Part shown: positions 1 through 32,000 of the stretch, piece after piece | How positions within the stretch are numbered: the stretch's first letter is position 1 | How the letters are laid out: every line of letters starts with the position of its first letter | Source of the DNA: Candidatus Saccharimonadota bacterium | GTDB taxonomy: Bacteria; Patescibacteriota; Gracilibacteria; UBA4473 | Assembly (NCBI GenBank): GCA_965228485.1 | Contig: OZ245819.1 | Coordinates: forward strand, 450,001-482,000 | DNA: 32,000 bases | Direction of reading: 5' to 3' | Position numbers and translations under genes: made by a program | The notes under the pieces: generated by a model | The model's database searches: none | Told to the model about the DNA's origin: nothing | The model's input: the letters and a program-made list of their open reading frames with translations, nothing else

Positions 1-647
1 ATCAAACAATATCTATAGAGGATGTATATGGCCTTACTAAATACACCCCAGTAAAAGAACTTGAACGTAATCAAATCCCGCATCATAAACTCTTCCACCC
101 ACCTTTACTCGTTCAAAAAACTATCATGCAGGAAATGAAAAAACCTGGAAGTGCGGGAAGTTACTGCCTCGATCAGAGTGGTGAAATAGTCGGATTTTCA
201 TGGGGGTGGATCACAACCTTAATAAAATTGTGGGAAGAAAAATTTAATGACTTTTATGCCCATAGTCGCTTAAACTGCGATGAATTCTTGAGAACAACCT
301 GTGCAAACTCTGAATACAAACTCACACCAGAAACACCTATTTTTTACTGGGCCGAGGTTGGACATACTCTACCCAATCGCTCTCTAAATCTTTTACAAGA
401 AAATATGTCAAGCACTCTTAGCCAAATAGACACATCTAAATCTGATGTTTGCATATTCTCTACCGACCCAAAGTCTCCAATATTTAAAATTATGATTTAT
501 GGTTGTGGAGCTAAAGTAATTTGTACAGTTGATGATTCTCAATTAGTGGTCATGGAAGCATCGATAACAGAAATGTCTGGAACCTTCGGTAGAAATGCTA
601 GTGGCATAAGAAAAAAAATATTTCAAGCCATTAAATCAAAAAATTGA
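1..647 (+). CDS. hypothetical protein, probably 5'-truncated by the window edge
   Basis: The track gives 126..647 (173 aa). The same frame (codons at nt 3,6,9...) has no stop back to nt 3: 41 further codons, QTISIEDVYGLTKYTPVKELERNQIPHHKLFHPPLLVQKTI, then MQEM. In AT-rich DNA this suggests the gene starts upstream of the window. I can name no motif. TGA stop. Confidence 0.5.
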   Translation, partial: QTISIEDVYGLTKYTPVKELERNQIPHHKLFHPPLLVQKTIMQEMKKPGSAGSYCLDQSGEIVGFSWGWITTLIKLWEEKFNDFYAHSRLNCDEFLRTTCANSEYKLTPETPIFYWAEVGHTLPNRSLNLLQENMSSTLSQIDTSKSDVCIFSTDPKSPIFKIMIYGCGAKVICTVDDSQLVVMEASITEMSGTFGRNASGIRKKIFQAIKSKN

Positions 648-684
648 CCTCAATAATGTTATCCACTAAAACCATTGATATAAA

Positions 685-2808
685 ATGAACCCCGCTTTAA
701 CTTTTGGTATCGCCTGCACATTATACTTTTTAATTGCTTCTTTTGTAATTCGAGAAGAGGTGAATCCCAGAAATCTTAGCTTTACCACCTTTATTTTAGG
801 ATGCCTACTTTGGACGGCAACGCTCTATATTTACTTCTTTCTACCCTTAGGAGAGCTTCTTTATCCTATCGGTAAACTGAACTATTCCGTAGCATTGTTG
901 ATACCATTAGGCTTACTCTGCTTTCTTTATTACTTTCCTCAAAAGGCTTTTCTTCTCCCAAAAAATAGTATTCCATTATTAGTTGTTAGCACGACAATTT
1001 TATTTTTAATAACACAATTCACGCCACTCATTATTGAAAATGAAATCTATGGTGAAGAGGGTCCAGAAGTCATACTTGGCCCAATATATGATAGTTATAT
1101 TATTTATTGGCATGTTCTAATTCTCGCTTCCGTTATTCTTGGTTTTATTAAATATAGAAAGCTTAAGAAACTTCAAAAACAAAACTTTGCCTGCATCTTC
1201 TATGTGTCAAGTGTATGCACCTTATTAATGCTATTTTTCAATGGAGTTCTCCCAAAATTTGGAATATTTATTGCTCAACAATATTCATTTTTACTAATGC
1301 TTCCGATTGCGGTGGTAAGCTTCTACGCGTTTATTAAATACCAGTTCCTCAATATTAAGCTTACAATCTCAAACAATACAAAAACATTTTTTGCACTATT
1401 AATTTCTAGTGGTTTTGTAAGCTTCCTCTATTTTCATAGTGCTCCGTTTCTCAACCCTTCTTGGGAGCCAACTATTTTTATTTTCTCAATTATTGTTGCT
1501 ACTTTTATCTACAAAGAAGCCATAAAATTCTTTAATTCTGATATTTTCCATGCTTACTTCTGGATTACCAATGAAGAGTATTTGAAAAACATTATCAACA
1601 ACTTCAAAAATCAAAACAAGCGATACACATCTATTGAAACACTTGAGCAAGAATTGATCGAAAGCTTTAGTGGCAAATTCAAAATCTCTCCAGTAAAGGT
1701 AGTTATCTTTAATAAAAAAAACGAGAAAAAATATCATTCGTTGATAAATCTATTCAATACTCTTGGGATTCATAGAATCTTCTATAAAAAGGATAAACAA
1801 CTAAAATTGCCCAAGGAAGCTTCTAGGCTAGGAACTGTAATCGTCCCCCTTTCTACTCCTGATCATAAAGTTGTTGGAGCCCTTATCTTAGGAAAGAAAA
1901 TACTAGAAGATACTTATGGTAATTATGAATTAAAACTCATTGAATCGTTTAGACCTTACCTCAATCTTCAAACTACCAATATTCTGTACAATGCAGCACT
2001 GAAAAAAGAGGTCAAAGAAAAGACGAGCCAATTAGAGAAGAAAAACAAACAACTGGTTACCTTCTCTAATAAACTTAAAAAACTCGACGCGGTAAAAGAT
2101 GAATTTCTTTCTATTGCCTCTCATGAATTACGAACACCACTGAGTATTATTAAAGGGTACGCTGATATCTTAAGGCTCCAAAACTTTGGAAACCTCAATA
2201 AAAAACAACTCGATTTCACTGATAAGATTCTTGCTAATACGAATGACCTCGTCTCGCTTATAAACAAAATGCTAGATATAAGTCGACTTGAATCAGGGCA
2301 AATGGGTTTTAATAATCAAAAAATTGACCTTGTAAGCTCTATAAAAGAAACCCAAAAAGCCTTTAAGGTGATGTATAAAGAGAAGAACCTTTCTCTCGTT
2401 TTTTCTAATCCCGAAAAGTTAACCCCAACCGTTTTTCTCGACAATGAAAAACTCGGAATAATCTTCTCTAATTTACTTGGAAATGCCTATAAATTCTCAC
2501 CCAAAAATAAAACTGTAAAGATTATTTTGGAATCTGTAGAAAAAGAGAAAAAAGTAAAAATTACTATTAAAGATCAAGGAGTTGGTATTCCAAAAAACAA
2601 ACAATCTTTAATATTTAATAAATTCCAACAAGCAGAAAACCCTCTTCAAAAAGCCCATGCAGGAAGTGGTTTAGGTTTAAATATAACACAACAAATTATA
2701 GAAAAATTCGGCGGAAAGATATGGGTTAAAAGTGAAGATCACATTAAGTCTGGTAGTGCTTTTATTTTTACACTTCCTTACACTCAAAAAAAATCCAATA
2801 GTAAATGA
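685..2808 (+). CDS. membrane-bound sensor histidine kinase (polytopic N-terminal domain + HisKA + HATPase_c)
   Basis: 707-aa ORF. The first ~270 aa are a series of hydrophobic helices. H-box FLSIASHELRTPLSIIKGYADIL, N-box LLGNAYKFSP, G1 DQGVGIP, G2 GSGLGLNI. Its TGA stop overlaps the ATG of the next gene (ATGA at 2805..2808). Confidence 0.9.
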   Translation: MNPALTFGIACTLYFLIASFVIREEVNPRNLSFTTFILGCLLWTATLYIYFFLPLGELLYPIGKLNYSVALLIPLGLLCFLYYFPQKAFLLPKNSIPLLVVSTTILFLITQFTPLIIENEIYGEEGPEVILGPIYDSYIIYWHVLILASVILGFIKYRKLKKLQKQNFACIFYVSSVCTLLMLFFNGVLPKFGIFIAQQYSFLLMLPIAVVSFYAFIKYQFLNIKLTISNNTKTFFALLISSGFVSFLYFHSAPFLNPSWEPTIFIFSIIVATFIYKEAIKFFNSDIFHAYFWITNEEYLKNIINNFKNQNKRYTSIETLEQELIESFSGKFKISPVKVVIFNKKNEKKYHSLINLFNTLGIHRIFYKKDKQLKLPKEASRLGTVIVPLSTPDHKVVGALILGKKILEDTYGNYELKLIESFRPYLNLQTTNILYNAALKKEVKEKTSQLEKKNKQLVTFSNKLKKLDAVKDEFLSIASHELRTPLSIIKGYADILRLQNFGNLNKKQLDFTDKILANTNDLVSLINKMLDISRLESGQMGFNNQKIDLVSSIKETQKAFKVMYKEKNLSLVFSNPEKLTPTVFLDNEKLGIIFSNLLGNAYKFSPKNKTVKIILESVEKEKKVKITIKDQGVGIPKNKQSLIFNKFQQAENPLQKAHAGSGLGLNITQQIIEKFGGKIWVKSEDHIKSGSAFIFTLPYTQKKSNSK

Positions 2809-3185
2809 GTTCCTCAAAAAAAATCCTCATTATCGAAGATAACGAAAGCTTAAAAGATTTGTACTTTATGGCCTTCTCATCTCGGGAATTTGATGTTGAG
2901 CAGGCTAAGGAGGGATTAGAAGGCATAACCAAAGCTGTTGAGTTTAAACCCGACATTGTTTTACTCGACCTTATGATGCCAAACATGAGTGGTTTTGAGG
3001 TCTTAGACGCCATCAATAAAAACTCATCTCTTGATACAACTGTTTTTATCGCCAGCAACCTGACGGACAAAAAAAATATTAGTGCAGCTCTGGACAATGG
3101 GGCCGTTTATTTTTTTAAAAAAGCAGAATACACTCCAGATCAAATTGTGGAAAAGATCTTAGATTACATAGCTATCGAACTTTAA
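2805..3185 (+). CDS. single-domain response regulator (REC only, CheY-like)
   Basis: 126 aa. KILIIEDNE acidic pocket, phospho-acceptor Asp in DIVLLDLMMPNMSG, no output domain. Translationally coupled to the kinase. Confidence 0.85.
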   Translation: MSSSKKILIIEDNESLKDLYFMAFSSREFDVEQAKEGLEGITKAVEFKPDIVLLDLMMPNMSGFEVLDAINKNSSLDTTVFIASNLTDKKNISAALDNGAVYFFKKAEYTPDQIVEKILDYIAIEL

Positions 3186-3186
3186 T

Positions 3187-3214
3187 TTGACATTAAGGTT
3201 TTTTGCATTAAATT
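3187..3214 (+). promoter_or_regulatory. candidate sigma70-type promoter for the his leader
   Basis: TTGACA (3187..3192), 16-nt spacer, TAAATT (3209..3214). It starts 2 nt after the REC stop codon and lies ~12 nt upstream of the leader ATG. Confidence 0.35.
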
Positions 3215-3225
3215 TTAATGCTGAA

Positions 3226-3294
3226 ATGTTTAAACAAACTGTCGTTAACGCACATCATCACAGCGAACATCATTTTGTCGCGGTTTTTGTGTAA
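3226..3294 (+). CDS. histidine-rich leader peptide (hisL-like), MFKQTVVNAHHHSEHHFVAVFV
   Basis: 22-codon ORF below the track threshold. It has 5 His codons within 7 codons (cat cat cac agc gaa cat cat, 3253..3273). It sits directly upstream of hisG and is followed by a terminator hairpin. Confidence 0.65.
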   Translation: MFKQTVVNAHHHSEHHFVAVFV

Positions 3295-3324
3295 ACTAAA
3301 TATTTCATCAACAGTCATTCACAC

Positions 3325-3349
3325 AGTCCGCGATGCGGGCTATTTTTTT
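3325..3349 (+). terminator. intrinsic terminator acting as the his attenuator
   Basis: Stem 3325..3331 (agtccgc) pairs with 3335..3341 (gcgggct): 7 bp including one G-U, loop gat. Then a T7 run at 3343..3349, ending 21 nt before the hisG ATG. The 5' arm (ccgcga, 3328..3333) is also complementary to tcgcgg (3278..3283) inside the leader ORF. Confidence 0.65.
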
Positions 3350-3370
3350 ATTTAATTTTTCATAATAACC

Positions 3371-4468
3371 ATGTCACCAGAAAAACTACGTTCCCCAGAA
3401 GAAGTCACACCAGAAATCACCGTATTACTTCCTAAAAAGGCATTTAAAGATGGGAGTCGAAACAGCCTGTCTCAACTAGTATCTGATGCTGGCTATAACG
3501 AAGCCGCTTCAGGAAAAATGGGAAGATTTGATGAAGTAACAAATCAAGCTGGGTTTTATGAAAATGAACAAGATGTCGATATACAAACAGGAGAAATTTG
3601 TTTTAGATTTGTTAAGGATATTGGACGACTTGCTACCCAAATGAGACTCATGCAACTATCAGGAAAACCAGCTATTACAATTACTGGAAGTGATACTCTT
3701 TTGGAAGCCTACTTAAGAGTTACTCAGCAAGTCCAAGGTATTGTCCTAGAAAAAGTTGCCAACCTAGACATTGGCATTTGCAGTCTTGAATGGCTCACTC
3801 CAGAAGAAAATCCTGCTAACTCAACTCAAGCTCTTTCTGGACGAGATCTTTTTAGCAAGTACCCAGAATTAATGAGATACTTACTAAATCAATCTAGTGT
3901 TGAATCTCGAACTTTTGAAAGTGAAGGAGCTGATACGAATATTAATGACTTTAGAAGCGAAGAACTCCTTGAAACTGGGGCTCTAGAAATTGTTGGTTCA
4001 GGACAAACAGCTCTAGACCTTAAATTAAATAGATTTATGCCAGATGATGAATTATCACCGTTAAAAAATGTTCCTTTTAGCAGAATTAGTACTGATATTT
4101 TCTTGGTAAATCCTCAAAATATATCTAATCAAACTAAAATGGCCGCAATGACCGTTTGTGATGCACTGGAATCGGCCAAACCGAATGGGGCTTTTACTAG
4201 TTTAAAAGTCAATGTTCCAAAAGATAAACTCAGAAAAATTGAAGCTTTAAAAATTGGACTTATTGGCCCATCCCTTCAAAAAGTCCTGGCTAATGACGGT
4301 AGTGACTGGGTTGATGTGTCAATGGTTGTACCTGATGAAAATGCCAACGGAATTGCTACTCAGTTAAAACTCATTCTTGGAAACACTGGAACAATCTCTA
4401 TCGGAGCTAGAGGGATTAAAGGCGGTGGGAATGCAGCCTCTTCTAAATCTATTCAGTATTTTTCTTAA
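3371..4468 (+). CDS. hisG: ATP phosphoribosyltransferase, divergent long form
   Basis: 365 aa. By-eye alignment to E. coli HisG as I recall it: [27 protein letters not shown] vs [36 protein letters not shown] vs IIGENVLEEEL; PRPP-loop-like [14 protein letters not shown] vs DLVSTGATLEANGL. The C-terminal ~90 aa resemble the regulatory domain. Context supports it: His leader upstream, hisIE downstream. Confidence 0.6.
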   Translation: [365 protein letters not shown]

Positions 4469-4552
4469 ATATAATGAACCAATATTTTTCAAATAGTATT
4501 TATCATTGTTGAATAAATAATTTATTCATAAAATTATTTATTAACCTTATTA

Positions 4553-5245
4553 ATGATGAATACTAAAGAAAAATCAGGATCAACTCCTGGGTTAGATTTT
4601 GAAAAATACCCAGACAAACTTATCCCCACGGTCGTTCAAGAAAACCAAACTGGAAGAATTCTTATGGTTGGTTTTGCTGACCAGGCTGCCGTGGATAAAA
4701 CCCTTGAATCTGGATTGGCTACGTTTTGGTCTCGAAGCCAGAAAAAAGCTTGGACCAAAGGCTTAACCTCAGGTGATACCCTTAAAGTTTCTGAGATAAG
4801 AACTGACTGTGATAACGACACGCTTATTTATCTCGTGGATATGGAAGGCAAAGGAGCCTGTCACATTGATGGATGGGTTACCTGCTTTCGCCGAAGAGTT
4901 AGTTCTACAGGTCAGATAGAGGAAGTTGAGGATATTCCGACCTGGAGTCGTTTCGACTCCGAAGAACAAGCGATTATTGAAGCTCGTTCAGAAGCTGATC
5001 CCAAACAATCTTTTACCGCTAAAATGGCACAAAGTAGTCTTGAAAAAATTGCAGGGAAGATTGCCGAAGAAACGGCTGAAGTATTGAAAGCCGTCCAAAT
5101 GGGCGAAAGGCGAGAAAGAATTATTTCCGAATTGGCAGACTGTGACTATGTTTCTCGAATTTTACTCGCAAAAATTAACCAAATGATAGAAGAACCCATC
5201 TCTATCATAGATATTGAAGAGGCTGTTATTGCCCGAAGAAAATAA
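4553..5245 (+). CDS. hisIE: bifunctional phosphoribosyl-AMP cyclohydrolase / phosphoribosyl-ATP pyrophosphatase
   Basis: The N-terminal half has the HisI signature: LIPTVVQE...WSRSQKKAWTKGLTSGDTLKV..IRTDCDNDTLIYLVDMEGKGACHIDGWVTCFRR (Cys/His metal site). The C-terminal half is MazG/HisE-like: IAGKIAEETAEVLKAV ... ELADCDYVSRILLA. Confidence 0.85.
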   Translation: MMNTKEKSGSTPGLDFEKYPDKLIPTVVQENQTGRILMVGFADQAAVDKTLESGLATFWSRSQKKAWTKGLTSGDTLKVSEIRTDCDNDTLIYLVDMEGKGACHIDGWVTCFRRRVSSTGQIEEVEDIPTWSRFDSEEQAIIEARSEADPKQSFTAKMAQSSLEKIAGKIAEETAEVLKAVQMGERRERIISELADCDYVSRILLAKINQMIEEPISIIDIEEAVIARRK

Positions 5246-5246
5246 C

Positions 5247-5278
5247 AAAAAGAGGCGCCAGGTGGCGCCTCTTTTTTT
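5247..5278. terminator. bidirectional intrinsic terminator between convergent hisIE and atpA
   Basis: Perfect 9-bp GC-rich stem agaggcgcc (5251..5259) / ggcgcctct (5264..5272), 4-nt loop. Flanked by an A-run on the left and a T-run (to 5278) on the right. Confidence 0.85.
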
Positions 5279-5298
5279 ATATTGAAGTGGACTATCTG

Positions 5299-7056
5299 TT
5301 ATAGAGCTCCAACTTCTTTGATAATATTTGATCGAATTTTTTCGTATCCAGCTTCATCATCAGCTTTTAGTTCTTTACATCGAGCAATCTCTTGAATCAC
5401 TGGCAGTTCTTCTACTTTAGAGAAATCGAATTCCTCACGATCAACAAGCTTCATTCCTTCGTGGTAAAGAGCCACGATAGTTTTTAGCATTTCATATTGT
5501 TTCTTTGGAATCGTGTAAGCGTCCTCTGGATCAAAAGAATCTTGGTATAGGAAATCTTCTCGAATAGATTTAGACACAAGAAGTACTAGTTTTTCTCGAA
5601 CAGAAAGTGCATCTGGTCCAACCAATCGTACAATTTCTTGAAGTTTAGATTCTTCTTGTAGAAGTGTCAGCCCTAGCTCTCGAATATCCCAGTAATCTTC
5701 TGCAACATTTTCTTTGTTGAATTTCTCAAGATTTGGTGTGTATAGAGAGTAAGACTTCAACCAGTTAATCGCTGGGAAGTGACGTTGGTAAGAAAGCTTA
5801 GAATCAAGTCCCCAGTATACTTTTGTCACTCGAAGTGTATTTTGAGATACTGGCTCAGAAAGATCCCCTCCTGGAGGAGAAACCGCTCCGATTACCGTTA
5901 GAGATCCTGTTCGTCCTTCTGTCCCTAGACATTCAACCGCTCCAGCTCGTTCGTAGAATTCTGAAGTTCGTGAACCAAGGTAAGCTGGATAACCTTCTTC
6001 CCCTGGCATTTCTTCTAGACGTCCTGACATTTCCCGCATAGCTTCTGCCCATCGAGAAGTAGAATCGGCCATTAATGCTACGTTGTATCCCATATCTCGG
6101 TAGTACTCAGCAATCGTAATTCCTGTATAAACCGAAGCTTCACGAGCCGCTACTGGCATGTTTGAAGTATTGGCGATCATTGATGTTCGTTTCATCAATG
6201 GCTCACCACTATTTGGATCAATAAGATGTGGAAATTCATTTAGTACTTCCGTCATCTCATTCCCTCGTTCTCCACAACCGATATAAATAATTACTTGTGC
6301 ATCACAGTATTTGGCAACCGTTTGTTGAGTCACTGTTTTTCCAGAACCAAATGGTCCAGGGATACATCCTGCTCCTCCTTTCGCTAAAGGGAAGAACATA
6401 TCTGTTGATCTACATCCTGTTCGAAGTGGTTCATTTGGTACAATTTTTCCATTAACTGGACGAGCCACTCGGATTGGCCAGAAGTGTCGAAGTTGAACTT
6501 TCACTTCTTTACCATCAGCATCGAGTATCGCAATATCATCCGTTACTTTAAAATGTCCTGATTCAATAGATTTTACTGTCGCTTCTTTCACGCTGGGTGG
6601 AACCATCACTTTATGGAGAATCAGTGTTGTTTCTTGTACGGTTCCTAGTGTGTCCCCTCCTTTAACTGTATCTCCAGTAGATACGGTTGGAACAAAGTCC
6701 CATTTTTTAGTTTGATCTAGTCCTGGAGCATCAATCCCACGAGCGATAAAATGCCCTGATTGTTCCTCAATTGATTCCAATGGTCGTTGAATCCCATCAT
6801 AGATAGTTTCAAGAAGACCAGGACCAAGCTCTACTGATAGAGTTTGTCCTGTAGTTTTTACTGGTTCTCCTGGACCAATACCAGCCGTTTCTTCATAAAC
6901 CTGAATGTAGGCCTGGTCATCATTAAGTCGAATTACTTCTCCAATAAGTCCCTCTTTACCAACACGAACTACTTCGTACATCTTGGCATGAGACATGTTT
7001 TCAGCAACCACAAGTGGTCCTGATACTTTAATGATTACGGGTTGTTTTTCGCTCAT
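5299..7056 (-). CDS. atpA: V/A-type ATP synthase catalytic subunit A
   Basis: 585 aa. Walker A GPFGSGKTV; typical A-subunit N-terminus (VSGPLVVAENM..MYEVVRVG), non-homologous insert and C-terminal helical domain. Confidence 0.95.
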   Translation of the reverse strand: MSEKQPVIIKVSGPLVVAENMSHAKMYEVVRVGKEGLIGEVIRLNDDQAYIQVYEETAGIGPGEPVKTTGQTLSVELGPGLLETIYDGIQRPLESIEEQSGHFIARGIDAPGLDQTKKWDFVPTVSTGDTVKGGDTLGTVQETTLILHKVMVPPSVKEATVKSIESGHFKVTDDIAILDADGKEVKVQLRHFWPIRVARPVNGKIVPNEPLRTGCRSTDMFFPLAKGGAGCIPGPFGSGKTVTQQTVAKYCDAQVIIYIGCGERGNEMTEVLNEFPHLIDPNSGEPLMKRTSMIANTSNMPVAAREASVYTGITIAEYYRDMGYNVALMADSTSRWAEAMREMSGRLEEMPGEEGYPAYLGSRTSEFYERAGAVECLGTEGRTGSLTVIGAVSPPGGDLSEPVSQNTLRVTKVYWGLDSKLSYQRHFPAINWLKSYSLYTPNLEKFNKENVAEDYWDIRELGLTLLQEESKLQEIVRLVGPDALSVREKLVLLVSKSIREDFLYQDSFDPEDAYTIPKKQYEMLKTIVALYHEGMKLVDREEFDFSKVEELPVIQEIARCKELKADDEAGYEKIRSNIIKEVGAL

Positions 7057-7085
7057 TCTTACAGCTTTAAAAATTGTTGTGGATT

Positions 7086-7145
7086 AAATCACGCGGATTC
7101 TTCGCAATTTCATCAAAATGTCAACGCTTTGCGACATTTTTTTTT
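7086..7145 (-). promoter_or_regulatory. atpA promoter module (copy of the atp operon promoter)
   Basis: Read on the minus strand: A9 (7145..7137), N12, TTGACATTTT (-35 at 7124..7119), 16-nt spacer, AAGAAT (-10 at 7102..7097), then CCGCGTGATTT. The 16-mer AGAATCCGCGTGATTT (7101..7086) is identical to 19037..19022, with identical spacing to the -35 and to the A-tract. Confidence 0.6.
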
Positions 7146-7181
7146 AGAATATCAAGCAAAGCATAAAACCTATGCAAAAAA

Positions 7182-7210
7182 TTGACTTTTTACAAAAAAA
7201 ATTATAATAT
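7182..7210 (+). promoter_or_regulatory. candidate promoter of the giant-gene pair
   Basis: TTGACT (7182..7187), 17 nt, TAATAT (7205..7210); alternatively TATAAT (7203..7208) with a 15-nt spacer. This implies a near-leaderless mRNA if the ATG at 7219 is used. Confidence 0.4.
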
Positions 7211-7218
7211 GATCTGAT

Positions 7219-10200
7219 ATGAAAATTTGGTTGGCCAACCATAATACAGAAAAACATTTTCCGAACACTCATAAAGTGTTTCGGAACGTTCATCAAATGA
7301 GTGACGATCCTGTTGATCAGCAGGTTAGTCGCTTGGCTGAAGATGTAGAAGCTCGTGTTCCTATCGAAACGGAAAAGTCTTATACTGAAACCTTCGCAAC
7401 AGTTGTAGCCCTATCGGTAGAAGAAACCATGCGTAGACAGGTGCAAGCTCCAGGCTCAACCGATCTAGAAGCTACTTATCGTACAGATTCACTAACAGAC
7501 TTTGGTGGTTTAGATCGAAAATTCTTTAGTAGCAAATGGTGGCTGACGAGTCTCTTTAACTCAAGAGCCCCAATGATGGAACTTTCTGAATTAAGAGATC
7601 CTCAAGGGAACCTTATCCCTGCTGAACTTTTGAAAGCTTCACCATACGCTCGATCTCAAACAGATGCTGCACTACTAGATGAAAGTTATAGTGGAACTTT
7701 ATCAGCTCTTAGAGCCAATGATGTCAAAAGAGACAACGTAACTTTAGCGAGCTTGGACTTTGTAGACGCTCTATTTCATGGAATTGAAGTTCCCGCTAGT
7801 AGTAGCGAACTTCTCAGACAATTAGGAGAAATCCAAGGATTGGGAAATGAGATTGTCACCGATATTCAACAGTTTGAGGCGCAACTTGCAAAACTTAGCA
7901 GCCGAGAACTCTGGAGAGAAATCGTGAGTTTCTTGCTTATCGCTCAAGAACCACGAGCAAAACTCATTAAATGGATTATCGAGCGACAACATGATCAAGG
8001 ATGGGCAGAAACTCAAGATATATTTACTTCGGCAAAACTAGAAAAAGGTCGTCAAATCCGAGCCTGGAATAATAATATTCGTCAATTCATTGCTCGAATT
8101 GACAGAACTGGGGATGATGCGGCTAAAGAAGATTTCTGGGCGCTCATCAGTTACGCCTCTCAAAACCCTACTGGTTTTGTAGCGAATCCAAACCTTGTCT
8201 TTGGAAATGTAAATTGGCAGCAGTTATCAGGATGTCCGAGTGCTATCGATTTTCTAGATACTATTAGACATAGTTCTATAGAAGGTTTGAAATTTATTCC
8301 AAACCGTTCTGGAAGAGATGGTATTACCGAATTTGAACCAGATGCTCCAAGAGCACGATATAGCTTGGTAGAGATTGCAGCTCATATGCAAGAAATGTCT
8401 CGTTTTGACGTGGCACTACAAAAATTGTTTGAACAAACCGATACAAGAATCACCCAATTCCAACAACTTTTCCGAAATACTGATTACTTTGATCTCTATA
8501 CGGAGCTAAACAATGAAATTGAAATGTCGGAAGAAGGCTCTATCGAGCAAATGCCAGACCTAAGGCAGCTTGTTCAAGATATTTCTACTTCTCTGAATGA
8601 CTGGCAGATTGGAATCAATGTAGAGAATACAATCTTCCAAGGAGTTGATCCTCGTCAATCTCCAGAAGAAGCTTTTTCTTTAATTGTGGATTATCTTAGC
8701 AGAAACCCAAACATTAGAGCTCTTCTAGATAATGATATTAAAAGACGAATCCTACGATATATTCACCTCATTGATGAAAAAGTAGAGGCAGATGCCCCAT
8801 CTGGAGCCGAAAACGAAGAAAACACCTTAGAAATAAGACACCGAATTCTTCGAATGGCTAAAATTACGCTCGAAAGAGCTCGAAGTTTAATTCAGCAAAT
8901 CCGAAGTGGAGAAATAAATAGAAAACTAAAGTCAAATGATGGTCAAGAATTCCAAAGAATAATGACCCAAATTGGGCAACTCATTGCCAGTTTTGATGAA
9001 CTTACCATTCACTTGGACAGAACCAACGACTCTGGGCATAAACTAAGAGATCGACTTCCAAAAGATGAAGCTGGAATTATTGAAAATGTAGAAACCTTAA
9101 AAGGATTTCGAGATGCTTTGTTTAGTTGGATAGGCACTATTCCAGGGGAACGAAATACGTATCTCACTACTTACCTAAACAACTTAGCCGATGAAGATGT
9201 GATTCAAGGCTATGAAAGAGCCGAACGAGAACTAAGAGATGCGATTATTGGCAATCTTACTAAAATAGATCAGATTAAAAGTGATTTAGAAACATTGAAG
9301 CAACTAGCACAACAGCAGGGAGCACAAAACATCCCAGTACAAGAAATTGACACTTTACTAGCCCAACTCGCAGTAGTTTCTGGAGCCGCTAATACTGGAG
9401 CTGTCCCAGGAGGAGGAATCTCATTGTCAGCTGAAGCTGAAAGAATTGAAGAAAGTGCACAGAAACTTATCGAAACCTACCAAGAGAATATTGTCAGATG
9501 GCGAAATGCTAAACATGGGGCTGCAGGGTTTGCTTTTACTATGCCAAAAATTGCCGAATTTGAATACGAAAGAGTAGATGACTATATTCATTTCTTAAAC
9601 GAAAGGAGAAGAAATCTCGAAGCGAGAAAACCAGCACTGTCCCCAAACCGAAGACCCAGAAGACAAACGCCTCAATCTATTGCTCAAAAGTTCAATGACA
9701 ACTTTTATCGAGAGTTTGCTAAAAGATCTCAAGATAATGCCCGAGATAAAATTTTCATGCCAAATTTTGAACCCATAAACAGACGATTATGGGAGTATCT
9801 AGAATCAATGATCCCAGGATCAAAAATTGGAAAATTGACGCTTACAAATGCAACCCATCAAAGCAAACTAAACTATCCAGGACATATACGAGACCGTGAA
9901 TATGTAAGAGACCTAACCATTATTGGAAATCGAACCATTGAAACCGAATCAGGCCCCCAAGAAGCGGTTATTCTAGAAGCTTTTGATCAAATATTATACG
10001 TCACACGTCCAACAGCAGGGGCTCAACAACCCAATATTTACAAATACGAAAAACACCCAAGCGAACATGGCGCCACCGCGAGTAACACCAACTTCAACCA
10101 AACTATGCTCGACTATCGTTTGGCGGGTTATATGCTTAGTGCTTATCCAGAAAATTTAGATGCTCCCAGCACTCTAAATAATCCTCAAAATAGACCCTAA
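7219..10200 (+). CDS. large orphan protein (993 aa), mostly helical/coiled-coil with a beta-rich C-terminal module
   Basis: Uninterrupted 2.98-kb ORF with protein-like composition. No signal peptide, TM helix or P-loop. Alternative start at M27 (nt 7297, MSDDP...). It shares N- and C-terminal motifs with the next gene (see findings). Confidence 0.8.
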   Translation: MKIWLANHNTEKHFPNTHKVFRNVHQMSDDPVDQQVSRLAEDVEARVPIETEKSYTETFATVVALSVEETMRRQVQAPGSTDLEATYRTDSLTDFGGLDRKFFSSKWWLTSLFNSRAPMMELSELRDPQGNLIPAELLKASPYARSQTDAALLDESYSGTLSALRANDVKRDNVTLASLDFVDALFHGIEVPASSSELLRQLGEIQGLGNEIVTDIQQFEAQLAKLSSRELWREIVSFLLIAQEPRAKLIKWIIERQHDQGWAETQDIFTSAKLEKGRQIRAWNNNIRQFIARIDRTGDDAAKEDFWALISYASQNPTGFVANPNLVFGNVNWQQLSGCPSAIDFLDTIRHSSIEGLKFIPNRSGRDGITEFEPDAPRARYSLVEIAAHMQEMSRFDVALQKLFEQTDTRITQFQQLFRNTDYFDLYTELNNEIEMSEEGSIEQMPDLRQLVQDISTSLNDWQIGINVENTIFQGVDPRQSPEEAFSLIVDYLSRNPNIRALLDNDIKRRILRYIHLIDEKVEADAPSGAENEENTLEIRHRILRMAKITLERARSLIQQIRSGEINRKLKSNDGQEFQRIMTQIGQLIASFDELTIHLDRTNDSGHKLRDRLPKDEAGIIENVETLKGFRDALFSWIGTIPGERNTYLTTYLNNLADEDVIQGYERAERELRDAIIGNLTKIDQIKSDLETLKQLAQQQGAQNIPVQEIDTLLAQLAVVSGAANTGAVPGGGISLSAEAERIEESAQKLIETYQENIVRWRNAKHGAAGFAFTMPKIAEFEYERVDDYIHFLNERRRNLEARKPALSPNRRPRRQTPQSIAQKFNDNFYREFAKRSQDNARDKIFMPNFEPINRRLWEYLESMIPGSKIGKLTLTNATHQSKLNYPGHIRDREYVRDLTIIGNRTIETESGPQEAVILEAFDQILYVTRPTAGAQQPNIYKYEKHPSEHGATASNTNFNQTMLDYRLAGYMLSAYPENLDAPSTLNNPQNRP

Positions 10201-10244
10201 AATACTAGTAAAAAAACTAATTTTATGGTAAAATATCAGGATTT

Positions 10245-13200
10245 ATGAAAAATTTCTGGTATTTGGAGTCTGAAAAACAAAGAACTGATGTCAATCGGTT
10301 TGTTTTTATGACCGATAGTCCAAGAAATGTAAACCGTCGAACCGATGAGCTTATTGGCGATGATATGGCGGAAAAAGTTGAAGCTAGAATGCTTGCTGGA
10401 GAGGCCTTAAGTGAATTAGATGATCACATTTCCAAACAGCTCACCGTAAAAACACACTATGGTTCTCCTCTTAGGCTTAGAAATGATCGTGGTGATACCA
10501 TCAGAGGATTAAGACAAGGAGAGGTTGTTACTTTTACGGGAGAAACAAAAATTACAAAAGATGCTAATGGGCAGGTAAGAGATACAGACGGTGACGGAAG
10601 TCTTAACAATCGTCATCTCTGGTTTAAAGTTAGAACAAGTTCAGGAGAAACTGGATGGGCGTCTGCTGAATATCTACAAGGCTCACTGAGTGCTCCCGTT
10701 ACTACGACTGAAGAACCTCTCGGGCCAGATAACAGTGTTATCCTAGCACCAGAAGAGCCTGAAGCTACTGAGCCACCCGCTCCAACAGAAGCTCCCGAAG
10801 AACCTTTACCAGACACCATAACCTTTACAAGTCTTCCTGGAGCAGCTGATAGAGCCTTAAGACGAGATATTGAAAGAAGAAGAACTACCGAAAGAACTTA
10901 TGAACGAGCACTTGATAGAGAACCTATTCCAACAAACGGAGAAACGGTTTCTCGAGCTGAGATGATTGCCAGTAAGGATTTTCAACAACATATTGATACT
11001 ATTTCACAACAAACTGGACTTCCACCGGAAAGAGTCCAGTCTATTATTAGTGACTTAGGCGTTCATCATCTGAGTTCTCCTGAGCAAATTACACAAGCGC
11101 TAGACCGCGCTGGGAGACTTCATGGTGAAGACGCATCGAAAGTACTCGATTCTCTAGCAAGAATTCCTGAAGCCGCTCAATTTTTGGTGGCTTTCAAACA
11201 TCCAAATGTGGTGAGATTTTTAAAGGGATCGGCGGTCTTTGGAGGGGTAGCACTACATACCACCTTCTGGAGCCGAATGGCCTCTGCCCCAGATTTGCGT
11301 TGGGATGGAGCCACACCAGTGACGGGGAATTCTGTCATTGATACGGGAAAATACTTTATCCCAATTGTCGGTAATGGTTTTGATTTTACCGATGCCTGGA
11401 CTGAAGCAAAACGAGGAAATATTGGATGGGCGGCTTTTAATGTCGCTACTGGAACTGTTGGTCTTGTTTTAGATGTCTTCAGTATTGTTACCGCGCCAAC
11501 AGTCGCTGGACCTGTGGCAGGACAATCTGCAAAAGCTGGATTCAAAGCCAGTATGAGAACCTTCAAATTATGGGTTAAAAGTGGTGGAGCTAAAGCCATG
11601 GCAACTCAAGCTGGAGAATTTATCGCTCGAAACACCGCTGGTGTCAGAGAAAGTCTTGGAAATTTTGCCTCTTGGGCTGGAAGACAAGCTTCGGGTATTG
11701 GAAATGCCATTTCAAACTCCCCTGTTGGTCGAGTAGCCTCAAGTGTTGGAGAAGGACTGGCTAGAGGTAGAGCTAATATTGGAAAAATTTGGGGGGTTCG
11801 ACACGCCGACAATTACATCCGTGGGATGGAAGAAGCTGCTACAGCAAATTTAGCCACCGCAAAAGCTGCCGATACTTCATTCCTTGGAAAGGCTGGAAAC
11901 TACCTTGCTTATGGAGCACGAGAAACGGTTTCAAGTCTTTATAATATTTTGACCTTTAAAATTCTTAATAGTCCTAAAGCCGCTAATGCTGCTTATGACG
12001 CTGCTCGAGTAGATCCTGAAAAGACAGAGACCGAGACAGATTCTGGAAAGATTGAAAGAGTCGCGGACGGAGTTGATATCCAAGGCAAAACGGTCCGTGC
12101 TGGTGATAAGCTTATCATTAAAGATTTAGAAAATGGACCCGCTAGAGCTAATGGACAAGAAATCATCATTGATAAAATTGAAGATGGACAAGTCTTTAGT
12201 CACTCTCCTGGATTTGATAAACCCAATCCCCCGTTTAAAGTGGACGATTTAAATGATCCAGCAAAATTTGAAGTTACTTTCCCTCGAATTGAAAAACTAA
12301 AGGAAAGTCTACAAAGAGCCAAAGATGAAGGGAGCGAAAAACTATCTGCCCTAGAGGACTCACTAAAAACTGAAAGAGACAAAACTCATCATGATTATTT
12401 TAGTGGTCGAAATATTGATCGACTAAAAACTGAAATTGAAAAAAACCAAGAAATTTTTGATGCAAAAGTTAAAGAATTTGAAACAAAAATTACTGAACTC
12501 GAAGCGAAACATAATGAATCAGAATCTGGACGACTCGCTAGTAAACCAGAGGTAAGGCAACTCATTCAAGATATAGAAAGAGAACGAGAAGCTTTTGTAA
12601 AAAGACAAAATGATAAATACGACGAAGTTCAACAAGAGATTGAAGCAGGAATAAGATCTCGAGAAGCAGAAGAGGCAGAGCTATCTAAATTTAATAAAGA
12701 AATTGAAGCTCTAAAGAATGACCAGCCTTCTGTTTTTAGAAAAATTATGGGAAAACCTAAAACTCCAGAAGCTAGACAAGCAGAAATTGACCGTATATAT
12801 AAAGAATCAATTGAACCAATGTCAGCTCGACTCGGAGAAGAAGTACCGGAAAAACCAGTCGTTTATGAAGACCCACTTGATGTGACTGATCTTGATACAA
12901 AACCTGAAAAATTAGATATAACCGACAAGGAGTTTAAACTAAAATGGGGCGATAGTGAATGGGTAGAAGTTAAAAGAAATAAAGGACGTAAAAATAACCC
13001 TGACACCATTACCGTCACAGAAATTAAGGAAGGGCCTCAGGCAGATAAAACTATTCTCACCATTGAATATGGTAAAAGTGGAGAAGCTGAATTTGGTGGT
13101 CGAAAAGTAAAATTTGCTGTTGATGAGGATGGAACTATCTGGGTTAATTCACTTGATAAACCAAGAACAAAAGTAGACGACGATCCTGATCCTCAACCTA

Positions 13201-14132
13201 GAGACAAAACCGACGAAGCAGAACCTGATAAAACTGAAGCTGATGACACTACTCCAGATAAACAAGATAGCGATCCAGAAGATACCGATACTCGTGAAAG
13301 AACTGATGATGAACCTGAGCCACGTGATCGAGAAAGACGGGATGAACCAGATCAGCCTGAACCAAAAAACTCTACGCCTCTGCGAAACTTTGAAATGAAC
13401 TATGAACATCTCAGTCGTAATGTTTTTGAACTTAAAAATACTCGACACGTTACGCTGAATGATAATTTTGGTAATACCCTTTTCCGAATAAGAGTTGGTG
13501 AAAAAAATGGTCTACTAATTCGAAGTCAAGAAGTTGGCTACAGCAAAAGCGAACAAATGCAGCAACCGACTGGAGAAAATATTACTCGTGAGTTTATTCG
13601 AGAGGACGGAACGAGTATTAAGATTGAATACCGAACGGATGGTAAATTCTTCATCGAAAAAATAGGTGAGAACAATACAGGGAAAGATAATACTACTCCT
13701 GATCGTCGAGACACTCCTGACCGTAAGGATGAAAAGAGAGATGACAAAGGAGAAGAGAGAGATAGAACTTTAAATCCTGATGATCCATTAAGTACTAAAT
13801 GGCCTTCTGAGTTATTTGCCAACCGAGGAGATATTGGACACTTGAGAACGTCTAGAATGAAACCTAATGCGGTCTATGAAGTCCAAAGAAGCCGAGAGCA
13901 AGAATTCCAATTACAAACATCCGAGGATAAATCTGCACGAATTAAATTAAGAACAACAGAAACGGGTTTAGAAGTTGAATATCTAAGAGGTTACGATGGA
14001 CCTAAGGACATCACGGAAATACCACCAGGACCAGGACATACCTTCCGAGTGGATGACAATACCTCTATACACATAAAAGTAGAACCAAGTGAAACTGGTC
14101 CAAATGTAATTTTAGAAAGAATTGACAATTAA
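10245..14132 (+). CDS. giant orphan protein (1295 aa): SH3b-like domain, P/E linker, hydrophobic Gly/Ala-rich region, long coiled coil, three beta-rich modules separated by acidic linkers
   Basis: Uninterrupted 3.9-kb ORF starting 44 nt after the previous gene. SH3b-like LRLRNDRGDTIRGLRQGEVVTFTGE...LWFKVRTSSGETGWASAEYL (nt ~10440..10682). Alternative start at M22 (nt 10308, MTDSP...). Its TAA stop overlaps the atpF stop. Confidence 0.8.
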   Translation: MKNFWYLESEKQRTDVNRFVFMTDSPRNVNRRTDELIGDDMAEKVEARMLAGEALSELDDHISKQLTVKTHYGSPLRLRNDRGDTIRGLRQGEVVTFTGETKITKDANGQVRDTDGDGSLNNRHLWFKVRTSSGETGWASAEYLQGSLSAPVTTTEEPLGPDNSVILAPEEPEATEPPAPTEAPEEPLPDTITFTSLPGAADRALRRDIERRRTTERTYERALDREPIPTNGETVSRAEMIASKDFQQHIDTISQQTGLPPERVQSIISDLGVHHLSSPEQITQALDRAGRLHGEDASKVLDSLARIPEAAQFLVAFKHPNVVRFLKGSAVFGGVALHTTFWSRMASAPDLRWDGATPVTGNSVIDTGKYFIPIVGNGFDFTDAWTEAKRGNIGWAAFNVATGTVGLVLDVFSIVTAPTVAGPVAGQSAKAGFKASMRTFKLWVKSGGAKAMATQAGEFIARNTAGVRESLGNFASWAGRQASGIGNAISNSPVGRVASSVGEGLARGRANIGKIWGVRHADNYIRGMEEAATANLATAKAADTSFLGKAGNYLAYGARETVSSLYNILTFKILNSPKAANAAYDAARVDPEKTETETDSGKIERVADGVDIQGKTVRAGDKLIIKDLENGPARANGQEIIIDKIEDGQVFSHSPGFDKPNPPFKVDDLNDPAKFEVTFPRIEKLKESLQRAKDEGSEKLSALEDSLKTERDKTHHDYFSGRNIDRLKTEIEKNQEIFDAKVKEFETKITELEAKHNESESGRLASKPEVRQLIQDIEREREAFVKRQNDKYDEVQQEIEAGIRSREAEEAELSKFNKEIEALKNDQPSVFRKIMGKPKTPEARQAEIDRIYKESIEPMSARLGEEVPEKPVVYEDPLDVTDLDTKPEKLDITDKEFKLKWGDSEWVEVKRNKGRKNNPDTITVTEIKEGPQADKTILTIEYGKSGEAEFGGRKVKFAVDEDGTIWVNSLDKPRTKVDDDPDPQPRDKTDEAEPDKTEADDTTPDKQDSDPEDTDTRERTDDEPEPRDRERRDEPDQPEPKNSTPLRNFEMNYEHLSRNVFELKNTRHVTLNDNFGNTLFRIRVGEKNGLLIRSQEVGYSKSEQMQQPTGENITREFIREDGTSIKIEYRTDGKFFIEKIGENNTGKDNTTPDRRDTPDRKDEKRDDKGEERDRTLNPDDPLSTKWPSELFANRGDIGHLRTSRMKPNAVYEVQRSREQEFQLQTSEDKSARIKLRTTETGLEVEYLRGYDGPKDITEIPPGPGHTFRVDDNTSIHIKVEPSETGPNVILERIDN

Positions 14133-14482
14133 CCGAGGATATCACTTCCAACCGCTCGTTCTACAATCTTTCTCATTCGATTTGCGGCAAAGTTATCGTC
14201 TCCAGACTTTGAAGATGGTACCGGAATTACCGCTGGTAGTGGTTTTCGAGCAAATCTCTCAATCACATCTTCTGAAAAGTTTTTGTAGTAATCTTCTTCA
14301 ACAAAAAGTACCGCATATTCTGCTGTTTTTGCTTCGTCCCCTTTATTCGCCATAAAAAGTTCTTCCGCTTTTTCTTGCGCTTCATCTTGAGTGTACACTC
14401 CGTAAGTTTCACATCCAAGGGCTCGGTAGATTAGTACCGAACTTACATTCCCGACAACGGCTAATTTGTATTCCTCAGACAT
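14129..14482 (-). CDS. atpF: V/A-type ATP synthase subunit F
   Basis: 117 aa. KLAVVGNVSSVLIYRALG, AVLFVEE, PAVIPVPS, KIVERAVGSDIL match the NtpG/AtpF pattern. Confidence 0.85.
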   Translation of the reverse strand: MSEEYKLAVVGNVSSVLIYRALGCETYGVYTQDEAQEKAEELFMANKGDEAKTAEYAVLFVEEDYYKNFSEDVIERFARKPLPAVIPVPSSKSGDDNFAANRMRKIVERAVGSDILG

Positions 14483-14483
14483 G

Positions 14484-15491
14484 TTAGAGTCGTTCTAAAA
14501 GATCATAAATTTGCTCCGAAGTAAGACCATTAAACTTACCGTACATGATCAATTTCAAAACCTGAGCATTTCTCATTCTTCTTTCGAAGTAATTGATCAA
14601 TACCGCTAGTCCTGGTCCAGAACCAAGGGACTCCCATTTAAGGAAGTCATAGTAATATCTATCTAGTTCTCTTTCAATCGCATAAATAGAGCCGACTGGG
14701 TCATCTTTATCAATTTGTTCTGCGGCTTTGTTAAACTTCGTTCGAAGCATATATTTCGAAAGTTCATCAGCACTGTGAACTCTCTCTACCGCGTAGTAAG
14801 CTACATTCCCTCCTGTGATCCAAGTTTCTTTTGGCACTTCCGTTCCTCGAATCAAAACACATCGAGACAGATTTCGGAAATTCACTCTATCAATCCAGTG
14901 TCGCACAAGTTTTTGTAGGAAATGGTCTTTTACTCGCTCATTTCTTAAGTCCATGAAAAATTCTCCCATAGCTTTATCGAGAGCAAACTCAACCGCTAAG
15001 AAATTATCGGCTTCTTTGTAAATATTTTCAGCCTGCTCTACCACAGCATAAATTGTAAAAGGGATGCGTCTATGAGTATGACCACCAAAGACAACCTCTT
15101 CCAATTCTTTTTGGCTCAACATTGCCAGATTAGAGTACCCTTCGTTTTCAGAAAAAGTTTCAATCCCCGTTTTGCCTTCAAGAATTTTAGCCTTTAGAGC
15201 TCGTTTGATGTTGTTTATATCAAACTGAAGCCAAAGGAATCTTAACCCTTCATCATTCTCAGATCCTTTCATCAAAAGATCTTTTGTTTCAAAGAGACCT
15301 TGTCTAATAATTGTATAAAAATCTTTTACCGTTGTTTCTTCATCAATAAACTCTGCGTAATTTGATTCTACCAAAACTCGAAAAGCTTCTTCTGGAGTTT
15401 CGGCTCCAACCATTCGATCAATCTGAGCTTGGTTTAACAACCGAGACTCTTGTGCTCGAACCTGACCGGATACAAACGAAAAATAAGGCAT
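14484..15491 (-). CDS. atpC: V/A-type ATP synthase subunit C (eukaryotic d-like)
   Basis: 335 aa helical protein. Position between E and F in the operon, with size and pattern typical of AtpC/NtpC. Confidence 0.8.
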   Translation of the reverse strand: MPYFSFVSGQVRAQESRLLNQAQIDRMVGAETPEEAFRVLVESNYAEFIDEETTVKDFYTIIRQGLFETKDLLMKGSENDEGLRFLWLQFDINNIKRALKAKILEGKTGIETFSENEGYSNLAMLSQKELEEVVFGGHTHRRIPFTIYAVVEQAENIYKEADNFLAVEFALDKAMGEFFMDLRNERVKDHFLQKLVRHWIDRVNFRNLSRCVLIRGTEVPKETWITGGNVAYYAVERVHSADELSKYMLRTKFNKAAEQIDKDDPVGSIYAIERELDRYYYDFLKWESLGSGPGLAVLINYFERRMRNAQVLKLIMYGKFNGLTSEQIYDLLERL

Positions 15492-15494
15492 ATT

Positions 15495-16052
15495 TTAAAC
15501 AAGCTTCAATTGATCTGTGAAGTACATTTCAAGTGGTTGTTTGTACTCAGAGAAGACCAAATTTTTAAATGAGTTATCAATCTCCATTCCATCAGCAACA
15601 CAGACAAAACCTCCTTTGATATCATTATCTGCTTTAACATCGAAATCCTTCCCTAATAAAGGTTTAAGAACTTCAACATCAGCTTTTGCTGCACGAACAC
15701 TTCCCTTTTCAACTCCCATTTGAGTAATTTGAGCTTTAAAGATAGTCGTCTTTGTCTCGTTATCAGCTATCACTAGAGCTTCAAAGAATTTTTCCATTGC
15801 TGCATCTAAAACTGCTCGACGAGCGCTCAATAGAGCTTGTCTATTTTCTCGCCGAGCCATAGTATCAATTTTAGTGTCCACAGCTTCTAGAGCTGCTTCC
15901 GTTTTAACCTCAAGCGCTGCTAATTCTTCTTTTCTTGAAACTTTCGCTTTTTCAGAAACTTCTACTTTATCTTTCTCTAGTTGAACTTGAATTTCAGCAA
16001 TACGAGCTTCACTTTCTGCTTGAATTTTTTTGATGATATCTTGCAACGCCAT
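15495..16052 (-). CDS. atpE: V/A-type ATP synthase subunit E (peripheral stalk)
   Basis: 185 aa. N-terminal long charged helix (LQDIIKKIQAESEARIAEIQVQLEKDK) plus a globular C-terminus. Operon position fits. Confidence 0.8.
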   Translation of the reverse strand: MALQDIIKKIQAESEARIAEIQVQLEKDKVEVSEKAKVSRKEELAALEVKTEAALEAVDTKIDTMARRENRQALLSARRAVLDAAMEKFFEALVIADNETKTTIFKAQITQMGVEKGSVRAAKADVEVLKPLLGKDFDVKADNDIKGGFVCVADGMEIDNSFKNLVFSEYKQPLEMYFTDQLKLV

Positions 16053-16085
16053 GATTAATTTTTTCTAATAAATTTTAATTGGAAA

Positions 16086-16556
16086 TTAGATTTGCACTGC
16101 ATTAGCAATTAGAAGTGCAACCAGTAGACCGAAAATAGCGTAAGTTTCTACTACCACCGCTAGAACGATCGCTTTACCTGTAAGACTTTCATCTCGAGCC
16201 ATAGCTCCAATACCAGAAGCTACTACTTTCCCTTGAAACCATCCAGAGAAAAGACCAGCCAATCCCATAAGGATTCCTGCCCACATGAATTGACTTCCTG
16301 CTTCTACTGCTACTTCTGCTCCTCCTCCAAAGAATCCGATCTTAGAAAGAACAAAGATAGCGATAAGAAGTCCATATACTCCTTGAGATCCTGGAAGGGC
16401 CGATAGGATCAAAATTTTACCGAAAAGGTGTGGTTTTTCAGCAAGAACTCCTGCACCTTTAGCCCCAGCGGCTCCAATACCGATTGATGATCCTGCTCCT
16501 CCGAGAACAGCAGACATTGCAGCTCCGATAACTGCGAGAACGATTCCTGATTCCAT
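16086..16556 (-). CDS. atpK: V/A-type ATP synthase proteolipid subunit K (4-TM, duplicated c)
   Basis: 156 aa. Aligns by eye along its whole length with Enterococcus hirae NtpK as I recall it: ALPGSQGVYGLLIAI, GLFSGWFQGKVVASGI, VVVETYAIFGLLVALLI. Confidence 0.9.
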   Translation of the reverse strand: MESGIVLAVIGAAMSAVLGGAGSSIGIGAAGAKGAGVLAEKPHLFGKILILSALPGSQGVYGLLIAIFVLSKIGFFGGGAEVAVEAGSQFMWAGILMGLAGLFSGWFQGKVVASGIGAMARDESLTGKAIVLAVVVETYAIFGLLVALLIANAVQI

Positions 16557-16641
16557 GATTTTTTGTGATTAAAAATTGAAAATTTGTCGGGCGAATTTTT
16601 TGTAATTTAAGTAAATTGTCAACCCATTTACCTAACTTTTT

Positions 16642-18663
16642 TTATTTCTCTATATTTAAGTATTTGTGTTTACGAATAAAGGGATCAAACTTTGTTCCCC
16701 CACCTTCGTAAAACTTGCCAAAGAACTCAATAAATTGGAGACGTCCAGAGTGGATAAAAGCCCCCAATAGAGAAAGTCCAAAGTTTAAGGTATGACCAAA
16801 AAGGATAACAATCGCCCCAATAAGAATTCCAAGTGTCCAATGAGGCATCATTCCGCCGAGAATCCCAGCGGTCATATTCATGGCAAAACCAACTACTCCT
16901 GTAGCCAATCCTAATGCCATAATACGGGAATAACTTAATAAATCTGAAAGATACGAAGTTGAATTATAAAGACTGATAAGTCCAAATAGTGGCTTCAAGA
17001 ACCATTTAACATCAGCAATAATTGCCTGTGAAATAAACAACACTAGTGCTGATAGTTTTGCTAGGTTTGTCATCATGGCCTTATCTAGTCCAGTGGCCGC
17101 TGCAACTGGCTCTACTGAAGAAAGCCCAAAAAGCACAAGTGATCCAATAAAGAAGAACCAAGCTCCTGAATTAAGCACCGCACCATTATAATCTTTATTT
17201 GATAGTCGTTGGAAGAAATCAATAACTAACCCCGTTAGTAGTTGAAGTGCCCCCAGACCAAGAGCTACGCTCAAGAATAAGATTGGCCCAGACCCTTCCA
17301 TAGGATTTAGAAGCTGCCCGTAAAATTGTCCCGTATTCGGATTCACCAACCAAGAAAGCTGATCGGTTGTAAGTCCAAAGTGTCCCCCAAGAATTACTCC
17401 TCCAATAAAAGCTGAAATTCCACAGAACAGTAGTAGTAAAAGTGAATCTTTGGCAGCCTTCCCAAATTTCCCAAAGATCAAAAACCACGTGGCTACTAAA
17501 ATAAGAATTGAACCATATCCAGTATCAGAAAGACAGAGTCCAAAGAATACAAAAAAGAATGGCATAATAAAAGGCGTTGGATCAAACTCCGTCACCTTCG
17601 GAAGTCCATACATCTCAACTACCGGTTCAAAAGAACGAATCCCCCACTTATTACTCAATAATACTGGTGGTTCTTCATCTTTCTCTGGCTTGATTTCTTC
17701 AAGGCTCACTTCTCCAACAAAAATATTCTTAATCCATTTTTTCAGATCAGGCAAAGCACTAGAAAGTGCCCATGCCTCAAAAGCAAAAACTTGATCTGAT
17801 AGGTAAATCTTTTGCTGAAGATCGTTTTTGGTCTTTCTCCATGAATTGAAATCAAAAAGAATTTTTAAATCTTCGATATTAACGGTTAACTTTTTAACTC
17901 GAGCTTCCAGTTCTTCTCTTTCCTCCTGATAATCAACAAGCTGCTTATCCAATTCTCGAACGATAGTTTTAATATTTTTTCCTTCAAAATCCCCAAACTC
18001 TTGACCAAGATTAATCGGTTCAAAAGCGTATTTAGATACAATTCCTTGAGTCTGAGTTTTAAGCTCATTCCAAACCGTCAATCGCACAAAAACAATCTTC
18101 TTGAGACGTCCAAGAATTTTAAGATCTACTAAGTTGGATTCTGAAGACACTTCTTGTTGGAAAGCTTCAAACTGCTCTCCTGGGATCTTCCCAATCCATG
18201 TAGTTGTTTTTTCTGTAGCATAATCCGCATTAATGGTTGAATCGAATTGACCAAGCGTATCAAGTAATCGTTTTTTTACTGGAATACTATCAATTTCGTT
18301 TTTTACCCGAACCAACCGATCTTCGATCTTTTCACACTCTTCAATAATTTTTTCAGATTTTGGAGCAAAGTTTTTCAATCGATCTTTTGCTGCATCCTCA
18401 GAGAGTACTAGTTTTCCTCCAGAGAGAATAGACTCAATCTTAGAACCTGGAGTTGCGAATGGAGATAGAAATTCTAGAGCAAACTCAATCCGAGCTAAAT
18501 CAAAAACTCCGAAGTGATCATCATACTCTTTTTTTGACTGTTCAACGAACTCTGAATTCTCCACAACCTGAAGTGTTCCACTTCTGTGAAGTTCTTGCAT
18601 CAAAATTTTATAATGGGATTTAAATCCCGTAATCCGAACTTTTTTCAGCTGTGCCTTGGCCAT
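16642..18663 (-). CDS. atpI: V/A-type ATP synthase subunit I (stator a-subunit)
   Basis: 673 aa. Soluble coiled N-terminal half plus a polytopic C-terminal half ending ...SYSRIMALGLATGVV...HSGRLQFIEFFGKFYEGGG. The ATG directly abuts the TAG of the upstream gene. Confidence 0.9.
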   Translation of the reverse strand: MAKAQLKKVRITGFKSHYKILMQELHRSGTLQVVENSEFVEQSKKEYDDHFGVFDLARIEFALEFLSPFATPGSKIESILSGGKLVLSEDAAKDRLKNFAPKSEKIIEECEKIEDRLVRVKNEIDSIPVKKRLLDTLGQFDSTINADYATEKTTTWIGKIPGEQFEAFQQEVSSESNLVDLKILGRLKKIVFVRLTVWNELKTQTQGIVSKYAFEPINLGQEFGDFEGKNIKTIVRELDKQLVDYQEEREELEARVKKLTVNIEDLKILFDFNSWRKTKNDLQQKIYLSDQVFAFEAWALSSALPDLKKWIKNIFVGEVSLEEIKPEKDEEPPVLLSNKWGIRSFEPVVEMYGLPKVTEFDPTPFIMPFFFVFFGLCLSDTGYGSILILVATWFLIFGKFGKAAKDSLLLLLFCGISAFIGGVILGGHFGLTTDQLSWLVNPNTGQFYGQLLNPMEGSGPILFLSVALGLGALQLLTGLVIDFFQRLSNKDYNGAVLNSGAWFFFIGSLVLFGLSSVEPVAAATGLDKAMMTNLAKLSALVLFISQAIIADVKWFLKPLFGLISLYNSTSYLSDLLSYSRIMALGLATGVVGFAMNMTAGILGGMMPHWTLGILIGAIVILFGHTLNFGLSLLGAFIHSGRLQFIEFFGKFYEGGGTKFDPFIRKHKYLNIEK

Positions 18664-19002
18664 CTATGAAACAATTTCATTAACAAAATAAGTCTGAACC
18701 TGAGGTAAAATCTTATCGATTTTTGGCTCAATATTCTTCTTCAACTGAGAAGCTTCTTTCTCACCCTCTTTAATAAGTCCCTCATAACGTCCTCTCGCTA
18801 CTTCTTGACGGTCTTTTAACTTTCCTTTGGCTTCTACTCGTGCAGTCTCTAGTGCCGCTTGAGTTTTTTCTCCTTCTTTTTTGCTATGAGTTTGTAAGTC
18901 AGAAGCTGCTTTTCTTCGTGCCTTTTCCACTTTAGCCACCGCCTCTTCTTCAGCCACTTGAATTTGGGCTAGAAAATCATTTGAATTGGTCGATTTCGAC
19001 AT
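18664..19002 (-). CDS. atpH: small coiled-coil ATPase stalk subunit (G/H-like)
   Basis: The track starts this ORF at 19023, but that codon is TTG and lies inside the promoter motif. The first ATG is at 19002 (MSKSTNS...), giving 112 aa. Charged helical sequence (AQIQVAEEEAVAKVEKARRKA...). First gene of the operon. Confidence 0.6.
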   Translation of the reverse strand: MSKSTNSNDFLAQIQVAEEEAVAKVEKARRKAASDLQTHSKKEGEKTQAALETARVEAKGKLKDRQEVARGRYEGLIKEGEKEASQLKKNIEPKIDKILPQVQTYFVNEIVS

Positions 19003-19021
19003 ACTTTTATGCTTAAAAAAC

Positions 19022-19080
19022 AAATCACGCGGATTCTGGTCAAGTTCTATAAAATGTCAATTCAGAAAATAATTTTTTTT
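19022..19080 (-). promoter_or_regulatory. atp operon promoter module
   Basis: Read on the minus strand: A8 (19080..19073), N12, TTGACATTTT (-35 at 19060..19055), 16-nt spacer, CAGAAT (-10 at 19038..19033), then CCGCGTGATTT. 19 nt separate the motif from the ATG at 19002. Confidence 0.6.
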
Positions 19081-19097
19081 ATATAATTGAGGACTTC

Positions 19098-19128
19098 AAA
19101 AAAAAAGACCCAGAAACAAATCTGGGTC
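19098..19128 (-). terminator. intrinsic terminator of the DUF805 gene
   Basis: Perfect 8-bp stem gacccaga (19107..19114) / tctgggtc (19121..19128), 6-nt loop. The plus-strand A9 (19098..19106) is a U9 tail on the minus strand. Confidence 0.8.
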
Positions 19129-19157
19129 AATAAAGATTATGGTTAATACTAAAGAGC

Positions 19158-19547
19158 CTAAGCTTCTGTCTCTAGTGGATCTGATCCAAATCGATTTTCC
19201 CCTCTTGTTCCTGGAGCAAACAGGAGATAAAACCAAAAAATAATACCCAGCAAAGGAATTAACAAGATAAGCCATAACCATCCAGTTTTATCGAGGTCAT
19301 GAAGACGCTTCACCCCGAGACAAATACTGGTCCACATACCAAAACCACCAAACAAGATTTGAGTCACTAAAAATAAAGAGCCTCCTTCAGCTAAATCTTC
19401 TTCTGCTACTCCTGCTAATCCCAGAGCCACTCCAAAAGCAATAGCAAAGACCAAAATTAGAACCACAACCAAAAGACTGTAGAGAAAATAACGCAGTCGA
19501 TTTAGCCGATTCCAGCGACCATTAAGCGTAAAAATATCTTGAAACAT
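19158..19547 (-). CDS. DUF805 family inner-membrane protein
   Basis: 129 aa. GRWNRLNRLRYFLYSLL, then TM helices, then KRLHDLDKTGWLWLILLIPLLGIIFWFYLLFAPGTRGENRFGSDP: the classic DUF805 signature. Confidence 0.8.
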   Translation of the reverse strand: MFQDIFTLNGRWNRLNRLRYFLYSLLVVVLILVFAIAFGVALGLAGVAEEDLAEGGSLFLVTQILFGGFGMWTSICLGVKRLHDLDKTGWLWLILLIPLLGIIFWFYLLFAPGTRGENRFGSDPLETEA

Positions 19548-19607
19548 ACGAAAATAAATTAGAAATTAAGCACATAGTAGCATAAGGACCTGCAAAACCA
19601 AAAGTCT

Positions 19608-22022
19608 TTACCGCACCTCTAGCAAGAGAACTTCATCATATTTTTCCGCCAAACGATAGAGTCGTTTTAGGTACTGACGAACATCTGTTGAGAGCCTCTG
19701 AAAATGATCTCTATGTGTCACTTCTTCAGCTACCAGAATCTCCATTACTCGCTGTGATACTTCAAGCTGAATTTCTTTTTTAAGAATTGGCAATATTTCT
19801 GGAGCTCTCCCAAGCATGTAAAAGGCCTTCTGGGCTAAAGCTTCATCTTTACCAAACAAGATATCAATAAGATAGGGAACACAATTAACGTTTCCTAGTT
19901 TTGCCAGAGCAATAAGGGCATGTAAGCAAACTTCCAAAGAAGAATGATCAATATATCTCATAAGTTGAATCTCTCTAGACTGATCACGAACCTCTCCGAT
20001 AGCATAAATTCCCGCAATGACTTCTTTTGGATCTTCAGAATCCAAAAGCTCGTCTAAAAGGTGAGCTAAATGCTCTCGATCCTCAAACTGCCAAAGAGCC
20101 GTGATAGCATAACCTCGAACCTTACTATTTGGATGATGCAAGTATTGACGGATATAATAGCTTAACTCTGGATCGGCAAATATCTCTCCCGCAGAACGCA
20201 GGCATACTGACTGCAGATCATCATCACTTGTAGAGAGCACTTCCAAAAAGAATGGTACAACCCGATCTTGTGGTAAGTGTCTAAAAATATTCATTATAAC
20301 CAATTTTTTGAGGTAAGGATTCTTCGCTTCTGCAAAAAGTTTTTTTAGAATCTCTAATAAATGATGCTGAGAAAAAGCATGCTTATTCCAGTAAGTGTGA
20401 AGTGTTGATAACTTCAGACTTGATTCTAGGATTTTTATCTTTAGTTCAACTGCCTCATTAGTACTTCCTAAAATTTTAAGATATGCATGAATAATACTTG
20501 GATCATTAATTTTTGAAGCCGTTACTACAATTTTCTCTCGAACAATAGGATGTCTTCGTGTATCTAATAATTCTTGGCTTAAAATTTCTACCACCTGATG
20601 ATGTCCTTTTTGACTCAGAACTTCTACCGCATGCAATTTTGAGATAATTCCTTGGTGAGTTTTAAGATTTTGGTGAGAAAGCTTGGTATAAAACCTTCTC
20701 ATAGGAATCATCATAATCATTAAAATTCCAGTGAGAGTCACCATCAACATCGCTCCTGGTTCTTCCCAGAAAAATCCACCAGTAATCATAAGTCCTACTC
20801 CAAGGATAATTCCTCCTGGCCGCACAAAGCCTTCTAAAAAGTGTCGAACAGATTCTCTTCGCTTTGGAAATACCGAGTAAAATGTAAGATGATAGGCCGA
20901 TTCAAAAATAGCCTCAAAACCATGCTCATACCCTCGAACGATCTTCATATTTATTCCTCCAGCCAGAAAAGTTAAAGCAGTCCCAATAAGGCCTCCAAAG
21001 TAAAGGAGCATAGAATAGATAACCCCAAACCTCTGTAAAACTTTTGAAGCGACAAAAAATTGTACAAACAAAGCGATAACTCCAAAAATAAGGGCTAATG
21101 TCCCTAACTCCGTAGCAATAGTTGTCTGCACAAAGTACTTAGTTGAAACATGCGTAACGGCTTCATTAACACCGAACTTCACCGATTCAACTGACACTGG
21201 AAAGTTTTCAATTAAACTCGCTTGCAACAAGGTTGGATCAAAGTGGATCTCTTTATGTACCGCCTTATCTTTAACATACTTTAAGAACTCAAACTCTATA
21301 ATGGTATAAAGGCTCATTTGCAAGAATACCATTACACTCAAATAACGTAGGAATGGTATACTTTTAATCGCCTCTTTTGCTTCTTTTAGACTATTTTTAG
21401 TTTCCTCTGCTTCATCTTCAAAGCCTGGAACCTCCTCAAGCAAAGAGTGACTATAAAAAACTAATCCTGCCATAGCTATCAATGGCAATGCCCAACAAAA
21501 GACAATCATCTTTGTGGACATCACATCTAGCAATCCCAAGAAAACTAGTGCGGCAAAAATTGTTCCAATTGTTACCGCTGAATCAATGACTGGCATAAAT
21601 CTCTGTGCTTCTACAGGAGAGAATAATGATTCATTTTTTCGGTACAGAGCAATATTCAACTGCCCATAAAACAGATCCTTCGCCAATATGAGAGAAGCAA
21701 AAAAGAGTCCTATGTTATGCCTATTTATCCAGGCAATAATGATAAGAAGGAGCGTTCCAAAAATCGTTCCAAGTACGAAATGATTCGTTTTTACTCTCAA
21801 AAATAAAAAATGAGCGGCATAACTTCCAATAAGCAGAATCCAAGCATCAACTAGAAATAGGTAAAGTAGGTTATTAATCCCAAAAATTTCCAAAAAGATC
21901 GCAGTCAGAACAGTCCAGGCCCAAACAAAACCCACTTGATACAAAAACCTTAATAACCACAGAAACCGTACTCGTGGCGCTTCATGCTTCCCTATGTCTA
22001 ATTTCAACCAGAACCAATTCAT
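19608..22022 (-). CDS. polytopic transporter-like domain (MFS / TLC nucleotide-transporter-like) fused to a C-terminal HEAT-repeat domain
   Basis: 804 aa. About 12 hydrophobic helices in the first ~440 aa. The C-terminal ~360 aa hold repeated helical-pair units with the HEAT/PBS-lyase pattern (HHPNSKVRGYAITALWQF, DSEDPKEVIAGIYAIGEV, HSSLEVCLHALIALAKLG). Confidence 0.65.
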   Translation of the reverse strand: MNWFWLKLDIGKHEAPRVRFLWLLRFLYQVGFVWAWTVLTAIFLEIFGINNLLYLFLVDAWILLIGSYAAHFLFLRVKTNHFVLGTIFGTLLLIIIAWINRHNIGLFFASLILAKDLFYGQLNIALYRKNESLFSPVEAQRFMPVIDSAVTIGTIFAALVFLGLLDVMSTKMIVFCWALPLIAMAGLVFYSHSLLEEVPGFEDEAEETKNSLKEAKEAIKSIPFLRYLSVMVFLQMSLYTIIEFEFLKYVKDKAVHKEIHFDPTLLQASLIENFPVSVESVKFGVNEAVTHVSTKYFVQTTIATELGTLALIFGVIALFVQFFVASKVLQRFGVIYSMLLYFGGLIGTALTFLAGGINMKIVRGYEHGFEAIFESAYHLTFYSVFPKRRESVRHFLEGFVRPGGIILGVGLMITGGFFWEEPGAMLMVTLTGILMIMMIPMRRFYTKLSHQNLKTHQGIISKLHAVEVLSQKGHHQVVEILSQELLDTRRHPIVREKIVVTASKINDPSIIHAYLKILGSTNEAVELKIKILESSLKLSTLHTYWNKHAFSQHHLLEILKKLFAEAKNPYLKKLVIMNIFRHLPQDRVVPFFLEVLSTSDDDLQSVCLRSAGEIFADPELSYYIRQYLHHPNSKVRGYAITALWQFEDREHLAHLLDELLDSEDPKEVIAGIYAIGEVRDQSREIQLMRYIDHSSLEVCLHALIALAKLGNVNCVPYLIDILFGKDEALAQKAFYMLGRAPEILPILKKEIQLEVSQRVMEILVAEEVTHRDHFQRLSTDVRQYLKRLYRLAEKYDEVLLLEVR

Positions 22023-22147
22023 ATTTGATTTATTTTAATTATATTTTATTTTAACATAAAAAAAGATTCTTGTGAAGCCTTAAAACTTGGTTTTTTCGCT
22101 ATATTTAGCGGTTAGTAATGACCTCTCTCCTTCTGCGTGAAACCTCT

Positions 22148-22348
22148 TCAATAATCACCTTGTACAAAAAAGACACCTTCGGGCAATTGAGTTGGATCAT
22201 CTCCAAACTGCAAAACGCTCATTTCATCTCCCCACATGTGCTGTAATACTTCTCCCCATCTTTCTATACCATAGTGATTATCCAGTCTGGCAGTAGCCGG
22301 TGCAAGTTGAGACATATCTATTCCCTCAGTATCTAAACCTTTTGGCAA
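22148..22348 (-). CDS. small acidic hypothetical protein
   Basis: 66-aa ORF 20 nt downstream of mfd. The track start codon is TTG; the first ATG gives 22148..22315 (55 aa). No recognisable motif. Confidence 0.35.
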   Translation of the reverse strand: MPKGLDTEGIDMSQLAPATARLDNHYGIERWGEVLQHMWGDEMSVLQFGDDPTQLPEGVFFVQGDY

Positions 22349-22368
22349 ATTTAATTAAAAATTAATAT

Positions 22369-25300
22369 TTACTTAACCAGATGTTCAACATCCGCAAGCA
22401 GCTCTTGATACCAAGTAACGGGTAAATTTTCTAAATTTAGTTTTATTGCTGTAGCCGTAATAACCCACTTCTTCTTAGAATTTTGAATAAGTCCAAACAA
22501 CTGATCTGGGCTAAACTTCTGTCCCATACGAAGGGTGATTTCGTAAGCCTTATGTGACATCTTATGTACACGAATAGCCGCTATATTTGCGGCCTTTAAT
22601 GCTAGTTTGAGACGAATAACTTTTACTAAATTCTCTACTTCAACTGGGAGCGTCCCATAATCTTCTTGTAAATCTTTTTTGATCTCTTCTAAATGTTGAG
22701 CATTTTCAGCTGAGGCTAATTCCTGATACACCTGAATCTTCTCATCAGCATTAGGAATAAATTGAGGTGGAATATAAGCCGACAGAGGAATTTCTACCGT
22801 TACATTCTCTTCCTCTTCCATATCTTTTGAAATTGCTCCAGACTTCATTTCCTCTACGGTTTTATGAAGCATTCGGATAAAATGTGAAACTCCCGTATCT
22901 TTCATCGCTCCAGACTGATTCGCTCCAAGAATTTCCCCAGCTCCTCGAATCTCTAGATCTTTCATCGCAATCTGAAATCCTGCTCCAAGCTCTGAAGCCT
23001 CCACGATGGCTCTCAATCGTTTTTTAGCATCTAATTCTAGTTTTTGTCCCTGATAGAGAAAATACGCATAAGCCTGAGTTCTCCCTCGTCCAACTCGACC
23101 TCGTAATTGATATAACTGAGAAAGCCCAAATTTCTCTGCTCTATTTACAAATAGTGTATTAGCATTGGGAAGATCAATTCCATTTTCAATAATAGTTGAA
23201 GCGATTAGAACATCTGCCTCTCCTTCTTTAAACTGTCTAATCCGATCTTCCAACTCATGAGGTGATAGCTGCCCATGGGCCACAATAAATCGTGCTTCTG
23301 GAATAAGAGACTCTAATTGAGATTTTTGGGATTCAATTGTCTGTACTTGATTGTGCAAAAAGTATACTTGACCTCCTCGTTCTAATTCATGCAGAATTCT
23401 CTCTCGAATAAGATTAAGATTATACTTACGAACTTCCGTCACCACCGGAAGCCTTCCTGGTGGAGGCGTCGTAATGGTTGAGACATCCTTGAGTTTATTA
23501 AGTCCCATATGGAGTGTCCTTGGAATTGGAGTTGCCGTCAAAGTCAAAATATCAACTCCTGCTCGTAATTCTTTTAACTTTTCTTTCTGTTTCACTCCAA
23601 ATCGTTGTTCCTCATCAATAATCAAAAGCCCTAAATTTTTAAACTTAATATCATCCGACAGTAAACGATGGGTTCCAATCACTACATCCACTAATCCAAA
23701 CTCAAGGTCTTTAAGAATTCTCTTTTGCTCTGCTGGACTCTGAAATCGAGAAAGTAGTTCTACTCGAATACCATAATTCTTCCCATTAATTCGCTTCACA
23801 AAACTCTGATAGTGTTGCTCTGCCAAAATGGTAATTGGCGCGAGCAATGCACACTGAAAACCTGATCTGAAAGATTTAAAAGCCGCTCTCATGGCAATTT
23901 CTGTTTTTCCAAAACCTACATCCCCGCAAACCAAACGATCCATTGGTTTTTTCTTCTCCATATCAATTCGCACGTCATCCCAAGATTGTCTCTGCCCAGG
24001 GGTAAGTTCATAAGGAAATCCAGCACAAAAGTCTTCCATCATAGCATCTGCGGCTACAAAGTTCTTCCCTTTAGCGATTTCTCTTTTGGCATAAAGCTTC
24101 AATAAATCCTTAGCAATTCGTTCTGTCTCAGCCTTAATTTTTTTCTGAAGTGTTTGCCATTCTGCTCCACCTAATTTCGTAAGTCGAGGATCTTCATTCC
24201 CAACATATTTTGAAACTTTCTCCGCTGATTCAACCGGAACAAATAATCGATCACTCCCTGAATATTGCAATTTCAAATATTCTCGAGCCCCTTCCTGAGC
24301 TTCTCTCCGAGTGATGCCTTCAAATTTAGCAATCCCATGATCTAAATGAACCACATAGTCTCCTGGCTTAAGAGAATTGATCAGATCAAAATTCATTCCA
24401 GAAACAGCCTTCTTTGCTCGACTACTCCGTCTAAATTGGAAAATTTCTCTATCGGTTAAAAAGAGAATTTTACGATCATTGTTCTGAAAAGAATGTGGTA
24501 AGAATTCGTTATCTTTTGAAGTAAGTAGATGCACCGTTGAGGGCATTTTCTCATCTACATTTTCAGTAAACATAATCTCATTTTCTCGAAAAATATTTTC
24601 GATTTCTTCTTTTTTCTTCGTCATTACCACTACATCAAATTCCCGACGTAGTCGCTCTTTAACTTCCACAATAAAATCTAAAATGGTGTAAAAGGGCAGA
24701 ACCGAAAAGAAATTTAGATGAAAAAAAGTCGTATCATTTTCTGGAAAAGTCGTAAATTTTATTTTATAAAAATTCCCTTCTGGGCAAATATCTTTATCCA
24801 AATCATCAGAAATAAAACAGGTTTCATTCCCTTGGTTAAGCCAATCGGTAAAAGCTCCCGAAAGTGTTTCAAATTGGTTTGGATATATTTCTAACACTTT
24901 CAGTTCCTCCAAAACCACATTATCGTCTAATGGATTATAGTAGTCGATACGCTCCACTTCATCTCCAAAAAGAGTAATGCGAACTGGATGTACTGAATTT
25001 AGAGGAAATAAAAACAAATGTTCTCCTTGTCTTACAAACTCTCCTGGTTGTAAAATTTTATCCTCTGCTGGTTTATAACCTGCACTTTCTAACTTCTCAA
25101 AAAAACTATACACCTTAATCTCTTTTCCTGCATGAACCGTTAGCTGCGCTGACTTCACCTCTTGAGGCGTCGGCAACTTCACTCCCATAAAATGCTCTAA
25201 ATCCTCGAAAAGAAAAAGATTCGACTCAGTATCTTGCAGCTTAGCAACCACCTCATAAAACGAACGAAAATTGAATTCCTTGGTAATTAAAATCACTCGA

Positions 25301-25536
25301 TCTTTAAACCACAAGTCTGCTGCTGGTTTAAGCTGATCAGCTTTTTCATCTGTACTCCCCCAAAGGATATTTTTGAAGTGTGTATTATTTGCCAACTCTG
25401 AAAGTAAAAAAGCTTTAGCTCCTACGTTCCCTACATTTACCAAAGTAAGCCTTTTACTCTTCTCCAACTCTAAAAGTGGCTCGGATAGATTGAGGCTAAA
25501 GGGTAAGCAAAACGGGGCCGAAGGCTGATCACTCAT
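22369..25536 (-). CDS. mfd: transcription-repair coupling factor
   Basis: 1055 aa. CarD/TRCF RNAP-interaction domain (GDYVVHLDHGIAKFEGI), SF2 helicase Walker A GDVGFGKTE, DEEQRFG box, QLRGRVGR motif VI, C-terminal TRCF domain. Confidence 0.95.
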   Translation of the reverse strand: MSDQPSAPFCLPFSLNLSEPLLELEKSKRLTLVNVGNVGAKAFLLSELANNTHFKNILWGSTDEKADQLKPAADLWFKDRVILITKEFNFRSFYEVVAKLQDTESNLFLFEDLEHFMGVKLPTPQEVKSAQLTVHAGKEIKVYSFFEKLESAGYKPAEDKILQPGEFVRQGEHLFLFPLNSVHPVRITLFGDEVERIDYYNPLDDNVVLEELKVLEIYPNQFETLSGAFTDWLNQGNETCFISDDLDKDICPEGNFYKIKFTTFPENDTTFFHLNFFSVLPFYTILDFIVEVKERLRREFDVVVMTKKKEEIENIFRENEIMFTENVDEKMPSTVHLLTSKDNEFLPHSFQNNDRKILFLTDREIFQFRRSSRAKKAVSGMNFDLINSLKPGDYVVHLDHGIAKFEGITRREAQEGAREYLKLQYSGSDRLFVPVESAEKVSKYVGNEDPRLTKLGGAEWQTLQKKIKAETERIAKDLLKLYAKREIAKGKNFVAADAMMEDFCAGFPYELTPGQRQSWDDVRIDMEKKKPMDRLVCGDVGFGKTEIAMRAAFKSFRSGFQCALLAPITILAEQHYQSFVKRINGKNYGIRVELLSRFQSPAEQKRILKDLEFGLVDVVIGTHRLLSDDIKFKNLGLLIIDEEQRFGVKQKEKLKELRAGVDILTLTATPIPRTLHMGLNKLKDVSTITTPPPGRLPVVTEVRKYNLNLIRERILHELERGGQVYFLHNQVQTIESQKSQLESLIPEARFIVAHGQLSPHELEDRIRQFKEGEADVLIASTIIENGIDLPNANTLFVNRAEKFGLSQLYQLRGRVGRGRTQAYAYFLYQGQKLELDAKKRLRAIVEASELGAGFQIAMKDLEIRGAGEILGANQSGAMKDTGVSHFIRMLHKTVEEMKSGAISKDMEEEENVTVEIPLSAYIPPQFIPNADEKIQVYQELASAENAQHLEEIKKDLQEDYGTLPVEVENLVKVIRLKLALKAANIAAIRVHKMSHKAYEITLRMGQKFSPDQLFGLIQNSKKKWVITATAIKLNLENLPVTWYQELLADVEHLVK

Positions 25537-25669
25537 AAAAATAGACGATTAGTCCGTCTTATTAAGGGAATAACTAACTTTTACACGCAAAAAGTCACGA
25601 ACACTAAAGTTAAAAAGTTCTTAGTATTGACTAAATTTTAGCCATTTATGAGAAAATGCAAGTTTTTTC

Positions 25670-26770
25670 TTAAACCTTCAATGGCATGATTAAGTGGACA
25701 AAGTCCGTTTTTCCAAGCCGCTTGAAAACGGCTGGATTCATTTTCCCTTCCATTTCGAAAAGAATTTTCTCATCATCAATCGCCGCTAGAACATCTAATA
25801 CGTAGTCAGCGTTGAGTGCGATAACATTGGTTTCCCCATCAATCTTAACTCCAATGGTTGTTTTTTCTTCCCCAATCTGAGTAGTGTCAGTAGATACCGT
25901 CATAGTCCCGTCGTTTAGGAACTCTAACTTCATGTGTTGATTATTTTCTTTTGCAAAGATTGAAACTCGTCGAACCGCTAATGCAAGTTCTTCTCGTGAG
26001 ATCTCAACCGTCGTTTTATGTTCTTTTGGCAGGATTTGTTCATAAGGAGGAAACTGCCCTTCTATTAATCGAGAAACAAGCTCTGTTCCTTCGATAGCAA
26101 ACATTACTTGATTTTCTGAAATAGTAATAGCCACTTCTTCCTTCCCAGAAGCAAGCCTATCAGCTTCGTAGAAAGCTCTCACAGGAATAACACAGCTTAC
26201 CTCCTCCACTTCGTTTTTGATATTTATTACCTTCTCTGAAAGTCGATAAGAATCTGTTGCCGCGAATCTAATTTCATCTTTCTTCGCTGAGACATAAACT
26301 CCAGAGAGAATCGGTCGAGAAGCATTTTCCTGAGCCGAGAAAGCCACTTGATGCACCGTATCTCGAAAAGCATCAGCTGAAAGTGACAATTTTGTTCCAT
26401 GATCCACACGAGCAATCGATGGGAATTCATCCGCTGCAATTCCTTTAATTTTGGTTTTTGACGACTTTGAATTCAACTCAAGAGCCGTTCCATCAGAAAC
26501 TTTCAACTCGACATCTTCTGATTTACTCAGCAGAGAAGTATACGAAGTTAAAATTTTAGCTGGTACAGTAATCGCTCCTTCATTTTTAATATCTGCCTCT
26601 ACTGAAGTAGAAATAGAAATTTCTAAATTTGTAGCCGCAAAATATAGTTTTCTTCCTTCTGCTCGAATCAAAATATTTCCGAGTACTGGTAGTGTATTGG
26701 CTCCAGAAACCGCTCGAGAAACGGTTTTTAAACTTTCTAAAAGATCGGACTGTGAGATAATTACTTTCAT
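25670..26770 (-). CDS. dnaN: DNA polymerase III beta sliding clamp
   Basis: 366 aa. Typical N-terminus (LLESLKTVSRAVSGANTLPVLGNILIRAEGRKLYFAATNLEISI), three-domain length, C-terminal ...HLIMPLKV. Confidence 0.95.
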   Translation of the reverse strand: MKVIISQSDLLESLKTVSRAVSGANTLPVLGNILIRAEGRKLYFAATNLEISISTSVEADIKNEGAITVPAKILTSYTSLLSKSEDVELKVSDGTALELNSKSSKTKIKGIAADEFPSIARVDHGTKLSLSADAFRDTVHQVAFSAQENASRPILSGVYVSAKKDEIRFAATDSYRLSEKVINIKNEVEEVSCVIPVRAFYEADRLASGKEEVAITISENQVMFAIEGTELVSRLIEGQFPPYEQILPKEHKTTVEISREELALAVRRVSIFAKENNQHMKLEFLNDGTMTVSTDTTQIGEEKTTIGVKIDGETNVIALNADYVLDVLAAIDDEKILFEMEGKMNPAVFKRLGKTDFVHLIMPLKV

Positions 26771-26833
26771 TCGTTAAAATTGTACAAGAAAAGTAGGCGC
26801 TTCAAAACAAAAAAATCAAAAAAACAACCTCTC

Positions 26834-26861
26834 TTGACTTTTTTATAAGGCAGCATATTAA
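26834..26861 (+). promoter_or_regulatory. candidate promoter with a long leader upstream of the CNNM gene
   Basis: TTGACT (26834..26839), 16 nt, TATTAA (26856..26861). This would give a ~170-nt 5' leader. Confidence 0.35.
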
Positions 26862-27037
26862 GAATCCCTAATTTAAATTATTTTGACGGACTTAGAAATC
26901 CACATAAAATAGAACTCGTATTCATGATTATAAGCGACGAACCAGAGCCCGGACCGAGACGATTCAGTGCGTCGAATTATGAAATTTTAGACAACCGAGA
27001 TATTTCGGCTGTGCTTTTAACTATGTAATCCCAATAA

Positions 27038-28369
27038 ATGAGTGAACTTTTTTTACTATGTGTACTTTTGATATTATCTGGATTTTTTTCTGGAGCAGAA
27101 ATTGCACTTTTCAGTCTTGGAGCTGAACGAATTTCGGCTCTTAAAAAGCAAACAGAAAAAAAATCTACTCTTCAAAAAATCGCACGATTAGAAGTGCTAA
27201 AGTCTGACCCACAGAAACTACTCGTCACCATTCTTATTGGTAACAATGTGGTTAATGTTGCCTCTTCTGCATTGGCAACCGTTATGGCTACTAAATTTGC
27301 CGAAAACAATGGTTTCGGAAACCAAGAAGCCATGGTAATTGGAGTGGTAACGGGGATTATGACCTTTTTACTACTACTCTTTGGAGAGATTACGCCAAAA
27401 AGCTTGGCTCACCGACATGCCGTTAAGTTTTCGCTCTTCGTTGCCCCTATTCTCTCGGTGATGCAAATTCTGCTAACGCCAATTGTGGTACCACTGTCTA
27501 AATTTGTAAAACAAGTCTCAGGAGATCAAGAGGAAAAACACGGACTAACGGAAGAAGAACTCAAAGCCGCTCTAGAACTTTCTGAACAAGAAGGGAAAAT
27601 CGATCACGACGAAAAAGAGTGGGTCGAAAAAATACTCGAATTTGGAGAACATACTGTAGAGAATATTATGACTCCTCGTTCAAAGATCTTCGCTTTTGAA
27701 GATTCAACCCCTATTGAAGAAGCTCTTATAGGAATTCGAGAAGAAAAATTTTCACGAATCCCTGTTTACCACGAAGAACTGGATCAAATTACTGGAATCC
27801 TGAGCGTTCATGGGATTGTTGAGAAAATGTCTGATGATGATTTCAACAAACTCAAGGTTGCAAATCTCCCTCTAAAAAAGCCTTACAAAGCCCCTGTTAC
27901 AATGAAGATTGATAAACTTCTACTAGAATTTCAAAAAGAGCAGACACATATGTCTCTGGTTTATGATGAACATGGCGGTCTTGTTGGACTCATTACTCTT
28001 GAGGATCTACTTGAAGAAATATTTGGAGAAATCCATGACGAACAAGATGAAGAAAGAATCAATGTTCGCCAGACTGGAAAAAGTACCTTCACTACAGATA
28101 ATGAGACTGAGCTTGAGCAACTAGAGAATTTTGTAAAAGAAAAAATGAATGGACAGACTCCAGAGTTTTTTCCTTGGAGTCTCGAGGATGAAAATAAATC
28201 CATTGGCTTATTTCTTCTTGAACGATTAGAAAAATTCCCAGAAGTTGGAGAAAAGCTCAAACTAAAAACTCGTGATGCTGATTTCAAATTTGTAATTACC
28301 CAAAGTGAAGACGATAGAATTACCGAAGTAGAATTCAGTATTTATCCACATGAAATCGAAAAAAAATAA
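27038..28369 (+). CDS. CNNM/DUF21 + CBS-pair + CorC_HlyC protein (hemolysin-family / CorB-like divalent-cation transporter)
   Basis: 443 aa. DUF21 TM domain (LLILSGFFSGAEIALFSL), a CBS pair starting VENIMTPRSKIFAFE, a C-terminal transporter-associated domain. Confidence 0.85.
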   Translation: MSELFLLCVLLILSGFFSGAEIALFSLGAERISALKKQTEKKSTLQKIARLEVLKSDPQKLLVTILIGNNVVNVASSALATVMATKFAENNGFGNQEAMVIGVVTGIMTFLLLLFGEITPKSLAHRHAVKFSLFVAPILSVMQILLTPIVVPLSKFVKQVSGDQEEKHGLTEEELKAALELSEQEGKIDHDEKEWVEKILEFGEHTVENIMTPRSKIFAFEDSTPIEEALIGIREEKFSRIPVYHEELDQITGILSVHGIVEKMSDDDFNKLKVANLPLKKPYKAPVTMKIDKLLLEFQKEQTHMSLVYDEHGGLVGLITLEDLLEEIFGEIHDEQDEERINVRQTGKSTFTTDNETELEQLENFVKEKMNGQTPEFFPWSLEDENKSIGLFLLERLEKFPEVGEKLKLKTRDADFKFVITQSEDDRITEVEFSIYPHEIEKK

Positions 28370-29135
28370 AAATTTCCTCATAAAGACCTGGGACTGGTTA
28401 TTTGAAAACATTGTGTTTCTCAACCCAAATCTCTGGCCCTGGAGGGAAACTTTTGCGCGAACACTCGGACTGAGTCTTACTCTGAGTTTCTTTTTTATTA
28501 AGGGGACTTTTCTTCTTGAAAGAATTGTTTGGATGCAAGAATCTGGAGTTAAAAGTTTTTTTCTTTCTGGTAATACTTCCCTCTTCAGCTTTGCAGATAT
28601 AGACCTTATTGTATGGGCTATCGAAATGATCATTGTTCTGAGCTACAGCTTTATCTATCTGATTAGACAATCCGCAAAAAATATCGCTTATGGGTTTAAA
28701 GAAGTAGTCTATCCGATCCTTATTGCCACACTTCCCTTCTTTATTCTCTTTTCTCCAGAAAATTTGGCCACCAATAATCCCCAACATTATGTCTGGTATG
28801 TAGCTATAGCTTTTAGTTTTATGCTCGTTGGAGCAATAATAAATCTTATTGGACTTCTTCAACTTAGACGAGCCTTCTCCGTCATGGCAGAAGCTCGCAC
28901 ATTAGTAAAAACCGGACTCTATAAATACATCCGACACCCAATCTATACGGGACATTTCTTACTTTTCTTTGGGAGTCTTTGTTTTCATTTCTATTGGCAA
29001 ACAGCGCTTTGTTATATGGTTTTTATCATCGGTCAAACCTACCGAGCTCGAATTGAAGAGTCTAAGCTCGAAAAGACCTTTCCTAAATATAAAAGCTATC
29101 GAACAAAAACGGGAATGTTTTTCCCTAAGTTGTAA
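28350..29135 (+). CDS. isoprenylcysteine carboxyl / phospholipid methyltransferase-family membrane protein
   Basis: 261 aa polytopic protein. LVKTGLYKYIRHPIYTGHFLLFFG and RARIEESKLEKTFPKYKSYRTKTGMFFP match the ICMT/PEMT pattern. Overlaps the upstream gene by 20 nt. Confidence 0.7.
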   Translation: MKSKKNKNFLIKTWDWLFENIVFLNPNLWPWRETFARTLGLSLTLSFFFIKGTFLLERIVWMQESGVKSFFLSGNTSLFSFADIDLIVWAIEMIIVLSYSFIYLIRQSAKNIAYGFKEVVYPILIATLPFFILFSPENLATNNPQHYVWYVAIAFSFMLVGAIINLIGLLQLRRAFSVMAEARTLVKTGLYKYIRHPIYTGHFLLFFGSLCFHFYWQTALCYMVFIIGQTYRARIEESKLEKTFPKYKSYRTKTGMFFPKL

Positions 29136-29136
29136 A

Positions 29137-29784
29137 TTATCGTCTTCTTGGAGGATTTACATGTCGTCGACCTTTCCCTCCTGGGGTAATCATAGACATT
29201 CCGGTTTGGCTTCCAATAACAGAATTTACAGCACATCTCCCAGGAATATCTGCACGAACCTCTACTCCCTGAAATGGTGCTAATTTTTCTTTCAATTTTT
29301 GATCACGTTTCACTCTTGAGAAAACCGACCGTGCTGAAAATTCATGTACAGTACCATCTTCTTCTTCTAGAAACAAAATTGATCTATCTACTGATAAATA
29401 AAGCTCTACTATAGGGCCTTTTAGGATTTCAACTACTGTTTCAAAGGCACCTTCATTTTGAACTGGAGTCATCATTTTTGCTGCTAGATAGTCCCCTGCC
29501 CCAGGAGCCAACATTTCTGGAGGTAAAAGATCAGTTTCTACCTCTGGTAGTTCATCAGCATTTTCGACCAGTTCATCAAGAGAGAGAATCGTAAAACCAC
29601 TATCAGGAAAATCATCAGCCTCTGTATGGTTATCTGGGCCAGGCTCTCCATTAGATAAAAAATACTTATCAGTCCCCGCATTTTTAATATCTCGGTCACC
29701 AGAGAAATCCAATTCTGGAACTTCTTCCACAACATCGCCATCGACTCCTTTCTTCATTCTTAATTTAAAATTAACTTCAAACAA
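29137..29784 (-). CDS. hypothetical acidic protein with a basic C-terminal tail
   Basis: 215-aa ORF. The track start is TTG; the first ATG is at 29757 (MKKGVDG...). Acidic, Pro-rich N-terminal half, a structured C-terminal half, and the tail PGGKGRRHVNPPRRR. No named domain. Confidence 0.5.
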   Translation of the reverse strand: MFEVNFKLRMKKGVDGDVVEEVPELDFSGDRDIKNAGTDKYFLSNGEPGPDNHTEADDFPDSGFTILSLDELVENADELPEVETDLLPPEMLAPGAGDYLAAKMMTPVQNEGAFETVVEILKGPIVELYLSVDRSILFLEEEDGTVHEFSARSVFSRVKRDQKLKEKLAPFQGVEVRADIPGRCAVNSVIGSQTGMSMITPGGKGRRHVNPPRRR

Positions 29785-29813
29785 GAATATAAAATCAAAA
29801 AACCAAAAGTCAA

Positions 29814-30407
29814 CTACTTTCCAAAAATCCCTGTCTGATATTTTTGGAGAATTTTTTTAAGATTCTCCATATCGAAATCTTGAATCTGATTATTTGCAAG
29901 AAAAGCTTTTAATAGTCGTGATAAATGCTGAGAAAAAGTTTTCACAAACTCTTCGTTTTCTTTCAACTGAGCTAATTTAGTAGTTGTAGACACATGATCC
30001 GCTCCATAAATAAATGTCCACCAATAGGACAATTTATCTTCAACCTTTGCTGGCAAGTTTGCCTTAGAAAAATCCGCTCGACTCTCAATAAAACGTTCAA
30101 ATTCTGTAAAACAGATTTTCCCAGCTTCATCATTCACTACTGATAAGACCCCTAATATCGTAAGACTTGGAATTTCATGGTTAATCAAGAAAATTACTAG
30201 ATCGAGATCATCTTTAGAAAGTTTTGGAACCAGCTTTGCTAAATCTCCATCAAAACTCTTAGCCTTAGTTTCGTCCTTCTTGATTTGTTGAATCCGAGCT
30301 TGAGCCGCAGCAATCCGAGCCTGTATCTGCTCATCAGACTCCTTTGCCTCTTCGGATACATTCCCCATCATCAAGCCCTCCAAACTGTCTCCAACACTTT
30401 CTGCCAT
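29814..30407 (-). CDS. hypothetical protein
   Basis: 197-aa ORF with an ATG start, 29 nt upstream of the previous gene on the same strand. Coiled-coil N-terminus plus a helical domain. No named domain. Confidence 0.55.
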   Translation of the reverse strand: MAESVGDSLEGLMMGNVSEEAKESDEQIQARIAAAQARIQQIKKDETKAKSFDGDLAKLVPKLSKDDLDLVIFLINHEIPSLTILGVLSVVNDEAGKICFTEFERFIESRADFSKANLPAKVEDKLSYWWTFIYGADHVSTTTKLAQLKENEEFVKTFSQHLSRLLKAFLANNQIQDFDMENLKKILQKYQTGIFGK

Positions 30408-30528
30408 AAGGATAAATTATTCATTCACACTATAGACATAAAATATCAACGATCAACGGTTAGCACCAAGATTTGACGATTGGATGCTTTTTTTTAGGAT
30501 AATAAGTAACTAATACACATATAAAATC

Positions 30529-30888
30529 ATGCATACTAAAACTTTGACATTCAAGACCGAAGAAATGTTCGAAGTTCGAAATATCACTCCTCTAGTTGAA
30601 GAGTTTCTTAAAGATGGTGGAGCCCTCGACGGCCTCGTTAATGTGTTTACCCAACATACTACGGTTGCTATAAAAATTAATGAAGATGGTTTTTCTGGTG
30701 ACAGTATTAATTCTGAAGGTCAAAATCCTCAAGCCACTCAGATGCTTATTGGCTCAACATCAGAAACAATTCCAGTAGTTAATGGAAAAATGAGACTTGG
30801 AAGTTTGCAAAGTATCTTAATGATTGAACTCAATACTCCACAGGAAAGACGTGTCGTTCTCAGCTTTGTTGGAAACAAAAAGTCTTAA
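30529..30888 (+). CDS. YjbQ/UPF0047-like protein, shortened and degenerate
   Basis: 119 aa. FEVRNITPLVEEFL, GLVNVFTQHTTVAIKINE and IPVVNGKMRLGSLQSILMIEL...RRVVLSFVG follow the YjbQ pattern, but ~20 central residues are missing. Confidence 0.6.
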   Translation: MHTKTLTFKTEEMFEVRNITPLVEEFLKDGGALDGLVNVFTQHTTVAIKINEDGFSGDSINSEGQNPQATQMLIGSTSETIPVVNGKMRLGSLQSILMIELNTPQERRVVLSFVGNKKS

Positions 30889-30900
30889 ACAGACCTACAC

Positions 30901-32000
30901 TTAGTCCCAGAAGATTAATGAAGTCATCAACTTTTTCCAAAGATTTGGTGGCTGTTCATCAATATCTAAGAGAGCCTGAAGATCTTCATCAATATCTCCT
31001 GGATATTCCATATCTTCCACTGCGGGCATCGTTTCAGGAACCTCAAATCCCTCAAAGCTCATCCCCGGAACAATTTCCATAAGATTTTGGAGCTCTTCCT
31101 GAGTCATCGGTGGAATTTTCACGCTTCCAAACTCAGGCAGATTTTCCTCTGGAAATACTGGTGGCGGAGTCATCCCCTCTTCCAAAACATCCACAGCCCC
31201 TGGCTTTCCTCCCGTTTCAAACCAGGCTCCATGTTCCATCAAATCAGAAACTTCATCAAAATAAAGTAAACAAACAGACTCAGCTAAAGCCTCATCACAA
31301 TGGCTTTCCGTACATTCTGAATCATCAGTAAATTGATCATAGACACAAGCATTACACCCATCAAAAGTAACCTTACATTGATTCATCATTACTGGTGGCA
31401 TATCAACTGGAGGCAGAAAGTCGTCATCAAAGTATTCTTCACACCGTGGTTCTGACGTCTCCATACAAGCCATTTCTGTACAGACCATCATTCCTCCTGG
31501 CTCGCTCCGTCCACAACGATTACATCCATCGAACCAACGAGCACAATTCGCTGGCGGCTCACTAGCATCCACCACTTCAAAGCTCATGTCAATAATATCG
31601 TCAAAAGCTGTGTCCAAAAGAGATTCTGCAAGTATTGACTCAGCCGCTACTGCTGCATCTGTCATACCTTCATACTTTTTATTTCCCGCTAAATGAGTGG
31701 TGCTATAGTTTCCTTCTGTATCCTCACTTGCAAATATCATCCAGACACTATCTGGTTCAAAAGTTTTTGCTGAATCATATCCACAAGCGGCCGAAGAAGC
31801 TCGCGTTCTAACTCTTACTTTTTGAGGCTCTTCTCCCTTGAGTGGCAAAAGCACCAAAAAATCTACGCCAATAATTCCTGTATCACTTTTAAATCTCCCC
31901 GCTTGAATCACTTCTCCCACAAATACCATGTCCGCATTATCCAAATGATCTTGTTCGGTAACTGGACCCTGCGGCGGAGAACAAGCTTCTACAAAACCTG
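30901..32000 (-). CDS. Cys-rich, probably exported protein, 5'-truncated by the window edge
   Basis: The track start (31944) is a TTG. The frame stays open to nt 32000 (...GFVEACSPPQGPVTEQDHLDNADMVFVGEV). The N-terminus resembles bacterial TIMP-like OB-fold proteins (Cys, ~20 aa, then aDxVFvGxV). It has two 6-Cys repeats and an acidic Pro-rich C-terminus. Confidence 0.7.
   Translation of the reverse strand, partial: GFVEACSPPQGPVTEQDHLDNADMVFVGEVIQAGRFKSDTGIIGVDFLVLLPLKGEEPQKVRVRTRASSAACGYDSAKTFEPDSVWMIFASEDTEGNYSTTHLAGNKKYEGMTDAAVAAESILAESLLDTAFDDIIDMSFEVVDASEPPANCARWFDGCNRCGRSEPGGMMVCTEMACMETSEPRCEEYFDDDFLPPVDMPPVMMNQCKVTFDGCNACVYDQFTDDSECTESHCDEALAESVCLLYFDEVSDLMEHGAWFETGGKPGAVDVLEEGMTPPPVFPEENLPEFGSVKIPPMTQEELQNLMEIVPGMSFEGFEVPETMPAVEDMEYPGDIDEDLQALLDIDEQPPNLWKKLMTSLIFWD

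Follow-up and report, generated by a model that had tools for sequence, protein, structure and literature searches.

Leader-peptide systems were known first from Proteobacteria and Actinobacteria, and a short gap ahead of a hisG-like gene in a CPR bacterium raises the question of whether such a system could also operate there. The gap lies in a stretch of 32,000 nucleotides (referred to here as the window) within a contig of 1,295,315 bp. An initial inspection of the DNA letters (the sequence-only reading) had proposed that a histidine-codon leader peptide with mutually exclusive terminator and antiterminator structures precedes hisG. The present analysis favors, with a probability of about 0.8, a ribosome-mediated leader-peptide attenuator that would tune the hisG-like/hisIE operon to the supply of charged tRNA-His. 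This reading is drawn from the sequence and from modeled RNA folds.

The closest named relatives of the host's DnaN protein are 72-74% identical and are labelled Candidatus Gracilibacteria. Many Gracilibacteria use code 25, in which UGA is read as glycine. This code was rejected for the window: TGA does not occur in frame among the 7968 codons of the 12 long ORFs, whereas the other frames hold 160 and 415, and thus table 11 applies. The stop codons of 25 ORFs are TAA (20), TAG (three) and TGA (two), and none of the 25 is preceded by a Shine-Dalgarno-like motif.

The first gene after the gap had been called hisG. Its product is HisG-like, but it is not an ordinary HisG, being a very divergent, putative long form whose gene is followed by hisIE only. 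The protein scores just above the cut-offs of the Pfam models HisG (28.7 bits; cut-off 25.5) and HisG_C (24.0; cut-off 23.5) and falls below those of the NCBIfam models TIGR00070 (25.8 versus 75.75) and TIGR03455 (27.9 versus 40.05). With a profile of 29 family members, solved ATP phosphoribosyltransferases of the long form are matched at E = 3e-16, and the PRPP-loop motif E-I-V-G-S-G-x-T aligns with D-L-V-S-S-G-A-T of 4yb5. Some relatives are about 540 aa long, and the long forms carry an extension at the C terminus that gives a match to HisE. The family is tiny, with 31 relatives among 1.84 billion cluster representatives in a full HMMER search. No other his genes were found in the 32-kb window, and the nearby hisG-like and hisIE genes cover only the first three steps of the pathway.

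The features of the locus are collected in Table 1. When positions 2900-3600 were read again, all of the coordinates given by the sequence-only reading for the gap, the ORF, the hairpin, the U7 run and the complementarity were confirmed, and the structure proved to be as described. It had been understated, however, since the region contains a full four-segment attenuator rather than just a terminator and an antiterminator. The longer antiterminator, the 1:2 hairpin and the promoter-like site had been missed.

Table 1. Features of the predicted attenuator and its operon (positions in the window).
Feature	Position	Strand	Details
Response-regulator ORF	end 3185		gap of 185 nt to the hisG-like ATG at 3371
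Promoter-like site	3187..3214	+	TTGACA 3187-3192, spacer 16 nt, TAAATT 3209-3214; 10/12 matches
Leader peptide ORF	3226..3294	+	22 codons, MFKQTVVNAHHHSEHHFVAVFV, stop UAA 3292-3294
Regulatory His codons	3253..3273	+	CAU CAU CAC 3253-3261; CAU CAU 3268-3273
Segment 1	3250..3269	+	partner of segment 2 in the 1:2 hairpin; MFE folds
Segment 2	3276..3292	+	3' end of leader ORF; contains GUCGCGG, U5 tract, UUGUGU
Segment 3	3321..3334	+	ACACAG-U-CCGCGAU; 3' strand of antiterminator; overlaps 5' arm and loop of terminator
Intrinsic terminator (predicted)	3325..3349	+	stem 3325-3331/3335-3341, loop GAU, A, U7 3343-3349
Divergent long-form HisG-like ATP phosphoribosyltransferase (predicted), 365 aa	3371..4468	+	first regulated gene
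hisIE, PR-AMP cyclohydrolase / PR-ATP pyrophosphatase, 230 aa	4553..5245	+	second regulated gene
Bidirectional 13-bp terminator	5247..5276	.	ends the two-gene operon and the convergent V-ATPase A gene

The TTGACA-N16-TAAATT sequence is the best promoter-like match of the region. From the promoter spacing, transcription is predicted to start near 3221, leaving a 5' UTR of about 5 nt before the leader ATG. Promoter-like matches are common in the AT-rich DNA of the window, and their number is at or below the shuffle expectation (35 and 31 matches of 9-of-12 quality versus shuffle means of 38.6 and 37.2). The -35 hexamer lies 39 nt ahead of the leader ATG, without gaps, in an alignment of the window with L001, L004 and L017 (contigs of relatives, described below), and TTGAC(A/G) is kept at exactly this distance in L001 and L017.

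The leader ORF carries three consecutive His codons (codons 10-12) and two more (codons 15-16), or five within seven codons, as the sequence-only reading had seen. A six-frame scan of both strands for short ORFs (6-60 codons) found no other ORF of the window with five His in seven codons, and His makes up 1.6% of the codons across the window's ORFs. Codons for the end product are thus enriched in a short ORF ahead of a biosynthetic operon, as is characteristic of leader peptides. An overlapping ORF of 45 codons (3218-3355) was set aside since transcription is predicted to begin downstream of its ATG.

The interval that separates the leader ORF from the hisG-like gene holds a hairpin (AGUCCGC-gau-GCGGGCU; 7 bp, five of them G-C; -10.1 kcal/mol) that, judged from its sequence, is a terminator in the position typical of this class of regulator. 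It is one of three strong terminator-like sites (at least five G-C pairs plus a long T run) in the window, together with 5247-5276 and 19128-19107. Only 21 nt separate its U-run from the start codon of the hisG-like gene. This leaves no space for a further promoter, so that transcription would have to enter the gene by read-through.

The 3' end of the leader ORF pairs with the 5' arm of this terminator. The complementarity noted at the outset, UCGCGG (3278-3283) with CCGCGA (3328-3333), is the core of a bipartite helix of 13 bp (3277-3292 with 3321-3334; GUCGCGG:CCGCGAU plus UUGUGU:ACACAG). At -13.9 kcal/mol this antiterminator is more stable than the terminator, and the two structures are mutually exclusive since segment 3 includes the entire terminator 5' arm. 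Among dinucleotide shuffles of the upstream segment, 2 of 1000 pair as stably with that arm. In MFE folds, the His-codon region (3250-3269) also pairs with 3276-3292 in three blocks totalling 13 bp (-11.0 kcal/mol). This 1:2 hairpin would hold segment 2 when the leader is not translated, and the anti-antiterminator may serve as a pause hairpin as well.

The effect of a ribosome was modeled as a 28-nt mask, which covers 3277-3304, and hence segment 2, when the ribosome is on the stop codon. For nascent RNA extending to 3334, with the A site on His10, His11 or His12, the masked fold gives an antiterminator probability of 1.0. For the full transcript, masking both the footprint and the RNA 5' of it gives a terminator probability of 0.01-0.02 when the ribosome is on His10-12. 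The value is 1.0 when the ribosome has reached the stop codon, and also when it is absent. A stall on His15 or His16 would mask segment 2, and antitermination would not follow. When the footprint alone is masked, equilibrium in the full window transcript favors the terminator (P = 0.86-1.0), because an A-U helix between the extreme 5' end and the post-stop spacer competes. The sequence-only reading had expected a stall on the first His triplet to free the antiterminator strand and a ribosome at the stop codon to cover it. Both expectations, and the mutual exclusivity that they presuppose, agree with the masked folds, with the exception of the footprint-only fold of the full-length transcript. 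The hisL-type logic that it proposed thus holds in these computations and, as described below, in relatives.

The predicted order of events would be as follows. Transcription would begin about 5 nt before the leader ATG, and the nearly leaderless mRNA would be translated without a Shine-Dalgarno sequence. When charged tRNA-His is scarce, the ribosome would stall at codons 10-12 (CAU CAU CAC), masking segment 1 and leaving segment 2 free. Segment 2 would pair with segment 3 as the latter emerges, and the resulting 13-bp antiterminator would sequester the terminator 5' arm, so that RNA polymerase, after any pause, would read through into the hisG-like gene 21 nt further on. With ample charged tRNA-His, the ribosome would reach the UAA and mask segment 2; the 3:4 terminator would form and the transcript would end at about 3349. 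In the absence of translation, the 1:2 and 3:4 hairpins would both form, and transcription would again terminate.

Relatives of the locus were sought in several ways. An exact look-up of the window's own HisG-like protein gave no match, and scans of genome contigs with the HisG-like and with the HisIE protein gave no relatives. A metagenome scan with a two-sequence alignment gave only three contigs, all from one population. A 90%-cluster search gave five close relatives of the HisG-like protein (72-76% identical), whose contigs, together with the metagenome scan, yielded the leaders of the L001 group (L001-L004 and L013-L015) and of L017. The species with these two leaders have HisG-like proteins about 70-75% identical to that of the window. 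A further leader, in L019, precedes P0012, a HisG-like family member that is only 29-32% identical; relatives of the neighbouring TsaD gene in L019 are labelled Candidatus or Patescibacteria. The same design is therefore found in three further distinct sequences, or four with the window. Two other contigs, L016 and L018, end within the U-run and were used only for the spacing from terminator tail to ATG.

Each of the three additional leader peptides has 22 codons: MNFQSTCLQHHHRESHSRRFLT in the L001 group, MNFKISALAHHHRELHSRRFLM in L017 and MKTIRTGSALHHHLHFHCAGRF in L019. The His triplet begins at codon 10 in L001 and L017 (CAU CAU CAC, codons 10-12) and at codon 11 in L019, and CAUCAUCAC is identical in the window, L001 and L017. 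All of the leaders end in a terminator with U7 that lies 14-21 nt ahead of the start codon; for L001 and L017 this distance is 20-21 nt and the terminator has 7 bp. The L019 terminator is CCGGC-gcaaca-GCCGG plus U7, and its antiterminator is UUGUGCCGGUC:GACCGGCGCAA plus GUUUUU:AAAAAC. In every case the antiterminator is the more stable of the two structures (-15.4 versus -12.6 kcal/mol in L001, -15.5 versus -11.6 in L017, -21.8 versus -13.5 in L019). The 1:2 hairpin has a free energy of -9.4 kcal/mol in L001 and -11.3 in L017 and is weak in L019 (-5.3). Shuffled sequences match the antiterminator in 59 of 1000 cases for L001 (a weak control), 3 of 1000 for L017 and 1 of 1000 for L019. The L019 fold switches sharply, with a terminator probability of 0.001 when the ribosome is on the His triplet and 0.999 when it is on the stop codon. 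In L001 the two states are nearly isoenergetic, and the terminator probability is about 0.86-0.90 even with the 5' part masked, whereas in L017 the antiterminator prevails at equilibrium even without a ribosome. Classical attenuators switch kinetically, and the terminator-favoring equilibrium of the window under the footprint-only mask and the near balance in L001 imply that this switch would have to be kinetic too.

The pairings are conserved despite differences in sequence. An MAFFT alignment of the window, L001, L004 and L017 misaligned the terminators, and the helix pairs were therefore tabulated by hand. In all four sequences the tabulated pairs of both helices, terminator and antiterminator, are standard without exception. 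One change is fully compensatory: the second terminator pair, G-C in the window, reads C-G in L001 and L017. The outer antiterminator helix is UUGUGU:ACACAG, GCUU:AAGC or GUUUUU:AAAAAC, depending on the leader, and the core helix reads GUCGCGG:CCGCGAU in the window but UUGUGCCGGUC:GACCGGCGCAA in L019. Covariation was counted by hand from four independent sequences, a sample too small for statistics. The peptide is poorly conserved outside the His cluster: over codons 1-9 the window shares 41% DNA identity with L001 or L017, and UCGCGG is offset by 4 nt, into another reading frame, between the window and L001. Selection thus appears to act on the His codons and the RNA pairing and not on the peptide. 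In the window the leader follows a response-regulator gene, in L001 and L017 one for a T4SS pilin, and in L019 one for a TrpR-like protein. Since the upstream gene varies by lineage, the leader unit belongs with the HisG-like gene. Related genomes lacking the His run or the alternative pairing would have counted against the sequence-only reading; both are kept, even beside a HisG-like gene that is about 30% identical.

More distant members of the family seem to be regulated differently. In all six of the distant HisG-like contexts examined, a gene of the TrpR/HisR family (PF01371) lies immediately upstream. HisR is a histidine repressor of this family described in Firmicutes (PMC9413887); it represses by binding DNA, unlike an RNA switch. 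A scan of the window's ORFs (at least 80 aa up to 12 kb and at least 90 aa beyond) gave no PF01371 gene. RibD-like genes also occur as neighbours in the distant loci. A scan for His leaders found none in five of the six distant contexts (L005, L006/7, L009, L020 and L021/22), and thus the element is not universal in the HisG-like family. In the sixth, L019, the TrpR-family gene is joined to the leader ORF by an ATGA overlap. From these sequences, the window's clade appears to use a leader where relatives use a repressor, with L019 carrying both, and the HisG-like family seems in general to be under amino-acid-responsive control. A branched-chain amino-acid leader was looked for ahead of ilvB in L014 and was not found.

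Rfam searches of the window gave no leader (including His_leader, RF00514), T-box (RF00230) or riboswitch at gathering score. At relaxed settings the best match in the window was Trp_leader, with 21.3 bits against a threshold of 41, and this was driven by the terminator; the leader regions of L001, L017 and L019 gave nothing. The scan for His-leader and T-box models suggested in the sequence-only reading thus matched neither a T-box nor His_leader at either setting.

The features could have come together by chance, with the hairpin and U7 run acting as a constitutive or leaky terminator, or as an insulator for the upstream two-component operon, and the His-rich ORF having arisen by accident in an AT-rich spacer and not being translated. 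Promoter-like and terminator-like matches are indeed common in AT-rich DNA, and the promoter-like hits do not exceed the shuffle expectation. This account is nevertheless very improbable, as the ORF, the terminator and the alternative pairing precede the HisG-like gene behind three unrelated upstream genes in four divergent sequences, the promoter-like site separates the upstream gene from the ORF, an ORF with five His in seven codons occurs only once in 32 kb, and the shuffle controls reached such pairing in only 1 to 59 of 1000 trials. Histidine clusters bind metals, and the conserved length of 22 residues and position of the His triplet would suit a functional His-rich peptide (for example a metal-binding one), with the hairpin setting the peptide:HisG stoichiometry. 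The chance of this is equally slight given that almost nothing is common to the peptides outside the His cluster, that codons 1-9 have diverged and that the conserved UCGCGG is read in another frame in L001. In addition, a peptide function would not explain why the C-terminal codons are precisely those whose RNA pairs with the terminator arm.

Alternative hairpins do not by themselves name the sensor, and the switch might be real but set in trans by a His-binding RNA-binding protein of the HutP/TRAP type, by uncharged tRNA-His (as in a T-box) or by a small ligand. The TrpR-family gene fused to the L019 leader ORF could be taken to point this way, although TrpR/HisR proteins bind DNA (PMC9413887). 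Control in trans is improbable: searches at gathering score and with relaxed E-values matched neither a T-box nor a riboswitch, a T-box would need a longer leader with more structure upstream, and no gene for an RNA-binding regulator is adjacent in the window. The invariant feature is instead the run of His codons about 16 nt before segment 2, a spacing that fits a ribosome footprint. The least probable of these accounts is that the hairpin region is a second, internal promoter (TTCACA-17-TATTTT, 3318-3346) that makes the hisG-like gene independent of read-through. This 9/12 match does overlap the terminator, but comparable matches are no commoner in the window than in shuffled sequence, and the -35-like hexamer is not kept in relatives, being replaced by UUAAGC in L001, UAUAAG in L017 and ACCAGA in L019.

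The leader-peptide attenuator favored here resembles hisL (RF00514) and trpL in its four-segment logic, in which a short ORF with cognate codons is followed by 1:2, 2:3 and 3:4 pairings, and in having an intrinsic terminator just ahead of the first biosynthetic gene. The regulatory codons also lie at a similar distance from the U-run (77-88 nt in the leaders studied here). It differs in having no detectable sequence or structure homology to these leaders, in lacking a Shine-Dalgarno sequence and in its predicted 5' UTR of about 5 nt. The hisL leader has seven consecutive His codons as against three plus two here, and in the CPR host the leader precedes only hisG-like and hisIE rather than a full his operon.

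Histidine leaders have since been described in low-GC Firmicutes, first for hisS/hisZ paralogues in bacilli (PMC2965389) and further for the his operons of the Bacillus cereus group, Peptostreptococcaceae and Erysipelotrichales (PMC9413887). These also combine terminator and antiterminator hairpins, with three to five consecutive His codons, and occur where control by HisR or a T-box is absent, one regulator replacing another (PMC2965389; PMC9413887). The present leaders differ from them in phylum and sequence, in that L019 has both a TrpR/HisR-family gene and a leader, and in preceding a gene from a rare and divergent family of HisG-like proteins. The surprise expressed in the sequence-only reading at finding such a leader in a low-GC lineage was thus misplaced as far as GC content goes, since low GC alone is no cause for surprise. 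For the CPR it may still hold: within the literature covered by a full-text search, no report of histidine or leader-peptide attenuation was found for CPR, Patescibacteria or Gracilibacteria. A parallel in mRNA form is provided by leaderless Cys-rich short ORFs of mycobacteria (bioRxiv 10.1101/834739), where a short ORF rich in one amino acid, translated from a leaderless (here nearly leaderless) mRNA, acts as a sensor of this amino acid and regulates the genes that follow in the operon. The comparison concerns these points, and the leaderless start here is predicted from promoter spacing only. What is new is a probable textbook attenuation switch in a phylum for which no earlier description was found, while the kind of mechanism is known.

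The attenuator might also mark a CPR-specific histidine-responsive module instead of a normal histidine pathway. Such a module would combine the rare HisG-like enzyme and HisE/HisI, in many cases with a RibD-like deaminase/reductase and in most with a regulator of the TrpR/HisR type. In presumed amino-acid auxotrophs its output may be limited to the first intermediates, from PR-ATP to ProFAR, whether for a host, for conversion of adenine to IMP/guanine or for an undescribed product. The leader peptides would then be an ancestral family of the module that was repeatedly exchanged with the repressor. This proposal is speculative and, on present evidence, unlikely.

Gene regulation in CPR bacteria is almost unstudied, and this genome lacks Shine-Dalgarno sequences and apparently has leaderless or nearly leaderless mRNAs. 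If the attenuator works as proposed, transcription-translation coupling and the sensing of tRNA charging operate in these bacteria. The finding would also be indirect evidence that the divergent, rare HisG-like gene belongs to histidine metabolism, and would suggest that an organism of about 1.3 Mb keeps track of its histidine supply instead of just importing all that it needs. Together with the TrpR/HisR-type genes beside distant members, it would be a clear case of regulator replacement on one gene family. The four leader sequences suffice to seed a covariance model with which more such leaders could be found in Patescibacteria.

A fourth, independent His leader, with the peptide MKTIRTGSALHHHLHFHCAGRF and a terminator, is present at L019:2864-2986, on a contig that carries a distant member of the HisG-like family. 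The antiterminator of this leader has a folding energy of -21.8 kcal/mol, and the HisG-like gene 3' of it is only ~30% identical to that of the window. The leader ATG shares bases with the TGA stop of the TrpR-family gene upstream, and this ATGA overlap suggests that translation of the leader may be coupled to that of the regulator gene. In all four leaders, a U5 tract (GGUUUUUG, GCGCUUUUUG, GUCGUUUUUG) lies immediately 3' of the core of segment 2, the 3' end of the leader ORF that pairs either with segment 1 (1:2 hairpin) or in the antiterminator. The tract comes after the 1:2 hairpin and may serve as a hairpin-dependent pause site for RNA polymerase, keeping transcription in step with the ribosome on the leader.

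A 45-codon ORF (MLKCLNKLSL...) overlaps the window leader and its terminator in a different frame; its ATG is upstream of the predicted transcription start, and it is probably not expressed. None of the 25 window ORFs has a Shine-Dalgarno-like motif upstream of its start. At several of them, a distance of 8-11 nt separates the start codon from a TTGACA-type promoter match, implying mRNAs that are leaderless or almost so. Between dnaN and mfd, a hairpin of 6 bp followed by a T-run forms a weak terminator-like site that ends 7 nt 5' of the mfd ATG, another case, besides the window leader's, of a terminator right before a start codon. TAA accounts for 80% of the stops of the 25 ORFs, and since no in-frame TGA occurs in the window ORFs, genetic code table 11 applies, even with Gracilibacteria as the closest named relatives.

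Positions of sequence features in the window and related contigs
Feature	Position	Strand	Note
U5 tract	window 3284-3288; L001:1529-1533; L017:222-226; L019:2926-2930		
45-codon ORF	3218-3355		
V-type ATPase subunit A	5299-7056	-	
Promoter match	7182-7210		before ATG 7219
Two very large ORFs (993 and 1295 aa)	7219-14132	+	between V-type ATPase blocks
V-type ATPase I-K-E-C-F	14129-19023	-	
Promoter match	19060-19033		before start at 19023
Terminator-like hairpin	25543-25559	-	between dnaN and mfd

The V-type ATPase genes of the window are split into two blocks, and subunits B and D are absent from it. Pfam gives nothing for the first of the intervening ORFs and only a sub-threshold match to SH3_3 for the second. 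The hisIE-to-atpA neighbourhood is kept in L004, a contig from a close relative. Between L004:3398-5900 and L014:5410-7743 (another close relative), identity is 99-100% over a stretch that starts at the pilin gene, takes in the leader and reaches about L004:4600, which is inside the HisG-like gene; it falls to 57-81% over the remainder of the gene and is still low across hisIE (0-74% per 100-nt window). This looks like a recombination breakpoint within the HisG-like gene. For the L013-L015 variant, the gene call at hisIE is a PRA-CH-only gene of 107 aa.

The HisG-like family is rare (31 representatives in 1.84 billion protein clusters). The window operon (3371-5245) consists of the HisG-like gene and hisIE only and covers steps one to three of the pathway; no further his genes were found in the remaining 30 kb. 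Six distant contexts were compared (L005, L006-L008, L009-L012, L019, L020 and L021-L022); in each, the HisG-like gene lies near position 3001 or 4001. A PF01371 TrpR/HisR-family gene is directly 5' of the HisG-like gene in all six, a RibD-like gene (cytidine-deaminase-fold plus RibD_C) is directly 3' in three, and hisA/F/H/B/C/D are absent nearby in every one. In some distant family members HisG is fused to HisE, giving a protein of about 540 aa. The distant HisG-like loci may represent a distinct module rather than a standard his operon.

Follow-up and report, generated by a model that had tools for sequence, protein, structure and literature searches.

The V/A-ATPase operon is among the most stable gene arrays of prokaryotes, its canonical form being exemplified by atpGIKECFABD of Thermus and ntpFIKECGABDHJ of Enterococcus hirae. 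Canonical operons are also present in CPR bacteria, namely in Peregrinibacteria and Peribacteria (loci L005-L008 and L024-L088), the A subunits of which are 61–70% identical to the one described here. Dispersed A-ATPase genes are already known from Crenarchaeota and Nanoarchaeum: the subunit genes of Thermoproteus tenax, Ignicoccus hospitalis and Nanoarchaeum equitans are scattered over several loci, A and B being unlinked (PMC3189178, PMC3149612), and in I. hospitalis A and B are equally abundant and the complex is still made (PMC3149612, PMC3189178). In the CPR clade considered below, A is likewise unlinked from the other subunit genes. It differs from these cases in that its members are bacteria rather than archaea, in that B and D are only presumed to be encoded in trans, and in that an apparent stepwise series (departure of D, then of B) is accompanied by a hypervariable slot between F and A. 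A literature search turned up no account of such an arrangement for Gracilibacteria or Patescibacteria.

The stretch of DNA analysed here (32 kb; hereafter the window) encodes the same subunit families as the canonical operon, in the same order, H-I-K-E-C-F...A, and all on the minus strand. A unit of six genes begins with putative subunit H/G (18664..19023; 119 aa, coiled coil) and continues with the membrane stator subunit I (a) (16642..18663), the four-TM proteolipid K (c) (16086..16556), E (15495..16052), C (d) (14484..15491) and, as the last gene, F (14129..14482). The genes are spaced by 0 to 85 nt, H lying immediately upstream of I (0 nt). In contrast to the canonical operon, 7,072 bp of antisense coding DNA stand between F and the gene for the catalytic subunit, atpA (5299..7056); two giant plus-strand genes, G2 (10245..14132; 1295 aa) and G1 (7219..10200; 993 aa), occupy this interval. 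The stop codons of G2 and F overlap (TTAA at 14129-14132), whereas G1 diverges from atpA across an intergenic region of 162 bp (7057..7218). Beyond atpA lies a hairpin resembling a bidirectional intrinsic terminator (5247..5276; a 13-bp stem, 7 of its pairs being GC, and T runs on either strand), and the next gene is not B but the convergent hisIE (4553..5245, plus strand; PF01502 and PF01503), with which the ATPase region ends. The ORF coordinates thus agree with the first-pass annotation, which had placed atpA apart from H-I-K-E-C-F on the same strand, with two giant genes in between and a terminator and hisIE downstream.

Neither B nor D is adjacent to A or present elsewhere in the 32 kb, as judged from HMM searches (61 B and 60 D sequences) of all six frames under genetic codes 11 and 25. 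The suggestions that both genes are missing downstream of atpA and that A is separated from the stator and rotor genes as well as from its partner B are therefore borne out for the window by coordinates and HMMs alike. The subunit genes do not form a single operon, in which all of them would be contiguous on one strand and F, A, B and D adjacent. The F/A split concerns which genes are present and how they are ordered, and no statistical signal is involved. The usage of code 25 (UGA = Gly) in BD1-5/SR1 had raised the idea that genes might be hidden or split in the window; this was rejected, as no window gene contains an in-frame TGA, ORF boundaries are identical under both codes and TGA terminates two of the genes.

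Promoters and terminators were assigned by consensus matching. A pattern match, TTGACA-16-AAGAAT, lies in front of atpA (7124-7097, minus strand) and another, TTGACT-17-TAATAT, in front of G1 (7182-7210, plus strand), both within the divergent intergenic region, and a third, TTGACA-16-CAGAAT, precedes H (19060-19033); in the consensus scan such promoter-like sites were no commoner in the real than in shuffled sequence. With a promoter-like site of its own and the terminator-like hairpin behind it, atpA is apparently monocistronic.

Subunit A carries four A-specific domains (PF02874, PF16886, PF00006 and PF22919) and scores 867 bits against NF003220 (cut-off 470). It possesses the features expected of a V/A-ATPase A subunit, namely the P-loop, the catalytic Glu and the A-specific barrel-sandwich insert (PF16886), and its motifs GPFGSGKT and GERGNEM are intact in the alignment to the Pyrococcus A subunit (1VDZ; E 3.6e-224). 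Matches exceeding the cut-offs were also obtained for F (PF01990, E 2.9e-11), C (PF01992, E 5.9e-37), I (PF01496, E 5.7e-19) and K (PF00137 twice, two hairpins, E 5.8e-34). The closest relative of K with a solved structure is NtpK of E. hirae (2BL2, E 1.4e-24), and the ion-site positions are retained. Subunit E gave weak matches (PF01991, E 2.6e-4, below cut-off; NCBIfam PRK02292, E 1e-11, yet below the curated cut-off). H was called from its position and a weak match to NCBIfam NF006256 (E 0.008); homologues occupy the equivalent position in L012, L015, L091, L093 and L094.

The arrangement was compared among 28 loci, the window included, at which A shares 70% identity or more with that of the window (L001-4, L009-23, L089, L091 and L094). 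At all 28, which come from independent assemblies, A is uncoupled from B and D: tblastn and HMM searches up to 10 kb on either side of A recovered neither. In contrast, all 62 more distant loci (A identity no higher than 70%) whose contigs extend past A retain F-A-B, B following A directly. The comparison of synteny called for by the earlier note thus places a contiguous F-A-B only in distant loci. A large antisense ORF follows F at nine clade-related loci, and at seven of them (the window, L003, L012, L018, L019, L020 and L091) it sits between F and A, in a gap of 3.2–7.1 kb that in each case includes an antisense ORF of 632–1295 aa abutting A. The other two (L093 and L095) are shorter contigs with antisense ORFs after F, at which point the contigs end. 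Every clade relative with F and A on one strand has one or two large antisense genes in between. In L009 (A 84% identical) two antisense ORFs, of 1635 and 1267 aa, lie upstream of A. A scan of JGI metagenomes with an alignment of C subunits (the window and five clade relatives) retrieved additional F-gap-A loci as well as loci with inverted A/H-I, with no B or D at the loci recovered; a scan of viral contigs with A gave no match. As the antisense-ORF gap occurs in three separate subclades, the split must predate the window genome, and the sequences point to an old, clade-wide arrangement in which the content of the gap turns over rapidly.

Across the clade, A is 70–84% identical with all catalytic motifs kept, and I of the window is 42–54% identical to that of clade relatives. 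All seven ATPase genes of the window are intact, as are the V-ATPase genes detected at the clade loci. When pairs of equal A divergence (75–80% identity) are compared, the identities of I, E and C are 47, 41 and 43% in the clade versus 51, 39 and 41% in canonical operons, while those of K and F are somewhat lower in the clade (56 and 54% versus 73 and 61%). Relative to A, the accessory subunits would thus seem to change at roughly the usual pace, with K and F being somewhat faster.

G1 has no match in Pfam, NCBIfam, PHROG or PADLOC and no similarity to the gap ORFs of other loci. Scans of both genes against PHROG and PADLOC yielded nothing meaningful. In G2, an SH3b-like domain (about aa 84-145) and a conserved helical, Gly/Ala-rich core (about aa 200-480) are accompanied by a coiled coil and by charged repeats. 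Its SH3_3 match (E 4e-5) scores 24.1 bits at full length and 26.9 bits with fragment 1-680, the cut-off being 27. An AF2 model of residues 1-680 is confident only at about 40-150 and 240-310; the SH3-like part is modelled as a beta-barrel (pLDDT about 90), for which Foldseek returned SH3b endolysin domains as top matches, none of them significant (E >0.04). The G2 family is small, with 35 representatives of roughly 1000 aa among 1.84e9 proteins; SH3_3 is matched in 10 of 24 members, and LysM or PG_binding_1 in single members. On account of the SH3b-like domain, G2 probably binds the cell wall, as a surface or secreted protein. A likeness of the Gly/Ala-rich core to the pre-toxin TG domain, noticed by eye, was dismissed, Pfam offering no support even at E <=5. 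Among the gap ORFs of other loci, G2 resembles only the 1635-aa ORF adjoining atpA in L009, through its N-terminus (29% identity, E 2e-7), whereas there is mutual resemblance among those of L018/L019/L091, L020 and L095. Judged by these comparisons, the gap genes are orphans encoding very fast-evolving proteins.

In a quick neighbour-joining distance tree of A, built without support values, the loci with solitary A are monophyletic. Their nearest neighbours are L025/L029 and then L026, where I-K-E-C-F-A-B is kept with no D downstream; L098 and the P0265 contig share the L026 layout (A-B, no D) and group with L026 by their B sequences. These sister lineages, labelled Altimarinota/Gracilibacteria, resemble the window in phylogenetic position and in partial decay of the operon, and L025 has an MFS-HEAT neighbour of the same kind upstream; they differ from it in that A directly follows F and B directly follows A (L025, L029, L026 and L098). 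Because they keep F-A-B without D, the series suggests that the operon decayed stepwise, D leaving first and B being separated from A later.

B was searched for with a Peregrinibacteria query and then with the B of sister-lineage L025; the matches listed reach down to 75% and about 63% identity, respectively, and comprise 240 B clusters, the most divergent large-contig candidates of which were inspected. Among these 240 no B could be assigned to a contig carrying a clade A, five contigs of 0.77-1.3 Mb included. L090 was rejected as a source of clade B, as it is an A-B contig of the L026 type, and the divergent B genes on the large contigs P0278 and P0265 turned out to belong to A-B operons without D rather than to be solitary. 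The D profile (60 sequences, PF01813 family) had no match in the window or at the clade loci, nor is D adjacent to B in the sister lineages. The absence of B and D proposed in the first-pass annotation accordingly holds within the window and, in the relatives, within a distance of up to 10 kb on either side of A.

We consider it probable that the V/A-ATPase operon came apart in the course of evolution and that the genes of the enzyme are today distributed over three or more places, B and D being outside the window. The source would be a bacterium of a CPR clade with tiny genomes, labelled Gracilibacteria/Altimarinota, with a fragmented V/A-type ATPase operon. The first place would be the operon H-I-K-E-C-F, which is preceded by a promoter-like site and ends back-to-back against a giant gene; the second, monocistronic atpA with a promoter-like site and a bidirectional terminator; and the third, atpB and atpD somewhere else in the genome. 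The slot between F and A would be a hypervariable locus for large, very fast-evolving antisense genes. That the enzyme works we infer from the promoter-like site and terminator of atpA, the intact motifs and the near-normal rates of the accessory subunits.

An artificial origin of the layout, with misjoined F/G2 and G1/A junctions hiding a genomic F-A-B-D, is extremely unlikely. F, antisense ORF and A recur in independent assemblies from NCBI, ENA, GTDB and JGI, including GCA_030632415.1 and an ENA contig (L003/L004), JABAZT010000020.1 (L012), the genomes of three GTDB species (L018-L020) and, from JGI, a contig of a metagenome (L091), so that the doubt raised earlier, that no independent assembly might reproduce the order, does not hold. 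Moreover, B is missing after A at every clade locus, and the junctions look native, with overlapping stops at one end and a divergent promoter-like region at the other. The earlier description of the gap as an insert is correct as far as the interruption of F-A is concerned; as a recent event in this genome, be it a mobile element or a horizontally acquired island entering an intact F-A junction, it is very improbable. The gap genes are orphans, and their content differs even from that of the closest relative (A 84% identical), as a recent arrival would predict. However, none of the hallmarks of mobile elements or genomic islands was seen: the gap contains no integrase, transposase, terminal or flanking direct or inverted repeats, target duplication or tRNA, and its GC content (0.40 versus 0.38 for the window) betrays no compositional shift. 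Large antisense ORFs occupying the gap in three subclades and the homology of the G2 N-terminus to the atpA-adjacent ORF of L009 also speak against it.

Could the locus be a relic, B and D having been lost, the remainder heading towards pseudogenes and the cell relying on another ATPase or on a host? The failure to find B and D at the loci searched and among the listed B clusters would fit, as would the incomplete bioenergetics common among CPR bacteria and the use of F-type enzymes by the BD1-5 and SR1 relatives (PMC6851277, PMC8080830). We nevertheless regard this as unlikely, because relics would not remain intact over such divergence, with A keeping all its catalytic motifs clade-wide and the accessory subunits under near-normal constraint. 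A novel ATPase dispensing with B, in which A forms a homo-oligomer (FliI/T3SS-like) or takes a non-canonical partner while I-K-E-C-F are still used, would account for an A that is always monocistronic and strongly conserved in the clade and for the undetected B. It has no positive evidence in its favour, and we hold it to be highly doubtful: the retained E, F and C (d) are seen bound to B or D in the solved structures of V/A-ATPases, and sister lineages without D in the operon still have B beside A. In all known V/A-ATPases, B contributes to each catalytic site and holds the E/G stalks. There is likewise little likelihood that the clade as a whole truly lacks atpB and atpD, with A driving I-K-E-C-F through an A-only ring or an unrecognised replacement. 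In a weaker variant of this improbable reading, the antisense giants would be co-regulated with the ATPase through the divergent promoter shared with A and the convergent overlap with F; surface or attack proteins would then be tied to energy supply.

Returning to the fragmented operon, we most likely have before us an ordinary rotary V/A-ATPase, possibly coupled to Na+, whose subunits are transcribed separately and then assembled, as in Crenarchaeota and Nanoarchaeum; the split is an evolutionary curiosity, not a new kind of machine. Should B and D prove to be really absent, this would be an important result for the biology of rotary ATPases. On short contigs, automated metabolic reconstruction would tend to score the ATPase of such bacteria as incomplete or absent. 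The clade offers a clean natural case for studying how stoichiometric complexes cope with lost co-transcription, and also for studying the workings of genome flux in CPR bacteria.

All seven V/A-type ATPase genes of the window are intact and lie on the minus strand. Six of them follow one another at spacings of 0-85 nt: a 119-aa coiled-coil H/G subunit (19023..18664; assigned by position and a weak NF006256 match), I (18663..16642; PF01496), K (16556..16086; PF00137, two hairpins), E (16052..15495; weak Pfam match, PRK02292 E 1e-11), C/d (15491..14484; PF01992) and F (14482..14129; PF01990). The seventh, atpA (7056..5299), encodes a protein with all four A-type domains, the A-specific insert PF16886 among them (NF003220, 867 bits), and is followed by a bidirectional hairpin with a 13-bp stem (5247-5276) and then by the convergent hisIE and hisG. 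The interval between F and atpA is occupied by two large plus-strand ORFs, G1 (993 aa; 7219..10200) and G2 (1295 aa; 10245..14132). Profile HMMs of B (61 sequences) and D (60 sequences) matched nothing in the six frames of the window, whether translated with code 11 or code 25. The ORF map and the Pfam and NCBIfam scans thus agree exactly with the split located by the first-pass annotation, whose two giant genes, missing B and D subunits, and terminator with convergent hisIE were likewise borne out; its interpretation is supported overall.

The nearest relatives of the A protein carry the labels Candidatus Gracilibacteria, Altimarinota or "Peribacteria", and the source is therefore a CPR bacterium. 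UGA encodes glycine in some Gracilibacteria. Code 25 as the source of a wrong gene map was ruled out: re-calling the ORFs without TGA as a stop left the boundaries unchanged, TGA stands in frame in no gene of the window (1-32000), and it serves as the stop of two, one of them with an ATGA overlap onto the next (e.g. 126-647, 685-2808/2805-3185). The last two observations show that the organism uses the standard code, in contrast to the Gracilibacteria/Altimarinota labels of the relatives, a group known for this recoding. The histidine-biosynthesis genes are noteworthy in a CPR genome of ~1.3 Mb; HisG is of the long form (3371-4468, plus strand; weak Pfam match, E 1e-6). Elsewhere in the window dnaN stands without an adjacent dnaA (25670-26770, minus strand, and 26771-27037), and the cumulative GC skew declines steadily, the plus-strand G1-G2 block excepted; it thus tracks the coding strand and gives no sign of an origin.

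The surroundings of A homologues were collected from public assemblies and one genome per GTDB species (80 loci), and subunits were placed by tblastn. Where A is at most 70% identical to that of the window, B directly follows A in 62 of the 62 loci whose contig extends past A, and D follows B in all but three (L025, L026 and L029) of those that reach far enough. In the clade with A at least 70% identical (L001-4, L009-23 and L089, with L091 and L094 added from JGI), neither B nor D was found near A at any locus; the sequence covered reaches as far as 10 kb to either side of A, and 13 loci include all 10 kb downstream. I-K-E-C-F and, beyond a gap, A share one strand at seven loci: the window, L003/L004 (two independent records), L012, L018, L019, L020 and L091. 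At the remaining loci A is a singleton amid unrelated genes, apart from a third arrangement in L015 (131-4431) and L094 (4-5199), where atpA is inverted and stands head-to-head with H-I-K-E-C, divergently and ~190 bp apart. The window could itself be an assembly chimera, a misjoin that the first-pass annotation had proposed to check for; given that F-gap-A recurs in independent assemblies and that A is uncoupled from B and D throughout the clade, this is very unlikely.

In L003 (GCA_030632415.1; 12546-20783) atpA and hisG are separated by a type I restriction-modification cluster (hsdM, hsdS, hsdR with HATPase and ParA-like genes), whereas hisG and hisIE abut atpA directly in the window. Upstream of the ATPase genes the window encodes a fusion of an MFS transporter and HEAT repeats (19608-22022, minus strand), a relative of which (24% identical) lies upstream of the operon in L025 (1962-4265); the fusion may be a conserved ATPase neighbour.

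The gap measures 3.2-7.1 kb in the seven F-gap-A loci, and a large ORF that begins beside A runs antisense to the ATPase genes: against 993 and 1295 aa in the window, the gap ORFs have 806 aa in L003, 839 aa in L012, 632-634 aa in L018/L091, 642 aa in L019 and 1144 aa in L020. Two further contigs are shorter and end before any A: in L095, F is followed by an antisense ORF of 858 aa, and L093 has the same first gap genes as L020. In L009 (OZ246423.1; A 84% identical), the closest relative with a complete chromosome, antisense ORFs of 1635 and 1267 aa lie directly upstream of A. The second of these (1112-4915, minus strand) carries an AAA+ (MoxR/Mg-chelatase-like) domain (PHROG 249, E 2e-20) that is absent from G1, for which no match was found in Pfam, NCBIfam, PHROG or PADLOC. 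In sequence, G1 and G2 scarcely resemble the gap ORFs of other loci, the one exception being an alignment between the SH3-like N-terminal region of G2 and the N-terminus of the 1635-aa ORF (29% identity, E 2e-7); the gap ORFs of L018/L019/L091, L020 and L095 resemble one another. The first 680 residues of G2 have 35 representatives in 1.84 billion protein clusters, and an SH3_3 match occurs in 10 of 24 family members, with LysM or PG_binding_1 in single members. An AlphaFold model of G2 1-680 is confident in two places only, the SH3-like barrel and a single helical domain, and Foldseek returned SH3b endolysin domains at non-significant E-values; judging from this one borderline domain, G2 may bind the cell wall and be exposed at the surface. 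We detected no integrase or tRNA in the gap, no repeats at its flanks and no change in composition, and read it as a hypervariable slot of long standing that houses large proteins evolving at a rapid rate. By eye, a short motif, MKxFxF...(R/K)FV(F/W/Y), recurs at the N-termini of the large gap proteins, which have no obvious signal peptide (window 10245-10700; L009 9244-9843; L018 4093-5991; L019 3479-5407; L020 6164-9598); the motif could be a lineage-specific export signal.

Promoter-like hexamers precede H (19060-19033), atpA (7124-7097) and G1 (7182-7210), a terminator-like hairpin (19128-19107) comes after the DUF805 gene that lies upstream, and the bidirectional hairpin after atpA is strong. 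Such promoter-like sites are no commoner in the window than in shuffled sequence, so they are consistent with, rather than evidence for, three putative units, H-F, atpA alone and G1-G2. The stops of G2 and F overlap (TTAA, 14129-14132), leaving no room for a terminator, and convergent read-through is therefore possible.

In a quick neighbour-joining distance tree of A, computed without support values, the solo-A group is monophyletic. Its nearest neighbours, L025 and L029, retain I-K-E-C-F-A-B; next out is L026, with which L098, L090 and the P0265 contig group by their B sequences and in which A-B is again found without D. No D occurs after B or within several kb in L025 (11785-13182), L029 (6293-7690), L026 (11804-13177) or L098 (6001-7374), while Peregrinibacteria and Peribacteria, further out, have the full operon. 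The departure of D from the operon hence predates the A/B split and is the more widespread of the two, and the simplest reading is a stepwise decay in which D left first and B parted from A later, an order that we infer from this quick tree. Since F-gap-A occurs in three separate subclades, it is probably ancestral to the clade, A having been relocated later.

The subunits themselves are ordinary for a V/A-ATPase; it is their organisation that differs. A keeps the P-loop and the catalytic GERGNEM motif (archaeal A, 1VDZ, E 3.6e-224). K (16086-16556, minus strand) is a 4-TM proteolipid that, among solved structures, comes closest to the Na+-translocating NtpK of Enterococcus hirae (2BL2), and its LPG(S)QG, QGK and VETY stretches are at what we take to be the positions of the NtpK Na+ site; from these residues, the enzyme may be Na+-coupled. 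For locus pairs at equal A divergence (75-80% identity), conservation in the clade equals that in canonical lineages for I (47% against 51%), E (41% against 39%) and C (43% against 41%), and is somewhat lower for K (56% against 73%) and F (54% against 61%). Every V-ATPase gene detected at the clade loci is intact, which, with the catalytic motifs and the normal conservation of I, E and C, favours a working complex; B and D would therefore be encoded elsewhere. The sister lineages, with eight subunit genes and no adjacent D, show that it is normal for this group to encode subunits in trans, unless they too have lost D. The clade might instead truly lack B and D. In two B searches no B among the matches listed lay on a contig that corresponds to one carrying a clade A, and the solo-B candidates checked proved to be A-B operons; as the lists (at least 240 clusters) stop at 75% and ~63% identity, slightly above where a clade B might fall, absence of B is only weakly suggested and far from shown. 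We regard a true lack of both subunits as highly improbable, and consider it likely that a functional enzyme would be assembled from subunits encoded at dispersed loci.

A precedent exists in the Ignicoccus/Nanoarchaeum pair, where the locus numbers of A and B lie far apart although the two are equally abundant (PMC3149612). F-type enzymes have been described from published Gracilibacteria (BD1-5) and Absconditabacteria genomes (PMC6851277, PMC8080830), and no published description of the present arrangement was found in the literature searched. What is new is therefore a bacterial, clade-wide and stepwise operon fragmentation with a conserved hypervariable slot; a true lack of B and D in the clade, were it the case, is what would make the finding important.

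Follow-up and report, generated by a model that had tools for sequence, protein, structure and literature searches.

Two very large genes, here called P1 and P2, take up 6.9 kb of a 1.3-Mb genome in the window, by which we mean the whole 32,000-nt stretch of DNA that was analysed (Table 1). Both are real protein-coding genes whose reading frames run from ATG to TAA; their lengths of 993 and 1295 codons and the 44-nt spacer between them agree with the earlier note on this DNA. The genes on either side, atpA and atpF, belong to a V/A-type ATPase cluster that runs on the opposite strand. The stop codons of P2 and atpF overlap, and the P0012 locus has a similar convergent overlap. UGA is read as a sense codon in some Gracilibacteria; we rejected such a code here because under table 11 every long gene of the window is intact, and TGA terminates two ORFs, including one in a typical ATGA overlap. 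Rfam and tRNA scans of the window gave no match.

Table 1. Features of the P1–P2 locus, with positions in the window
Feature	Position	Strand	Basis
V/A-ATPase subunit A (flank, divergent from P1)	5299..7056	-	Pfam
P1 promoter-like site, TTGACT-17 nt-TA(T)AAT, ending 8 nt before ATG	7182..7210	+	promoter scan
P1, 993 aa, no hydrophobic segment, one Cys	7219..10200	+	
P1 candidate leader, aa 1-31, MKIWLANHNTEKHFPNTHKVFRNVHQMSDDP, divergent copy of the module leader	7219..7311	+	leader alignments, HMM searches
P1-family C-terminal motif AGYMLSAYPEN (G[IY][FM]L[TS]A.PEN), conserved	10123..10155	+	family alignment
P2 extended -10 promoter TGGTAAAAT, then AGGATT element, ending 1 nt before ATG	10226..10243	+	
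P2, 1295 aa, no Cys, modular SH3b/LysM/PG_binding_1 + core family	10245..14132	+	
P2 candidate leader, aa 1-26, MKNFWYLESEKQRTDVNRFVFMTDSP	10245..10322	+	P1-leader HMM
NVNRxTD...DMAE..E motif	10326..10388	+	alignments: invariant in SH3-bearing P2 subfamily, absent in P1 orthologues
SH3b-like domain, aa 66-148	10440..10688	+	sub-threshold Pfam SH3_3
Acidic Pro/Glu-rich linker, aa 151-190	10695..10814	+	read from sequence
Conserved family core, aa ~235-470	10947..11654	+	exhaustive profile search, alignment
YF.P..GN..D[FY].DA motif within P2 core	11352-11396	+	alignment
Only hydrophobic segment of P2, aa 393-426, glycine-rich, invariant Asp410	11421..11522	+	hydropathy, alignment
Second P2-family motif (K/R)ET..S.YN.LTFK, aa 558-572	11916..11960	+	
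Probable coiled-coil region, aa ~680-870	12282..12854	+	weak SMC, ATG17, LmuB matches alone
C-terminal ~120-aa domain, aa 1177-1295, common with P0011	13773..14129	+	43% identity, E=2e-23
TTAA, overlapping stop codons of P2 (+) and atpF (-)	14129..14132	.	sequence
V/A-ATPase subunits F, C, E, K and I (flank)	14129..18663	-	Pfam

P1 and P2 co-occur in five further lineages (L003, L004, L009/L001, L012, and L013), in which P1 is syntenic, and the co-occurrence and synteny analysis that had been proposed thus identifies the pair as a conserved module. In other lineages they are usually accompanied by two more genes, p852 and p141, the latter encoding a small helical protein; both were searched for in the window and are absent there. 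The module lies between atpA and atpF in the window, L004, L009, L013, and L003 (in the last, only the atpF side is seen before the contig ends), and adjoins prfA, outside the ATPase context, in L012. Many P2-family genes are found without P1, and elsewhere they adjoin rpoB, eno, dnaN, and other genes; P0012 adjoins atpF, and P0010 has integrase and resolvase genes as its neighbours. In L011 and L017, small helical proteins are encoded beside P2-family genes; their HMM scores (E 0.15-0.39) come directly below those of the p141 family. Between species, identities are 81-92% for atpA versus 23-50% for P1 and 26-68% for P2, with mosaic relationships. Between strains pN/pS is about 0.1, which indicates purifying selection at short range and bears out the strong selection postulated for the pair. 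An exact look-up of P1 and P2 in a contig index found none, a metagenome scan added only two loci (both of an already sampled species), and tblastn of the P2 core against phage and plasmid collections gave no match. Literature searches showed no description of these families.

A single promoter had been proposed for the pair, with true starts at Met codons at 7297 and 10308; neither proposal is upheld. Each gene has its own promoter-like site, kept in orthologues: a TTGACTTTTT..AAAAAA..TATAA block is also found 5' of P1 orthologues in the five lineages, and a TGnTAWAAT-N3-4-RGATT(T)n block 5' of P2- and p852-family genes in these five and in L016. Since the promoter and AGGATT element of P2 end 1 nt before its ATG, its 5' UTR would be very short and lack a Shine-Dalgarno sequence. 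Orthologues keep the MK... N-termini that begin at 7219 and 10245, with conserved promoters 8-10 nt upstream of these, and neither internal Met is conserved.

P1 has no match in Pfam, NCBIfam, PHROG, PADLOC, or PDB. The earlier description as an orphan does not strictly hold for P2, a member of a modular family that also occurs in different genomic contexts, often without P1. Members of the P1 family are ~985 aa long and show full-length co-linear similarity, an MKFL-type leader, and NP..F[IV].NP and G..L.A.PEN motifs. Pairwise comparisons in the family gave E=3e-4 and 5e-3, and its members align over their full length; in a word-based homologue search the P1-family profile returned P1 alone. 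Compared with p852 by hhalign, P1 gave a probability of 66% and E=5.6e-5 over 232 columns, versus E=0.42 for a reversed control; P1 is a likely, if tentative, distant paralogue of the p852 family rather than of P2. A single-sequence structure prediction gave a mostly alpha-helical, low-confidence model of P1 (pLDDT 38.8).

Judged by its sequence, P2 belongs to an unannotated, modular family with about 30 representatives among 1.84 billion in an exhaustive profile search (30 matches at E<=1e-3); the core alignment comprises 13 core-bearing relatives. P2 carries the core motif, the glycine-rich hydrophobic segment with its invariant Asp, and the K/R-rich flank that define the family. The slot before the core holds an SH3b-like, LysM, or PG_binding_1 domain depending on the member. 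In P2 itself the SH3_3 match reaches 24.1 bits (E=4.3e-5) against a Pfam gathering cut-off of 27 bits, and those in L004 P2, P0009, and P0012 are weaker (16.8-20.5 bits); this match and coiled-coil noise (LmuB, 14 bits) were all that Pfam, NCBIfam, the PHROG phage families, and the PADLOC defence models returned for P2. The best PDB matches of the P2-family profile were SH3 domains, at a non-significant E=0.5-0.7, and the core matched nothing in PDB or Pfam. Prediction of aa 1-600 from a 4-row alignment gave pLDDT 36.1, which, like the value for P1, permits no fold inference; in Foldseek the low-confidence P2 model came closest to an SH3-containing entry, the YrvJ-YacD integrative model (9a7d, E=0.03), and nothing reached E<=1e-3. 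The C-termini of the family are highly variable and include a GT9 glycosyltransferase in one member, unrelated beta-rich modules, and repeats. P0011 matches P2 at E=1e-62. The 'PGH...' motif of the earlier note (14031-14126) sits inside the C-terminal ~120-aa domain of P2.

Simple scans rather than SignalP detected no N-terminal h-region and no [ST]RR.[FL] in either protein, and hydrophobic segments are missing from the whole of P1 and from P2 up to residue 390, in agreement with the earlier statement that Sec and Tat signals are missing. The same holds for a recognisable P-loop: the lone P-loop-like GVDIQGKT of P2 was rejected as functional, as its region varies between orthologues. The two proteins together contain 1 Cys in 2288 residues versus a background of 0.65% (p=5e-6), and all four module families are Cys-poor. 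Family-wide, the hydrophobic segment of P2 is acidic on its N-terminal side and followed by 5-8 K/R on its C-terminal side, which by the positive-inside rule suggests an N-out/C-in topology. GT9 glycosyltransferases use nucleotide sugars and are expected in the cytoplasm; the C-terminal GT9 in one family member therefore fits a P2 C-terminus that lies inside.

While the reading frames and the missing signals of the earlier note are thus borne out, the terminal motifs that it aligned by eye fare no better than its promoter and its starts. At the N-terminus, BLASTP matches P1 to P2 at E=3. For the P1 and P2 family alignments, hhalign gives probabilities of 0.07% and 0.2% in two comparisons. A Smith-Waterman shuffle test on the first 60 residues gave p=0.0025 in the window, versus 0.31, 0.04, and 0.50 for orthologous pairs in three other species; the aligned stretch is marginal, confined to the window, and not kept in orthologues. 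At the C-terminus, BLASTP reported no match, the last 124 residues gave p=0.07 in the shuffle test, the motif is absent from P1 orthologues in the family alignment, and the P1 C-terminus was not matched by a profile built from the C-terminal domain of P2 (probability 0.06%). That P1 and P2 are paralogous partners, the alternative offered there, is likewise not supported by these comparisons. The best BLASTP match between them (P1 409-455 versus P2 729-777, E=0.001) was rejected as homology, being not conserved in P1 orthologues; its P2 side falls in the coiled-coil region. Common small beta-modules in the C-termini of P1, P2, and p852 were also rejected (all hhalign E>=0.011, probability <4%).

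What the P1 and P2 families do share is a short candidate leader at the extreme N-terminus, ~30 residues of the form MK[FI][LF]-x(9-12)-[RK]-aromatic-x-[YF]…[DEN]xP, which takes in the 'D[DS]P' part of the motif noted earlier. Leader HMMs retrieve across the two families reciprocally at E about 1e-3, above nearly all of 472 background ORFs, and decoy controls gave p about 1.5e-4 to 0.017; these statistics are modest, and the four P1 leaders retrieved by the P2-leader HMM are orthologues and hence not independent. The P1-leader HMM scores the P2 leader of the window at E=0.078 (decoy p=5.5e-4), with only one other sequence outside the P1 family scoring higher; the P2-leader HMM did not retrieve the P1 leader of the window. 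The codon choices of the leader differ, so that its conservation would act on the peptide. This leader, shorter than the common N-terminal tag that had been proposed, is compatible with the export or targeting route envisaged for that tag; the route itself was not found, as neither the window nor the related loci that were examined encode an identifiable export machinery or cognate transporter. A common N-terminal signal marks the substrates of dedicated secretion systems, whether type III-like or of the double-glycine leader/PCAT kind, and the short conserved element on the otherwise unrelated, large, co-encoded P1 and P2 resembles this arrangement; unlike known signal classes, however, it has no hydrophobic h-region, twin arginine, or conserved GG cleavage site.

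Our tentative reading, which we rate at somewhat below an even chance, is that P1 and P2 are parts of an assembly, specific to their lineage, that serves the envelope or host interaction and relies on a non-Sec tag. The module would be a rapidly diversifying one in a small clade of Gracilibacteria-like bacteria with reduced genomes, with p852, the likely paralogue of P1, and p141 added in its fuller form elsewhere. P2 would be a single-pass membrane protein, with its leader, an SH3b-like peptidoglycan-binding domain, an acidic Pro-rich spacer, and a juxtamembrane core outside, and with a long coiled coil and variable C-terminal modules in the cytoplasm; P1 would be its large, mostly helical partner lacking a membrane segment. 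The ~30-residue leader may then serve as a recognition element, via a non-Sec export or assembly route or a common docking partner. Against the envelope reading, export machinery was looked for in vain, and it would be unusual for a charged N-terminal region of ~390 residues to cross the membrane without a signal peptide. Also weighed against it were the sub-threshold SH3 match, pLDDT values of 36-39, and the modest leader statistics, and further the P2-family genes that lack P1 and a window that lacks p852 and p141.

Giant surface and membrane proteins of Vampirococcus lugosii have been proposed to mediate interactions at the cell surface or with a host (PMC8080830). Like such giant proteins of predatory or epibiotic CPR bacteria, P1 and P2 are very large and lineage-specific, in a ~1.3-Mb genome; in contrast to the WD40, PKD, integrin, and fibronectin domains and the predicted membrane localisation of the V. 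lugosii proteins (PMC8080830), P1 has no recognisable domain, the only one of P2 is SH3b-like and sub-threshold, and both proteins lack a signal peptide. The succession of an SH3b-like (sub-threshold), LysM, or PG_binding_1 domain and a linker in the P2 family recalls the wall-binding modules of Gram-positive surface proteins and endolysins, whereas P2 has neither a catalytic hydrolase nor a signal peptide and carries the module N-terminal to its membrane segment.

In a bolder version of the envelope reading, which we think quite unlikely to hold in full, the leader would represent a novel type of N-terminal signal for targeting or assembly, and P2, P1, p852, and p141 would build an undescribed trans-envelope structure that anchors possibly epibiotic cells to their own or host peptidoglycan and is coupled to variable cytoplasmic or delivered modules. 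Reduced-genome CPR bacteria labelled Gracilibacteria are assumed to lead attached lives on other cells, and to our knowledge the proteins that mediate such attachment are almost wholly unannotated. Divergence faster than that of housekeeping genes is often seen at the interface with a host or competitor; the rare, unannotated P1 and P2 families outpace the housekeeping genes beside them several-fold. The architecture of P2, the four-gene module, and the candidate leader offer starting points for the study of envelope building without classical signals.

Alternatively, the module may be a polymorphic or mobile effector cassette, in which P2-family proteins are horizontally exchanged effectors with an N-half for trafficking and a C-half as payload to a host or competitor, and P1, p852, and p141 assist delivery or act as chaperones; we consider this unlikely but worth keeping in view. 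Polymorphic toxins and the polyvalent proteins of conjugative elements and phages combine a conserved N-half with variable C-terminal modules and evolve as mosaics, and the P2 family matches them in its conserved N-half, its widely varying C-termini, the P0010 member between integrase and resolvase genes, and its mosaic, incongruent identities; the Cys depletion and leader common to the module proteins, and the small helical neighbours in L011 and L017, would also suit a cassette. P2 differs from them by its lack of known domains of the toxin, immunity, MuF, or secretion-linked kinds (none was recognised in Pfam, NCBIfam, PADLOC, or PHROG, with no C-terminal toxin domain in Pfam or NCBIfam), and its downstream neighbour in the window is atpF. 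The absence of phage and plasmid matches and a stable chromosomal position across species with 81-92% atpA identity also argue against a cassette, and the K/R-rich flank after the hydrophobic segment better suits a resident membrane anchor.

It is rather improbable that P1 and P2 are unrelated neighbours whose N-terminal likeness reflects a constraint on translation initiation in AU-rich, near-leaderless mRNAs without Shine-Dalgarno sequences (AUG AAA UUU ...). Promoters ending 1-10 nt before the starts, the absence of such sequences, and the reading of MK[FI] as AUG AAA UUU/AUU are what this predicts, the P1 leader of the window is weak against the P2-leader HMM, and hhalign finds nothing beyond the leader; were the leader a translational feature alone, the finding would shrink to two lineage-specific hypothetical proteins. 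However, the [RK]-aromatic-x-[YF] strand is encoded by varied codons and remains significant with MKFL and composition fixed (p=2e-4 to 0.017), only 2/22 other genes of the window start with MK, neither with the leader pattern, and P1 and P2 recur together in the five further lineages.

We hold it to be very unlikely that the pair forms a cytoplasmic scaffold or an attachment-organelle-like cytoskeleton to which P2 is tethered at the membrane from inside. Mycoplasma terminal-organelle proteins have acidic Pro-rich and coiled-coil regions, and the C-terminal two-thirds of P2, with a long coiled coil and acidic Pro-rich linkers, resembles them, as does the small genome; a mostly helical P1 (in its low-confidence model) and the absence of signal peptides would fit as well. 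Yet no sequence similarity to those proteins was detected, and P2 differs from them in its domain of the peptidoglycan-binding type, which lowers the odds of a role confined to the cytoplasm; the interchangeable SH3b, LysM, and PG_binding_1 domains suggest peptidoglycan contact, and Cys depletion and the charge asymmetry that would put the N-terminal half of P2 outside also speak for an envelope assembly. Finally, a role of P1 and P2 as accessories or regulators of the V/A-type ATPase, the operon of which is split by them, is scarcely credible, for all that the recurrent placement between or beside ATPase genes, the convergent stop-codon overlap, and the invariant, membrane-embedded Asp of P2 might suggest it: the genes lie on the opposite strand with their own promoters, the module adjoins prfA in L012 and P2-family genes adjoin rpoB, eno, dnaN, and others, and both proteins diverge far faster than the ATPase subunits.

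P1 and P2, the two giant adjacent genes of the window, are real, selected, and fast-evolving, as argued by their synteny, by a pN/pS of ∼0.1 for P1 between near-identical strains (10 synonymous versus 3–5 non-synonymous differences), and by divergence beyond that of atpA (between these species, identity is 81–92% for atpA, 23–50% for P1, and 26–68% for P2). Both ORFs, 44 nt apart, stand as the earlier note had placed them, and the genetic code is standard, since two ORFs terminate at TGA, one of them in an ATGA overlap of the usual kind, and the long housekeeping genes are all intact. Most economically, though tentatively, the pair would belong to a lineage-specific envelope or host-interaction module. 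P2 would then serve as a scaffold that is anchored in the membrane and binds peptidoglycan, carrying variable cytoplasmic or exchangeable modules; P1 would be a large helical partner, together with p852, a further module protein, at other loci; and an N-terminal leader of ∼30 residues shared by P1 and P2 would be recognized in a non-Sec step of export or assembly.

Among 5.8 billion proteins, a word-based search retrieved only P1 itself for P1 and one relative, P0003, for P2. Beside P0003 is encoded a 983-aa protein with weak homology to P1 along its whole length (22% identity over 497 aa, E = 3e-4); the genes after it are atpF, C, E, K, I, DUF805, and MFS-HEAT, an order identical to that of the window. 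Scanning genomes brought in L003, labelled Candidatus Gracilibacteria bacterium, and L004, a MAG; a metagenome scan brought in L009 and L010, and look-up of more distant matches L012 and L013. Co-occurrence of the gene pair in other genomes was borne out in L003, L004, L009, L012, and L013. As in the window, atpA and atpF border the module in L009, L004, and L013, where it is larger: p852 (∼790–860 aa), p141 (∼140 aa), and the P1 orthologue follow one another in invariable order, and the P2 orthologue comes before or after this triad. L012 has a P2-like gene, p863, p139, and a P1-like gene adjoining prfA; the module thus exists outside the ATPase context. The window itself encodes no p852 or p141 homologue. 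The C-termini of p852 proteins are conserved (...AIITN[ML].[VI]L).

Kinship within the module is incongruent (the L009 P1 is nearest to that of L004, its P2 to that of L003), and members of the P2 family are also found by themselves in other contexts, with an integrase gene on one side and a resolvase gene on the other (L011) or beside rpoB, eno, or dnaN-mfd-dnaA. The incongruence and the L011 setting would suit a polymorphic or mobile effector cassette, which we consider unlikely; no phage, plasmid, defense-system, or toxin signal emerged. L011, a 7.5-kb contig that may be a mobile element, carries the LysM-bearing P0010 between a phage-integrase fragment and the resolvase gene, with small helical ORFs on both sides.

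The earlier note had described related motifs at both termini of P1 and P2. As described, these are not supported. BLASTP gave E = 3 for the N-terminal similarity and did not list the C-terminal one, and profile–profile comparison of two four-species alignments gave a probability of 0.07% (0.2% with six P1 sequences). In a shuffle test limited post hoc to residues 1–60, the window pair gave p = 0.0025 and the orthologous pairs of three other species p = 0.31, 0.04, and 0.50. The element NVNRxTD...DMAE..E is invariant within the SH3-bearing P2 subfamily and has no counterpart in P1 orthologues. The P2 C-terminus (including ‘PGHTF...’) is a genuine domain also found in the relative P0011 (43% identity, E = 2e-23); its profile finds no match in the P1 family (probability 0.06–0.12%), and the P1 C-terminal stretch ESGPQEAVILEAFD is not kept in P1 orthologues. 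Nor does the P1-family profile match P2.

A common N-terminal tag does exist, with ‘D[DS]P’ as its last element, although the motif that had been aligned was not this one. Across many aligned N-termini, the leader consists of MK[FI][LF], 9–12 variable residues, [RK]-aromatic-x-[YF], and then, 3–6 residues on, [DEN][SNDQ]P. Residues 1–26 of 12 P2-family proteins supplied an HMM, with which we searched residues 1–32 of 472 ORFs drawn from 14 loci; directly behind the P2 members came four P1-family proteins (E = 0.0011, 0.0023, 0.032, and 0.042), which are orthologues and so not independent, with the best background ORF at E = 0.28. The window's own P1 leader was not retrieved. With the P1-leader HMM, the next ranks were P0016 (E = 0.016), the window P2 (E = 0.078), and the L004 P2 (E = 0.42). 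Against 20 000 decoys (‘MK’ plus shuffled real N-termini) leader scores had p = 1.5e-4 to 1e-3, and with MKFL and composition fixed, p = 2e-4 to 0.017. The leader is absent from P0013 and from the p852 proteins of L009, L004, and L013; the N-terminus of L012 p863 (MK...GRFLY) is leader-like, but not significantly (E = 1.6). That P1 and P2 are unrelated neighbors whose leaders are alike for translational reasons would agree with the lack of wider similarity, and is somewhat less probable than the cassette; leader conservation is on the peptide level, because the aromatic strand uses differing codons.

Searched exhaustively with a profile, 1.84 billion representatives yielded 30 proteins matching P2 at E ≤ 1e-3, in a pattern that shows P2 to be modular. 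One set has in common only the N-terminal ∼185 residues (P0009, P0012, P0021, and others), another only the core, aa ∼235–520 (P0010, P0011, P0013, P0015–P0020, P0023, P0029, and P0030), which has no relatives in Pfam or PDB. Before the core, core-bearing relatives carry LysM (P0010, 29.4 bits) or PG_binding_1 (P0018, 46.1 bits); SH3_3 matches there in P2, L004 P2, P0009, and P0012 are sub-threshold. Across 14 members, the core has a single hydrophobic glycine-rich segment (P2 aa 393–426) with an invariant Asp (Asp410), preceded by an acidic stretch and followed by 5–8 Lys/Arg. By the positive-inside rule, the N-terminal half of P2 would face outward and its C-terminal two-thirds would be cytoplasmic, an orientation that fits a peptidoglycan-binding domain outside and, inside, the GT9 glycosyltransferase that ends the relative P0017, an expected nucleotide-sugar user.

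P1 lacks both hydrophobic segments and known domains; a low-confidence model suggests that it is mostly helical. With enlarged alignments, the P1 and p852 families match co-linearly over 232 columns (probability 66%, E = 5.6e-5; reversed control, E = 0.42), so P1 is likely a distant paralogue of p852. P1 and P2 together contain one Cys in 2288 residues versus 0.65% in the remaining window proteins (binomial p = 5e-6), and P1, P2, p852, and p141 orthologues are all Cys-poor, as would fit extracytoplasmic or unfolded-export proteins. A cytoplasmic scaffold, with which the mostly helical model of P1 would agree and the Cys depletion and the charge asymmetry around the P2 hydrophobic segment would not, is improbable, slightly more so than unrelated neighbors.

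Orthologues start at positions equivalent to 7219 (P1, all MKF[LV]...) and 10245 (P2, MK[FI]L...); the internal Met codons previously proposed as true starts are not conserved. The single shared promoter also gives way, since each gene has its own conserved site. That of P1 (TTGACT-17-TATAAT-like, ending 8 nt before the ATG) is kept upstream of every P1 orthologue, even within the 34-nt p141–P1 spacer. For P2, the pattern TGnTAWAAT-N3-4-RGATT(T)n recurs before P2- and p852-family genes in six loci (L003, L004, L009, L012, L013, and L016), and its -10 hexamer plus RGATT part occurs once in the window; it may label genes under common regulation or be a lineage-specific element at start sites. 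These sites leave 5′ UTRs that are very short or lack a Shine–Dalgarno sequence. In the divergent intergenic region (7057–7218), a block GCGGATTCTT..AATT...AAATGTCAAC is conserved in L009 and L004, and its minus strand (TTGACA-16-AAGAAT) is likely the atpA promoter.

Features of the module and its surroundings (nt in the window unless stated)
Feature	Position	Strand	Details
P1 ORF	7219-10200	+	993 aa, ATG...TAA
P2 ORF	10245-14132	+	1295 aa, ATG...TAA
P2 extended -10 TGGTAAAAT	10226-10234	+	followed by AGGATT; whole signature 10226-10243
V/A-ATPase subunits I, K, E, C, F	18663-14129	-	strand opposite to P1/P2
atpA	7056-5299	-	divergent from P1
TTAA	14129-14132		overlap of P2 and atpF stop codons
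119-aa coiled-coil ORF	18664-19023		on I/K/E/C/F side of split ATPase cluster
p852-p141-P1 triad	L009 3862-6847; L004 14099-16896; L012 4742-7764; L013 14126-16935		coordinates of each locus
Second P2-family motif	P2 aa 558-572		
Probable coiled coil	P2 aa ~680-870		only SMC-like noise matches
Acidic Pro-rich linkers	P2 aa 978-1042, 1151-1180		
P2 terminal domain	~120 aa at C-terminus		common to P0011

A cluster of V/A-type ATPase genes, running on the other strand, surrounds the pair; since the module and family are also found elsewhere, this location seems to reflect an old insertion that synteny has preserved and not a functional link, and a role as ATPase accessories is very improbable. 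The cluster is split, with I, K, E, C, and F on one side (14129–19023) and atpA alone on the other (5299–7056); atpB and atpD are absent downstream of atpA in the window, where hisIE and hisG come instead (the contig is 1 295 315 bp), and the same break recurs in L004, L009, and L013. P2 and atpF are convergent, their stop codons overlapping in a palindrome with no terminator-like site between the genes, and P0012 (tag and SH3, without the core) abuts atpF in a comparable 9-nt convergent overlap; transcriptional interference is conceivable. The stalk subunits (14484–16052) diverge unequally: atpC is 72.5% identical to that of L003 and 37% to that of L010, and atpE is 41–47% identical between loci, versus 81–92% for atpA and 68–88% for atpF, pointing to recombination in the peripheral stalk or to relaxed constraint there.

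At 19608–22022, an 804-aa protein joins an MFS-like transporter to HEAT repeats; it adjoins a DUF805 membrane protein, and both neighbors are kept in L001 and L010. Two genes overlapping by ATGA (685–3185) encode a histidine kinase, whose N-terminal region is 7TM, and a stand-alone receiver protein, a surprising regulatory outlay for a 1.3-Mb genome still holding hisG and hisIE. Scanning of ORFs of at least 80 aa between the response-regulator gene and hisG found no T4SS_pilin counterpart in the window; in L013, a T4SS_pilin (PF18895) gene (5016–5393) lies between ilvN and hisG, with the module 4.6 kb downstream.
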